Source of the DNA: a virus
Length of the DNA: 64,000 bases
Direction: 5' to 3' (one strand)
IMG/VR virus record: IMGVR_UViG_3300045988_044010
Part shown: piece by piece, positions 1 to 64,000 of the stretch
Position numbering within the stretch: the stretch's first letter is position 1
Layout of the letters: each line of letters starts with the position of its first letter
Notes under the pieces: model-generated
Database searches by the model: none
What the model saw: only the letters and a program-made list of their open reading frames with translations
Told to the model about the DNA's origin: nothing
Translations under genes and position numbers: made by a program

Positions 1-198
1 GTAGAAAACCCAAACAAAGAAATTAACTTTGTGATTGAAGAAGCTATTGCTAAGAATATCATTAGAAAGAATAGAGCTCAATATTACTTTGGTACAGACC
101 TTATTGGTAATGGTTTGGAAGACGTAATTGCTTATTTAAAGGATAAGAAGAATAATGATATCAAGATGGCTATTTTAAATGAAATCAAGTCCAAGTAA
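1..198 (+). CDS. hypothetical protein, C-terminal end (5' part lies outside the window)
   Basis: Frame 1 is open from base 1 to TAA 196-198. The stop overlaps the next start as TAATG. Confidence 0.5.
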   Translation, partial: VENPNKEINFVIEEAIAKNIIRKNRAQYYFGTDLIGNGLEDVIAYLKDKKNNDIKMAILNEIKSK

Positions 199-896
199 TG
201 AATAACCGTACTGCACATATTTAGTTTAAAGTTATCCTAGATAAGAATGCTCAGGGAGTTGCCTATGGTGGCTCACCTGCATTCTTACCTGAGGAAATAG
301 ATATCTTTCTTAATTAGGCTCAAAATGAGATAATTAGTAATAAGATAAGTGGGAACAATGTATTAAGACAGGGTTTCGAAGGATCTCTCCAAAGTATATC
401 TGAACTGGATGCTTTAGTACGTACTGATGAGAACATCTTTGCTAACAATTCTATGTATAATGAATTCGTAATAGATGATATACATGATGGTGGTAGAAGA
501 GTAACTATATTATCTGCAGTAATTATGTTTAAAGGTTCATCTACTAATTGCTTAATAGTAGACCATGAGAATGCGAACCTATTTAAACAAACATACAACA
601 ATATACCTTGGGTTGAAGTACCTGTAGCTACATTAGAGGATAATAGAATGAAAATCTATGTAGATCCTGTAATGCAGATATCAGATAGTTTTAAACCATC
701 AAGCAATAAGTATGCAGTTAATATTACTTATATAAAGAGACCTAAACAGTTTGATTACACACAGTTAGACGAAGAATTAGATCTACCTGAAGATGTAATG
801 AATGAAGTTATCAATAGAGCTGTAGTAATAGCATTGGAAAATATTGAATCACCAAGAACATCTACTAAATTACAGTTAAACCAATTATCTGAATAA
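198..896 (+). CDS. hypothetical head-associated protein, 232 aa with TAG read-through
   Basis: ATG 198 is in frame with track ORF 453..896. The only interruptions are TAG 222-224 and 315-317. It ends at TAA and sits directly upstream of the capsid candidate. Confidence 0.6.
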
Positions 897-897
897 T

Positions 898-1563
898 ATG
901 ACTGAAAGACAATTCCAAATAGCATTTGAAAGATAGTTGAATAATATTATACCGGGTTATAATATTATGAGTAAGTTAAACTCAGACACTATATTCTACT
1001 ATATAAATAGAGCTAAAGACGAATATGTTAAACAGTTATACAGAGCGTTTTAGCTTAATCAAGAATTGTCTGATAAGTTACGTACTCTAGTAAAGACAGA
1101 TAAATATACTAGTTTTGATTTTAAAAAAGTAAATAATAGGTGGTCTACTAATTATCCTGATAATTACTTATATACTTTAGGCGAATAGGTAAGCATCAAT
1201 ATATATAATGATAGATGTCCGCAATTGGCTTCTAAATCTACAGATGTTATTGAAGCTACTATTGAAACAGTTGATAGAATATTAAGTAACAGCTTATCAG
1301 AATATCATTTACACCACAATCAAGCTAGACCAGTTAGATTATATACAGACGGTAATATCGTGTTGATAACTGATGGAAACTATGGTATAGATGAATATCA
1401 GTTAACTTACTTAAGAAGTGCTAAAGACCTAGGTAATAATCTAACGGAAGAGTACACTGAAATGCCAGTTGATACTCACCAAGAAATTATAGATGCAGCA
1501 GTAATGATGTATATACAGCAAGCTGCTTCTATGCAATAGTCAGGTAAATCTGACAAAGACTAA
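898..1563 (+). CDS. hypothetical head-associated protein, 221 aa with TAG read-through
   Basis: ATG 898 is in frame with track ORF 1225..1539. Internal stops are TAG only. The apparent stop TAG 1537-1539 is followed 8 codons later by TAA 1561-1563. Confidence 0.6.
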
Positions 1564-1662
1564 TGCGTTCATTGACGTGGAAATCTGAAATAAGGAAAGT
1601 AGAAGATGAACTAAGTTTACATGAGCGCGCATTTATGTTAAACTAAAAATAAAATTTAAATT

Positions 1663-2643
1663 ATGTTACAACACGTAGATATCGTATTGATCGGTAAAAA
1701 TATCCCTGCATCATATACTACTGCTGATGCTTTAGCTGTAGGTGATGTTGCTTTGTTCGACCAGAATAGAGCTATCTTAAAAACTGCTGCTGAAGCTGCT
1801 AACGCTACTTCATTGTATGTAGGTGTAGCTCAGAACAAAGTTAATGTAACTATGCCTGATGGTACAGTTGCTCAGAAAGCTAATATCAAATTTGGTAATG
1901 AAATCAAGAAAGATTCAAAACCTAGTGCTGTTATTGGTGAATATGTTGCTCCGGTTCAGGATAAAATTACTATTACTTTGACTGATGCAACTATCGTAGC
2001 TGGTCACAGATACGTTCTGAGAATGGTTTACAAAGATATGTATGAAGCTCCGGGTCAGTTTACTCATACTTATGAAGTATATGCTGCTAGCACAGATGCT
2101 TCTGCTTTAGCTGCTGCTATTGTTAAGAAGATCAACAAACACGCAAATCGTAGAATTAATGCTACAGTTTCTGGTGCTGTTATCACTTTGACTGCAATGG
2201 AAAAAGATGATAATGAAGGAGTTTACTCACTGTCTGAATATTCTACAGTAAGCATGGAAGCTAGTCTGTATGTTACTATTCCGGGAGCTATCCTTAGCAA
2301 CTACCCTGAAGCTATTCCGGGAGCTACTATCAATAAAGTTGAAGGTACTCCGGGTAAGGGTTACTGGAAACAAGTAAGAGATACTGAAGTACGTTTCATG
2401 GGTTACCAAGGACATGTATTTACAGGTGCTTATCCTATTGTAGAACAGCCTAGAATGGTAGAAGAAGGTGCAGAATACAACTACATCACTATCGAAAATG
2501 ACAATAAATATCTTAGTAATGATAACCAGTATATCAAGACTACTCCTCTGACAACTGAGGTTTATGTTAAGAAAGCTGAAGGTTTCACAAATTCAATCGT
2601 TGCTAAAGGTATCGAAGCTTTCATCTCAGGAGAAGCTGCTTAA
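1663..2643 (+). CDS. major capsid protein candidate (326 aa)
   Basis: Intact ORF with no TAG and a TAA stop. Codon usage is strongly biased (GCT/GGT/ACT rich), which suggests high expression. A strong terminator hairpin follows and head-type genes flank it. No family motif was verified by eye. Confidence 0.55.
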   Translation: MLQHVDIVLIGKNIPASYTTADALAVGDVALFDQNRAILKTAAEAANATSLYVGVAQNKVNVTMPDGTVAQKANIKFGNEIKKDSKPSAVIGEYVAPVQDKITITLTDATIVAGHRYVLRMVYKDMYEAPGQFTHTYEVYAASTDASALAAAIVKKINKHANRRINATVSGAVITLTAMEKDDNEGVYSLSEYSTVSMEASLYVTIPGAILSNYPEAIPGATINKVEGTPGKGYWKQVRDTEVRFMGYQGHVFTGAYPIVEQPRMVEEGAEYNYITIENDNKYLSNDNQYIKTTPLTTEVYVKKAEGFTNSIVAKGIEAFISGEAA

Positions 2644-2668
2644 TCGAATTAATTCAATCAATTATGAA

Positions 2669-2707
2669 GTGGGGCTGGTGGAGTATATCTCCCCGCTCCA
2701 CTTTTTT
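2669..2707 (+). terminator. rho-independent terminator after the capsid gene
   Basis: GTGGGGC (2669-2675) pairs with GCTCCAC (2695-2701). An inner GGAG/CTCC stem follows, then TTTTTT at 2702-2707. Confidence 0.8.
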
Positions 2708-2718
2708 ATTTTAATATT

Positions 2719-3336
2719 ATGAATAAAATATTTAATGTAACCATAAAGGATAATCTAATGGTATTCAGTGTGTATACTAATATATCTATAGTAAATACTA
2801 ATGATATAGTATTATACATTGACGAATGCCATAATATAGGTAATATATATTGCGAGAATCCAGACAATCATGATTACGTGTTGAACTATAATAACGCTAG
2901 GATATCTTATAAAGAGATTGTACGTGAAGGCGAAGAGAAGGAAGTAACAACTATATATGCATATGAAATAACAGTTGAATCTGATGTATTAACAGAGTTT
3001 GATACTAATATGAAGTATATTAAGATGTTTGTTACTACTGAGTATTACGCTAATGACTATGTAGATGGTATATACTATGATCCTAATATTCTGTACAATG
3101 CAGAAATAAAGATGCTGCGTAAATATTGTCAGACGTGTTTGGATGATAGACAGATGTAGCTTCTAATGTTAATAGTGTTTAAGAGACAATTACTAGAATA
3201 GGCTATTGCTACTGCGCATAATAAGGAAGCACTATAGTTTTACTTGGATTTATGCAAATTGTTGAACGTTAATATTAATACTAAAACTGTTAACACAGGA
3301 TGTAAAACATGTGTTAATGGAGTATGTAAATTGTGA
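2719..3336 (+). CDS. hypothetical protein with Cys-rich C-terminus, 205 aa with TAG read-through
   Basis: Track ORF 2719..3159 continues in frame through 3 TAG codons to TGA 3334-3336. The C-terminus reads GCKTCVNGVCKL. Confidence 0.6.
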
Positions 3337-3340
3337 GAAT

Positions 3341-3553
3341 ATGTGCACATGTGATGAATTAAAATAGTTCCTATATATTGCGTTAGACTATCATGGCAAT
3401 ATTGTAGTGATATCAGATTATGCTAAGTATCCCAATGCATTTGTGGATTCTAAGGATAATCAAATTACTTTTGATGCACCAGATGTTAAAGACTTTATTA
3501 AACCAGAAACAGAATTAATTTTTTAGAATGGAATATACGAAATTATTAGGTAA
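3341..3553 (+). CDS. small hypothetical protein, 70 aa with 2 TAG
   Basis: ATG 3341 to TAA 3551-3553. It overlaps the start of the fibre gene by 26 nt. There is no homology evidence. Confidence 0.35.
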
Positions 3554-6500
3554 AGTTACACTTACATGTGACGGTAAACATGATTCTTCTAAATAGTATG
3601 ATAGACTTTGTTTGGTCTATGATAACGATTATAAGTCTTTTATATCTATAAAGGAAGTACCTGTTAATATTAGCATTACCAATAAAGCATATTGGCAACC
3701 AGTAAGTGCAATATCAGCAGATGGTGAAGACATAATGGTTGATTATGATTTCAACCTTAAGTTTGCAGATAAAGAATATGTACCAAATCAGTTTAGCGGT
3801 TTGGGTAGAAAGATATTGCGTAAACGTATTGTTAACAATGTTAATTTACTTCAGTAGTCAGATATAAATAGAGCTGGTACTATTTATAGAATATAGTATG
3901 ATTATAATCTGCAAGGTCAAACAATATAGATGCCAGCTAACTGTGTATTGTTCTTTGATGGAGGTAGTATATCTAATGGTAGTATTATACTGAATAATAC
4001 TTTAGTATTACCGCAGTGTTTAGACATTGCTAAGAATATTAAATGTAATATTAGTGGTACTTATCAAAATGGTCAGATATACTATGATTCTACTTAGGAT
4101 AAACTCATGGCAGTAATAGGTCATAAGTTAGTAGACTTATCAGAGAAAGGATCAGGTAGTGGTGCTGTAAGTAATTATACTTGGATTAGATACGCTAATA
4201 ACTCTAGTGGTCTTAATATGACTATGCAGCCTCAACCAGATACTACTCATATAGGTATTGCTGAGAATCAAGCTGTAGAAACTCCTAGTTCAAATCCTGT
4301 AGATTATACTTGGATACTATTCAAAGGACCACAAGGAGAACAAGGTAAACAAGGAGAAAGAGGTATACAAGGACCTCCGGGAGAGAAAGGTGATCCGGGT
4401 AAAGATGGTGTTGACGGTCAACCGGGAGAATCAATTAAACCAAATTGGAATACATGGGTATTCAAACAATCAGAACTACAACCAAGTAAACCAAACTTCT
4501 TTGTACCTACTCCGGGAGCAGCAGGTATTGACGGTTGGTTTGATGGTCCGGGATCTACTGGTAGATGGTGGATGTCAATGGGTTTGGTAGATGGTAGTAC
4601 AGACACAGTGGCTACTTGGACGGATCCAGTACAATGTACAGGTGAAGACGGTAAGACTAATAGTTATATGGACTTCAAGTATGCTAAAAGTGCTGCTGAG
4701 ACTATTCCACCTCCATTAGATAGAACTGTGAGATTCCCAGAAGGATGGACAGATGAACCACCAACATTGATCAAAGGTGAATTCATGTGGATGATTAATG
4801 CGTTAATCGACGAAAATGGTGATCTTGTTGATAAATGGGTAGGTCCTATTAGAATTACAGGTGAATCAGGTCCTCAAGGAGAACCGGGAGAAGGATTACC
4901 CGGAGTATCTTACAAGACTGTGTTTGCATATAAATCTAGTGAAGAAGAACCTGAGAAACCAGTAGGCGGATCATGGGACTCTGAAACTAACGAGGTAGTA
5001 TACCCAGAAGGATGGCAAGGCAATGATCAGAAACTGACTCCTCCAATATGGATGTCAGATAGAACATTTACTTCTAATCCTGATATAGTAGAGGATTGGT
5101 CTACTCCAATTAAGATATCTGGTGCTGATGGTAAGCCGGGTGAAGATGGAAAAGCTGATGAATTTATCTATATACGTACTGCAACAGCTGGTGATTTAGA
5201 TAGACCTGATACTCCGCCTAGTGAACAAGTTGATGATTATGTACCTACAGAGTTAGGTTGGACTGATAATCCTAGAGGTGTAACAACTAATTATCAGGGA
5301 GAATGGGTTAGTACTAGAAGTAAGAGAAACGGTAAATGGAGTGTATTTAGTCAACCTGCCTTATGGTCTAAATGGGGAGAAAATGGTTAGGATGGAGATG
5401 GTATATAGTATATATTCTTTAGAACTGGAACAAATAATGATCCAGATAATCCTACTCCAAATAATACTAACTCTGATGCATATCAAGAAACAGGTGACTT
5501 CGAAGGAATAGAATATATTCCTGGAGGTGGTTGGTCTGATAATCCTCAAGGAGTAACTAAAGAACTTCCATACGAATGGGTATGTCAAAGAAAGTTCAGA
5601 GGAGGTAGATGGAGAGCATATACTGGACCATCATTGTGGGCTAAGTATGGTAAAGATGGTCTTGACGGTTTAGGTAGTATTGTATTAGACTTAGATAATG
5701 AAATACAGTCTGTAGCCACAGATAGCTTAGGAAATGTAATTAGTGGATTACCACTAAAGACAACCCTAAGTATGTACTATGGAACTGTGCAATTAAATCT
5801 AAGTTCATTAACTGTACGTCCTCCAGAGGGAGTTGTAGCAACAGCTGATAGACAAACAGGAGTTATTACTGTTACTTCTATTGCTAATACTACAGATACC
5901 ACAATACGTATACCTATTGATGCTAGTACAGTATATAACAATGAGTTAATGGAACGTACTACGTACCTTACTATTAACAAAATCAGACCCGGTGCAGATG
6001 GAGAAGATGCTATACTATATTCACTGATGCCTAGTGTAGATGCTATTCATGTAGATAAAAAAGGTGTATCAGACGTAACATTCATTAGTTGTGGTATTAA
6101 GAAGACTCAAGGTACTAATACTATAGAACTATCTCAATTACCTAATGGATATGCTTTTAAATACGTAATTGATGAAGACCTAGCTGAAAATTATACCATA
6201 GATCAAAATATATCTACTGCATCTATTAAGAAGAAAATAATCTTCATGCTTACTAATGGTGGTCAGTTAGTAGATAAAGAGACTATCTATAAGATTAGTG
6301 ATGGTAAAGATGGAGTAGATGGTGTAGGTGGTTTAGTTACAGACTTTGATAATGATATGATTGCTGTAGCTTGTGACTCTGAAGGTAATGTAGTAAGTGG
6401 TTTACCAGTAACATCTACAGTAAGTATGTATTATGGCACTACTAAATTAACTCTATATGAAAATCCTACACTAGGAGAAGTAACCGGAGTAACAGCTACA

Positions 6501-8981
6501 TCTTCAGTATTAGGTACTATTACTATAACTGCTATTGACAAATCAGCACCAGAGATAATAAGACTTCCTGTATCAGTAAAAGCTGTATATGAAGGTAATA
6601 CATATATAAGACAAGTTACTTTAACTATCACAAAAGTTAAACCCGGTGCGGATGGTCAAACTCCTAAGATATATCAACTAGCTCCTTCTGTTAGTGCTAT
6701 TCATGTAAATAAGAATGGTACTCCATCTGTAGCTAATGTATCATGTGGTATAAGATTGTTCGAAGGTGATTCTACTACTACTGTAGATAGTACTCCGTAT
6801 GGTTATTACTTTGCTTATAAGATTGATAATGCTAATGAGGTAAGATATTATGCTAACAATACTATTAGTACTAGTAGTATAGTTGCTTATATTACATTCT
6901 CGCTATATGATCAAAGAAATAGTAGTAATATACTTGTAGATCAAGAGACACTATATGTACTGAAAGATGGTGAGGACGGAGAATCAGGATCAGTGCCTAA
7001 TTGGAGCACATATGTATATAAGAAATCTAATTCTAGACCAGCTAAACCAACATTTAAGAACCCTAGACCGGGTACTACTGGTATAGACGGATGGTTAGAT
7101 TATCCAACTACTTCAGATGGTCAATGGTGGCAATGCGTTGGTATGGTAGATGGACCTAAAGATGAAGTACAAACATGGTCTGAGGTTATACAATTGAATG
7201 GTAGAGATGGAGAAGCTCTAGATGGTCAGCATACAGAGTTTAGATTTATGTCTATGACCAAAGGTTATTCTCCTAGCATTGCTTCTACTGTTAGAAACCC
7301 AGCAGGTTGGACTACTACTGTACCAGTAGTTAATAGTTATGAGTACTTGTGGATGTCGCATGCCGAAATATCTGCTAACGATGATTTGATTGGAGTATGG
7401 GACCAACCTGTCAGAATTAGTGGTGAAGATGGTGCTGCAGGTGAACCGGGTACTAGTTTATACACTTGGATTAAGTATTCTGATGATCAACCTACATCTG
7501 ACTCATAGATATACGACAAACCTAATATGTATACTAAGTATATAGGTTTAGCTTATAACCAAACTAGTTAGGTAGAAAGTACTCGCTATACAGACTATGA
7601 ATGGGTTAAATGGGTAGGTAATGATGGTGTAAATGGTACTAATGGATTAAGAGGAAGACTTGTATATCCAGCAGGAACTTATATTCATAGTAAAACATAT
7701 GAAGCAACTGATACTCAAGCACCGTTTGTGTTAGAAGGAGAAGCATTCTATGTAATGAATAAAACCACTACATGGAATGGTCAAAATTTAGGAATTACTC
7801 CAGAGCAAGATTGGAATTCTAATGGCGTCAATGCTACTTGGATATTGATGGATGATTTTGAAGCAGTATATACTAAGCTATTAATTGCAGATAACGGTAC
7901 ACTTGGCGACTTTGTATTCAATAAAGAGTATATGTTCAGTAAACAAGGTACTGATACACTTGGACAAGATTCAACTGATTATTAGAACTTTAATAGTACT
8001 GTTAAACCGTTTTCATTCACAGATACATCTATATGGTCATATAATTTTAAAAGTAGCAGTAGTAACTACAATGGAACTATAACAAGTGATATTATCACTG
8101 TTACTGGCAAAACATCATCTTCTACTGCATCAGATTATTTAGTATGGACTCAAAGTAGTCATAAAGATCTCCCAGAATTTAATATAAGTGTAAAAGGAGT
8201 TTCTAATAATGCTAACATATATCTCTTATATAACTATATGACAGAAGGTGGAACAAGGGACTCTATAAGAATGGATTATGATGGAACCTATGCTCTACCT
8301 AAAAGTTTTATACGAAGTGGTTCTCTAAAATATGGTTTATAGTTAGTAGTAAATCTTGCAAGTACCTATTTGAGTGAGAATGTTGTAGTTACTTTGTTGC
8401 CTAATAAATTCAATCCAAATTTCTAGGTAAATGGAGTTACTGGTGAAGTAATAATGAATAAAGCAACTGTAAAAGGAAGATTTAGTACGAATGCTGTAAT
8501 TCATAAGGTTACTTCACTTACTACCACACATTCTCTAACTATACCTAATGATTATTCTTTTAAAACTTTGTATATAGTCAGATAGAGAGACGATGTAACT
8601 GTAACCAATAATACCATAGACTTATACACAGCTTCTTTTGCAACTCCAGATCCTGAATTTTACCCAGATGAATATTAGGCAGATCAAATGGTATAGGCTT
8701 AGCTAAATATAGTAAACTTAACTAGTTATAATGTAGATATACACAAAGGACCTAGTAGACTAGATCCCGGTTTTGTATTGCCTAATTCGGGCGGTTTTGG
8801 AAGTTGTGATACTATTCGACTATACAATGGAGGTAATGTTACTATAGATTTTATATATTTTAAGAATGAGTTATACGCCATGGGTAGTTAGACTAATGAA
8901 TTAAGAGTAGTAAAAAATTCTGGAGATTTTGTGAAGACTACAATAGGAAATTATACATATGCTGTTAATAAATCATTCTAA
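3528..8981 (+). CDS. tail fibre/tailspike protein 1 with collagen-like Gly-X-Y tracts, 1817 aa with TAG read-through
   Basis: ATG 3528 follows an in-frame TAA at 3516. Track ORFs 3612, 4107, 5634 and 7728 share one frame (start coordinates divisible by 3). About 17 TAG are the only interruptions, and it ends at TAA 8979-8981. It has Gly-X-Y runs, repeated W-rich modules of about 75 aa, and an internal duplication of about 219 aa. Confidence 0.8.
4326..4430 (+). repeat. collagen-like Gly-X-Y tract in fibre 1
   Basis: The translation GPQGEQGKQGERGIQGPPGEKGDPGKDGVDGQPGE has Gly at every third residue. Confidence 0.85.
5646..6965 (+). repeat. tandem duplication of a module of about 219 aa inside fibre 1
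   Basis: GKDGLDGLGSIVLDLDNEIQSVATDSLGNVISGLP...KIRPGADGEDAILYSLMPSVDAIHVDKKG is repeated as GKDGVDGVGGLVTDFDNDMIAVACDSEGNVVSGLP...KVKPGADGQTPKIYQLAPSVSAIHVNKNG. The second copy starts near 6303. Confidence 0.7.
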
Positions 8982-8983
8982 AA

Positions 8984-9241
8984 ATGACAAACAAAGTAGA
9001 TAATAAATTAAGATATAGCGCTATCATAGACAATAGATCTGTGGTAGCAGCTATATGTATAAATGAACTAGAGTTTCTAATAACACAAACTGATTTCGTA
9101 TAGGACAGATAGATGTTACAATCTATGATTTGTGGATGTAATAGACAGATTGATACTGACAATCCGTTGAAATTAGAAACACTATGTAATATTATAGATT
9201 GTAAAGTTTGTAATTCATGTAAGACATGTAACATTTTTTAA
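8984..9241 (+). CDS. small Cys-rich protein, 85 aa with 2 TAG
   Basis: ATG 8984 lies 3 nt after the fibre stop, and the ORF ends at TAA 9239-9241. The C-terminus reads CNIIDCKVCNSCKTCNIF. The antisense track ORF 8965..9234 is its shadow. Confidence 0.5.
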
Positions 9242-9277
9242 CGTTAATAAATATTATTAATTTTAAAACTAAATATT

Positions 9278-9595
9278 ATGTTGATTGATTTTAGAAACAT
9301 TACAATTAAGAACATTGAGGGAGAAGAATCTACAGTTGATATTTCTAAAGATTTAGGAAATCTATTGTATAATTCTGCAGTAAGTCAAGAAGGTTTAGAA
9401 ATATCTAGAGAACTGTATCATAATGGTGAAATGGATGTTACTAAAGAAAATGTAGAAGTACTTAAAGGCATTATAGCTGGTAACTTCTTAGCAGTTATAC
9501 AAGAATCTTTGAACCCTATTTTTGATAAGATCATGAACACTGAAGAAATCGAAACTAGTGCAGAGGAGATTAAGGATGAACAAACAACTCGCTAA
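9278..9595 (+). CDS. hypothetical acidic protein (105 aa)
   Basis: Intact ORF with a TAA stop. Confidence 0.6.
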   Translation: MLIDFRNITIKNIEGEESTVDISKDLGNLLYNSAVSQEGLEISRELYHNGEMDVTKENVEVLKGIIAGNFLAVIQESLNPIFDKIMNTEEIETSAEEIKDEQTTR

Positions 9596-9767
9596 ATATA
9601 CTGATAGAGAATTGTTAGAGTGGATCTACTTAATGTAGATCCATATTCTATCCAAAGTAAATGAGATAGATAATGATGATAAACAGTTTGGAATGAACTT
9701 AGCTGCAGATTTATTGGGTAGTGTAGTATATGATGCTCAACCAAGAACTACAAGATATGCAAATTAA
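9576..9767 (+). CDS. small hypothetical protein, 63 aa with 1 TAG
   Basis: ATG 9576 overlaps the end of the previous ORF. It ends at TAA 9765-9767. Confidence 0.35.
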
Positions 9768-9778
9768 AAAGATATAAA

Positions 9779-10180
9779 ATGAAATACTTTACTATAAAAG
9801 AATTAACAGAATCTACTACAGCTACAGCTAAGAAATTAGATAATACTCCTACAGAGTAGGCAGAGAAGAATCTAATTACTCTAGTAGAAAAGGTACTTGA
9901 TCCACTTAGAGAATTGTATGGTAAACCTATTATAGTTAATTCAGGTTATCGCAGTCCAGAAGTAAATAAAGCAGTTAAAGGAGCTAAGACAAGTCAACAT
10001 GTATTAGGAGAGGCTGCTGATATAACAGCAGGTAGCAAAGAAGAGAATAAGAAGTTATTTGAGTTAATCAGAGATAACTTTGAGTTTGATCAACTTATTA
10101 ATGAGAATGACTACTCATGGATACATGTATCATATAGAGAAGGAAGACTTAGAAAACAAATATTAAAGCTTGGTAAATAA
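9779..10180 (+). CDS. peptidase M15 family cell-wall hydrolase (endolysin), 133 aa with 1 TAG
   Basis: ATG 9779 is in frame with track ORF 9914..10180. The motifs SGYRSPEVN, SQHVLGEAADI and WIHVSY match the zinc-binding H/D/H pattern of VanY-type and phage M15 peptidases. Confidence 0.8.
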
Positions 10181-10182
10181 AG

Positions 10183-13100
10183 ATGGTAAGATTTGTTAAT
10201 TTTAGAGCAAGTGATATATAGCCCAATCCTGATGAAGTAATGTACTGGGTTGACCTTAATACTGATCCACTTGGTGGTAGTATAAAGGTATGGAATGCAG
10301 AAGGATATTGGGAGACTATAAAAGTACTTCAAGGAACTCTACCTGAATTTGAAAACAGAATAAAGAAATGGGTAGAACAACAATTAAAGAACTTTGATGA
10401 GCATCTGAATGAAGAGATACGTCAATTTGACGGTAGGATTGCTATCATAAGTTAGGATATAGAGACATTAAAACTAACTAAATAGGATAAACTTATTGCT
10501 GGTTCAGGCATAGATATTACTGATAATGTAGTATCATGTGTACTGGATCTAACTTTATATAAGATAGTATCAGAACTGCCTACAGAAGATATTGATACTA
10601 CTAAGATATATCTAGTAGTTGATAGTGAAGGTACTCATGGTAATCTCTATAAAGAGTATATCTATGTAGATGGAGAGTGGGAACTGTTGGGCGAATATAA
10701 AGCCGATATAGATCTATCTCCTTATCTTACTAAGGTAGAAGCTGCTGATACTTATGCTACTAAACTAGAACTGCAACAAGAAGTAAATCGTGCAACACAA
10801 GCAGAGGTTACTGAGAAGAATAGAGCATTAGCTGCAGAGGAACAACTGTCTAAAGACATTGATGCAGAAAAGGATAGAGCTCTTATTGCAGAAAGAGATA
10901 ACTTCAACCGTATTATAAATGAAATTGCACGTGCAGAAGCTGCAGAAAAAGCTAATGCTAAAGCAATAGAAGATGAGGCAAAGCGTGCTATAGAAATTGA
11001 AACAGCTCTTGCTTCAGGAATGGTAGAAGAACAGAACAGAGCAATTGAAGCGGAAGAACAGTTACAAGGTGAAATATGGGCTGTAGATGCTAAAATATCT
11101 GAACAGGGTGGTTCTTTAATTGATGCTATAAATTCTAATACACAAGCTATAGCTGATGAAACTGCTAGAGCTACTCAAGCTGAAGATAATAATAGGAATC
11201 TTATTAATGCAATGGATACAGCTTATAAGGCTGCTGATACTGCAACTAACACTAAATTAGACAATGAGATTACTAGAGCTAAAGCAGCTGAGAAAACAAA
11301 TGCAGATGCTATAGTAGTAGAAGCGGATCGTAATGATGCACAAGATACTTTAATCAGCAATCTGCAATCAAGCAAAGTTTCTACTGTTAACTTAGTATAG
11401 GATCCTGATAATGAGTTACATTATACATTGATGGTAGACTCTACTAATGCTGGTGAAATAAGCATACCTAAGGATAGATTCTTAAAGCAAGCTTATTACG
11501 ATCCACAGAAGAAGAGCCTTATTTTTATATTTGTAACTGAGGATGGTGAACAAACTGTACCTGTAGATATTAGCGATCTAGTAGATACATATACTGCCGG
11601 TAATGGTTTAAGTCTAGCGAATAATAAGTTTAGCATTACTATTGATAGTACTTCTGATTCTTACTTAACTGTAGGAGCTAATGGAATCAAATTATCTGGT
11701 GTAGCAGCAGCTATTAACAAACTAGATACTGACTATAAAGCAGCAGATACTGCAACTCTTAATTCAGCTAAAGCATATACAGATACTAAAGCATCTGATA
11801 TAACTGATGCAGTTACACAACTACAATCAGATATAGAAGCTGAAGAAATCAGAGCTACAGATGCAGAGAATAGATTGGCAGGACAAATATTTGCGTTAGA
11901 CGCTGCGAAACAAGAAAGACTAGTTAGTGGTGAAACCATTAAGACTGTCAATGGTAGTTCATTACTAGGAGCTGGTAACATTGTTATTGAAGGTGGTAGT
12001 AGTGGAGGAATTGATGATGCTCCATCTGATAGTAAAGAATACGTTAGAAAGAATGCAGCATGGTCAGCATTACCTACTAGATCTGTAACTCCAGTTGCTG
12101 ATTCGTTAGTATAGAGAGACGGTTCAGGTAATCTGATAATTAATAAAGGCTCCATTAATTTCAACAATAATATGGAATGGTGGATGCAGGTTAATTCTGA
12201 TGGTAACTTCATACTTAACAGTACTGGTAATGCAAATAAGTTCTTATATCATGGAGACGAAGTAGGTACTTTAAAGAATCTTTATGTTTTGAAAGAAACA
12301 CTAATAGATACTACATCATTAGATCAATACACATACTATCCTGTAACTATAGAAATATCTTCAGCTTATAATTCTAGAATAGAAGTTCATTCAGCATTAT
12401 ATCTTTCTGGTACACCAGAATGGTCTACACATGGCAATGGATTTACTACTCATTTTATAGAAGAAGTTTATGGTAGTGGATGGGGAGCTAATTATTCTAC
12501 TCACAGAAGAATAATTGATTACCAATATAAATATACTAATAATGTACAACCTATTGGTAAAGTAAGACAGATGGGAAATTCCTCAGAAGAGGTCATTTGG
12601 GTAAGAGGGGGAGCTAAGTATTATTTTGAAACTAGTAGAAACGCTACTCCTATATTACATACCGTTGCTTACACGAATAGTAATGATACGGTGTATCCTA
12701 CAGGAGCTGCTGATATGACTAATGCCGATTATAGTACTCTTAAAAGAACTATGGTTGAAACTTCTGATACGAATGTTTCTGCTACTGGAGATTCGCTTGT
12801 AAAAAGAGATGGTAACGGTAGTATAATAAATATCAGTTATTAGACTACACAAAGAGTAAATGACGATGGAACTATATCTGTTATCTGGGTAGACAATGGA
12901 GATGGTTGGTTAAGACGAAGAACTTTATCTAGCTTTAAAACACAAATATCAGGTACAGGTCTAGATGCAGATACATTAGATGGTCAATAGGATACTGCTT
13001 ATTTAAGATATAGAAGTACTACGACAACGCATGATGATAATACACTATGGGATAAGATAGGTATTAAAGAATATTCTTCAGCTAATCCAGATCAGCTAGA

Positions 13101-15024
13101 TGCGCCGTTTAATTATGGAGCCGCTATATCATTACCTGCAGGTTCGAGAAGATTTGATATATGGTATTCTGATAACTCGTCAACTAATTCTACTTAGAGA
13201 GGAATATTCTATAGAACTGGTTGGAATGTAACTAAAAATCCATGGGTTAGATTTTTAGATGCCAATGATATGAGTGCTACTAATACAGCAGACAAAATTC
13301 CAGTTAGAGACGCTAACAAACAGATACTAACTAGTGGTTATAAGAAAGAAGGATCTAGTGATTCATACGTACTACTTGGTGGTGGAGGTCATGTACTGTT
13401 GGCAAAAGGAACAACTGGTAATACTATGGTACAGAGAGATGCTGATGGTATTGTATATGGTAAGTATTTTTACACAGAACAAGAAGATGAAGCAGCTGGT
13501 ACATCTATATCTTCAGTGTATATAAAGAGTACAGATAAAATTATTAGAAGAGTATCCTTTGCTAACTTTAAATCAGCATTAAACATTCCTTCTGCATACA
13601 CATTACCAACCGCATCTAGTACTACTTTAGGAGGTATCAAGGTAGGAGCAGGATTGTCTATTAGTAATGGAGTATTATCTGCTAATGGAGGTGGCACAGC
13701 TGATTCAGTTGCATGGGCTAACGTAACAGGAAAGCCAACGTGGATTGGAACTACTAAACCAACTTACAGGCTAGACGAGATAGCTTCATCTACTAATCAA
13801 ACTGTAGATGCTAGTACTACCCCTGTATCTAGAAAGAAGATAGTTTATGTAGGCAAATCAGGTAATGGATGTATTAGTGCTGTAGCTTTAGGTATACGTA
13901 ATGTAAATGGATCATTTGGTCCAGCTGTATTATCGTTAGGAACTAAAGATACGCCATCAGATACAGCAGCTATTGATGACGGATGGGTAGATTACCAATT
14001 CCAAACTAGTGGTAGAGTTGTATCTAAAGCAGGTACATTTGCTGTCACTTCTGATATTCCTACTTCATTAAAGAATCCTAACGCCATTAAGTTTACAGGA
14101 GCAGTTACGGGTACTTATGATGGTTCTTCTGCTGTTACTTTGAATATACCAACTATTGCTGGACCAAAAGGCGATACTGGTGAGAAGGGAGAAAAAGGTG
14201 ATTAGGGTCCGTAGGGTTTGAAAGGTGACACTGGGGATCAAGGACCTAGAGGATATGCTGGTTCAGATGGAGCTAATGGTAAATCGTTAGAGTTTGTATG
14301 GAGTGGTTATACTCTTGGTGTAAGACAAGAAGGTACTACATCATATACTTATTCAACTAGTTTACGTGGAGCAACTGGAGCGAAGGGTGATAAAGGAGAT
14401 AAGGGTGATACAGGTCCAGCTGGTACTACAACGTGGTCTGGTATTACTGGAAAACCATCATGGATTGGTAGTAGCAAACCAACGTATACATGGTCGGAAA
14501 TCACAAGTAAGCCATCATGGATCGGTTCAAGTAAACCTTCCTATTCATATTCAGAAATATCTGGTACTCCATCTCTTGCTGATGTAGCCACATCTGGATC
14601 ATATAATGATCTAAGTAATAAACCAGTTATTGATACTGCTCTATCTTCTACTAGTACAAATGCAGTTCAGAACAAAGTAATATATGAATAGTTAGTAAAG
14701 AAGGCTGAGATAGTAGGATATTAGGCAGGTTAGAATGGTTACATAAAGTTTGACAATGGTTTATTAATGCAATGGGGGTATAAAACAGCAAGTTCTACTG
14801 GTACTAATACTACTTATACACCTATAGCTTTTTATAATGCTACATATGTTCCCGTTATTACTTATTATGAACCGGGCAACGGTATGAATATTGTCACAGG
14901 TCTTATTATAAATAAACAGACTAGTTATTTCACGATAAGGAGTAGATATACAGTGGGAGATTCAAACGGTACTGGCGCGGGAACCAATGATTTTTATTGG
15001 GTAGCCGTTGGTAGATGGAAATAA
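10183..15024 (+). CDS. tail fibre protein 2 (coiled-coil and collagen-like), 1613 aa with TAG read-through
   Basis: ATG 10183 and track ORFs 10240, 10687, 11428, 12172, 13270, 14218 and 14767 are all in one frame. About 13 TAG are the only interruptions, and it ends at TAA 15022-15024. It has RAxxAE coiled-coil repeats, Gly-X-Y tracts, repeated KP(S/T)WIG(S/T)(S/T)KP(S/T)Y motifs, and a C-terminal tip ending FYWVAVGRWK. Confidence 0.8.
14161..14283 (+). repeat. collagen-like Gly-X-Y tract in fibre 2 containing two TAG codons
   Basis: GPK GDT GEK GEK GD[TAG] GP[TAG] GLK GDT GDQ GPR GYA GSD GAN GK. The TAG codons are at 14203-14205 and 14212-14214. Confidence 0.9.
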
Positions 15025-15037
15025 AAAATTAACTATT

Positions 15038-15568
15038 ATGAAATATTGGAAATAGGGATTCTATGATGAATTTCAAGAAGGTTCGGTTGAAATAACCGAA
15101 GAATATTGGCAGAAACTATTAGTCGGGTAGTCATCAGGAAAAGAAATAAAAGAAAACGAAGTTGGATATCCCATATTGGTCGATTATCAGTATACTATTG
15201 ATGAATTAAAAGAAATGAAAATAGCTGACATTAATGCTTATGATAAATCAGATGCGGTAAATTCATTTTATCTTTCAGGAAAAAAAATGTGGTTAGATAA
15301 AGAAGACCGAGTAGGGCTTGTTAACTCAATTAATATTGAGAAACATACTGGTAAACTAGATACAGTTTTATGGTTTGATACAATAAAATATACTATACCT
15401 ATAACAGATGCTATATCTATGCTAAATTCATTAGAGTTATATGCACTTAATTGCTATAATACTACCCAACAACACATTTCGGCAATCTATAAATTACAAA
15501 CAAAAGAGGAAATAGAGTCTTATAACTATAAGACAGGTTATCCAGATAAGCTATAGTTTACATTATAA
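15038..15568 (+). CDS. DUF4376-like protein (possible tail fibre assembly/accessory), 176 aa with TAG read-through
   Basis: ATG 15038 is in frame with track ORF 15176..15556. It ends at TAA 15566-15568. The pattern KIADINAYDKSDAVNSF...MWLDKEDRVGL...LELYALNCYN...GYP resembles DUF4376 as I remember it. Confidence 0.5.
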
Positions 15569-15595
15569 ACATATAAAATTAAATAATTTTTTCAT

Positions 15596-16126
15596 ATGAA
15601 AGAGAAAATAATATTTCTAGCCCAAACGTATGCTCCAAATCCATCGGAGTGTACTTATTGGATTGATTTAAAAGAAGATCCGACTGGAGCTGTCATCAAA
15701 GTATGGAATGGCGCTACATGGAAACCTATTAGTGGAGACACTGAAGTGGTAGCTATGTTACAGGAAGAGATTAAAAAGAAAGCTACTAAGGCTACTACTT
15801 TATCTGGTTATGGCATTCAAGATGCATATACCAAAGATCAAGTAGATGCAAAAGTAGCATCAGTATACAGAGTAAAAGGATCGGTTGCTGATTTTGATTC
15901 ATTACCAAGTACAGCATCAGTTGGTGATGTGTATAACTTGGATGATACAGGAGCTAACTATGTATGTATTACAGCTAGTCCTGCAGAATGGGATAAATTA
16001 TCTGAAACTGTAGACTTAACAGGGTGCATTGCATCTGACGTAGTATCTAATGTAGTTTATATGACTCAGGCACAATACGAAGCATTATCGGTTAAAGATT
16101 CCAAAACATTATATTTAATTTACTAA
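15596..16126 (+). CDS. short tail fibre-like protein (176 aa)
   Basis: Intact ORF with a TAA TAA stop. The N-terminus PNPSECTYWIDLKEDPTGAVIKVWNGATW parallels the fibre 2 N-terminus PNPDEVMYWVDLNTDPLGGSIKVWNAEGYW. Confidence 0.6.
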   Translation: MKEKIIFLAQTYAPNPSECTYWIDLKEDPTGAVIKVWNGATWKPISGDTEVVAMLQEEIKKKATKATTLSGYGIQDAYTKDQVDAKVASVYRVKGSVADFDSLPSTASVGDVYNLDDTGANYVCITASPAEWDKLSETVDLTGCIASDVVSNVVYMTQAQYEALSVKDSKTLYLIY

Positions 16127-16130
16127 TAAT

Positions 16131-17399
16131 ATGAAATTACAGAATAATGACATAATAGCAGCTTATCTAGGTGCTTAGACTATTTCTGATATTAATTTAG
16201 GAGATAACAATGTCTTCTCTAATTACTATGGAGTTAGCTTTCCATTAGAACCTCAGAATACTCTTATGACTAGAATAGGTTATATGCCTTGGCATAAGTC
16301 ATTACCTATTCAATCTAAAATGAAAACATGTACTATTACTTCTGATGGTACTGTTAAATATATCAATGCATCTGATAGAACTAAGTATGAAGATGGAACT
16401 GACAGAGATATGACGCTTAATACTATGGTAGAAATACCTGAATTCTGGTATAAGTGTATGAAGAATGATACAGACGTTTTCCTTAACTTGTATGTTAATG
16501 ATCCTAAACTAGCAGACGTGGAACATGTAACTAAATTCTATATTTCAGCATATGAGGCTACTACAGTAGATGATAAGTTGATGTCAGTTAATAATGGTTC
16601 TACCCCTACAGTATCTATCCCCAGAACTACTATGCAATCTAGAGCTAGAGCAAATGGTAGTGAAAAATGGAATATGTATACTTATAAAGCACATAGAATA
16701 CTTACTATTCTTTACTTAGTAGAATACGCATGTACTAATAGTCAAGCAACTTACAATGCTACATTAACTTCAGAAGGATATAGACAAGGCGGACTTGGCG
16801 CAGGTGTAACTGGTGCAGGTCAACCAGTTAAGAACGGTTCTAATATATACTCAATTGTTCCATGTGGCACCACAGATTCTTTAGGTAATTCTACGGGTGT
16901 GGTTTCGTTTGCTTGGAACAATACTAATGCAGAAGGTGCTACTACATCTACATTCAATTATAATGTACCTAGTTATAGAGGTGTTGAGAATCCATTTGGA
17001 CACTTATGGAAGAATGTAATAGATGCATTAGTACACTTTAACTCTACTGATAATTGTAATGATGTAATGTTGAATAGTAATCTCGCTACATTTGGTTCAA
17101 CCACAATAGGTGATTATACATTACAAGGGCAGACAACAATTAGAGAAGGATATAAAAAGCAGTTGATATATAACTCTGCCTTTGATTTATTCCCATCTAA
17201 AGACGAAGCATTTGGAGGAAATACTACAACATATTGGTGTGATTATAATTACAGCAATAATAGTACATCAGACAGAACTATCCTTTTGGGTGGTAGCGCG
17301 GCTCACGGCGGTATTGCTGGGTTGCTCCATGTGGGTTCTAACAATGGGCTTGGTCATTCCTATGCTTCTGTCGGTACTCGGTTAATCTATATACCGTAA
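16131..17399 (+). CDS. DGR target protein (receptor-binding candidate) with C-terminal variable region, 422 aa with 1 TAG
   Basis: ATG 16131 is in frame with track ORF 16266..17399. There is a TAG at codon 16, and it ends at TAA 17397-17399. The last 39 codons contain the VR. Confidence 0.85.
17283..17379 (+). repeat. DGR variable repeat (VR)
   Basis: It aligns without gaps to 17441-17537 (offset 158). All 23 differences lie opposite adenines in the other copy. Confidence 0.9.
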
Positions 17400-17440
17400 A
17401 AATATAGAATTTTATTGAAAAATAATAGGTTGTTCTCTTG

Positions 17441-17537
17441 CATTTAGGTAGTAACACGACTAACAGCAGTAATGCTAGGTTACTCAATGTGAATTCTAAC
17501 AATGAGCTTAGTAATTCCAATGCTAATGTCAGTACAC
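17441..17537 (+). repeat. DGR template repeat (TR)
   Basis: This is the A-rich, AAC/AAT-rich non-coding copy of the VR. It lies 41 nt after the target stop and upstream of the RT. Homology decays after 17537 (T/G mismatch at 17538). Confidence 0.9.
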
Positions 17538-17662
17538 TGATCCCCAAAACAGAAAAAATATTTAAAGAAGCACTGTTAGAGAAGACCTTACCTCTTGGTA
17601 AAAAACGACATTTTAAAACACTGTATTAGTAGCGCAAGCGAAAATTCGGTATGGGATTTCAG

Positions 17663-18685
17663 ATGAAAAGATATAATAATTTATTTGAACAGATTGTTAG
17701 CTTAGACAATCTACGTCTAGCTGAAAAGAAAGCTAGAAAAAACAAGACTCACAGACCAGAAGTTATTGAGTTCGATAAGAATAAAGAACAGTTACTGTTA
17801 GAGTTATAGAAAATGTTAATTGATGGTACATATGTGACATCTCCGTATTATATCTATAAGATATATGAACCAAAAGAAAGAGAAATCTTTAGGTTGCCAT
17901 ATTATCCAGATAGAATAGTACACCACGCAATAATGAATATATTAGAACCTATATGGGTTTCAACCTTCGTGAAAGGTACATATAGTTGCATTAAGAAACG
18001 TGGTATTCATAAAGCTATGAGAGATGTAAAAGAATCATTAAAGGACATACAAGGAACTCAGTATTGTCTAAAGTTAGATATCAGAAAGTTCTATCCTTCA
18101 ATTGATAATGATATACTCAAACAAGTAATAAGAAGAAAGATAAAGGACGTTAAGTTATTAAATCTATTAGATAGTATAATAGACTCTGCTGAAGGAGTAC
18201 CTATTGGAAATTACTTATCACAATTCTTTGCAAACTTATATTTAACTTATCTAGATCACTATATTAAGGAAGTTCAGAAAGTTAAACACTATTTCAGATA
18301 TGCAGATGATATTGTAATATTACATAGTGATAAGAAATATCTTAGATATCTATATGAAGATATTAAGGATTATTTAGAGAATAAACTTAATTTACATTTC
18401 AAAGATAACTGGCAGATATTTAAAGTAGATTCTAGAGGAATAGATTTTGTAGGATACAGATTGTTTCATACACATATACTTCTTAGAAAGAGAATCAAAC
18501 AAAACTTCTGCAGAAAGATAACAAAACTAAATAAAAAAGATATTGATAAGGATGATTATAAACAAAAAATATGTAGTTATATAGGTTGGATTAAACATTG
18601 TAATGGAAGGAATTTGTTCAGTAAAATGTTGAAATATAAAGAGCTATTAGAATACGTTAACATCCATAGACCAAGTAAAACATAA
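17663..18685 (+). CDS. DGR reverse transcriptase, 340 aa with 1 TAG
   Basis: ATG 17663 is in frame with track ORF 17813..18685, joined through TAG 17807-17809. YADD is at 18299-18310, and the IGNYLSQ motif is typical of DGR-type RTs. An alternative in-frame ATG lies at 17651. Confidence 0.9.
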
Positions 18686-18780
18686 CATACTTATATACGT
18701 TTTATAGTTATATCTCAAAACGATTATCAGCCCTAGCAGATCAAGTTCAGCCGGGGTTTTTACTTTTAAACTATTATCAA

Positions 18781-19404
18781 ATGTTTTTAGAATTCTTGCC
18801 ACAAATACTTACAGGAGTAGCTTCAATTTTAGCTTTATGGTTCACTTATAATCAGTACACAAAGAATAAGATAACTGACTATAAGATTGAAAGATGGAAA
18901 AAGCAAGAGCATGTTAACAATGTTAAAAATGCTGGAAATATAGCTACAATTTATGGAGAACTATGGGAACTCCTATACTTCTTAAAAGCTGACAGGGTAT
19001 ATCTTATCCAACCACATCCTCTATATAGAGAGATGTACATATCTGCTACATTAGAAGTAAAACAATATGGAGTATCTTCAGTAAGAGATAGTTTGTCTGA
19101 TATCAAGATTGAAACAATCTCTAAGTTCGTATCTGATTTGGCAAATACTGAATATACATTTATAAACGATATAGATTCATCAGACTTTCTGGATAACAAG
19201 ATTAAGTCAATCATGACAGGTAATGGTTGTCACTCCGTTGCTATCAGAAGATTAAGCGATGAAAAGAATAATTGGATAGGATCTATAGTAATAGGTTACA
19301 TACATACTTTTGATGATAACGTAGATCCTCAACTTATCGAAAAAATGTCTAGGTCAAGTGCACTTTCGATCTAGTACATATTACCAGAATTCAAAACAGA
19401 ATAA
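18781..19404 (+). CDS. hypothetical protein with N-terminal transmembrane helix, 207 aa
   Basis: Track ORF 18781..19374 ends at TAG. Read-through adds 9 codons to TAA 19402-19404. The N-terminus is hydrophobic (FLPQILTGVASILALWF). Confidence 0.55.
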
Positions 19405-19405
19405 C

Positions 19406-20017
19406 ATGTTATTAAAAAGCTTTTTCAACAAATTGGCAGTCACTATCATAATTGGTTTGACTGCCTTTTGTTTTTTTTAGAGATAGAAAATAAAGACACT
19501 AGATAAAAGTCTAGGTCAAGTAACAAACAATTACAAGTATTATCAGGAATTAAATAGCAAACTAAAAGAAGATAATAGAACCTTACAACTTACTATAGGT
19601 GAATTGAATAATAGTAAAGATAGTTTAATTACTGAAGTAAAGAAGGTTTAGAAGGAACTTAAAATCAAAGATAAGAATCTCTAGTAGGTACAAGTAATCA
19701 ATACAGAAATGAAAGACTCAGCATCCGTTGAAATAAAAACTAAGAATGTTGACTTTAGTGAAAAACTAAAGCTAAATGAATTAACTACTATCACAGTAAA
19801 TAGAAAAGACTCAATCTTAACTGCCATACTAGATCTAAGAAATTCCCAGATACTATTTGTAGAAGAAAAAAAAGAATATCGTAATTAGTATAAAAATGGC
19901 TTCTAGAGGTTCTTGCACTTTGATTGGAAGAAAGATCGTGTCAGAAAGTATCAAATACATAATAGCAACAAACTTATAAAGGTAACTGATACTAGAATCG
20001 TAGAAGTTACTAAATAA
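19406..20017 (+). CDS. membrane-anchored coiled-coil protein (spanin-like by architecture only), 203 aa with TAG read-through
   Basis: ATG 19406 runs to TAA 20015-20017 with about 7 in-frame TAG. An N-terminal hydrophobic segment (LAVTIIIGLTAFCFF) is followed by heptad-like K/E/L-rich sequence. Confidence 0.45.
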
Positions 20018-20056
20018 AAAATAAATCAATCTATTAATATATTAATCAATAATAAT

Positions 20057-20653
20057 ATGCATAGAATAATCCGTATAAAAGCTTATGAAGCTGAACACGG
20101 TCCTCATTTCAATGATGAGCATGCTCGCAAAGCTGTAAACAAGATGGAAAATGAAGACGGAACAAGAGGTCAGCATTGGTCACTTGAGGAAACTACAGCA
20201 TTAGCTAATCAGTATGGTATTCGTTTGGATGAAAAGATAAACAAATATGACTGGTACGTAGCATTAAATATGGTATACTCAGATTACTACCGTGTAGTTG
20301 TTAGCATGACAGGCTCTAATAATACGAAGTACTTCGTAGAATTAGCTAAAGCATGGCTGCATGACAAAGACATAGATGAAGGTAAAATGTGGTTCTACTA
20401 TATTTATGTAATGTGTGATAAGATTAGAAATGCTGAAGAGGATCTTTTCGAAAGACATTACAGCAAATATGAAGATGACGACGAAGAGGAACGTTACGGT
20501 AACTACCGTAGAATGGGCAGATCTTCATATGGTAGACGTAAAGAGTACGACAGAGAATACGATGAAAGAGACTTTGAAAGGGAAAGAGAGAAATTTTTTC
20601 CTATGGAAGAAGAATCCAAACGTGGTCGTTCTGTGCGCTACATTAGATATTAA
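20057..20653 (+). CDS. hypothetical protein with R/E/D/Y-rich tail (198 aa)
   Basis: Intact ORF with a TAA stop. Confidence 0.7.
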   Translation: MHRIIRIKAYEAEHGPHFNDEHARKAVNKMENEDGTRGQHWSLEETTALANQYGIRLDEKINKYDWYVALNMVYSDYYRVVVSMTGSNNTKYFVELAKAWLHDKDIDEGKMWFYYIYVMCDKIRNAEEDLFERHYSKYEDDDEEERYGNYRRMGRSSYGRRKEYDREYDERDFEREREKFFPMEEESKRGRSVRYIRY

Positions 20654-20685
20654 TCAAATTAAATCAATCCTAAATAAAATCAATT

Positions 20686-21540
20686 ATGTTAGAAGATAAA
20701 ATTATCGTTCAAGATCGCGGTTTTGACGCTGGTCTAGCTGCTTTAATGCAGAATGCAAACAAAGGTAATATGGACCCTGCAGCTCTCATGGCTATGATGA
20801 ATAACAATGGTATGGGTGGCAATGGTTGTTGGTGGATTTGGATCATCTTACTGTTCTTTGTATGGGGCGGTTGGGGTGGAAACGGCTTTGGCAACAGAGG
20901 CGGTGAAGCTTCACAATTGGCTTCTCAACTGAACACAGATGCTAACACTAATCTGTTGATGCAGGCAATCAATGGTAACAAAGAAGCTATCAGCACATTA
21001 TCTAATACTTTGAATTGCGATATCAACTCAGTACAGTCTGCATTAAACACTATTAATACTAGCGTAAGTCAGATCGCTTGTGACACTAAACTTTCTGGTG
21101 CTCAGGTAATAAATGCTATCCAGAGTGGAAATGCTAGTCTTGCATCACAGCTCGCTTCTTGCTGCTGCGACGTAAGAAATGCCATAACTACTTAGGGTTA
21201 TGAAAGTCAATTAGCAATAGTAAATCAGACAAATACATTAACTAGCAACGCTAATACTCAGTTCAATATCCTAGGAGCTAAGATAGACGCTTAGACTCAG
21301 ATTATCAATGATAGATTCTGTCAACTTGAAATGCGTGAAATGCAGAACAAGATTGACTCATTACGTCAAGAAAACACTCAGTTGGCTTTGGCTGCTTCTC
21401 AGCAAGCACAAACAGCTAATATTGTTTCTCAGTTGAAAGCTCCGTGCCCAACTCCTGCGTACGTAGTTCCTAATCCTAACTGCTGCTATGGTGGGTTTGC
21501 AGGCTATGGATATGGCTACAACGAAGGATGTGGTTGCTAA
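20686..21540 (+). CDS. Gly/Trp-rich membrane protein with Cys-rich C-terminus, 284 aa with 2 TAG
   Basis: Track ORFs 20686..21195 and 21331..21540 are in one frame, joined through TAG. It contains a WWIWIILLFFVWGGWGG hydrophobic segment and ends CCYGGFAGYGYGYNEGCGC, with a TAA stop. Confidence 0.65.
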
Positions 21541-21545
21541 TAGAA

Positions 21546-21551
21546 AGGAGG
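21546..21551 (+). promoter_or_regulatory. Shine-Dalgarno-like AGGAGG
   Basis: AGGAGG lies 5 nt upstream of ATG 21557. The other starts I inspected (1663, 2719, 9278, 15596, 20057, 20686) have A/T-only leaders. Confidence 0.45.
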
Positions 21552-21556
21552 TAATT

Positions 21557-22000
21557 ATGTATCCTTTCTATAATCTAGGTTACGGTTTTCCTCGTAGAAA
21601 TGTATAGAGATTAGATAGAGCTGGTATACCTGTAGCACGTACAATATACGTGACTACAGATACCGAAGCTAATCAGGTTACTTATGGTCTGTGCCCATAC
21701 CAATGGAGACAATTGCCAAATGAAGGTATCTTACTGTTGAACGTACAGCACACTCCTTCAGCTAGTACTGCTGCGGATGCAGCTATCCTGATTGATCCTA
21801 CTCATACTACATCTTCTGTTAACACAGTAAGCAATGTATCTGCGGGAGGAAAACAATTGGTAAATGGTTCTGGTGATCAGATGGTTAATCAAGAAGTTAC
21901 TGTTGGAAATAAATATTTCGTATACTATAATAAGTGTAATGGAATATTCCAAGTAGTAAACCATATTGTTACTCCAGCTGCCCCAGCTCCAGCAGCTTAA
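21557..22000 (+). CDS. hypothetical protein, 147 aa with 1 TAG
   Basis: ATG 21557 is in frame with track ORF 21650..22000. It has a TAA stop and a terminator hairpin follows. Confidence 0.65.
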
Positions 22001-22004
22001 TAAT

Positions 22005-22026
22005 AAGGGCTCTATATGAGCCCTTT
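22005..22026 (+). terminator. hairpin terminator candidate
   Basis: GGGCTC (22007-22012) pairs with GAGCCC (22018-22023) around a TATAT loop, followed by TTT. Confidence 0.55.
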
Positions 22027-22042
22027 AAACACTATACTAATT

Positions 22043-22609
22043 ATGATGACATTTTCCCAATTAAATATTGGTCAACCAATTCATGTGCTTGAGGTAGTAG
22101 GCACATTTAAAAAGAGTACTACTTACTATAGAGGTATGGTTACTAGCGTATCTAAGATATACGAAGAGCAACTACCACCACAACAATTTCCAATGCCTAA
22201 TTAGACTAGAAAGAAATTAGTAGATATAGTAATTAGTTGTGATGGAGAATCTAAGAAGTTGTCAGTAGAAGAAAACAAATCTATAGTGACAGATGGGTCA
22301 ATAGGTTTAACAGTGGCTACTGATAAACAACAAATAATAAACATGGTTAAAGCTAACTACGATGAATGCAAAGCTAAGAAAGAAGCAATGGCTAAGTATG
22401 ATGAAGAGATGAACAAATGCGAGAACATACTTAAGTAGTTAGACTATAATGACAAAGAACCTGAGAAAGAAGATCCAAAGATAAAGGAGCTGCAAGATCA
22501 GGTAGAAGAACTCAAAGGTTTAATAAAACAAGCGAGTAACATGGTTCCACCTTAGATGAAGTAGATGTTACCATAGAATATTCAAAAAGCAATGAATGAG
22601 GCTAGTTAA
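22043..22609 (+). CDS. hypothetical protein, 188 aa with TAG read-through
   Basis: It is in frame with track ORF 22016..22204 and ends at TAA 22607-22609. I place the start at ATG 22043 because ATG 22016 lies inside the upstream hairpin. Confidence 0.5.
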
Positions 22610-22624
22610 TACTAGCCTTTTTTC
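22600..22624 (+). terminator. rho-independent terminator
   Basis: GGCTAGT (22600-22606) pairs with ACTAGCC (22611-22617) around a TAAT loop, followed by TTTTTT. Confidence 0.7.
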
Positions 22625-22742
22625 ATTTATAGCCCCAAGAACAAACGCTATTAGTTCATATGGTCTATTGTATTACTTACTACGTAAAGTGGCTAGAAAC
22701 GCCTTAAAATACGTTATTATTATATTTAATAAATAATGCATT

Positions 22743-23399
22743 ATGAAATTAAACACATTGAATACTATTATTGATGATATTCTACTTGAATTGCGCAACA
22801 GTTCTATTGCCGAATCAGAACATATAAGTAGAATACAAATCGAGCAATGGATTCATAACTACAGAGCTATGTTAATTAAATAGGATATTGATAAAGGAAG
22901 AGATATCAATCCTATGTATGTGTAGACTCTGCCTTGTATTCATCTAGATCGTGTTGAGTGCACTCCCGGTCATATTGAATACGTAAGTAATATTGAATTA
23001 CCAAAGCTTATAGACTTTCACTTTAGAACTGGATTAGTATCTGTAAAAGATATGTTCGGCAATTTAATCTAGTTAGGAAGTGAAACTAAAAACAAATATC
23101 AAAAGTATAGAAAATATACATGCAAAGACTACATAGCATATCTGAAAGGTAACAGAATATATGTAGATGGAGGTAATCATCAGTTAGAATATATCGAGGC
23201 AGATGTTATATTAGAGAATCCAGCTGATGCAAATGAATGCTTTGATCCAGATATGCCTTATCCAGCACCAGCTCACATGATACCAACTATTAAAGATTTA
23301 ATCTTTAGTAAAGAGTTAAATATAATGCCAAAAATGCCTACTGATGAGACTAATAACTCTAGAGATGATATGTAGAACATTTATAAACAGCAGAAATGA
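22743..23399 (+). CDS. hypothetical structural-module protein, 218 aa with TAG read-through
   Basis: ATG 22743 runs to TGA 23397-23399. Interruptions are TAG only. The stop overlaps the next ATG as ATGA. Confidence 0.6.
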
Positions 23400-23845
23400 C
23401 ACACAGAAAATCTTACACAATAAGTGACTTCTATTAGTTCTACCTATCTAATATTGAAAGAGATACTGTATATGATATTGATTATAAAGTGTACAGACAA
23501 ATAATAGAAGACTATTTTAAATTTATAGCAGACTAGGTTATTGAACATAGTAGAGAATTTAAACTACCATGCAGATTGGGTAATCTAAGTATAGTGAAAC
23601 GTAGACCTAAGAACTTTGATAATAAGAGTCTAAGGATTGATTATCATGAAAGTGCTATACAAGGTAAAGCAGTATACTTTATCAACGAACATTCCAATTT
23701 TTTTAAATTCAGATTTTTGTGGTCAAAAAAAGACAGTCTTCTAAAAAATAAAACCAGATATTAGTTTGTTGCCACCAGAGCAAACAAGAGAAGATTAGCA
23801 CAAATAATAAAAAATAGAGAGCATGATTACGTGGAGATTCGCTGA
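23396..23845 (+). CDS. hypothetical protein, 149 aa with TAG read-through
   Basis: ATG 23396 is in frame with track ORF 23576..23764 and ends at TGA 23843-23845. Confidence 0.55.
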
Positions 23846-24578
23846 TGTTAACAAATTACCTGAGGAATCTGGTATTTATATGATATTGAATATATTAAAC
23901 AATCATAAATACGTAGGTAGCACCAATAACTTTAAGAGAAGACTAACCAGACATCGCGGAGAATTACGTAAGGATAAACATCATTCCACTTACTTGTAGA
24001 GGGCGTATAATAAATATGGTGAAGACAAATTCATAATATATATACTAGAGAGATGTTAGCCTATAAAAGATACTTTGATATATTTAGAGTAGAAGTATTT
24101 GGATTTAAATCCAGAATATAATATCGAGAAAGTAGCAGATAGAAGATTTACTAAATAGGCAAAGATAAAAACAAATAAGGTAAAGCATCCAATACAACAA
24201 TATAGTTTAGACGGTAATTTTATCAGAGAATTTGACAGTATAACACAGGCAGCCAAATGGTGTGGAAATAAAAACAAACACCCTCAAATATCTTTGTGTT
24301 GTTAGGGTAAATTGATCCAAGCGTGCGGGTATCTATGGAAATATAAGAATGATGATAGAAGCATTATGCAAGTAACAAAACAACCTTGTGATAAAGGAAT
24401 AAAAGTTGATCAATTAGACATAAACGGGAACTATATTAAAACTTATGATAATATGAGAATAGCTGCAGAATCAAATGGATCAATACAAAATAGATCTGCT
24501 ATAAATAGAGTATGTAGAGGATAGAAGAAAACAGCTTTTGGGTATAAGTGGAGATACCATACAAATAATATATTATGA
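23823..24578 (+). CDS. GIY-YIG homing endonuclease, 251 aa with 6 TAG
   Basis: The GIY-YIG core reads SGIYMILN...KYVGSTNNFKRRLTRHRGEL...HHSTYL[TAG]RAYNKYGEDKFIIYILE. Two repeated modules in the C-terminal half (QYSLDGNFIREFDSITQAA, DQLDINGNYIKTYDNMRIAA) look like DNA-binding repeats. It is in frame with track ORF 24312..24524 and ends at TGA 24576-24578. Confidence 0.85.
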
Positions 24579-25486
24579 TAGACAATAATATGATATCATC
24601 TAAAGCAGTTATAGCCAAAATAATTGCTGATTTAGATTTAAAAGAAGATGAAGTTAAAATAACCGATATAAGAGAATATATTGGTGAGGCTATGGAAAAG
24701 ATAGGTGCTATATAGCAACTAGAACATAAAGTAGAAAATATTCCTGTAATAGGTTACTAGGCAAAGTTGCCATGTGATCTATACAGATTAAATTAGGTAG
24801 CATTTTCATTTGAGAATAGTTGTGGTTGGTTACCCATGAGAAAGGTTACCAACTCTTTTGGTGTTTATACCAAATGTGATAAATGCGATCCTAATATGAT
24901 AATTGGAGATAACGCTCTTATACCTTTGGTAAAGAATTTATACAACCTTATAGATGATAGGTCTGCATTAGATATCATTAACTCTGATCCTAACGTTAAA
25001 AAGACATTAAGTGCTTTAGTAAATCAATATACTATACCTAGTGTAAATGGTAGACTTATAGTAGGTAATCCAGCATCATTAAACGGATCATTACAATACT
25101 CTACTAAACCGGGGTATATTACAGTTAATGTTCCTTGTGGTTGGGTTAAGATATCTTATCATGCTATCATTACTGATGAAGATAGTATGCCTATGATACC
25201 TGACAATCCTTCTTATTTCGAAGCTATATTTTGGTATGTAGCTATGAAGTTATCTTATCCTAAGTATCTAAAAGGACAACTGAATCAAAACATATACTAT
25301 GATATGAAGAACTCATGGAACTTCTATCGTAGACAGGCTTACGCAGAAGCTATGATGCCGGGTGTAGATGAAATAGAATCTATCAAGAATGATTGGCATA
25401 AGTTATATACAGAGTTTGATGATCATGATACGTTCTTTGCTACTACTGGAGATGAACAAATAATATATAATTAGAATAGATTATGA
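24575..25486 (+). CDS. hypothetical structural-module protein, 303 aa with TAG read-through
   Basis: ATG 24575 (ATGA overlap) is in frame with track ORF 24836..25474. The apparent stop TAG 25472-25474 is followed by TGA 25484-25486, which overlaps the next ATG. Confidence 0.6.
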
Positions 25487-28400
25487 CAAATACTTTACAA
25501 ACTAACAGTTTCGTAGGTGGTATGAATATGGATATTGATATTCATGCAATACCTGAGAATCAGTATAGATATGCTGAGAACATCAGAATCATTACTGATA
25601 CTGAAGGTACTAGTGGAGTATTGCAAAATATTTAGAATATTCGCCCAGTAGATGGTGGCGGATTTATATCAGATGATGAAACTGTATTATATGCTGTTAC
25701 TGTAGATAAGTATGCTGTTATTCTTACTGTAGATAGTAAAAACATAAATAGAGTATATAGAGTATCTGATTATAATAATCTACCTCTAAAGAACACTGTA
25801 ATAATAAAAGGTAAACTATAGTATGGTAAGTCTAATAGGGTTAAAATAGTAGCTAACTATGAGGCTGAGAATAATATTAAGATATACATAACAGATGGAA
25901 ATACTCCTATTAGAGTATTAAACATTATGGATAATAAGTATGTATATGAACCGGGTGTTACCAATGACTTGTTAGATAGTGAAGGCAATATTAAAGATCT
26001 AAGTATATTAGATTTAACTCCGAGTTCATTACTATCTCCTCCAAAAATAACAGAACTAGGCTCTGGTAATTTATCATCTGGTATTGTACAATATGTATAC
26101 CAATTATTTAATGTTAGAGGATCTAACACTATTATGTCTCCTTGTAGTGGTTTAGTGCATTTAACAGACAGTAATACTTCTAGTAGCCTAAATGAATATC
26201 ATGGGTTAGATAAAGAGGTATCTACAGGTAAGTCTGTTAAAATGACTATTGATCTGGTAGATAAAACTACAGGAATAAACTATAATAGTTATTATACTAA
26301 TTGTAGGATATTTAGGATATTTTATAATGATAACACGGCATTACCAACTATTGATGTTATTGCTGAAATTAAATCATCTAGTACAGCTACTAGTATTGAG
26401 TATGAAGATTTAGGTGGAACTCCAATTAATACTATTACTTTAGAAGAATTAAATTCTTTAACAAACAATTCATTTGTAGCTTCTACTATTGAGAAGAAAG
26501 ATAATAGATTATTTGCTGCTGGTATTAAAGAAAATACTTGGAGAACAGATTATGATGCTAGAGCTTATAGATGTACTAAGGAAGGGAGACTTATTCTTAA
26601 ATCTGCTAGCGGGTAGAATGATATTGATGTAATGCTACCAGAGTATGGTTCGCAAGCATGGAAGAATATATTATCAGATATAGATCCTGAACATGATTGC
26701 ATCAATCCCTATAACTCTGTAAAGGGATAGCCAACTGCTAACGATAATCTACAATATAGTAATAAGGTTGAAAGAGGTGCTAGAATATTAGGAGGTAGTG
26801 GTATAAATGTAAGCTATAGATTTGTTTATACTGAGCTTACTATGGATACCATGTAGTCTATGAATACATCTGCAACAGAAGGTCATGACTATGCTAAGAT
26901 TCAAGTACTCCCTCAGACTACATCTTCTATGACATTCTATTTCTTAGATGGACTGAAGGATACATCAATAAATCGTAGTATTCCAGAGTATTCTAGATAG
27001 ATGAATTATGCAGATCCATATATTGATGCTAATTTCAGAGGATATTAGAGAGATGAAATATATAGATTTGGTATTGTATTCTATAACAATAAGAGTATTC
27101 CATCTAATGTTAGTTGGATTGGAGATATTAGAATGCCTAACGCTCATGAGTACCCAACCTTCTTTGCAGGAGAAAATCTTATTGGTAAAGCATTAGGATT
27201 ACAATTTGAAGTATCTAATGTACCAGAAGAAGCAGTGGCGTACGAAATAGTAAGGTGTAGACGTACTATTGATGATAGAACTGTATTGATGCAAGGAGTT
27301 ATATCAGAGATAACCAACTATCCATATAAGTATATCAATAAAGGTGATGAACCAGATAATAGTTATAGACCTAGAATACCGCTTGGATACACAGATCAGG
27401 ACATACCTGTTAAGTATGCAAAAGCTTATCCTTATGGAGAACTAGGGGCTGAGCAATCCTCTATGTTCTATAATGATAGAGTTACAAAATACTATGTTAC
27501 ATTCATAAGCCCAGAACTAGATATAACAGGTGAAAGCTTGGTAGGCAAACTTAAGAATGCTCATGCTGAATTACTATATTATTTACACCCAATAGCTAGT
27601 AAAGGATACTGGTATAAAGCTACTGATAGTTCTAATGTATTTTCTAATAAATACTTTATAACTCCTAATAATACAAATTGGGGATTTTCTTCTGACAGAG
27701 TAACAGAATCAAAGCTCATAGGATGTTATAATAGTAGCATTAATGGATTTGTAATAGCATCTGAAGAATTTGGTACACATTAGACTGTACACTCTATATC
27801 AAACTTAATAGGCAAAAGATACATATTACATAATACTGCAATATCTGAAAATAGGTTAACTGTAGATATTAATAATAACTCTATATTTCCACCAATTATG
27901 GCTGGAGGAAATATTATGGCAGAAAAGATGCAGTACTATAGAACTATTGGTGATATTAATTATCTAAACTTAGGTCATATACACAACAGTGATGGCGATA
28001 ATAATGGTGCACGTAGAGCAGGACCATTTGGTTATTGCGCAGTATTGAATGGAGATTTTACTAAGATACCAAAGTTTCATAGAGTGGATGGTGTTATACA
28101 GGCTAACTACAACATAACAAGCGTAATAGGTTCTCAAGATATATTCTTGAATAAGGCTTGGTTTGAGTTACCAGTAGTAAACATAAAACTTAGTAATATA
28201 CCATATGGTGGGAATAGTTATATAGCTAGAACTAACTCTACATATATTAGTACTAACTCATTTACTACAGTAGGACCTAGTGGTGGTCAATCTTTAGTAT
28301 ATGGTGGCGATACTTTTATTGGTGTTCATGATCATAGGACTGCCAACGCATTCCCAGATCCGGGTGACGGAGATTATAGAGCATCATTAATTAGCTGTAC

Positions 28401-29649
28401 AGATTATATTCCAGTAGAAAGTAGTATTAATCTAGCATTGCAATATGGTGAAACTACTAGTCGTAGTTGTGAAGGTATGGATGATTATACTAACCCATAT
28501 TTAGGTACTACTATAGATGGGGGTACGTTGGGTAATTATAATAAATAGACTAAACCATACTATGCATATAATGATGCATATTCAGTTCAAGGTGATGCAA
28601 AGAAGTATGTTACAGAATCAGCTTATGCAATAACTAATGCTAATAATATAAATAGAATTGTATATTCACAAGCTAAGATTAATAATGAAGTAACGGATAG
28701 TTGGTTACAGTTTAAGTTTGCAGATTACTTAGATGTAGACAATCAGTATGGTAAGATAACCAATCTTAAGTCATTTAATGACAAACTGTTCTTCTGGCAA
28801 GATAGCGCATTTGGAGTAGCTTCTGTAAATGATAGATCACTTATTACTGATAACAATATTAGTGAACTTACTTTAGGTACTGGTGGTATATTGACAAGAT
28901 ACGATTATATTACTACTGGTAATGGGTCATCTGTTATAAACGACAATAGTATAACTAACTCTGACTTCGCATTATATTGGCATGATAGAGATAAAAATGA
29001 GTTATGCCAATTCTCTGATACTATACATAAGTTGTCTAAAGAGAAAGGAGTATAGACTTATTTGAATGCAAATCCTAACTTTGTAGTTCATGATTCATTC
29101 TATGATAATGAATTCAACGAAGTTAGATTCTGTTTCAATACTAAGACATTAGTATATAATGAATATACCCAAAGTTTTACTTCATTTTATACTGAAAATC
29201 CTACTAGTCACTTGAAATTTTCTGACAAGTTGTTATATATCAAAGACAATAAAGTGATGCAAACCGAAGATCGTGCGTTAAATGTAATGGAGTGTAAGAT
29301 ATAGTATATTATTAATAAAGATATACTATATACTAAGACATTTGACAATGTATTCTTTAGCGGTCAGTTTAGAGATATAAAGAATATGCTTACTGATGCT
29401 ACATTTAGAACTACAGATCAAGTAGGTACTATTACTTAGGATTATGTAAATGGTGGTTATGCTATAGATCATAGAGAAAATACATATAGATTTGCTATAG
29501 GCAGAGAATAGAATAGTGATGATACATTATCATATCCGGGCAGATTAAGAGGTAAGTACTTAATATGTGATCTTACTTTGAATTGTGGAGAACAACACAA
29601 CTTTACTCTCCCTAATATTAATACAACATATAGATACTCATTAGTATAA
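25483..29649 (+). CDS. large virion/tail structural protein, 1388 aa with TAG read-through
   Basis: ATG 25483 and track ORFs 25927, 27133, 27898 and 29062 are all in one frame, joined by TAG only. It ends at TAA 29647-29649. The N-terminus reads SFVGGMNMDIDIHAIPENQYRYAENIRI. The function is assigned by position and size only. Confidence 0.65.
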
Positions 29650-31838
29650 TGAAAAAAAAGAATAAGATAAATAAATACCAAACGGGCGGGTATAATTTTA
29701 ATAGTGATTATATAAAGTCAAGATACTAGAATATTACTAGTAATCCTTTGCGACCTATTAGTCCTGCAATGTCTGCACAAGTTCCATAGAAACTATCAGG
29801 AAATCCTATACAGACACAACCATATAATCCTAGTACAAGTACTAATATCATGGGAGTAGCTGGTAATATGATAAGTGGAGCAGGTGATATGTTAACTCTA
29901 GTAGGAGGTAATTCTAATGCTGCTACTGGAGGTGAGGCTGCTAAAGAATCTGTATAGAGTGTATTCAAGGGAGCTGCCACTGGAGCTAAAATGGGAGCTG
30001 AATTAGGACCTGTTGGAGCCGTTGTTGGTGGAATAGGTGGAGCTGTAGTTGGTTCCATAGGTAAAAGTGGTAAAGTACAAGTAAACGGATTCTATGAAGA
30101 TCCTACTCTTACATTAGGTACTGGATTTAAAGGAGCTGTATAGAACAAAGGTCTTAGAGAAAAGTACAGAAGAGAAAAAGAAAGAGTACTGGGTAATAGA
30201 TTTGCATTGCAAAATAGTGCATTATTGAATGCTGATTGGAATGAAACATATGATCAGTATGTAGATACTATGGCATATGGAGGTACTACTTCTAGTCTGG
30301 CTTATGTAGATGATGGTGAGCTTATTAATACTCCAGATGGTAACATATTAGAAGTACCAGAAGAAGGTAAACCTACAGATAGTAATTTAGTAAATATTCC
30401 GGAAGGCAGTAGAATATTAAGTGATACTTTGAAAGTGCCCGGAAGTAAAGAAACATTTGCACAAATGGGTAAAAGAATGATGTCTAAAAAGAAAAGTAAA
30501 GGCAAAGACAAATATGCTGAGAATTCAGCTAAATTGAATTAGATGAATGATCAAATGATTCATGATCAATTATTTAACCTACAAGAATCTATAAAGAGTT
30601 CTAAAAATCAATCTATAGACAAGTTTAAGGATGGTGGAACTAAACGAGGCTTCAGATATAGAGATAATTCTGGAAAAGAATATGATTATCAAATAGGTGA
30701 TACATTTGATTATAAAGGAAGAAAATATAAAGTAACAGATAGAAATAGTGCTGTACCATTAGATGACAAATACTCTGGTTTCAACGCAAACATGAATCCA
30801 GATAATATATTGACTTCTTTATATTAGACAGAAGGATTACCTATTAATTTGCCGAATGTAGATGCTTCAGCATCAGCCATTGCCGCCAATAGAATAGCTA
30901 GAAGACCTAGAGCAAAGATGGTAGATACTGTTAATAACGAATTAGATCTTAGTAATGAGGCTATAGATAGACTAGGAACAGAGAGAATACCTACAAGCTA
31001 CTCAGCGTCTCCCACTCGTAAAAGAACAGTATCAAGTGCTACTGCTGTACCTACTGCTACTAGATCTACTAGAACCAATGCAACTACTACTGATCTACCA
31101 CTAATAGATAATGCATTAGATTTAAGTGCAGAATACCCTTCTAGACTTGGACAGGAAACAATTTATACTACTCCTTCTACAGTATCATCTGAAGTACCAG
31201 AAGCAGGTTCTACAAGGAGCCCACGTATCAGAAATAGTTTTGATTGGAGAAAATTAGGTCAAGGATTGACAGATTTAGCAGCTTTAACTCCAGTATTATC
31301 TAACCTAGGAACTACCGCAGAAAGTTTTGATACAGTATATAATCCATACTCTAGTCAAATACTTAGTACTATGGCTGGTAGAAAATATGATATTACTCCA
31401 GCTAGAAGAGCTATCAGAGAGAACAGAGCTATATCAAACTACAATGCTTCTCAATCTAATACAAATACAGGAGCTAGTATGGCTTATAGATTACAAAGTC
31501 AGGTAGCTGCAGATAAAGCTATAGCAGATTTATATTCACAGAAGAGTAATATTGAGAATCAATATAAAGGAGAATACGCAAATACTCTCAATAACTTAGG
31601 ACAGCAATTTGTATCTGCTCGTAACATGTCTACTGATCTGAATGCTAGAAGTAGAGCAGCAGCTAGAAATATTAACAGAGAAGCTTTATCACAGATAAGT
31701 AACTACGCACAGAATAGAAGATTAATGAATAATCAAAAGTATAGAGATATGGCTATGTTGGATGCATACGCTCCTTTCTTAGAATCTATATATAAGACAG
31801 AAGATTATTCTAACTTAATGAGTAAATTTAGAAGATAA
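29649..31838 (+). CDS. virion internal/ejection protein candidate with Gly-rich hydrophobic segment, 729 aa with TAG read-through
   Basis: ATG 29649 (TAATG overlap) and track ORFs 30207, 30543 and 30849 are in one frame and end at TAA 31836-31838. It contains a GAELGPVGAVVGGIGGAVVGSIG segment. Confidence 0.55.
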
Positions 31839-31839
31839 T

Positions 31840-33798
31840 ATGGCAGCAAATATGTACGATCAAGCCGCATAGGCTTAGTTTATTAATACTTATGCTCCAA
31901 TTAATTTTGGAGAATTGTTTAGAATTGGTGCAGCGCAGAAAGAAGAAATGGATAGAGCTGCCCAACAATTTGGAGCATAGTTATAGAAGTTTGGAGAATT
32001 TAGATCACCGTCTGCTGTAGATACTCAAAGATATTATGATCTTACTACTGGTAGACAGGATATACAAGATGCTATAAATCAAATGGTATCCAACCCAGAT
32101 GCTTTGAAGGATGCTTCCTTTAGATCTAGCTTACAGTCGTTAATTAATAATGTAGATTATTCTTCATTAAGTAAGCTAAAACAGAGTGCTGAAAATCTGG
32201 ATGCTAGACAGAAGATGATAGCTCAGATGAGGGCTGCTGGTAAATATAATTAGAATTGGGATGATATAAATATAGGAGAATGGAATACTTTAGAAGGTGG
32301 TATTATGACAGATCTTGCTCCTATAGAGTATTTAACAGCTAACGCACTGAGTAACGCATACTTTGATAACTTAAAACCCAGTACACTTAGTCCTGTATAT
32401 AAAGATGGAGTAAAATATCAAAGACAAGGCATTACCTATGATACTTTGAAAGGTATAGCAGACGCTAGATTCAATGACTTAATCAGAACTCCACAAGGTC
32501 AAAAGTATTATGAAGATGCATTAAGATCTGCTAACGGTAATGAAGATATAGCTAGAGAAGCATTTACTACCATGATAGCTGATTCTCAGAGAGATAGAAT
32601 AGTAGAACAAGAAACTGTAGATCCATATTGGTTAGCTCAAGCTAAACATTCAATGACAAGATCAGGTAGTACTGAGATAGTTAGACCTCAACCTACAAGA
32701 CTTGATTTTCTTAATGATACCATGTATAAGTCTGTTAAGAATAAGGTAGGAGCTAGATTAGATACTGGTTATAGGGATTACATACAAAGTCTTATCACTA
32801 AATACCCTAATACCAAAATAGCAGAAGATGCTAAGAAGGGATTAGCAAATATAGATAATATGACTGACAAAATGGTACAGTTAGGAGAAATGGCTAATTT
32901 ATATGCTAAGAGATATGAAGCTACTGGTAGTGATCAAGATTTTATCAATTACAATACAGCTTTTAATATGGCAAGAGACTATCAAAATAGATTACTACAA
33001 CAAGGAAATAAATATGTATTAAGAAATGAGTTTCAAAATGTTGCTGGATTTTCTCCAATATCTGTATCTACTAATAAAGAATTTAATACAGAGAAATATT
33101 TATCTGGTATAAATTCAGCATTAGATGTTATTAAAGGTAAAATAGGTATTACTAAGGATGATGAGTTATTAACTGCAGTAGGAGGAAGACCATCTACAGT
33201 GGTAAATGATAATGGTACTACTAACGAAATATTTAACTTTGATTCTAGTAATGGTTTCTTAATGCCTGAAACTGTATTCAATATAGCAGCAGATGTGAAA
33301 CCTAGAGAAATTAAAAGAGCTGCTGGTACATTTAGAAGTGGAGACTTCCCTTTGAAAGAATTAGTAGAAGGCGGGAAGCTTAAGGATGTACAATTCAAAC
33401 CAGATAATGGAGTTATTAAAATAGGAGATAATTTTGCTTTATCTGGAAAAATAAGAATACCCAAGGATGAAATAACTAGGTATATCAGTACCGGCATATT
33501 CTCATTACCTAGAGGAAAGCAATACGAAACTACCAACTTCCCAACTACAGTGTAGAGCATTAGATCATCTATAGAAAATTTATTTGGTGGTAGAAAGGTA
33601 ACTGAGAAAGTAGGAGAAGACGGAAAAGAATTCTATGAAATTGAAAGTTATAAAGTATTACCTAAGGAAGATATATCCTCAGAATATTGGCAAAGAGTAA
33701 ATCAATCTTGGCAAGGAGGAAAATCAGGGCTTGGCGGAGCTTCGTAGGCAAAAGATACTTATATGGATTCAGCAGAACAATTATTATCAGGAGTATAA
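31840..33798 (+). CDS. large virion protein, 652 aa with TAG read-through
   Basis: ATG 31840 is in frame with track ORF 32305..33555. It reads through TAG 33553 and one more TAG to TAA 33796-33798. Confidence 0.6.
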
Positions 33799-33803
33799 TT
33801 AAT

Positions 33804-36800
33804 ATGGCAAAACAAAAAATATATGATCCTAGTTTGATCAGTAGTGTAAGACAAAGAAGTCGTGATTATAGTAACTATCTATCTCCCAAAGCGGATTTAG
33901 ATAGTTATGTTCATACTATGTCAAATATTCCTACATAGGATAGTGCGCCAGATTCATTTGGTGTTTCAGATTATTTGTCTAATGCATTCTATGATTGGAA
34001 TCTTACTAGAAATGAAACTAATAAAGATACTGCTTTAGGTGAGTATGTCTTTCTACAAAAAGACTATGATATACTAACAGGAGCTCAATAGTACTTAGAA
34101 GGGGTAAAGAATGTTCTTTAGTTACGCAAAGCTATGGATACGGATCCTAATGCTAACACTCCAGAAAATAAACAGTTACTAAGAGAAGAATCTATCAAAG
34201 TATAGAACAATAAAGTTAATTATGACAAATTATTAGCTAAAGACTTTAATGATCAAGCTGTTCGTGATAATATATTTCCTGAAAGATTTGCTGGTAGACC
34301 TATAGACTTACAGATAGAGATCATACAAACTGTACTAGGTGATGGTGAAATAGATAGACAAGGTGTAATAGCTAGAAGAGACGATGCTTTAAAGAAAGCT
34401 GAGAAATATAAAAAATTTGCAGAATATTGGCAAAGTAAAATGACATCTCAATATTATAGTGATAAGAAGAATTCTCCCGGTATGGATCTAACGGATATAG
34501 ACACGTATCTGTATAAACTACCGGGTCTTTTAGGTTCATCTGCTTCTAGCGCTGGCTCCTAGTTAATAGGTACTCTTGGTGCTATGTTTAGTACAAGAGG
34601 AGCAGGTGGTGTTATGGGTACTTTAGGCTCATTGACTGCGTTTGTAACAGGAAATGTGTACGCAAGAGATCAAGAATCTAAAGCTGAAGTATATCAAAAC
34701 TATAAGTAGAATGTAATGAATTCTGCTAAAAAAGATGGTATAGACAAATAGGTACTTAAAGATGCTAAATCTCAAATGCAAGAAATGGGTTATACACAAG
34801 AACAAATAGATAATGATGATTTTGTGTATGAACAAATATTGTCTAATAAAGTAAAGGTAAATAACAATTCTTTAAACCGTATAAGACTTAATAAAATGGA
34901 TGGTTTAAAGTCTCTTTATACAGACAATATGGCTTTATCTGGAAGTGATATAGTTCAGACAGTACTAGAAGTAACTCCATTGGGTCCTATAGCTAAAAAA
35001 GTAAGAGGATTATCGTCTTTAAAAAAACTTGCTAACAGCAAATATGGTAAAACAGCTTAGGTAATTGCTAGTAAAACTGGAAATCTTAAACAACAGTTAG
35101 CAGATAGAATTGACGATGTTGTAGCATTTGGCATAGAGAGTATAGACAAATTACCTAGACTTACTAGAAGAAAGGCAATAAAAGACATAGCTGGTAGAAT
35201 TGTAATAACATCGGCTTTAGAAGGAGCAGAGGAAGGAGTTCAGTATATAAAAGGTCAAAGATATATAGATGGAGATTTTGAGTCTGATCCTAATCTGATC
35301 AGTAGCTACGTACGTAATTTAGGTACTGGCGCTAGATCTGTATTTGCTGCTATTACTCCATGGGATCCAGTATATTCAGATGACTAGGAGTTTATGGAGA
35401 ACTTTAAAGGTGGTGCTCTATTAGGCGGTTTGATGACTTCTGTAATAGGTACTGCAACTAGTATTAAACCTTTAAATGATCAGATATCTGGTGATAGATT
35501 CTTAGCTGCTTTATATGCAGATAGAGAGGCATAGAAAGATCAAGTTCGTAAGAACATACTATATGGTTCTAAGATAAGAGAAGGTAAATGGAATACTGTT
35601 GAAACAGCGTTTGATAATCTTGTTAACTCTAAAATAGATGGTATAGATGTAGCTGAAATCTAGGAAGAACAGAAAAGAGCTAGATAGATGTATAATATAT
35701 TTACCTCTAATAGAACTGTAGCACAAGCTCAACAGTTAGACATAGATCCAAGAACCGAAGATTATGATATATTTGTAGCTTTAAAAGATCACCACGATCA
35801 GCAAGTAAGAGATGCTAGAGCTACTGCTACTGAACACAGAAGTGAAGCTGATAATTTACTGTATAGTCCTCAAGTATAGGAATACATTGAGAAACTTAAT
35901 ATAAAAGATATAGATCAAGTATCTACTATGAGAAGCGCTATAGCAGCTAAAATTCAACTTGATACTATGTTCCAGTTATATAACGAGTTTGAAAATAAAC
36001 AAAAGACTAAACTAGAGTAGATACAAAAACATACTGGTACTAAAACATCAAAAGCAGATGTAGTACAGTTTGCTGGAATGCTTAACAAAGATATTAAATC
36101 ATTCTAGGAACAGTATGAGAATCTGAAAAAACAGGTTACAGCTCTGGGTATCAAGGAAGAAGATTTAGAGGTTCCATCATTGCATCAAGATTTAAAAGAA
36201 GCTTATGAGAAAGTTATAGCTTCTGAATTAGATCTTAGACGAGCTGAAATGGAACAAACTATTATGGAATCCACAGATAAAGAAGCCATATAGGCTAAGA
36301 TAAATAAGTGGAAAGATGTAGAGGATGCTAGTAATAAGTTTATGTAGCGTCTGGATGACTTATACTCAGGTAAAACAGAAAAGCAGAATGAACAAGATTC
36401 TGAAGATGTCAAACCTGAAGTGTATGAGCAATCACCAGAACCAGTACCTTCTACTATAGAGGATGAGGTTAAAGAACCCACTGATATTTCTGATAAAAGA
36501 AAATAGATAGTTTAGAACAGAGAATAGTATTTTACTCAGGAAAGAGATTCTAGAGGAAGTAATAAATTTGTTTTAAATCCAGACAATACATTTGGTGATG
36601 CCTATAAAAATGCTAATATAAAACTTCAGCAGTCATATAAATTATTATTCCCAAATACAAAAAACTATTCTGACAATGCTGCACAATCTAGGTTAGCATC
36701 TTCTAATCGTCATGGTGAAGTAGCTGATGCTTGGGAAGAGGTGTATAATCTTCGTAATCAATTAGAAGAAGAAGTAGGAGAAAATGGAGCAACACCTAAA

Positions 36801-39800
36801 GCAGAAGAATTAGCCAAAGCGTTAACTCAAAAATCTAATCAATTAATAGATAAAGCTAAGGAATCAGTAGAAATGTGGGAAGCATATAGTGATTTTATAA
36901 GCTCTGGAGAATACTATATTCATCAGCAATTAGAGAGAATTAAGGATAAACAACATAAATTAACTGAACAACAGAATGATGTAACTCCTACTAAAGTTCA
37001 AGAAGCTCCGAGTACTATTCCAGTACAAGATAAAACAAAGACAGAGCCAGCCCAAGTTGAAGATATGCCCACATTAGGTTCTATACTGAGAGGTTTGATT
37101 AGTGAAGAAGATGCTAAAGTGATAGACTAGGCAGTAGAACCAGAAGTACCAACAGAACAAGTGACAGTACCTATAGAAGAACCAATAACTGATAGTGATA
37201 ACGATAAGGTGGCTCCTTTAACATATGATCAACAATTAGATCCATATTCTCATGAATTAAACTACCGTTTAAGTAGAATTACACAAGACAAAGATGGTAA
37301 TTGGACTGTAGTAACTTATAATAAATTCCAAGGTATGGAAGAATACCTTAATAATAAGGAATTTTCAGAAATAAGCGCAGCACCAGATTTTGTATCTGAA
37401 GTTACTAAAAACGGAGTACACTTTGAAGTACGACCATATACTGATGAAAATGGAGTTACGTCTGATGCTATATATGCAATATTTAAATATAAAGATAAAG
37501 AATATGTAGCTTCTGTTAGAACAGAGAAAGGTTTAGCAGCTAAAAGAGGTGGTAGATTTAACAGATTACCTTATGAGCAACAATAGTATATTAAGGAGAA
37601 TTTGCAAAATCTCAGAAACAAAATACTTGAATTGAACAAACAAGTAAAACTTGATGCAGATTTATAGATAGTTCCAACATTTATAAGAACTACTTCAGGT
37701 AGTATTGTGAATGAAGTAAATGCTGATGGAACCCCTAAGAATAGAAATATAATTGACTCTGCTTGGTAGAAAGTAAAGGATCCGTATTAGATTAATCCAA
37801 GTAATACTGAGATGGGTATTAGCACTGGACCTAAAGGTAAATCTATTATCCGTCTTAAAGATAGAGTATTATCATATAATGGTAAGTCTATGGGTAAACC
37901 ATTCTGGATTATAAAAGCTCCTAATTCAGAAGGTGCAATGATAGATAAACCAATTCAGCTTAATTACAAGTACTTTAAAGACCAACCTAAAGTAGCTGAT
38001 CTAATATTAGATTTAGTAACCAGTAATGATCAATTTTACACAGATGCTAATGGAGTACAAACTTCTATTAATCCAAAATAGCTGTTGCACTTTATAGTTA
38101 ACTTTGGTTCACATACTGCTACTAATCCTGAAGACACTAGATTAAATAATGAACAAATTCAATAGAGACTTAAAAAACAATTCTATATTGATGATAATAA
38201 TAATGTAGTAATTGGTACTACTACATACAGTATAAGTGATCTATTAACTGACAAGAATATAAGAGAGCAAGCCAAACAGTACATAATGGACAATTTCCAT
38301 TATGCTATTGATGAAGATGGTCTTAATAAAAATTGGTTAGGTGGAGATTTACAGAATGAAAACAGGGATCCTCACTTTGAATCATTGCACTCTTTTTTCA
38401 AGAACAGCAATGTAGATAAATTGGTTATTGTTCCCGGAGAAATAGAATTTACTCCTAAAGATTTTGGTATAGAATATTAGGATGGTAAGAGAGTTGTATC
38501 AAAAACTAATCCAAATGGTATAAGCGTATTAGGCTGGTATATCAAACAAGGTATACTTATGACTGATATTGCTGATACTTTACAAGATGCTAACATATAT
38601 GTAGATGATGTTACTATCCAAAGTAAGTCATAGAGGTCTGAACAGCAACAGGCTCAGCAACATATCAGTGAGGCTGTAGAAAGGGACTTTAGAAAAGAAA
38701 GTATCAGTTATACTGATGAGCAAGGTAATCAATAGAAACTTGATCTTGGTGAAATCTATAAGATATTAGATGGAAAGAAACGTGGTCCTAATATGACTGT
38801 AGAAGATTCTGTTAAAGACGGAATATGGTATAATGCTACAGAAAAGATGGATGTAGATCAAGCTAAACAGTGGATAGAAAAAACTCTTGGCATTACTCCA
38901 GAAATAACCAATTATGTTATAGATGTTACGGAAGCAGGTCAAAGTGTAGTAGGTAGAGTAACTGTAGATTCTATTAAATTGTATAATGATGCTCCAAAAG
39001 GAGTAGAATTTCATGAGGCTTGGCATAGAGTATCTCAGCTATGCATAGATGAAAAACATAGAAGAAAGATATATGATAGATATAAGAAGAAGAGCAAGTC
39101 AAATCTCTCTGATGCGGCTATAGATGAAATCTTAGCAGAACAGTTCAGAGAATTTATGTTAAATGATGCTGCTAAATATGATTTTGATACAAAGAATTGG
39201 TTTAGACGTATATTGAACTTTATTAAACTATGGGCTAGAACTGGTCAATATGCTTTAGCTAAAATATATGCAGACATTAATAGAGGTAAATATTACGGTA
39301 TAAAACCTAATGAGGCTAATGTAGAAAGATTTAAATCAATATACAGTGACGAAGGTCCAAACTTTGAAGTAAATGGTCACCAATTTAAAGCCATTACTAA
39401 GACTAAATAGTTTGATGATATAGTAAAAAGTCTCACTTATGCTTTCTTCCAATGTTCTTTTGTAGAAGGTAAATCTATTGATTATACTGATATTAATCCA
39501 AAAGATTATAGTTTTGAAAGACTTAAATTAATAGTAGAAGCTTAGAAAAACAAGTTTCCTTCTGAAGCTCTTACTGAAATATATGACAACTTTGATAATA
39601 TATTTGCTCCAGCTATAGCCTCTAAACTTAAATCATTAAATATAAGAACTATAGATAATGATAATGTTACAGCTAAAGAAGAGGGTGAAGAAGGAATAGA
39701 TATAGGACAGCATACAGTAGAAGGGATGAATATATCTATTAAAGACAACGCCCCTGCTGAAGTTAAATTCTTCTTCTAGACTATACCAATGAGACAAAGG

Positions 39801-42800
39801 AATGCCGATGGTTCATATTCAGCTAAGATAGATGCAGTTACCAAATTTCCTAGTTTTGTAGATTCTAATACTGCTTGGAATAATGTACTAAAAGATTTAG
39901 CAGGGTGTAGAACTATTGCCAATATTATGGATAGAATAGTTCTACTGTCTCAAAATGATCAATTCTATGCATCGTTGTTGATAAAGTTCGCAGATTTAGT
40001 TCAAAGATCTACTAATTCAGATCCTAATGTTGCTATAAACGCGGAAGCTATGTTAACTAAGTTAGAAACTGTGATTACTTCTGATATAAACAACTATGTT
40101 ACTGCAAAAATATCATAGGATGAAGCCGGAATGACTACTATGAAATTAACAGACAATACTGTTGATATGAAAGCTATGCAATATCCTAAAGTGTGGTCTA
40201 GGAATATGTTTGAAAATTCTGGCATATTTAAATATAATGAGGATGGTATAGTAGTTGCACAGGATAACGCTAAGAGCAAAATAAACACAGTTCTTAATGC
40301 CCTAAGTACGATCAAACAAGCATTTGTAAATAATAAGGGTATTATACGTACTAAGGATGGTAATTTTGATTTACATGAAATTCAGAATCAAGAGAGGCTT
40401 AAAGATTACATAGTTTCTATATTATAGGAAGTAGGAATTGGGATGGATAAACCTACTATAAATAAGATGTTGTTATCTGGTGATTATGGTAATCCTAAGT
40501 CTGATCCATATACATTGCTAAACACATTTGTAGTAAATACTGTCAACTTTGGTGGATTAAGTAAAATATCTGATACATTAAAGATAATTCAAGATGCTAT
40601 AAAACCTGATAATACTTTGTCTACTATAACAATAAGTGGTAAAGATACATTACCTACACAAATATGGAATGAAGTTGGCTATGTTAAAGCATTGGCTAAT
40701 TATTATGCTTTTGTACATGCTACAGACAAAGGATTAGGTAGTTTAGGTCCAGATGGTAATAGTTATTATATGGTTTCTCAGAACAATTTTGCTAAAGACC
40801 GAGTAAACGAATTAATAACTGATCCAGAATTGTTCCACAATCTAGAAGCTGTAGTATATAATGAACATTCTATTATACTGAGTGCAGTAAGAAATGGTAA
40901 TAAAAATATCCAAGTAGAGACTTTCATTAATTTTAAAGATGAAACTAGTTATGATGCTGGTAGAGATTACTTTAATATAACTCAAAGAGAAGACTACCTT
41001 GCAAAAATGACTGCTATCTTTAATGACAGAATAATATTCCCTACAGTAGCAGATAAGAAGACATATCATTTCATTAGAGGAATTAAATTGCCTCACGAAA
41101 GAATTAGATTTACTAAAACAGGTAATGGTGTTAACATATTATACGGTGAACAATCGTTAGATACAATTATAGGTTATTGTCAAGATGAATTAAATCAGAT
41201 TGAATTGTGTTTAAGACAAATTGACGATGATCCTACTCATTATGATAAAGATAAGAATATCCACTATAATGCTGATGGAACTATAAACAACGACTGGTTG
41301 GATCCTTCTCGCAGAATTAAGAACTTTCATACTCCTAATGAATATAAGTATACAGATGATAAAGGTACAGAGCATACTGTAATGTTAGAAGGTAACGGAT
41401 CTAGATTCTTATTCTTAACCGGAGTATATGTTAATGGGAAGTTCATAGATTTTAACGATCCATCTAAATCTGCTATAGAAAATTTATAGACTGCTAAAGA
41501 TTATTTCTTTAATGCTCCTATTGATACTCAGAAACAATTGATAAGTGGACTGATCAATAGAAGAATGAAGGATGAATTAAAGACAGCTAGAGATTTAGGG
41601 CTTATAGAAATTAATGAAAATCTAGATATCTGGAGTATTAGAAACAAACTATTAGATGATAATGTGCTTGCAGAAAGACAACAAGCGTATGAATCATTGG
41701 ATGCTAATAATGCAGAAGGCTATGCAATATTTGATATGCTTGCAGATTATACTATTAATAGTATTATATCTGTAAGTGAAATAGAGAAAATATTCAATGG
41801 AGCACCTGCTTACTATAAAGTAAAATATGACAGAACCGGTATATTAGACTTATCTGTAGATAAGATTAAACGTCTTGGTTCATTAACTTCTACTGGTACT
41901 AATAATAGGTTAGACTTCTTCAGTAATGATCCTATGAGAGAAGAATACGTAGTAGCTGAACTCAAAGATCATGAAATCCAAAGTAAACAATATTATACAT
42001 ATCGTAATCTATTTACTTTAGGTAATATAAAAGAAACCATTCAAGAAATGAATGGTGAAGAGGCTTGGAATGAAGTTAAGGATCTATCTATACAAGAAAT
42101 AGAGAAACAATATCCAGAAGAAGTAAAAATAGCCAAACAAGCTGCTGAAGTAGAAGTTAGAGGTTATAAAGAGGGAATAAACGTAGCTGACGCTGCTGTT
42201 TACATAAGTCCTATAATGACCAGAGATCTTCTTAGAATGCGTGGACAGTGGAGCCCTGAAATAAAAGAAGCTTTCGATATACTTATGAATGAAGATACTG
42301 CTGAACAGTGGGATTCTAATCCTGAGTTATATGCGAGAGCTAATAAGGTAATACTTAATGCTATGAAGTATATGGCATTTGGTACGAGATTTAATGAAAT
42401 TCCCGGTTTAGGAATACCTTATTTTAATAAAATGGCTTTGTTCCCATTATTTAAATCTGTAGCTACTGGAGATATAAGAGCTTTGTATGATAGGATGATG
42501 GATGAAGATCCTAACAGGAGAATTGATATGGTTATGTTTGATTCTGCTGTTAAGGCTGGATCTAGAGCACCAATGAAAGCATACAGAGCTGCTAAAGACA
42601 GTGAAATAGAGTTAAAAGATGGACAGACTGTATTATCGGCTCATTTAACAGATCAATTACAAAGTGGAGAAGGTAATACTCTGAATGACTTTAATAACCT
42701 AGTTACATATACTTAGAAGTTTAAATACTTACGTCAACAGTTGGCTACAGATCCTCATATTCACGAGGAAACTATGGCTGGTACACAGTTTATGAAAGTT

Positions 42801-45800
42801 AATCTATCTAACATACGTATGAATGATATGTATGGTAAAGAAGGAGAACAAGTATCTGGACAAACTATTAAGGACACAGTAATGAATGCTCTAAATAGAT
42901 TGTCTGATATAGGTAAAGCTAAACTACAAGGTCAACTATTTACTGAAGACGGTTAGGTAAATATAACAGCATTAGGAGAAATGCTTACTGCTGATGCAAG
43001 AGAATCTGATGCCAATGATAATATTATCTCTGGTTTAAATACTAAAAATAATGCGTTTACTATACCATTGTCGGCATTATCTGACAATAAATGGTTGGAA
43101 AGCAGATTCATTTCTATGATCAACAAAGAAGTGATTGACGTACACATGCCAGGAGGTGCGTTTATTCAGCGTTCAGCATTTGGACTAGAAGCTACTAGTA
43201 AGAATGTTATTACTCCTAGTATGATAAATGATGGTAGAGCTTTAAAGGCTATAAATGAAGAAGGTTCTATGGATGCAGTAGTAAGTATAAATCTATTTAA
43301 GCACTTTATACCTGACTACAAAAAAATGACATTCAGACAAGCTAGACAATGGCTTATTGATCACGATATAATAGGACAAAAAGCTACTGCTAATTCTATA
43401 GGTTATCGTATTCCTACACAGTCAATTGCTTCTATATCTCCACTTAGATTTGTAGACGTATTCCCTGAAATAATGGGAGACACAATCATGCTTCCAGAAG
43501 ACTTTACGAAGTTAACTGGTTCTGACTTTGATATTGATAAACTATATGTAGCCAGATTCTCATATAACAAAGATGGTGTAAAGATAAACCACGATATAGC
43601 TAATAGTACAGAACAGGTTGCAAATGCCATTAAGAACGAAATGCTTGATGCATACATGAAAGTATTACTTACTAAAGATAATACCAATTCTCTCAAACTT
43701 TCTATTGATAATGCTACTGAGAATACAAAGGAAGTACTTAAAGATATAGAAAGTAATAGAGAAGTGCATCATGTACAACCATTTGAAGTATATACTCCTT
43801 CATATCAAGAAGCTAGAAAAGCAGAATATACTGGAGGTAAAGCAGGTATTGGACCATTTGCATTGAATAATGCTCATCATATTCTTACTTAGTTAGTAGG
43901 TTTAAAGATGGAAAGTAATGCATTTACAGAAGCTATGAAGATTGTAGATCTTGGTAGAATATACGATTATCCTACAGTAGGTACTAAAAAGGGTGGTAGA
44001 ATATTAGATTGGTTATCTGCTATGATTAATGGTTTTGTTGATATAGCTAAGGACCCATATATTGTACGTCTTAATGTAAACGCTTGGACATATAACATGG
44101 TATCCTTTTTACTACGTACAGGTAAAGGTAAATGGGCATTCTATTTTGTAGGTCAACCTATATTGAAAGAAATGGCAGAAGAAGTTCTTAAAACTAAAGG
44201 AAAATATGGTGTAGATAGAACTAAGTCACCATCGCAACTTGAGAAAGAAGCAATAGAATCTGTACTTGACAAATACGATCCAACTGGTTCTTATAGGAAG
44301 GAATTCCAATATATTAATTCTAAACCAGAATTGAAAGCTAATGCTTATAAGAACTTGTTTGAAACATTTTTTGATGAAGATGGAAAAGAAACTAGCTATT
44401 GTAGAGAGTTATTGTTGAATAATGGAGCATACAATTATTTGAATAAGAGACAAGTAGGTATATATTACGCTTGGCTTGCTCTTAAACCATATGCTGATGA
44501 TCTAGCTAATCTAGTAAAGTACTCCAAGATAGATACTAAAAAAACTGGTAAAACGTTTGCAGAACAACAAATATATTATAATGGTATGCAAGATCTAGCA
44601 GAAGAGAGTCACTTTGCTCCGGGAGAGGTAAGACGTTTTTATGATGAAACTTTTATAGCTAGAAAAACAGAAAATAGTATTCCATTTGGATCTTCTATAT
44701 TTAGGAATTTACTATTTAGAAATACTGATACCTTTATTAGCTAGTATAATACTGTATTATCACTTCTTGGTAGAAAAAATAACGCAAACTCTAAACTATT
44801 AAATCCAATTATATCTGGAATGGAGGCTCAACTGAAAGCTGAATTCTTCAATCAATATGTAGAAGATAATAACATTGATGTAAAAGGTTTGTTCTACGGT
44901 AGAAATAGTATAGCTAAGAGGCTTAATAAGTTCAAAAATATGATATTTAAGGGAGAATATAAATATTTATTGAACGCTGATGGAACTATAAATAATGATT
45001 TCTTAAATTATTTATTACCTAATATAACACATGATGGTTTAGATTTTATTGATACTTCTGAATTATTAAGTTCTGACCAATCTCAGGCTAATAATCTTAT
45101 TAATTACTGGAGAGAATTACTGGATGATCCAAATCCAGAGATTAAGAGATTGGCTAGAGATTTAGCAATATATGCTTTTTACGTATCAGGGGACAATCCT
45201 TCAATGAATTCGTTCTTCCAATATCTTCCAAATAGTTTTAGAAAAGAAATAGGTTACACAGATTATATCCAAGGAAAGTTAGATCAACTAGTAAACGGTT
45301 CCCAACTGGGGTATAAAAATAAAACTGATTTATTCTTAAACAATTGGACTAACGATAGTTTGGTTAAGCCAGTTAGCATGTATAGTGGTAAGAACAATGA
45401 ATAGCTTAGAGGAGTATACATAAACGATAAAGCCGCTATGCCAAACATAATAATGGGCTAGAGAGTAGGATCAGATAAACCAGCCATTAGACCTATTAAT
45501 TGGATTAAAGTAGCTAATCAAGATGGTGTAGAAGAATCTTTCCCGTTATTTCCGCCTTATATTAAATTAAGAGATGGTTTGGGATTTGGTCCATAGAATT
45601 GGCACGTTTATACCATAATTGGTTATAAGTCATTTGTAGAGATACAGCCTAATGGTAAACCCGGTAAAACTGTTTATATACCTTTATATGGTTTAATATC
45701 TAAAAAAGGTTATAAATATAAAGGTCACTCTATAGTAGAGTATGGAAGAGAAACTGCATTTGATTTTAATAAAGAAAATGAATGGGATTATGTAGAAGCA

Positions 45801-47300
45801 TTGAATAATAAAGATGCTTTAGCAGATATGGCTCTTCAACAAGAAAGACAAGATTGGATAGACGATGCTCCTTATATTCATCATATAACAGAACTACCTA
45901 GTTATTAGAACATGAATTATGCGTTAGCTAGACAAGATAGAGTATATACTGAAACGGAAGATGATATGAATGTGGACGATGAGTTCTTTCCTGTATTAGA
46001 AGAAAGAGAAGAACCTACAATTTTGGCTGATTATAGTAATATAAAAAATTACTTGAAAACATATAGTGGTATAATAACTAATCTAGAACCTAATCAAATA
46101 TTTGTATTTGGTTCAAATACACAAGGTAGACATGGTAAAGGAGCTGCTTTAACAGCAAAAAATAAATTTGGAGCAGTGTATGGACAATCAGAAGGTATAC
46201 AAGGATAGTCTTATGCTATAATAACTAAAGATTTGACAAGTAGTGTACAACCATCTAGAACTCCAGAATAGATAGTTGAATAGATAAACAAATTATACAC
46301 TTATGCTAGGCAGCATAGAGACAAAGAATTTTTAGTAGCATATTCTGGCACAGGTACTAATCTAAACTACTATTCTAATGAAGACTTAGCACGTATGTTT
46401 GCTAAATACCCTATACCAGATAATATAGTGTTTGAAAAATCTTTTAGTGAACTTGTGTTTAAATACATAAATAAAGAAATAGATAAAATGTTTAATAACA
46501 CGAATGCTGCAAAATTTATTAATCACTCTGGAGGAGCTCTTGGATCAGATACTATGTGGGGTAAAATAGGTGAAGAATATGGAGTATATTCTAAACACTA
46601 TTACGCAGAAGGTCAAAAGACGCCTAATGGAAATACCGCATTGGGTAAACAATTATTATCTGAATCAGATGTTCATCTGAAGGAAGCTAATAAAAAATTA
46701 GGTAGATTATTTCCTACTAGTAAAGACTATGTGAATAATTTACTTAGACGTAATTGGTTTCAAGTAAAGAATGCTGACGCAGTATTTGCTATAGGAACTA
46801 TAGCTGATAATGGTACTGTAAATGGTGGTACTGGTTGGGCTGTTCAAATGGCAATAGATAATAATAAAGATGTATATGTATTTGATCAAAGTAGGTTAAA
46901 ATGGTATAGGAATAGAGATCATAAATGGTCAGAGGTAACCACACCAAAACTCACTCCTAATTTTGCAGGTATAGGTACTAGAGAAATAACGCAAGAAGGA
47001 ATTCAAGCCATTAGAAATGTTTATGCTCTTACTTTTAGAGGGTAGATTGAAAACTATATTAGTCTAGAAAATAAATCAGATCTATTCCCATCTAGTTTAC
47101 CACTAACTGGAGTTGAATTAATGGCATTATATGAACAAGGAAATTCAAGAATAAGTGAAGTACTTGATCAAATGGAAGATCTTACACCAGAAGAAAGATA
47201 GACTTACTTAAATGAATTTGCACAGTTTATGACAGACAATGAAGTTAATACGCAAGATAAACTTGAAGAAGCATTGAGAAAATTCATATGTAACTTATAA
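33804..47300 (+). CDS. giant virion protein, 4498 aa with about 49 TAG. It contains a zincin-like protease motif and a crAss-type RNA polymerase DFDID motif.
   Basis: ATG 33804 and all track ORFs from 34776 to 46395 start at coordinates divisible by 3. In my codon-by-codon reading the only in-frame stops before TAA TAA (47298-47303) are TAG. Motifs are HEAWH at 39012-39026 and GSDFDIDKLY at 43518-43547. Confidence 0.75.
39012..39026 (+). other. HExxH zinc-metalloprotease motif (HEAWH)
   Basis: CAT GAG GCT TGG CAT is in frame with the giant ORF, in the context GVEFHEAWHRVSQL. Confidence 0.55.
43524..43538 (+). other. DxDxD metal-binding motif (DFDID) of a two-barrel RNA polymerase
   Basis: GAC TTT GAT ATT GAT is in frame, in the context LTGSDFDIDKLYVARF. 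Compare NADFDGD in the cellular beta-prime subunit. Confidence 0.65.
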
Positions 47301-47312
47301 TAACCAGATAAT

Positions 47313-50300
47313 ATGTATAAATGTCCTAACAAAAATCTTCCTGAATGGAAGGAACTAGAAAAAGTTGTACCAGAAGTCGCATATACTATCTGGGATATGA
47401 ATAATGGTCATGGTATAGATAAGGCTCCGAATGGGGAGCCTTCTATATTGTTTGACAATTTAATATAGAAACTAGGTAATAGAGAAGAAGCGATTAAAGC
47501 TAAAGCTAAGATATTCTCTAGAGATTTTATACAGAGTAAAGAAGAATACGCTAAAGATTCTAACGGAGAACCTATAGTTGACGCTGTATTAACATTGCCA
47601 CAAGTAACATATAATGAAGTAAATTTTGATTTACTGAATGAGGATCAAATTAGAGTGATATCAGAAGTATCTAACACTTATAACAAGATACAAAAAGGTC
47701 TAAAAGATAGACTTAATGCTATTAAAAGATACTCAAATAAAAGCCCTAAAGTATGGAGATAGTTACAAACTTTAATACAACAATTATCTAATTCTGAGAC
47801 TGAACAAGGTATGTTACAATTCATGGAGCATATAGATGAATCAGTTAAAGACAGTATCCAGTTCTTGAATAGACCAATTGAAGATATAAATTCTAAATAG
47901 ATTAGGTAGCTGTCCAATGATTATGTTGGATTCTACAAACCACTTATAGACGATATTGCATATTTAGTAGATACTACAGATTTATTCAAAGATAAAGAGA
48001 ACTATCAACAGATAAAAGATAATCTAAGTCAATTACAACAATAGCTTAATCAAGTAAATAATAAATTTATTAATGTTCTCAAAAGTAAAGGTTATTAGTA
48101 TTTGAAGAATTTCTTAAAATAGCAAGGAATGCCTAATGATATCATACAAGAAACTATAAATTGGTTAGATGATCCCAAACATGATTCTAACATGTTTATG
48201 AATTGGTTCGGTATGGCTACTAATAGTAATAATGCTGTTCAACAAACTATAGCTAAAACGTTAAATGACGTAAAAAATGCTACAGATAGAGAAACTCTAG
48301 ATGTTGGTATAAAATTGACTAAAACATTAAAAGTTGCCAAAGATAAGTATGGTAACGATGTCTAGAAATTACTGTATGAAAAACTTGATGATGGTACATA
48401 TTCTGGATTAAGAGTTAAACCTCTTAATTATGGTCAAATGAGTAAAAACAGAAAGGAATTTCTGTAGAAATTAGCAGAAAAATTATCTATAGAAAAAGAT
48501 AGTGATGGACAATATATACTACCATAGGATGAAGATATTTAGAATAAATGGTATACTGCTATAAATAACTGGTATAATGAAAATGCAGACAGAAAATATA
48601 AATCTGAATATTATACGGCTCGTAATAAAATATTATCGTTAAAAACCAGAGATGCTGTGAATGAGGTATAGAGATACATTGATAACTTAACATCTCCTAT
48701 TACTATTGATGGTGTAGAATATACTAACTTACTTAGTGAATCTGAATAGATGCAGTTAGAATAGTTGCGTAAACAAAAATCTCTATTATCAAATCCATAT
48801 AATCTAGATGGAAGTGAGAAGACTGGAGATGATGCTATAATAGCTAAAGAATTATCTGAATTTAACAAGCTAGTATCTGAACATATAAAATATAAAACAG
48901 ATAAAGCTAAATATGATGCAGACAGAGCCAAAGTAGCTAGTAAGTATGGGGAAGGATCCGAAGAGTTAAAGCTATGGGAAAATAGAAACACTGTAGAGAA
49001 ATATACTTAGGAATTCTATGACAGAATAGATAATCTAAATAAAGTAGAACAAAGTGATATATACTAGGATTTAGTTCAAAAAAGAAGACAGCTTCAACAA
49101 CTGTTTAAAGATCCACGTACAGGCAAAATAGATGTTACTTAGTTATCTGATACTGAAAAAGCTGCACTATTATAGTTAGATCAAGATATCGCAGATGTAA
49201 CTGAATTTAAAACAAAGGAAGAAACAGAAAGTAATTCAGATAAGTTCAGTGATTTTGCAGAAATGGCTTTTACTGATTAGTATTTTATAGATATGGACAA
49301 TGCTAAGAAAGCGGGAACATAGGCTTATAATGATTGGTTTATGGCTAACCATTATGAAGACAAAAGAGGATATATGTAGGCTGCATCTTATTACAAAGAG
49401 CTAAAACCGCTTCCTCAATATATACAATAGTATACAGAAAGAGCTCCTATAAACAAATATTCTACATTAGATCCTAGTTCTGATTGGTATAATAACAATT
49501 GGGATCCAAACGGTCCGGCGATACAACCAAAAAAAGATAAGTATAACAATAAGAAGGCTTATGACGCTATGGCTAATAAACCAGAGGTATTAGACCTATA
49601 TAATTAGATTGAAGAAATAATGTCATTAGCCAATAGTTATGTATCTTTCATGTAGTTCGCTAATGACAGTAGAATGCCTCAAATACCTGCTAGATTTATG
49701 CAAGCACTTAATCGTAAAGATGGTCTTTTATCAAAATTAGGATATGCTTTTGAAGATTTAGCTACAACTAAAGCAGATGACTTAGACTTCGTGGAAGAAT
49801 TCGCTACTATGCCTAATGGAGACCCTATAAAAGTAATACCTACTAGATTTATAAAAATGTTAGATGACCCAAATACTATATCTACAGACGCAGTAGCGGC
49901 TACAGTATAGTATTATAATATGGCAGCTAATTATAAAAATATGTCAAAGCATTAGGACGATATAGAGCTTATGCTAAATCTTTTAAAGTAGGTATCAATT
50001 AAAACAAGGAAGGACGTTAAAGGTCCCGGTTCTACTAATGTTTACAAGCAATCACAACTGTTAGTTGATAGACTGATGTATGGTAGAAATAAGAGTCCTA
50101 TATTAGTAGAAGCGTTTGGTAAAGAATATAATGTAGGTAAGATGCTAGATATTGCTAGAGGATTTGTTACTAAAGTTAACCTATCTGGTAACTTATGGTC
50201 TATTGGAACTAGCTTCTTTACAGATGCTACATATACTACTTTAGAGGCAAAAATGGGTAAATACTTTGACTTAGAAGATCTAAACTTTGCTAAGAGTGAA

Positions 50301-51461
50301 TTCTTTAGGTAGCTTCCAGATATGATGGCAAACATTGGTAATCCTATACCAAACGGCAAAGTACCATATTTATTGATGTTAAATCAAGTAGTAAAAGACA
50401 ACAGAGAATTATTTGATAGATTAGACCAAAGTCAAGTATTACGTTCTATTAATCAGAACTTTTGGTTTGCAGGATATACACAAGCAGATTATACTGTTAA
50501 AAGCCACACGCTTCTAAGTATCTATCATAATTATCGTTTCGTAGATGGTGAAGGTTTTTTATCTAAACAATAGTATATTGATAAATTTTATTCAGATGAT
50601 AGAAAAAAAGGAGCAGTGGCATTTAAACAGCTTTCTACTACGTTATATGATGCTTATATCACTAATAATAAAGGCGAGGTTTCTGTAGATTCTAAATACA
50701 GTAAGTATGTTACTGAAAAGCTTTTAAATGATGTTAGAAATAGAATTGATATATTATCTAAAAGAATTGACGGTACTTTGAGAGAAGTAGATAAAGCAGC
50801 AGTTCATGCAAGTTCTATTGCATCTTACTTAGTATTACATCGTAACTTTATGGTATCTGCTTTATAGGATAGATTTAAGAAGAGACAATATAATCTAGAT
50901 CTTGGTGCTATGGAAGAAGGTTATTATAGATCTGCTGGCAAGTTCTTATCAAATGTGTTAAAGAATAAACATTTTGCTCTTACTTAGTTATTAGCAGATT
51001 ATAATAATATGAAAGACTATGAACAATATGGAGTAAGAAGAGTACTTAATGAGTTAATGTTGGTAGCTGGTTCTACGTCAGTAGCTATTGCATTTGCTTC
51101 ATTAGTAGATGGAGATGATGATTATGATATGTGGTTAACACAATCAATTACGTACTTGGCTATGCGTTCAGCATTTGAATTTAGAACTATGTATAACCCA
51201 CTCGAATTAATTTCTTTAATCAAATCTCCTACAGCAGCTTTCAATTGGTTTGATAATTTATCAAGCTTCATTAATCTGATAAATCCATTTGCATATACTG
51301 GAGATAGAACACCTTTTACTATAATAGATAGAGGAGTGTATAAAGGAATGCCTGTTATATTAAAGAATATAATTAAAGTAACCCCATTTAAGAGTGCATT
51401 TGAAGCTTAGGATCCAAAAACAAAACGAAATTATCTATAGAATCAATTAATGAACTTCTGA
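47313..51461 (+). CDS. large virion protein, 1382 aa with TAG read-through
   Basis: ATG 47313 lies 10 nt after the TAA TAA. Track ORFs 48129, 48765, 49674, 50076, 50322, 50616 and 51009 are all in the same frame. Interruptions are TAG only, up to TGA 51459-51461. Confidence 0.65.
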
Positions 51462-51484
51462 GTTTCTATATAAATTATCAATTC

Positions 51485-51534
51485 GCAGTGAACACTGCAA
51501 AAAAGGAAAAGCCTACTAGACAACTAGTAGGCTT
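51485..51534. terminator. convergent-module terminator region (two hairpins)
   Basis: GCAGTG/CACTGC lies at 51485-51498. An 11-bp stem AAGCCTACTAG/CTAGTAGGCTT lies at 51509-51534. On the minus strand the second hairpin is followed by TTCCTTTTTT. Confidence 0.65.
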
Positions 51535-51539
51535 ATTAG

Positions 51540-52040
51540 TTATATGTCATCACCAAATTCCATATAACTATAATAGTCTTCTTCTGGTATTTCAGCTTCT
51601 ATAGACTCACCAAATCTATAGTGATTATAAAACAAACGCTCTTCTAATTCTGGAACTGGCACGTTGTTCCAAAACCTGTTTATTTCTAATGCTGTTTTCA
51701 AATTATAAGTTTTACCATTTATACGAAGCCTATCAATATCTTTTTTATACTTAGGATTACTAAAACAATAGACAGTATAATGTTTTTTCTTAATAGTTAT
51801 ATAGTGAGTATTATAGATAGTATCTAACTGTCTAAACTTAAGAAATCTGTTTAAAGATTCCTTAGTGTTTACACTACTATCATAAACAAAAAAGACCTTA
51901 TCTTCTAAATAAGGTCTATTCTTATCACTAGTAAACGCATTAACAAAACCACTTTCTACTGTTAAATCTTCCCAAGTAATGTTATCGTTGCATAACGGAG
52001 CTATATATATACTTACATCATTCAAGTTCTTCAGTTCCAT
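51540..52040 (-). CDS. hypothetical protein (166 aa)
   Basis: Intact ORF with a TAA stop. It is the last gene of the leftward module. Confidence 0.7.
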   Translation of the reverse strand: MELKNLNDVSIYIAPLCNDNITWEDLTVESGFVNAFTSDKNRPYLEDKVFFVYDSSVNTKESLNRFLKFRQLDTIYNTHYITIKKKHYTVYCFSNPKYKKDIDRLRINGKTYNLKTALEINRFWNNVPVPELEERLFYNHYRFGESIEAEIPEEDYYSYMEFGDDI

Positions 52041-53004
52041 CTTCTTCGTAATATTTACGAGTATGGTCCCAATTACCTGTCTGATAATGATATGATATTT
52101 CTGTTAATGCTTCTGCTATTAGGTCTTTGCGATCCAACAACTCTTTCTCATTTAACATATTAAAAACACGTACTTCATTATTACCATTACTCTGAATAGC
52201 AATAATATACGCTTCTAAATCATATTCTTCTATATCATAACCTTCTTCCTTGAAATACCAAGTAAGAGCTAGTATATAGAATGCTATCTGTCTATAATAA
52301 TCATATTCTTCTACAGAATGCTTGAAATTATAAACATCAGCAGTTGTTTTTAAGTCAATTAATGTAATCCTTCTATTACAATGGTCAATCTTGACTCTAT
52401 CTAATAGTGACTTACAGGATACATTTGCTTTTTCATATTCCCAATTTATATGAAACTCATTATTACATTCTAAACCGGGCTGATTTGTAAGTAACTCACT
52501 TGCTTTTTTATGATTATCTATGTTTTCCTTAATACGTCTAAGCATAGTTATATCAGCAAATGATATTACTGTTTTGTTAGCTTTTTCAAGTTTTAAGTAT
52601 GAAATATATTCTCCGAACGAATCAACTATCTGTTTAGCTTCTTCTAGTTTTTTCTCATTAGATTTACTATTACTATAAGCTTTATTATAGCTATTAAGCA
52701 ATAATTTATCATTATCTTCTAGAGGATTTACAGCTAATTCTTGAACATATTCTATACATAAAGTTTTTTGTTGACTTACTTTAGGTACTACAAAATCTAA
52801 GATTATATAGTTATCCCAAAATTCGTCTGGTTGAAGTAGGTACATATGTATCATAGTTCCTTTTTCAAGAAACTTTCCACTAATACCTTCTTCTTTACCA
52901 TCAAGCATATCCTTGAGGTAACGAGGTCCTTTCTTCAAGAACCATCCTATTGCTGAATTTGATATTCGCGTGTTATCTTCATAATACGGAATTTCTATTT
53001 TCAT
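52018..53004 (-). CDS. PD-(D/E)XK family exonuclease (328 aa)
   Basis: Intact ORF. The ITLIDLKTT motif, with upstream acidic residues, fits the D...(D/E)xK nuclease signature of RecE/RecB-like phage exonucleases. Confidence 0.65.
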   Translation of the reverse strand: MKIEIPYYEDNTRISNSAIGWFLKKGPRYLKDMLDGKEEGISGKFLEKGTMIHMYLLQPDEFWDNYIILDFVVPKVSQQKTLCIEYVQELAVNPLEDNDKLLLNSYNKAYSNSKSNEKKLEEAKQIVDSFGEYISYLKLEKANKTVISFADITMLRRIKENIDNHKKASELLTNQPGLECNNEFHINWEYEKANVSCKSLLDRVKIDHCNRRITLIDLKTTADVYNFKHSVEEYDYYRQIAFYILALTWYFKEEGYDIEEYDLEAYIIAIQSNGNNEVRVFNMLNEKELLDRKDLIAEALTEISYHYQTGNWDHTRKYYEEDGTEELE

Positions 53005-53903
53005 GCTGCTGTTTTTGTTTCTTCAAATATGTTACTATCTACAATAAAATCTTCTTCTATTGTATTAGTGTCAGTAACAAAGTTTCCTGAAGTATCCCAT
53101 TCAACTTCATCTTCCTTTACAGGAATTTCTGCGCGTAGTTCTTCTGAGTAATTCTGTATGAGATCGCTCAGTTGCTTAGAAAACTCTACAGTTTGTGTTA
53201 AATTGGATATTGTTTGTAATCGTAGAAGAATCTCATCTATGATTTCTTGTCTTTTGTCTTCAGTCATAATATCTATTGTTACTATTTCCAAGTTCTTTTT
53301 AAAATTATACCCATCGTCCAATATAGAACAATTATGTTGTCCTATATGCCCATATGATACACCATCATGCCAATGTCCAAACAAATGATGTTTATATCTT
53401 CCAGAACTATAATAAAATAATTCATTATTATAATTAGGATTATCATGAGTAAGCAGTATATCACATTTAGGTATCTTTTTGAATGGATTATCTTCTACTT
53501 CATCAGTAGGATATTCAAATGCCCATTTACCCGGTTGGTATTCGATAGGTTTTATCCAAGGAGTTCCATAGAAGGTTGTACCTTCATATGTATATGACTC
53601 ATCAATAAGCATTTCTACTTTATTACCAGTCATTCCTCTCATAACCTCTTTAGTTTCTGCCCAAGCTTCTTCGTTATAGAGCTTTTCTAGGTAGAAATCA
53701 TGATTACCCGGAACTACGATTATCTTTTTACAAGGTAATTCATTAGCCCATTTAGTAAATCTTCTAGTCCACCAAGTAGCAGATGCATCCATGGATCTTT
53801 GTTCATTTAATGGAATTATGTCTCCACAAATGCACAAAACATCACATTTAGGAATCCCATTATAGAGATTCCCATGTATATCACTAATTCCACATATTTT
53901 CAT
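53001..53903 (-). CDS. calcineurin-like metallophosphoesterase (300 aa)
   Basis: Motifs GISDIHGN, CGDIIP, VPGNHD and GHWH. Confidence 0.8.
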   Translation of the reverse strand: MKICGISDIHGNLYNGIPKCDVLCICGDIIPLNEQRSMDASATWWTRRFTKWANELPCKKIIVVPGNHDFYLEKLYNEEAWAETKEVMRGMTGNKVEMLIDESYTYEGTTFYGTPWIKPIEYQPGKWAFEYPTDEVEDNPFKKIPKCDILLTHDNPNYNNELFYYSSGRYKHHLFGHWHDGVSYGHIGQHNCSILDDGYNFKKNLEIVTIDIMTEDKRQEIIDEILLRLQTISNLTQTVEFSKQLSDLIQNYSEELRAEIPVKEDEVEWDTSGNFVTDTNTIEEDFIVDSNIFEETKTAA

Positions 53904-53954
53904 ACTGTAAGAATTTAGTAAGTTTATATATAAGTATTGAATAAAATAGTATCA

Positions 53955-54788
53955 TTAGAATAAATCATCATCTATATCATCAGAATTACTTGTTCCTGTC
54001 CTTATTACTCCATTTAAGCTAAGATTCATATCTTTAGCTAATTTATCTAATGGAATATCTTCGAAGAGAACAACTTCATCCAAGAATGCTGAAATATTAT
54101 CAAATGATTTAACTTCCATATGTTCGACGATGAAGTTCACAACTTCATCTATGTTCTTTACTCCTTTATCTTCTGCCATATAGCGTACGAATACAGAATT
54201 AGAATTTGCTTCATATTCTTTGAAATAACGAACACGTGAACAACGATCAAAGAAGTTATCGTCTATTTTATCTGTTTTATTACAGGTCATCAATACCAGT
54301 TTCTTTGACGTAGCTTCTACACCATCTAAGAATCCTAACAGATCCTTAGTTTCCCACCAATAACTATTCTTCTCAATTTCGTCAAACATAACTACTACAG
54401 GAGTAGTAAAATGTTTGAAGAAACTAGTAAGTTTATTAGCAGGATAGTCATTTGCGACTATAATAATAGGTAAATTACTTTCTAAGGCAATACGTTTAGA
54501 GAGCATTGTTTTGCCTGTACCTTTAGTACCAGCAAGCAATATACCTGTTGTCTTTCCAGAATTTTCGGAATTAAAATAATTAAGTACACGCTTGATAAAC
54601 TTATTATCTTCTTCTAGTTCATATAATTTATTTGGCATGTTTAAATCTCCATTCTCTTTGAGATAAGATCTTCCCTGCATTCTATCATACTCTAGATCGT
54701 ATACTTTATTATTTATGAGCTCATAAGAAATACCTTCTAACTTAGGTTTAACTGTAATCTCATTTCCAATCTTAATAAATTCTGCCAT
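53955..54788 (-). CDS. AAA+ ATPase (277 aa)
   Basis: Walker A is LLAGTKGTGKT. Walker B is VVMFDEIE. Confidence 0.8.
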   Translation of the reverse strand: MAEFIKIGNEITVKPKLEGISYELINNKVYDLEYDRMQGRSYLKENGDLNMPNKLYELEEDNKFIKRVLNYFNSENSGKTTGILLAGTKGTGKTMLSKRIALESNLPIIIVANDYPANKLTSFFKHFTTPVVVMFDEIEKNSYWWETKDLLGFLDGVEATSKKLVLMTCNKTDKIDDNFFDRCSRVRYFKEYEANSNSVFVRYMAEDKGVKNIDEVVNFIVEHMEVKSFDNISAFLDEVVLFEDIPLDKLAKDMNLSLNGVIRTGTSNSDDIDDDLF

Positions 54789-54801
54789 AACTGTAATTTT
54801 T

Positions 54802-55194
54802 TTATGTTTTTAACTTGTTGACCAATTCATCAACTTGTTTTTGCGTATGTACTATATAATAATCTATATCTAGATTATTTACATACAAATAATACTTAAA
54901 AAGTTTTTCACGCAAAGCCCATGCATCATTTGGATAGCCTTTGCATTCAATAATAAACTTATCACCTACAAAATCAGGTTTATAAGTTATTGCTCTATAT
55001 TTCTTATCACCAAAAGTAAAAGCTGGAAGCAGTTCGTATCGTTGAGTTTCATACTCAGCTTTGATATTCGACTCTTCCAGCTTCTTATATGTATATGTCT
55101 CAAGTTTGCTTTTAAACTTAATACCATTATACTCATTTGGTGTTGCATTGCGAATTTTGCTTTCGCTAGGTTTATTTCTTTTCCTCTACATCAT
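54802..55194 (-). CDS. DUF1064-like PD-(D/E)XK nuclease (possible Holliday junction resolvase), 130 aa with TAG at codon 3
   Basis: It is not in the ORF track. The minus strand reads ATG ATG TAG AGG..., giving MM[TAG]RKRNKPSESKIRNATPNEYNGIKFKSKLE...ITYKPDFVGDKFIIECKGYPNDAWALREKLFKYY, with TAA at 54802-54804. There is no ATG/GTG/TTG after the TAG. Confidence 0.6.
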
Positions 55195-55327
55195 TAGTAA
55201 TATTAGATTTTCTGGAAATAGTTTTCCTTTTATGTCCAAAGGCAATAAAAAAATTACTATTTACTAATTTGAATGGAAAAGCTAATGCTTTACGCAATCC
55301 TTTGGAAATATAATTAAGTTTGCTCAT
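55172..55327 (-). CDS. small upstream ORF (51 aa)
   Basis: The ATG overlaps the TGA of the upstream phosphoesterase as ATGA. It ends at TAA 55172-55174 and overlaps the start of the DUF1064-like ORF by 23 nt in another frame. Confidence 0.3.
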   Translation of the reverse strand: MSKLNYISKGLRKALAFPFKLVNSNFFIAFGHKRKTISRKSNITNDVEEKK

Positions 55328-55896
55328 TGTTTTATATAGTTTTTTATGAAATTAGCCAATTTATCAATAGATACAAAGTCATAATTTGCAAAACTACTAT
55401 CAATACCAACATCTATACGAATGTGGTCAGGTAATTCTGCTGAGTTTTGTAAATCTACCGATCCATGGCAATGACCGTGAAGCATTATACTACCTTTTTC
55501 AATATGTTCCCAAGAGAACATAGGAAAATGACACATAATTACTTCAATGTCTTTTGGTAATGACTGAAACACAGTTTTCTTAAATGTCATATTCTTTATC
55601 TGAGTAATATGATTGAAGAAACATCTGTGATTATCTGATACTTTATCATGATTTCCTAGTATAAGTACTTTATTTCCATTTAATCTCTGAAATAGTTTTC
55701 GTTTTTCATCTGTTGTTCCAAATGCAAAATCTCCTAGAATATATACAGTATCATGTTTATCAATTCTACTGTTCCACTTTTGTATCATTTTCTCTGTTAC
55801 CTCTTTCATATTATTACCAAATAGTTCTCTCCGTTTAGGATGAAAATCTAGTATTCTATTATGAAAGAAATGCCAATCTGCTGTGAACCATATCAT
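55324..55896 (-). CDS. metallophosphoesterase (190 aa)
   Basis: Motifs TADWHFFH, GDFAFG, LGNHD and HGHCHG. Confidence 0.8.
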   Translation of the reverse strand: MIWFTADWHFFHNRILDFHPKRRELFGNNMKEVTEKMIQKWNSRIDKHDTVYILGDFAFGTTDEKRKLFQRLNGNKVLILGNHDKVSDNHRCFFNHITQIKNMTFKKTVFQSLPKDIEVIMCHFPMFSWEHIEKGSIMLHGHCHGSVDLQNSAELPDHIRIDVGIDSSFANYDFVSIDKLANFIKNYIKQ

Positions 55897-56864
55897 TTGT
55901 TAATATTTTTAGTTAACCAATTTTTCACTTTATCAAATCCATTAGCTTTTATAGCATCAGATACATCTTTTGCTTTAAACTTTTTATGAATTAGCATACC
56001 TTCTAAGCCTGTTTTCTGGCTCATTTTACGGAGATATTTTACTCCGGCTTCATCTCTATCAAACAATATAATAATACGTTTAAAACGCTTCTTAAGTTGT
56101 TCTAGAACTCTATCAGGTATGAATGTAGATTCAGATGAAGGTGAGATAGCTGGTATACCCATCTCGTATAGGCACATAACATCTTTCATACTTTTGGTTA
56201 TAACAAGTATATCTCCTGTTTTAGGTAATTGTTTATAACCCTGAATGTCTAATTCAGTTAAGTTGTTACGCCATTTTGTATATTTATCTGCATATGGTTT
56301 ATATATCTTAAAATGATTATATACCTTATATGCGTACATAGGATTTTCTTCTTTGTAAACGCTTTTTACTATGCCGTTACATAGGTAGTACTTTATACTA
56401 CTTACTCCAAACTTCTTTAATGTTTCTACCTGTATATTAAACTGCTTCCAGTAATTGATGTCAGTATCGGTAAATTCCTGACGTACTACACCAATTACTG
56501 TTTCAGTTGACGGTATATATTGCTTAGAGCTATCGAGATGCGTACTACTAGTAATTTTAAGTTTGTTAACTATATCATTTAGAATATCTGAATAATTAGT
56601 TAAACCTGTTATTAAGGATACGAATTTGATAACATTACCACATTCTCCTGTACCATGATCTTTAAACAACAATTGTTTAGTCTTTCTACTATAGAAACAT
56701 CCAAACGATGGTGTTTTATCTTTTCTCAATGGAGAATTATAGATCATGCCAACTTTAAAATTGCCAATATACGCTGCATATATATCATACTCACTTACTC
56801 TAGATAATATATAATCTAAAGTAATAGTAACTTCTTCTTTTATTTTGTTAGTATCAAAAACCAT
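55893..56864 (-). CDS. DNA primase (Toprim type, 323 aa)
   Basis: The C-terminal half has a Toprim-like ILFDRDEAG motif. It lies in the replication module next to the helicase and polymerase. Confidence 0.7.
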   Translation of the reverse strand: MVFDTNKIKEEVTITLDYILSRVSEYDIYAAYIGNFKVGMIYNSPLRKDKTPSFGCFYSRKTKQLLFKDHGTGECGNVIKFVSLITGLTNYSDILNDIVNKLKITSSTHLDSSKQYIPSTETVIGVVRQEFTDTDINYWKQFNIQVETLKKFGVSSIKYYLCNGIVKSVYKEENPMYAYKVYNHFKIYKPYADKYTKWRNNLTELDIQGYKQLPKTGDILVITKSMKDVMCLYEMGIPAISPSSESTFIPDRVLEQLKKRFKRIIILFDRDEAGVKYLRKMSQKTGLEGMLIHKKFKAKDVSDAIKANGFDKVKNWLTKNINK

Positions 56865-56879
56865 ATGATATATTGTTAG

Positions 56880-56965
56880 TGGCAGTGTAGAGATTTGAAC
56901 TCTACAGTAAAGGAAAGCTGTATCTTACTTTCTTTACACCATGCTCCTGACACTCCGGAACTGCC
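56880..56965 (-). ncRNA. tRNA-like element (acceptor helix plus canonical T-arm, non-canonical core)
   Basis: The minus strand reads GGCAGTT...TAGAG-TTCAAAT-CTCTA-CACTGCC-A. A 6-bp acceptor helix stacks on a 5-bp T stem with a TTCAAAT loop. The 54-nt interior forms a 10-bp bulged helix instead of D and anticodon arms. Its 3' end is 15 nt upstream of the primase ATG. Confidence 0.35.
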
Positions 56966-56971
56966 ATTAAA

Positions 56972-57033
56972 ACGTAGGTTGTGTACTATTTCGTAATCAC
57001 TCATTTTTCATAGTGCGGTACACTAACCTACGT
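56972..57033 (-). ncRNA. long hairpin (15-16 bp stem) in the SSB-primase intergenic region
   Basis: ACGTAGGTTAGTGTAC (57033-57018, minus strand) pairs with GTACACAACCTACGT (56986-56972), with one bulged base. Confidence 0.5.
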
Positions 57034-57082
57034 GTTCGTCGTATTATGCCCGACGTGGCGGCTTTATATAAATCCTAACAGA

Positions 57083-57709
57083 TTAGAAAGGTAGATCGTC
57101 AGACGGAGCTTCCGATTTGACTTCTAGAGGATTAACTTCTACAGTCTCTTTATCGGATACTACTGGTTTAACGAACAAGTCTATACCTGTTATTTCTCGT
57201 ATCATGCTTTCATTTTTGCCTTCTTCATAAAATCCCATCGGGATAATCATAGGCTCAATTGCTGCAAATTTTACATAACTTGGAAGTGTAGTATATCCAT
57301 CTTTATTATAGACAACTTTCACTTTCAACAATGTGTCTTTGTTTGCTGCATTCAGCATAGCAACTACCCAGTTAGTGAATTCTTTATAAGAACTACCAGT
57401 GAAGTTTAATACTTCTTTAGGATAGAAACATCTCAAGATACGATTAATTCTTGTAACCTGATTTGTTGCTTTATTCTGGTTCTGTTCTTCAGTATCTTCT
57501 GCACGTTCCTTAGGTTCCCATTCTGTATGAACAAGTTCCTTGCCGTCTTTCTCGAATCTAAATTCAATGAAATTCTTTCCTGTTGGAGATACTGCAGTCT
57601 TCACTGACGTAAATTTAACATTATCATGAATACCTGCTTCGAGGTATTTAGTATTACTACTATTATTATTTAATGTTACTTGGTTTGCTAAATCTGTACT
57701 ATAAATCAT
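57083..57709 (-). CDS. ssb: single-stranded DNA-binding protein (208 aa)
   Basis: Its C-terminus ends in DDLPF, like the acidic DDDIPF tip of bacterial SSBs. It lies in the replication module. Confidence 0.65.
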   Translation of the reverse strand: MIYSTDLANQVTLNNNSSNTKYLEAGIHDNVKFTSVKTAVSPTGKNFIEFRFEKDGKELVHTEWEPKERAEDTEEQNQNKATNQVTRINRILRCFYPKEVLNFTGSSYKEFTNWVVAMLNAANKDTLLKVKVVYNKDGYTTLPSYVKFAAIEPMIIPMGFYEEGKNESMIREITGIDLFVKPVVSDKETVEVNPLEVKSEAPSDDLPF

Positions 57710-57730
57710 AACTATTTGTTTTGTATTTTT

Positions 57731-58471
57731 TTATTCAGGTAAATATATCTTATTCCAATAAGTAGTGATTTCATTGTTTTCATCACTTTCTGCTACTACG
57801 ATATTCTTTCCTCTTAAATGAGGAGCTCTAGCTTCTATGACAGAGTTATCTCCACCTTCAAAAGAAATATGAGTTTCATTTTTCTTTCTATATACATAGC
57901 CAACAGCATCTGCTTCGCCACATATAATATTTGCTAGTGCACCTACTAGATCAAGAGACATTTCAGACATTTCTTCACCATTCTTATTAATCAACTTATC
58001 TCTAGTATGACCAATAAGAATAAAGTTATCACATAATCCTCGGAACATGTCAATAACTTTTCTTACAGCTTGTCTTATATATAAATAACCAGATCCATTA
58101 GGCAAGGTTCTGAGGTCTGTACCTTCATACTTCTTGCCCATTGGAGTAGCTTTATATAACTGTATAGCAAAGCTCATGCACATCTCTTCCAGTCTTGATG
58201 CATTATCAATAGTAATATACTTATAGGGTTTCTTACCTTCTTTTTTAATTTCTTCTCTTATTGCATTTGCAATCTCGCCTAAATCATTTACTGATCTAGC
58301 TTGAATAGCTAATGCCTCTAAGAATTCTGAACCACCTTCCAAATCGACAATAAGATTATTATCTAATTTAGATGCTAAGGTAGTTTTACCAGACTTTGGT
58401 TTGCCAAACAATATCAAGAATCTAGGATTCTCAATTCTGGCTTTTAATTTCTCTTTTGGTAATACAATCAT
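57731..58471 (-). CDS. AAA_24/Sak4-like RecA-fold ATPase (246 aa)
   Basis: The N-terminal Walker A is ILFGKPKSGKTTLAS, followed by LIVDLEGG. Confidence 0.7.
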   Translation of the reverse strand: MIVLPKEKLKARIENPRFLILFGKPKSGKTTLASKLDNNLIVDLEGGSEFLEALAIQARSVNDLGEIANAIREEIKKEGKKPYKYITIDNASRLEEMCMSFAIQLYKATPMGKKYEGTDLRTLPNGSGYLYIRQAVRKVIDMFRGLCDNFILIGHTRDKLINKNGEEMSEMSLDLVGALANIICGEADAVGYVYRKKNETHISFEGGDNSVIEARAPHLRGKNIVVAESDENNEITTYWNKIYLPE

Positions 58472-58544
58472 AAAGCTAGTTTATTTTATGTATCCCTCTG
58501 ATAAATATCTGATAATTTCTGCTAGTTATGGGATTTATATGTTA

Positions 58545-59060
58545 TTAGAACCAACCGTTATTCTTTACTTTAATAGTAAGATTAATGATTGTCTTCTTTG
58601 TTTCGGGTTTCAAATAGTTCAATGAACCCGGAGCGATTGGAATGATATCGTATCCAATCTGTACGAAATTGTGGAAAATTTTAATCGGTGTACCGTAGAT
58701 ATCCTCGAAATCATAATCCAAATCAAATGGATAATTCTTCTTAGCATATGCATCAAGTGCGTCTAATGCTTTAAAGAACTCTGTTTCAAGGTTATAGTTG
58801 TCGATTTTGTAGCACTTTGAGGCAAGTGGACAATTAGCACAAGTCTTAGGCAACCAGCTTACATTGTGTTTCTTACTCAAACCTAATGTAATAGTATCAC
58901 CTGCACCTGCATATTCGATTCCAAAATTAGATTTCGGATAATCAAATGAACTGTCAATAGTCAGCCACGGATATGCTGTAATAACGCGTTCCATCAACGC
59001 ATCTTTATAAATCTTTGCACTATTTTCTTTCTTCGGTAATGTAAATGTATATGTTTTCAT
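58545..59060 (-). CDS. hypothetical protein (171 aa)
   Basis: Intact ORF with a TAA stop. Confidence 0.7.
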   Translation of the reverse strand: MKTYTFTLPKKENSAKIYKDALMERVITAYPWLTIDSSFDYPKSNFGIEYAGAGDTITLGLSKKHNVSWLPKTCANCPLASKCYKIDNYNLETEFFKALDALDAYAKKNYPFDLDYDFEDIYGTPIKIFHNFVQIGYDIIPIAPGSLNYLKPETKKTIINLTIKVKNNGWF

Positions 59061-59086
59061 AAATTCAGCCTTTTTAATTGTTATTA

Positions 59087-60055
59087 CTAAAACGAAATCT
59101 TCTTTGCTGGTTCTTCATTTCGTATAGTTTCAATTAAATTATTGTATTTCAGATCGTTGTCGAATTCTAATATCGAGCATTGTCCAGCATCTCTATTCTT
59201 TATAAGATGCAAGTAGACTTTGTTATTAACTGGTAAACGATTCGGTCCATACTGTTGGATATTTAGTAACTCTGGTCTGTGAATACAAATAACATAATCG
59301 GATGCATGAAATATTGTATCAGCAGAAGAAATATCACTACGCATTGGATAATGCATAGATGGATTGTTAATTCTATCAGGAGTTTCAATGTTACGATTCA
59401 TCTGTGATAACTGTATTACAGTGGTATTAGGTAACTTTTTTACCTTAATAAACAGTTTCTGTAAATCGGAAATCACTTGCAGTGCTGACTCGCGAGATTG
59501 ACCTTCAACAAGTAAAGTATGGTCAAGTATGACTATAAATTTCTTGCCTTTAGCTTTATTCTCATAGAAGTAGTCTATAGTAGAAGCTATATCTTCAACT
59601 GTACCCGGTGTATCTACATAATATATCGGATATGATTTTATCTGTTGAGAAGTCTCTTCGACTTTGGCTAACGATTCATTATCTAAATCATTGTTAGCAC
59701 TATATAGCTCAGCAGTAGTTAGCCTTAACTTACTGCTTAATTTTCTACCAACCTGCCTAGAACTTAACATCTCAAATGAGAAGTTAAGTACTATAACATC
59801 CTGATCAGAATTTAGATCTATTAAATCATTTTCTAACGTATTAACAAATGATGACTTTCCACTACCTGATATACCCACTATTGTATATACAGTATTCGGT
59901 TCAATACCGCCCATACAGACAGCATTAAACTTATTCCATCTTGTTTTAAGAGACTTTACCTCATGGTTCTTTCTCTTCTTAATATACTCCGTAGCTTCTT
60001 TTGTTGCTGCTGATATATGCTGGAATTGTAGTATTTTAGTAGAGATCTGTTCCAT
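59087..60055 (-). CDS. DnaB-like replicative helicase (322 aa)
   Basis: Walker A is GISGSGKSS. Walker B-like is FIVILDHTLL. It stops at TAG, followed at once by TAA TAA (59081-59086). Confidence 0.8.
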   Translation of the reverse strand: MEQISTKILQFQHISAATKEATEYIKKRKNHEVKSLKTRWNKFNAVCMGGIEPNTVYTIVGISGSGKSSFVNTLENDLIDLNSDQDVIVLNFSFEMLSSRQVGRKLSSKLRLTTAELYSANNDLDNESLAKVEETSQQIKSYPIYYVDTPGTVEDIASTIDYFYENKAKGKKFIVILDHTLLVEGQSRESALQVISDLQKLFIKVKKLPNTTVIQLSQMNRNIETPDRINNPSMHYPMRSDISSADTIFHASDYVICIHRPELLNIQQYGPNRLPVNNKVYLHLIKNRDAGQCSILEFDNDLKYNNLIETIRNEEPAKKISF

Positions 60056-60602
60056 AACTATTTGTCATAATTGGTTCTTCTACTTTCATCTGTTCCTCGT
60101 AAGTCTCCCACTCATGTTGAGTGAGCCATTTCCACATAGTTTTCATATAACCTAATTTGCCGGTAAGCATTTTATTATCTATCTCATACTTAAGACAGTT
60201 ACAGATATGCTGATGCATAGCTTTGCTTTTTCCAACTATTCTATTATATTCCTTCCTACATTTGTTCACATTTGCTCTAAGGAAACCTTTGGTTCCATCA
60301 GGGCGTATAACATAAACTGGAAATAGGTCATAAAATTCATCAAACATAGATTTATCTTCTTTAAGAAGTTCTTCTAGTTCTTTTGTTTTCTTTATGACAG
60401 TAGTATCATCTACTATTTTGGTAGTGATTAGTTTACGAGACTCTAACTCTTGTATCTCTTCTTCATTAACTAGGCTGAGAAGTTTCTGAATGTCTTGATT
60501 GATGGTTTGATTATCACTCAATACAAGTGTTAGGAATACTAATTGATTCATAGATAAATCTGAAATTCTATCTAAGATAGAAGTGTCTATTTCTAAAATC
60601 AT
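60036..60602 (-). CDS. hypothetical protein (possible helicase loader/replication organiser by position, 188 aa)
   Basis: Intact ORF that overlaps the helicase start by 20 nt. Confidence 0.6.
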   Translation of the reverse strand: MILEIDTSILDRISDLSMNQLVFLTLVLSDNQTINQDIQKLLSLVNEEEIQELESRKLITTKIVDDTTVIKKTKELEELLKEDKSMFDEFYDLFPVYVIRPDGTKGFLRANVNKCRKEYNRIVGKSKAMHQHICNCLKYEIDNKMLTGKLGYMKTMWKWLTQHEWETYEEQMKVEEPIMTNSYGTDLY

Positions 60603-60657
60603 ATTCTCATATTATTATATGAGCTATGGTCTCTGAAATATATCTGATAAGCCTCTG

Positions 60658-62607
60658 TTAATCCCATAGGCTCATTTGTAACGGTTTTAATTCTCTGATT
60701 ATCTTATAGGCTTCCATAATGTAATACCTATAATTAATCTTTCTCTCTTCAATTGGTTTATCATCTAAGTAATTTAATAAAGTAACACCAGATGCAGTAA
60801 GCATATTCTGATACTGTTTTTCTGTAGGACATGGAATACTTATATCGAAACGATTAGTATCCTTTTCCTTCCATTTCCACAAGTAAGCACCATTAGTACT
60901 TGCATAGAAACGGTTTGTTCTCTGTTGTTCTTTATTATTATACTCAACATGCCATTGTTTACCAGTCTTTTCAGACATTAGAAAATCTCTAATATCTTTG
61001 CAACCTTTTATAGTTTCTTCTACTGGTACTCCGTTCTTAAAAAAGTTTATTACTGCTTTCGGTATGATCTTCGGAGTTAGACCTTTCCCTAATTTCACAG
61101 TAGTAATAAACATACCCTTCTCTTTTACCTTATCATCTTCAGTAATAGCAAAGTAGTCATTTATAGCATATTGATACATAGCTTTAAAACGTTCTTCCTC
61201 AAGCGTTAGCCTAGTAAGTTGTTCCCATTCTCTGCAAACGTTGTTAACTTTTGAATATACGTCTTTCTTAAGTAAGACAAATAATCCATCAGTATTTGCT
61301 TGGACGATTCGACATCCTAATTGGGTAAGTTTCTCTGCTAGCATTAGTAATAGTAACTGTCCATTTATTCTGATTTGCATTACAGCAAATGGACTATAAC
61401 AGAAATTGTGTTCATTCTGTAAGTTACCAGATAATCCATTGAGAGCAAGCTTTAAGGTTTCATTTTTAACCTTATTGCCATTGTGTTTAGCTTCAATTCG
61501 CTCATCTTTAATTTGTTTATATACTTCTAGGAATTCAGGACCTAAATGTTTAGGATAGAATTCATATTCTATTAGCATACTTGGATATAGAGATGCAACA
61601 TCTATATCAATGAGCATTTCATCTTCTTTCGGAATAATTATTTCAGGTTTATTCACTGAGTGAATTCCTCCGACTCCTACAGAATACTGTAATCCTTCAA
61701 ATACGAATTTATTTTCGTATCCTTTTCTACCTGGAGATACTATTTGACTTTTCATGTCATTTAGTACTCTAGTTAGTATAGGACTATCATATTTAATAAA
61801 AGGTAGTATAACACTATTTAATGGTATTACTGACATAGGAGATCTTAAATCTTTAATATCCCACCATGTTTGACCTGTTTTCTCAAGATACTTCTGAGTC
61901 AAGATCTTCATACCAATGTTTACACCATCTTTACTAAGTACACGTACTCCATATTCATCTTCAATAGCTATTCTTAAGTCGATGTCTTTTTTACATCTAT
62001 TGAGTAATTCCTCAGTAGAATTAACATCATTAATATTATAATCAATCATTGAATCAATTTGATTCTCAGGCAAATCTGCCTGCCAATCAGCAACAAATTC
62101 TTGTACATTCTTGTACTGCATTGTTACTTGAATTTCTTTCAAACCTACTCTTAGCTTATTACTATATAACATAGTAAGAATATCAAAAGAGTCAAAACAA
62201 ATCATATACTTCCACTTTCTCCAAGCAGAATTATCATCCTCACTTGAAGTAGTAATTACTTTACTTAGGTTAAACACAGACCTACAAATGTCTCTATAAC
62301 CTTTATATTTCATTATATTGTAACAATCTATTATATAGTTTATAATAGCATTATCATAATGAAGATTATTATAACCACAAAATAATATGTTAGTATCTAA
62401 CTTAATATCTGTAGTATATAAATCTCCGAAAGTATATTTTGTATTAACTGTATGAAAGAATTCAACTAATTCATCTAATTGATTTCTTCTGCAAGATATT
62501 TCAAATTTATGCAATTCACCTGTTTCTGTATTTTTTACAGTACAATGGAAGACATTGGGGAATACCTCAATATCATATACATAAACAATCTTATCTCGTA
62601 TAATCAT
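60658..62607 (-). CDS. family B DNA polymerase (649 aa)
   Basis: Exo I is YDIEVFPN, Exo II is NNLHYD, Exo III is YNINDV. Motif A is DVASLYPS, motif B is KLALNGLSG, and motif C is ANTDGLFV. Confidence 0.9.
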   Translation of the reverse strand: MIIRDKIVYVYDIEVFPNVFHCTVKNTETGELHKFEISCRRNQLDELVEFFHTVNTKYTFGDLYTTDIKLDTNILFCGYNNLHYDNAIINYIIDCYNIMKYKGYRDICRSVFNLSKVITTSSEDDNSAWRKWKYMICFDSFDILTMLYSNKLRVGLKEIQVTMQYKNVQEFVADWQADLPENQIDSMIDYNINDVNSTEELLNRCKKDIDLRIAIEDEYGVRVLSKDGVNIGMKILTQKYLEKTGQTWWDIKDLRSPMSVIPLNSVILPFIKYDSPILTRVLNDMKSQIVSPGRKGYENKFVFEGLQYSVGVGGIHSVNKPEIIIPKEDEMLIDIDVASLYPSMLIEYEFYPKHLGPEFLEVYKQIKDERIEAKHNGNKVKNETLKLALNGLSGNLQNEHNFCYSPFAVMQIRINGQLLLLMLAEKLTQLGCRIVQANTDGLFVLLKKDVYSKVNNVCREWEQLTRLTLEEERFKAMYQYAINDYFAITEDDKVKEKGMFITTVKLGKGLTPKIIPKAVINFFKNGVPVEETIKGCKDIRDFLMSEKTGKQWHVEYNNKEQQRTNRFYASTNGAYLWKWKEKDTNRFDISIPCPTEKQYQNMLTASGVTLLNYLDDKPIEERKINYRYYIMEAYKIIRELKPLQMSLWD

Positions 62608-62627
62608 AATATAATAATGTTAGTTTG

Positions 62628-62750
62628 AGTCCATGAGAAGATTCGAACTTCTAACTTAGGCATTTATTATCAGGCTCTACAGTCTGTTTATTATGATGCC
62701 AGAGGTCGTTGGAACCCCACTTTTTGTTTTGCCTATTAAACTACATGAAC
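62628..62750 (-). tRNA. tRNA-like gene with an insertion of about 50 nt in the anticodon-arm region (isotype undetermined)
   Basis: The minus strand reads GTTCATG-TA-GTTT-AATAGGCA-AAAC-A...AGAAG-TTCGAAT-CTTCT-CATGGAC-T. It has a 7-bp acceptor stem (one G.U pair), U8, a D arm with GG at positions 18-19, and a canonical T arm. There are 67 nt where 17 are expected. Confidence 0.4.
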
Positions 62751-62815
62751 AACCGGTGTTATTACCGACATTGCAATTAAAGAATCATATAATTATTGTA
62801 TTTTGCTAGCAGATT

Positions 62816-63319
62816 TTAGGCGGCTAGCTTTACCTTTTTCATTTGGTATATCTTAGCTGTACTCTTTCGAGCAAAACCTCGATTTTTCTTTTGTCGATGA
62901 CAATTTGTATGATCAACGGGTTCAGTATTATACGTACGTTTGTACGTTTCTTTGAACGCTACAAGGGAAGCTTTGTGCTTAGCCTTGTCTTCTTTGCTCT
63001 GCTTAGCAGATGCAATTTTGGCTTGTTTCATATGAATAATCATCATATTGAATTTAGCCTGAGCAGTTGTTAACTTATTATCCTTATTGAATTGAGGATA
63101 ATTAGGAGTTTGCAACTTAAAATGTTCTTTTCTAGCTTCTGCTAGTGCTTTTAAGTGAGCTTTTCTTTTAGCTCTCTTCTCCTGTAATTTAGGATCATCC
63201 CACATCGGACATGTGTTCTCTCCCTTTACGTTAGGTTTTCTTCCTGAGATAGCTCTTGCAGCTTTTTTATAAGCATTCTTTGCTTTTACTATAGCTTCTA
63301 TTTGTTCTTTTGTCTTCAT
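62816..63319 (-). CDS. Lys-rich basic protein (167 aa)
   Basis: Intact ORF with a TAA stop. The C-terminus reads KVKLAA. Confidence 0.7.
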   Translation of the reverse strand: MKTKEQIEAIVKAKNAYKKAARAISGRKPNVKGENTCPMWDDPKLQEKRAKRKAHLKALAEARKEHFKLQTPNYPQFNKDNKLTTAQAKFNMMIIHMKQAKIASAKQSKEDKAKHKASLVAFKETYKRTYNTEPVDHTNCHRQKKNRGFARKSTAKIYQMKKVKLAA

Positions 63320-63344
63320 ATCTTGATAATGTTAAAAGTTAAAC

Positions 63345-64000
63345 CTATGCTGCTAACAGCGTTGTCTTAGGATAGTAGATAATAGCATTATCTTTACTAT
63401 CTTTTAGTCGTACTCCAGTAAACGAAGTATCATTTTTGTACTTCTTAATTACTGTAGCTGCTTTCTTTTTTGCATCTTCTCGGCTATTAGCTTTGAAGTA
63501 GTCAGTTTGGAAATCATAATCCTTCATAGGATTATCGTCTGAACGGCGCTGAATCGTACAAGTGAATTGGCGCTCTTCTTCTTTTTCTTTCACGGACAGA
63601 TCTGCAGCCGTGTAACTTGGCTGTATATGCCTCTTAATAAAATCTAGAACCTTATCCTTGTGAGTTACTTCGGATATGTGTTTTCTAGATTCTAACAGTT
63701 CTTTTTTATGCTTTTTCTTAGCATTTATACGAGCTTTAATGTCTTCATCTGTTAACATAAGCGGTTTTGGTTGAACAAACAAGTTGTTTTTTACAGCACG
63801 AGTGAATTTCTTCTTCTCTGCTCTAGTATACTTAACTGTAGGATCATATCCTACTTTTTCAAGTATCTGTTTAATTCGTTCTTTCTTGGCTATCTTAGCA
63901 GCTTTGTTATCTTCCATAGCCTTCTTTGCTACATCAGTCAAATGATCAGCTAGATGTACTTTCTTGCTGTTACTGATGAAACCTATTACTTTCCCATCTT
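63345..64000 (-). CDS. Lys-rich basic protein (5' end probably outside the window)
   Basis: The frame stays open upstream of the track TTG start (63941) to the window edge. It stops at TAG 63345-63347, followed by GTT TAA. The C-terminus reads TTLLAA. Confidence 0.6.
   Translation of the reverse strand, partial: DGKVIGFISNSKKVHLADHLTDVAKKAMEDNKAAKIAKKERIKQILEKVGYDPTVKYTRAEKKKFTRAVKNNLFVQPKPLMLTDEDIKARINAKKKHKKELLESRKHISEVTHKDKVLDFIKRHIQPSYTAADLSVKEKEEERQFTCTIQRRSDDNPMKDYDFQTDYFKANSREDAKKKAATVIKKYKNDTSFTGVRLKDSKDNAIIYYPKTTLLAA

What the first reader, a model, noticed from the sequence alone, without database searches (positions are those of the whole stretch)
62628..62750. tRNA-shaped gene with an insertion of about 50 nt, ending 20 nt upstream of the DNA polymerase start
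On the minus strand several parts are textbook tRNA:
- the acceptor stem (GTTCATG/CATGGAC)
- U8
- the D arm (GTTT-AATAGGCA-AAAC, with GG at positions 18-19)
- the T arm (AGAAG-TTCGAAT-CTTCT)

Between position 26 and the variable loop, however, there are 67 nt instead of 17. Inside that stretch a GGCAT/ATGCC stem encloses a 17-nt hairpin (plus strand 62671-62687, CAGGC-TCTACA-GTCTG). Direct repeats TTATTAT at 62664-62670 and 62688-62694 flank the hairpin, which looks like an insertion with a target duplication.

I could not derive a 7-nt anticodon loop or an anticodon. It may be an intron-containing or disrupted tRNA. In a TAG-recoded phage, a suppressor candidate would be the exciting reading. 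It may instead be a tRNA-like processing signal in the polycistronic early transcript.
Basis: partly seen in the sequence, partly recalled or inferred. Interest (0 to 1): 0.65.

Follow-up and report, generated by a model that had tools for sequence, protein, structure and literature searches.

The report
Non-decoding tRNA-shaped RNA before phage polymerase gene
A gut crAss-like phage carries, 20 bases before its DNA polymerase gene, an RNA with the body of a tRNA but a foreign two-hairpin module where the anticodon arm should be; relatives keep the tRNA body at the same spot while the arm varies or is missing, so it is most likely an RNA-processing signal or scaffold and not a decoder.

Summary
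At 62628-62750 (-) there is a 123-nt element with a textbook acceptor stem, D arm and T arm. Rfam tRNA scores 39.2 bits (cut-off 29), and 65-67 nt sit where the anticodon arm belongs.

It is not an intron-containing tRNA, an amber suppressor, or a transposon insertion.
- All 86 parsed Suoliviridae relatives have a tRNA-shaped element in the same slot, ending 18-22 nt before the polymerase ATG in 85.
- The body covaries: 14 of 17 pairs show compensatory changes, including the tertiary 15-48 pair.
- The anticodon-arm region is absent (8-nt linker), a triloop hairpin, a 12-nt loop, a 56-nt covarying rod, or, in this window, a two-hairpin module.
- Some relatives hold a canonical tRNA there (Arg-UCU, Val-CAC).
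- Relatives carry a separate CUA suppressor tRNA elsewhere.
- The window's module, including the supposed target-site repeats, recurs in a putative small RNA of an unrelated crAss-like phage (cr111_1).

Best reading: a t-element-like processing signal for RNase P and RNase Z that defines the polymerase mRNA 5' end and may release a tRNA-scaffolded small RNA. This is inferred, with no expression data. It is a new variant of a known kind and moderately interesting.

The parts
62628..62750 (-). Whole tRNA-shaped element (123 nt, type A): tRNA body plus a 67-nt replacement of the anticodon arm
   Evidence: Rfam RF00005 39.2 bits, E 9.2e-5 over the whole window. Sequence read. It is the only tRNA-like element in the window.
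62744..62750 (-). Acceptor stem, 5' strand GTTCATG (positions 1-7)
   Evidence: Pairs with 62629-62635 (7 pairs, one U.G). All 7 acceptor pairs show compensatory changes across relatives. In L024, G70 is replaced by A, which turns the U.G pair into U-A.
62726..62741 (-). D arm GTTT-AATAGGCA-AAAC, with A14, G18, G19 and A21
   Evidence: The D stem is 100% paired across 26 variants, and G18, G19 and A14 are invariant.
62653..62725 (-). Position 26, the 67-nt replacement of the anticodon arm, and the 5-nt variable loop (AAGUU, whose last U pairs with A15)
   Evidence: cmscan places 65 nt where 15 model positions belong. The Levitt pair 15-48 covaries across the family (A-U 15, G-C 11).
62702..62718 (-). 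Module hairpin 1: GGGGU-UCCAACG-ACCUC (5-bp stem, 7-nt T-loop-like loop)
   Evidence: Predicted in the fold of the insert. cr111_1 has the identical loop with stem UAGGU/ACCUA; the outer pair changes G-C to U-A, which is compensatory. L024 has a 6-nt loop, so this is not a constrained anticodon loop.
62659..62700 (-). Module hairpin 2: outer stem GGCAU/AUGCC enclosing AUAAUAAA, then CAGAC-UGUAGA-GCCUG, then AUAAUAAA
   Evidence: The inner hairpin is 62671-62686 and the A-rich flanks are 62687-62694 and 62663-62670. All three parts are conserved in cr111_1, where the inner stem CAGGC/GCCUG is perfect.
62636..62652 (-). T arm AGAAG-UUCGAAU-CUUCU
   Evidence: The T loop UUC.A is invariant, and 4 of 5 T-stem pairs show compensatory changes across relatives.
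62628..62635 (-). Acceptor stem, 3' strand CATGGAC, plus discriminator U. No encoded CCA (the next bases are CAA).
   Evidence: Most other tRNAs of these phages also lack an encoded CCA.
62608..62627 (-). 20-nt A/U-rich leader CAAACUAACAUUAUUAUAUU between the discriminator and the DNA polymerase ATG
   Evidence: The discriminator-to-ATG distance is 18-22 nt in 85 of 86 related loci, even though the leader sequences differ. Homology to near-identical polymerase genes begins within 5 nt of the element's 3' end.
60658..62607 (-). DNA polymerase gene (649 aa), first gene of the conserved replication module (polymerase, ScpB-like, DnaB-like helicase)
   Evidence: PHROG 1252, E 4e-148. Helicase: Pfam DnaB_C, E 1e-23. 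Synteny with cr109_1 and cr113_1.

Best explanation
The element is a non-decoding, tRNA-shaped RNA. It belongs to a family that fills a fixed slot immediately upstream of the DNA polymerase gene in Suoliviridae crAss-like phages.

Proposed mechanism:
1. It is transcribed as part of the minus-strand early/replication transcript and folds into the L-shape.
2. The host tRNA-maturation enzymes recognise it through the 12-bp acceptor/T-arm stack and the D-loop/T-loop elbow. These are the parts that are conserved.
3. RNase P cuts at its 5' end (62750). RNase Z cuts after the discriminator (62628).
4. This separates the polymerase/replication-module mRNA from the variable upstream genes. It gives that mRNA a defined, short (about 20 nt), unstructured A/U-rich leader.
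5. It also releases a stable tRNA-scaffolded small RNA.

The anticodon arm is dispensable for this role, so it is free to be lost (type B) or replaced by lineage-specific structured modules. In this phage the replacement is a two-hairpin module also found in a putative small RNA of phage cr111_1.

Shown: the fold, its conservation and covariation, the fixed position and spacing, the loss or replacement of the anticodon arm, and the presence of a separate suppressor tRNA in relatives.

Inferred: transcription, the two cleavages, and any effect on polymerase expression.
For: - tRNA body: Rfam tRNA model scores 39.2 bits here and 34-45 bits for the other types tested (B, B', C, D), always with the anticodon arm treated as a local insertion or deletion.
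- Slot conservation: 86 of 88 loci upstream of homologous polymerases parse as tRNA-shaped elements of six types. The discriminator-to-ATG distance is 18-22 nt in 85 of 86.
- Slot occupants: cr115_1 holds a canonical tRNA-Arg(UCU) there, and cr1_1 and cr55_1 a tRNA-Val(CAC).
- Selection on the body: 96.8% of cells are paired and 14 of 17 pairs have compensatory changes, against at most 49.5% paired in slid controls. The tertiary 15-48 pair switches A-U to G-C. U8, A14, G18, G19 and the UUC.A bases of the T loop (54-56, 58) are invariant.
- Within-type changes preserve structure, for example GAGGG/CCCTC to AAGGG/CCCTT and CATGGAC to CATGAAC.
- The anticodon arm is not needed. Type B and B' (19 loci) have an 8-nt linker. 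Type D has a triloop hairpin. Type E has a 12-nt loop. Type C has a 56-nt rod with its own covariation.
- No CCA is encoded, as in most tRNAs of these phages. This fits RNase Z-type 3' processing.
- A second non-decoding tRNA-like element with a 4-nt loop lies between two other early genes of cr10_1. This fits punctuation of the operon.
- Precedent: plant mitochondrial t-elements direct RNase P and RNase Z cleavage that forms mRNA ends (PMC1920247).
Against: - There are no expression or end-mapping data, so neither cleavage nor a stable small RNA is shown.
- A pure processing signal does not explain why type C keeps a covarying 56-nt arm, or why the window's insert is a module shared with another phage family. 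Those facts point to an additional function for the released RNA.
- Some Suoliviridae have no recognisable element in the slot (cr130_1, cr272_1) or only a T-arm-like hairpin (cr6_1). The element is therefore not indispensable for polymerase expression.
- The presence of RNase Z in the unknown Bacteroidales host was not tested.
- Only two type A sequences exist (the window and L024), so the structure of the insert has almost no covariation support of its own.
Confidence: 0.5

Rival explanations
1. The element is a stand-alone, trans-acting small RNA. The tRNA body is only a scaffold that provides processing, stability and perhaps CCA addition. The replaced arm is the working part, for example a protein-binding or decoy domain aimed at a host or phage factor. 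Any effect on the polymerase mRNA is incidental.
For: - The window's insert is a 54-nt module also present in Steigviridae phage cr111_1 (81.5% identity, blastn E 2e-4). It has an identical 7-nt loop and a compensatory stem change.
- In cr111_1 the module sits inside a putative terminator-ended small RNA. The central part of that RNA is swapped for an unrelated one in sister phage cr108_1.
- The type C arm covaries on its own.
- Element types are shuffled relative to polymerase similarity. L004, with 100% identical polymerase N-terminus, carries type C, not A.
Against: - Type B and B' elements (19 loci) carry no arm at all, yet they are conserved with compensatory changes. The body therefore has a function without cargo.
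- The fixed 18-22 nt spacing to the ATG is unexplained by a purely trans-acting role.
- No target or partner is known.
- Pattern scans found the module in no other IMG/VR contig (only L090, the contig of L024) and in none of the GTDB genomes.
Confidence: 0.2
2. The element is a decaying tRNA pseudogene. A once-functional tRNA gene in this slot has lost its anticodon arm to insertions and deletions and now has no function.
For: - Other Suoliviridae hold canonical tRNAs (Arg-UCU, Val-CAC) in the same slot.
- cr50_1, cr10_1 and cr6_1 hold progressively poorer versions, and cr130_1 and cr272_1 hold none.
- The insert is not more stable than shuffled sequence.
Against: - Decay should hit the acceptor, D and T stems and the tertiary nucleotides as often as the anticodon arm. 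Instead 96.8% of stem cells pair, 14 of 17 pairs show compensatory change, and the 15-48 pair covaries.
- Substitutions within types are confined to loops or preserve pairing.
- The slot and the spacing are kept across subfamilies.
Confidence: 0.12
3. The element is a decoding tRNA that needs removal of an intron or tolerates an odd arm. One version is the missing amber suppressor of this TAG-recoded phage. Another is a class II tRNA-Leu(CAA), with hairpin 1 as the anticodon arm and hairpin 2 as a long variable arm.
For: - The phage is TAG-recoded in its late genes, and no other tRNA lies in the window.
- Hairpin 1 has a 5-bp stem and a 7-nt loop UCCAACG that contains CAA.
- ARAGORN in intron mode returns a model.
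Against: - No CUA sits in any 7-nt loop.
- Position 33 of hairpin 1 is C, 7 nt rather than 1 separate it from the D stem, and the only other type A copy has a 6-nt loop.
- The ARAGORN model has a 3-of-5 anticodon stem and an intron at 32/33. Closely related type C variants get different anticodons.
- 65 nt cannot hold a group I intron, and Rfam finds none.
- Relatives carry a separate canonical CUA tRNA upstream of the terminase, a region that lies outside this window.
- Type B has no arm.
Confidence: 0.03
4. The element is a DNA-level feature, not an RNA. It would be a recombination hotspot or module boundary, a replication origin or a promoter, or a small mobile element that inserted into a tRNA gene and left a TTATTAT duplication.
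For: - Homology between the window and phages with 97% identical polymerase genes starts within 5 nt of the element's 3' end, so it lies at a mosaic boundary.
- Direct 8-nt repeats flank the inner hairpin.
Against: - Compensatory base changes in four helices and a tertiary pair indicate selection on an RNA fold.
- Cumulative GC skew shows no inflection at the element; the only switch is at about 51.4 kb.
- There is no second copy of the hairpin unit in the window.
- The flanking repeats are conserved in cr111_1 as part of the module.
Confidence: 0.05

Closest known systems
Plant mitochondrial t-elements: tRNA-like structures that act as RNase P and RNase Z processing signals at mRNA ends (Forner et al. 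2007, PMC1920247)
   Same: - Both have a non-canonical cloverleaf with a well-kept T arm and acceptor stem.
- Neither decodes.
- Both lie directly next to protein-coding genes inside polycistronic transcripts. The cox1 t-element, like this one, sits upstream of the mature mRNA 5' end.
   Different: - This one is in a bacteriophage of gut Bacteroidales, not an organelle.
- Its D arm and all tertiary elbow contacts are fully conserved.
- The anticodon-arm position carries lineage-specific structured modules.
- Cleavage is not demonstrated here.
mascRNA and the MALAT1/MEN-beta tRNA-like elements of vertebrates (58-nt tRNA-like RNA processed from the MALAT1 3' end; bioRxiv 10.64898/2026.01.19.700226 abstract; processing by RNase P and RNase Z is from my own knowledge)
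   Same: - Both are tRNA-like folds used for processing a longer transcript and releasing a small tRNA-like RNA.
- Both have a poorly conserved anticodon region.
- Type B relatives are also 58 nt.
   Different: - mascRNA is eukaryotic and nuclear, and it defines a 3' end rather than an mRNA 5' end.
- There is no sequence relationship.
Canonical phage tRNA genes in the same slot: cr115_1 tRNA-Arg(UCU), and cr1_1 and cr55_1 tRNA-Val(CAC)
   Same: They share the genomic slot, the strand, the 17-19 nt distance to the polymerase ATG, and the lack of an encoded CCA. They are probably the ancestral state.
   Different: Those have a 5-bp anticodon stem and a 7-nt loop with U33 and a readable anticodon. 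The window's element has neither.
Engineered 'tRNA scaffolds' for expressing structured RNAs by replacing the anticodon arm (Ponchon and Dardel approach; recalled from my own knowledge, not checked here)
   Same: The architecture is the same: an intact acceptor, D and T body, with a foreign structured RNA grafted at the anticodon-stem position. The scaffold relies on the cell's tRNA processing and on tRNA stability.
   Different: Those are artificial. A natural equivalent has not, as far as my literature searches show, been described for phages.
Bacterial Y-RNA-like YrlA and viral tRNA-like RNAs such as the gammaherpesvirus 68 tRNA-miRNA transcripts (recalled from my own knowledge)
   Same: Both are non-decoding tRNA mimics that host tRNA enzymes recognise. 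In the herpesvirus case the tRNA-like part directs RNase Z processing of what lies downstream.
   Different: - In YrlA the RNA ends lie at the anticodon-stem side and the acceptor is closed by a loop.
- The herpesvirus RNAs are pol III units.
- There is no Rfam match to any of these families here.

Membership tests
tRNA (Rfam RF00005), structural membership | Covariance-model score above the curated gathering score | tested here: met
   39.2 bits against 29, but only with the anticodon arm skipped as a 65-nt local insertion.
tRNA (decoding) | 5-bp anticodon stem closing a 7-nt loop with U33 and a readable anticodon, 1 nt after the D stem | tested here: not met
   No such arm is present. Hairpin 1 has C33, lies 7 nt from the D stem, and has a 6-nt loop in L024. 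ARAGORN without introns finds nothing.
tRNA (decoding) | Acceptor stem, D arm with G18 and G19, T arm with the UUCRA loop, U8, A14, and a 15-48 pair | tested here: met
Intron-containing tRNA (bacterial/phage group I intron, or archaeal bulge-helix-bulge intron) | Group I catalytic core (over 200 nt), or a bulge-helix-bulge motif at position 37/38 that leaves a canonical anticodon loop after removal | tested here: not met
   - The insert is 65-67 nt.
- Rfam reports no intron family at E up to 10.
- The ARAGORN intron model puts the intron at 32/33 with a poor stem.
- The inferred anticodons are inconsistent among close relatives.
Amber suppressor tRNA of TAG-recoded phages | CUA anticodon in a canonical loop, and being the only candidate suppressor in the lineage | tested here: not met
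   No CUA sits in a 7-nt loop. Relatives with B, B' and C-type elements carry a separate tRNA(CUA) upstream of the terminase.
t-element / tRNA-like processing signal | tRNA-like fold with conserved acceptor and T arms but a non-functional anticodon region | tested here: met
t-element / tRNA-like processing signal | Its ends coincide with mapped mRNA and small-RNA ends, and RNase P and RNase Z cleave it | not testable with these tools
   No transcriptome or biochemical data are available. Only the fixed 18-22 nt spacing to the ATG is seen.
tmRNA | tRNA-like domain without a D stem, plus a tag reading frame and pseudoknots | tested here: not met
   ARAGORN, which includes a tmRNA search, and Rfam give no tmRNA hit. 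A normal D arm is present.
Small mobile insertion with target-site duplication | Further copies elsewhere, with repeats that are created by insertion and are not part of the inserted unit | tested here: not met
   The unit is single-copy in the window at up to 3 mismatches. Both A-rich flanks are conserved together with the hairpins in cr111_1.

The most novel reading that the evidence does not exclude
crAss-like phages may use natural 'tRNA scaffolds'. A tRNA body, cut out by the host's tRNA-maturation enzymes, would carry exchangeable structured RNA modules at the anticodon-arm position.

The window's two-hairpin module has a T-loop-like UCCAACG hairpin and a hairpin flanked by A-rich strands. 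It would be one such cargo, shared by recombination with a differently scaffolded small RNA of a Steigviridae phage. It would act in trans, for example as a decoy or binding site for a host or phage factor.
Probability: 0.2. Interest if true: 0.8.

Novelty: new variant of a known kind. Interest (0 to 1): 0.6.

Why it matters
- Suoliviridae are among the most abundant phages of the human gut, and almost nothing is known about how their early transcripts are processed.
- A conserved, non-decoding tRNA-shaped element at the head of the replication module would be the first bacteriophage counterpart of organellar t-elements that my four literature searches could find. It gives a testable handle on polymerase mRNA formation.
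- It has a practical consequence for annotation. Such elements are missed by ARAGORN and by default Rfam filters, or mis-called (tRNA-His with anticodon AUG in cr53_1). They should not be counted as decoders or as candidate suppressors in recoded phages.
- The arm replacements suggest that phages may use the tRNA body as a carrier for other RNA domains. One of these replacements is shared with a putative small RNA of another phage family. That idea is otherwise known only from RNA engineering.

Tried and rejected
- Intron models. ARAGORN with intron options gave a weak Ser(AGA) model here and inconsistent isotypes among related variants. Rejected.
- Suppressor reading. I looked for CUA in the variable arms of all types by eye on the sequences. 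There was no consistent occurrence, and a separate suppressor exists in relatives. Rejected.
- Anti-leader pairing. The insert's AUCAUAAUA is 9/9 complementary to UAUUAUGAU across the polymerase start codon. However, RNAduplex energies of arm against leader are no better than dinucleotide shuffles in any type (z from -0.9 to +1.9). Rejected as chance in A/U-rich sequence.
- Recurrent UGUAR (a Tyr-like anticodon relic) in arms of types A, C, D and E. The structural contexts differ, so I did not pursue it and it carries no weight.
- Replication origin. There is no GC-skew inflection at the element.
- Terminator or promoter scans gave nothing convincing on the minus strand.
- Own covariance model of the body (R1). 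It finds no second copy in the window, and it splits this element into two partial hits because of the large insert.
- Metagenome pattern scan.
- 14-mer scan for hairpin 1 in IMG/VR. All 119 returned hits lack the rest of the module, so they are chance matches.
- More specific module patterns found only the L024 contig in IMG/VR and nothing in GTDB genomes.
- Type C arm against phage records. It matched only a same-slot relative, cr56_1.

Full report
**What is there**

On the minus strand, 62750 to 62628, lies a 123-nt sequence. Its parts, in order:
- acceptor stem GTTCATG, then TA
- D arm GTTT-AATAGGCA-AAAC
- 73 nt (position 26, the insert and the variable loop)
- T arm AGAAG-TTCGAAT-CTTCT
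- acceptor 3' strand CATGGAC and discriminator T

Twenty bases later the 649-aa ORF 60658-62607 starts. That ORF is a DNA polymerase (PHROG 1252, E 4e-148) and is followed by a DnaB-like helicase.

ARAGORN in its normal mode and the default-filter Rfam scan report nothing. With permissive filters the Rfam tRNA model matches 62628-62750 at 39.2 bits against a gathering score of 29. The E-value is 5.8e-7 for the 401-nt region and 9.2e-5 for the whole window. The model skips 65 nt where 15 positions of the anticodon arm belong. It is the only tRNA-like element in the window.

- The inner hairpin is 16 nt (62671-62686).
- It has an A.C mismatch on the transcribed strand.
- The direct repeats are 8 nt.

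**Context**

The window is a crAss-like phage of the family Suoliviridae, subfamily Loutivirinae. It is closest to cr109_1 and cr113_1 (84-87% nucleotide identity over the polymerase region).

The plus-strand late genes are TAG-recoded. Stop-to-stop ORFs of at least 150 aa on that strand grow from 26.7 to 51.5 kb when TAG is read as sense. The long minus-strand replication ORFs from 52018 to 62619, including the polymerase, contain at most one in-frame TAG.

**The decisive evidence is comparative**

I collected 80 IMG/VR loci and 13 GenBank phage records that encode homologues of the polymerase N-terminus. Of 88 loci analysed together, 86 parse as a tRNA-shaped element in the same slot. The discriminator lies 18-22 nt before the ATG in 85 of those 86.

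The elements fall into six types. They share the tRNA body but differ completely where the anticodon arm should be:

| Type | Loci | Region replacing the anticodon arm |
|---|---|---|
| A | window and one contig (L024) | 67-nt insert |
| B, B' | 19, including cr109_1 and cr113_1 | no arm; an 8-nt linker joins D stem to T stem (58-59 nt in all) |
| C | 20 | 56-nt rod capped by a UUCG hairpin |
| D | 32, including cr53_1 (annotated tRNA-His, anticodon AUG) | 5-bp hairpin with a 3-nt loop |
| E | 13, including cr4_1 and cr114_1 | stem with a conserved 12-nt loop |

Other subfamilies hold other occupants:
- canonical tRNAs: Arg-UCU in cr115_1, Val-CAC in cr1_1 and cr55_1
- poor versions: cr50_1, cr10_1, cr6_1
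- nothing recognisable: cr130_1, cr272_1

The Rfam tRNA model scores the other types tested (B, B', C, D) at 34-45 bits, each time skipping the arm.

**The body is under selection as an RNA fold**

I aligned 26 distinct bodies with the arm region excised (A1) and counted pairs.
- 96.8% of cells pair.
- 14 of 17 pairs show changes on both sides.
- No shuffle reaches the observed covariation score.
- Sliding the 3' partners by 1-3 columns drops pairing to 27-50%.
- The tertiary Levitt pair 15-48 switches cleanly between A-U (15 sequences) and G-C (11).
- U8, A14, G18, G19 and the UUC.A bases of the T loop are invariant.

One caveat applies. Different genuine tRNAs would also covary, so the informative point is what is kept and what is lost. 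Everything that builds the acceptor/T-arm stack and the elbow is kept. Within types, substitutions are loop changes or preserve pairing. The part that decodes is lost or replaced.

**Why the other readings fail**

*Intron.* 65 nt cannot hold a group I intron, and no Rfam intron or ribozyme family matches. ARAGORN with introns allowed returns a Ser(AGA) model with a 3-of-5 anticodon stem and an intron at 32/33. It gives Ile, His and Asn for closely related type C variants.

*Suppressor.* No CUA lies in a 7-nt loop of the element. Close relatives carry a separate tRNA with anticodon CUA just upstream of the terminase (cr109_1 11608-11687). By synteny that region lies outside this window. The same suppressor occurs in 31 IMG/VR contigs. 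Six of those also carry B, B' or C-type elements before their polymerase.

*Class II tRNA-Leu(CAA).* Hairpin 1 would be the anticodon arm in this reading. It has C33, lies 7 nt from the D stem, and has a 6-nt loop in L024.

*Target-site duplication.* The unit is single-copy in the window. The A-rich repeats turn out to belong to a conserved module, described next.

**The insert itself**

Folded alone, it forms two hairpins:
- hairpin 1: GGGGU-UCCAACG-ACCUC
- hairpin 2: GGCAU...AUGCC, enclosing AUAAUAAA, then CAGAC-UGUAGA-GCCUG, then AUAAUAAA

It is not more stable than shuffles (z = -0.9).

Unexpectedly, 54 nt of the insert match an unannotated intergenic region of cr111_1, a phage of a different family (Steigviridae), at 81.5% identity (E 2e-4 against 2.3 Gb).
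- Hairpin 1 has the same 7-nt loop. Its stem differs by a compensatory G-C to U-A change.
- Both A-rich strands are conserved.
- The inner hairpin of hairpin 2 is conserved, and its stem is perfect in cr111_1.

In cr111_1 the module sits inside a closing stem of a putative small RNA of about 190 nt that ends in an intrinsic terminator. In the sister phage cr108_1 the flanks and the terminator are conserved, but the central module is a different one. The insert is therefore most likely a transferable structured RNA domain grafted into the tRNA body.

The loop UCCAACG fits the T-loop motif (U..RA). That is my structural inference and is not tested. Pattern scans found no further copies, and Rfam knows no such family.

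**Mosaicism**

Phages whose polymerase N-terminus is 98-100% identical to the window's carry type C, not type A (L004-L009). Nucleotide homology to them begins within 5 nt of the element's 3' end. The element thus marks the boundary between the conserved replication module and a variable early region.

**Mechanism proposed**

The conserved parts are exactly the determinants used by RNase P, RNase Z and the CCA-adding enzyme: the 12-bp acceptor/T stack and the elbow. This is established knowledge of tRNA maturation, not tested here.
- No CCA is encoded, as in most tRNAs of these phages. That is the substrate type of RNase Z.
- The distance to the ATG is held at 18-22 nt, although the leader sequences differ.

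I therefore propose that the element is a t-element-like punctuation signal. RNase P cuts at 62750 and RNase Z after 62628. This frees the polymerase mRNA with a short A/U-rich leader and releases a tRNA-scaffolded small RNA. Plant mitochondrial t-elements are the documented precedent (PMC1920247), and mascRNA is another.

A second non-decoding tRNA-like element between other early genes of cr10_1 fits a general punctuation role.

The covarying type C arm and the shared type A module suggest that the released RNA may also have a function of its own. I rate that as the main rival, or as an addition to the proposed role.

**Novelty**

Four full-text literature searches found no description of such elements in crAss-like or other phages. 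One preprint mentions only low-scoring 'tRNA-like' pseudogenes.

I classify the finding as a new variant of a known kind: tRNA-like processing elements. The 'natural tRNA scaffold' idea is a more novel possibility that the evidence does not exclude.

Noticed in passing
L250 (cr111_1, NC_055880.1) 2430-2800; L370 (cr108_1) 590-950: An unannotated intergenic region holds two tandem putative small-RNA units.
- Each starts near TTCAG(A)GGCTTAAGT and ends in an intrinsic terminator (CTCAATGACTT.GTAA.AGAG... followed by TTTTT).
- The first unit's central part is the window's module in cr111_1. In cr108_1 it is an unrelated stem-closed module.
   Followed up: partly
window 17584-17666 (+): Sub-threshold Rfam match to RT-17 RNA, a motif associated with reverse-transcriptase genes. 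It scores 35.4 bits against a gathering score of 40.4 (E 0.005), inside the TAG-recoded late region.
   Followed up: no
window 62805-62828 (-): A hairpin GCTAGC-CGCCUAAAAUCU-GCTAGC encloses the stop codon (62816-62818) of the upstream 167-aa ORF. In relatives the stem covaries (GCAGGC/GCCTGC, GCAAGC/GCTTGC) while the loop ..GCCTAAA.. is kept. No U tract follows it.
   Followed up: partly
window 62754-62767 (-): A small hairpin CGGU-AAUAAC-ACCG lies 3 nt before the element's 5' end. L024 has CGGC...GCCG, a compensatory change. Types B and B' have other small hairpins at the same place, followed by GG(U/A)(U/A).
   Followed up: no
window 1-51461 (+) versus 51540-64000 (-): TAG recoding is confined to the plus-strand late genes, with up to 49 in-frame TAG in one 4544-codon frame. 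The long minus-strand replication ORFs (52018-62619, including the polymerase) have at most one. The GC-skew sign switches at about 51.4 kb, where the two transcription directions converge.
   Followed up: partly
L212 (cr109_1) 11608-11687 (+); L217, L218, L226, L232, L233, L243: An amber suppressor tRNA (anticodon CUA, 78-80 nt with an extended variable region, CCA encoded in most copies) lies directly upstream of the homing endonuclease/terminase block. Often a tRNA-Met lies about 800 nt away.
   Followed up: partly
L086 (cr10_1) 4779-4846 (-): A second non-decoding tRNA-like element lies between two early genes. It has normal acceptor, D and T arms, but its anticodon hairpin is UAACA-UUUU-UGUUA with a 4-nt loop. 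ARAGORN calls it tRNA-??? (tt).
   Followed up: partly
L249 (cr272_1) about 3251-3334 (-); L087 (cr6_1) 3899-3972 (-): In subfamilies without a recognisable tRNA-like element, the slot before the polymerase still holds structure.
- cr272_1: a closing stem GCGTGT/ACACGC around two hairpins, one of them GGGGG-AUUAUAA-CCCCC.
- cr6_1: a T-arm-like hairpin AUGGG-UUCGAUU-CCCAU.
   Followed up: no
L001 (cr53_1) 1561-4373; L088 (cr118_1) 1745-4032: In these relatives the polymerase gene is annotated in two pieces. They are separated by an HNH endonuclease gene in cr53_1 and by a small ORF in cr118_1, which suggests an intron or intein. In the window it is one uninterrupted ORF.
   Followed up: no
L091 (IMGVR_UViG_3300024518_004078) 11750-11830 (+): An unrelated viral contig carries the same D arm (TGTAGTTTAATAGGCAAAAC) in another oddly built tRNA-like sequence with a GGTTCGACTCC T arm.
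   Followed up: no
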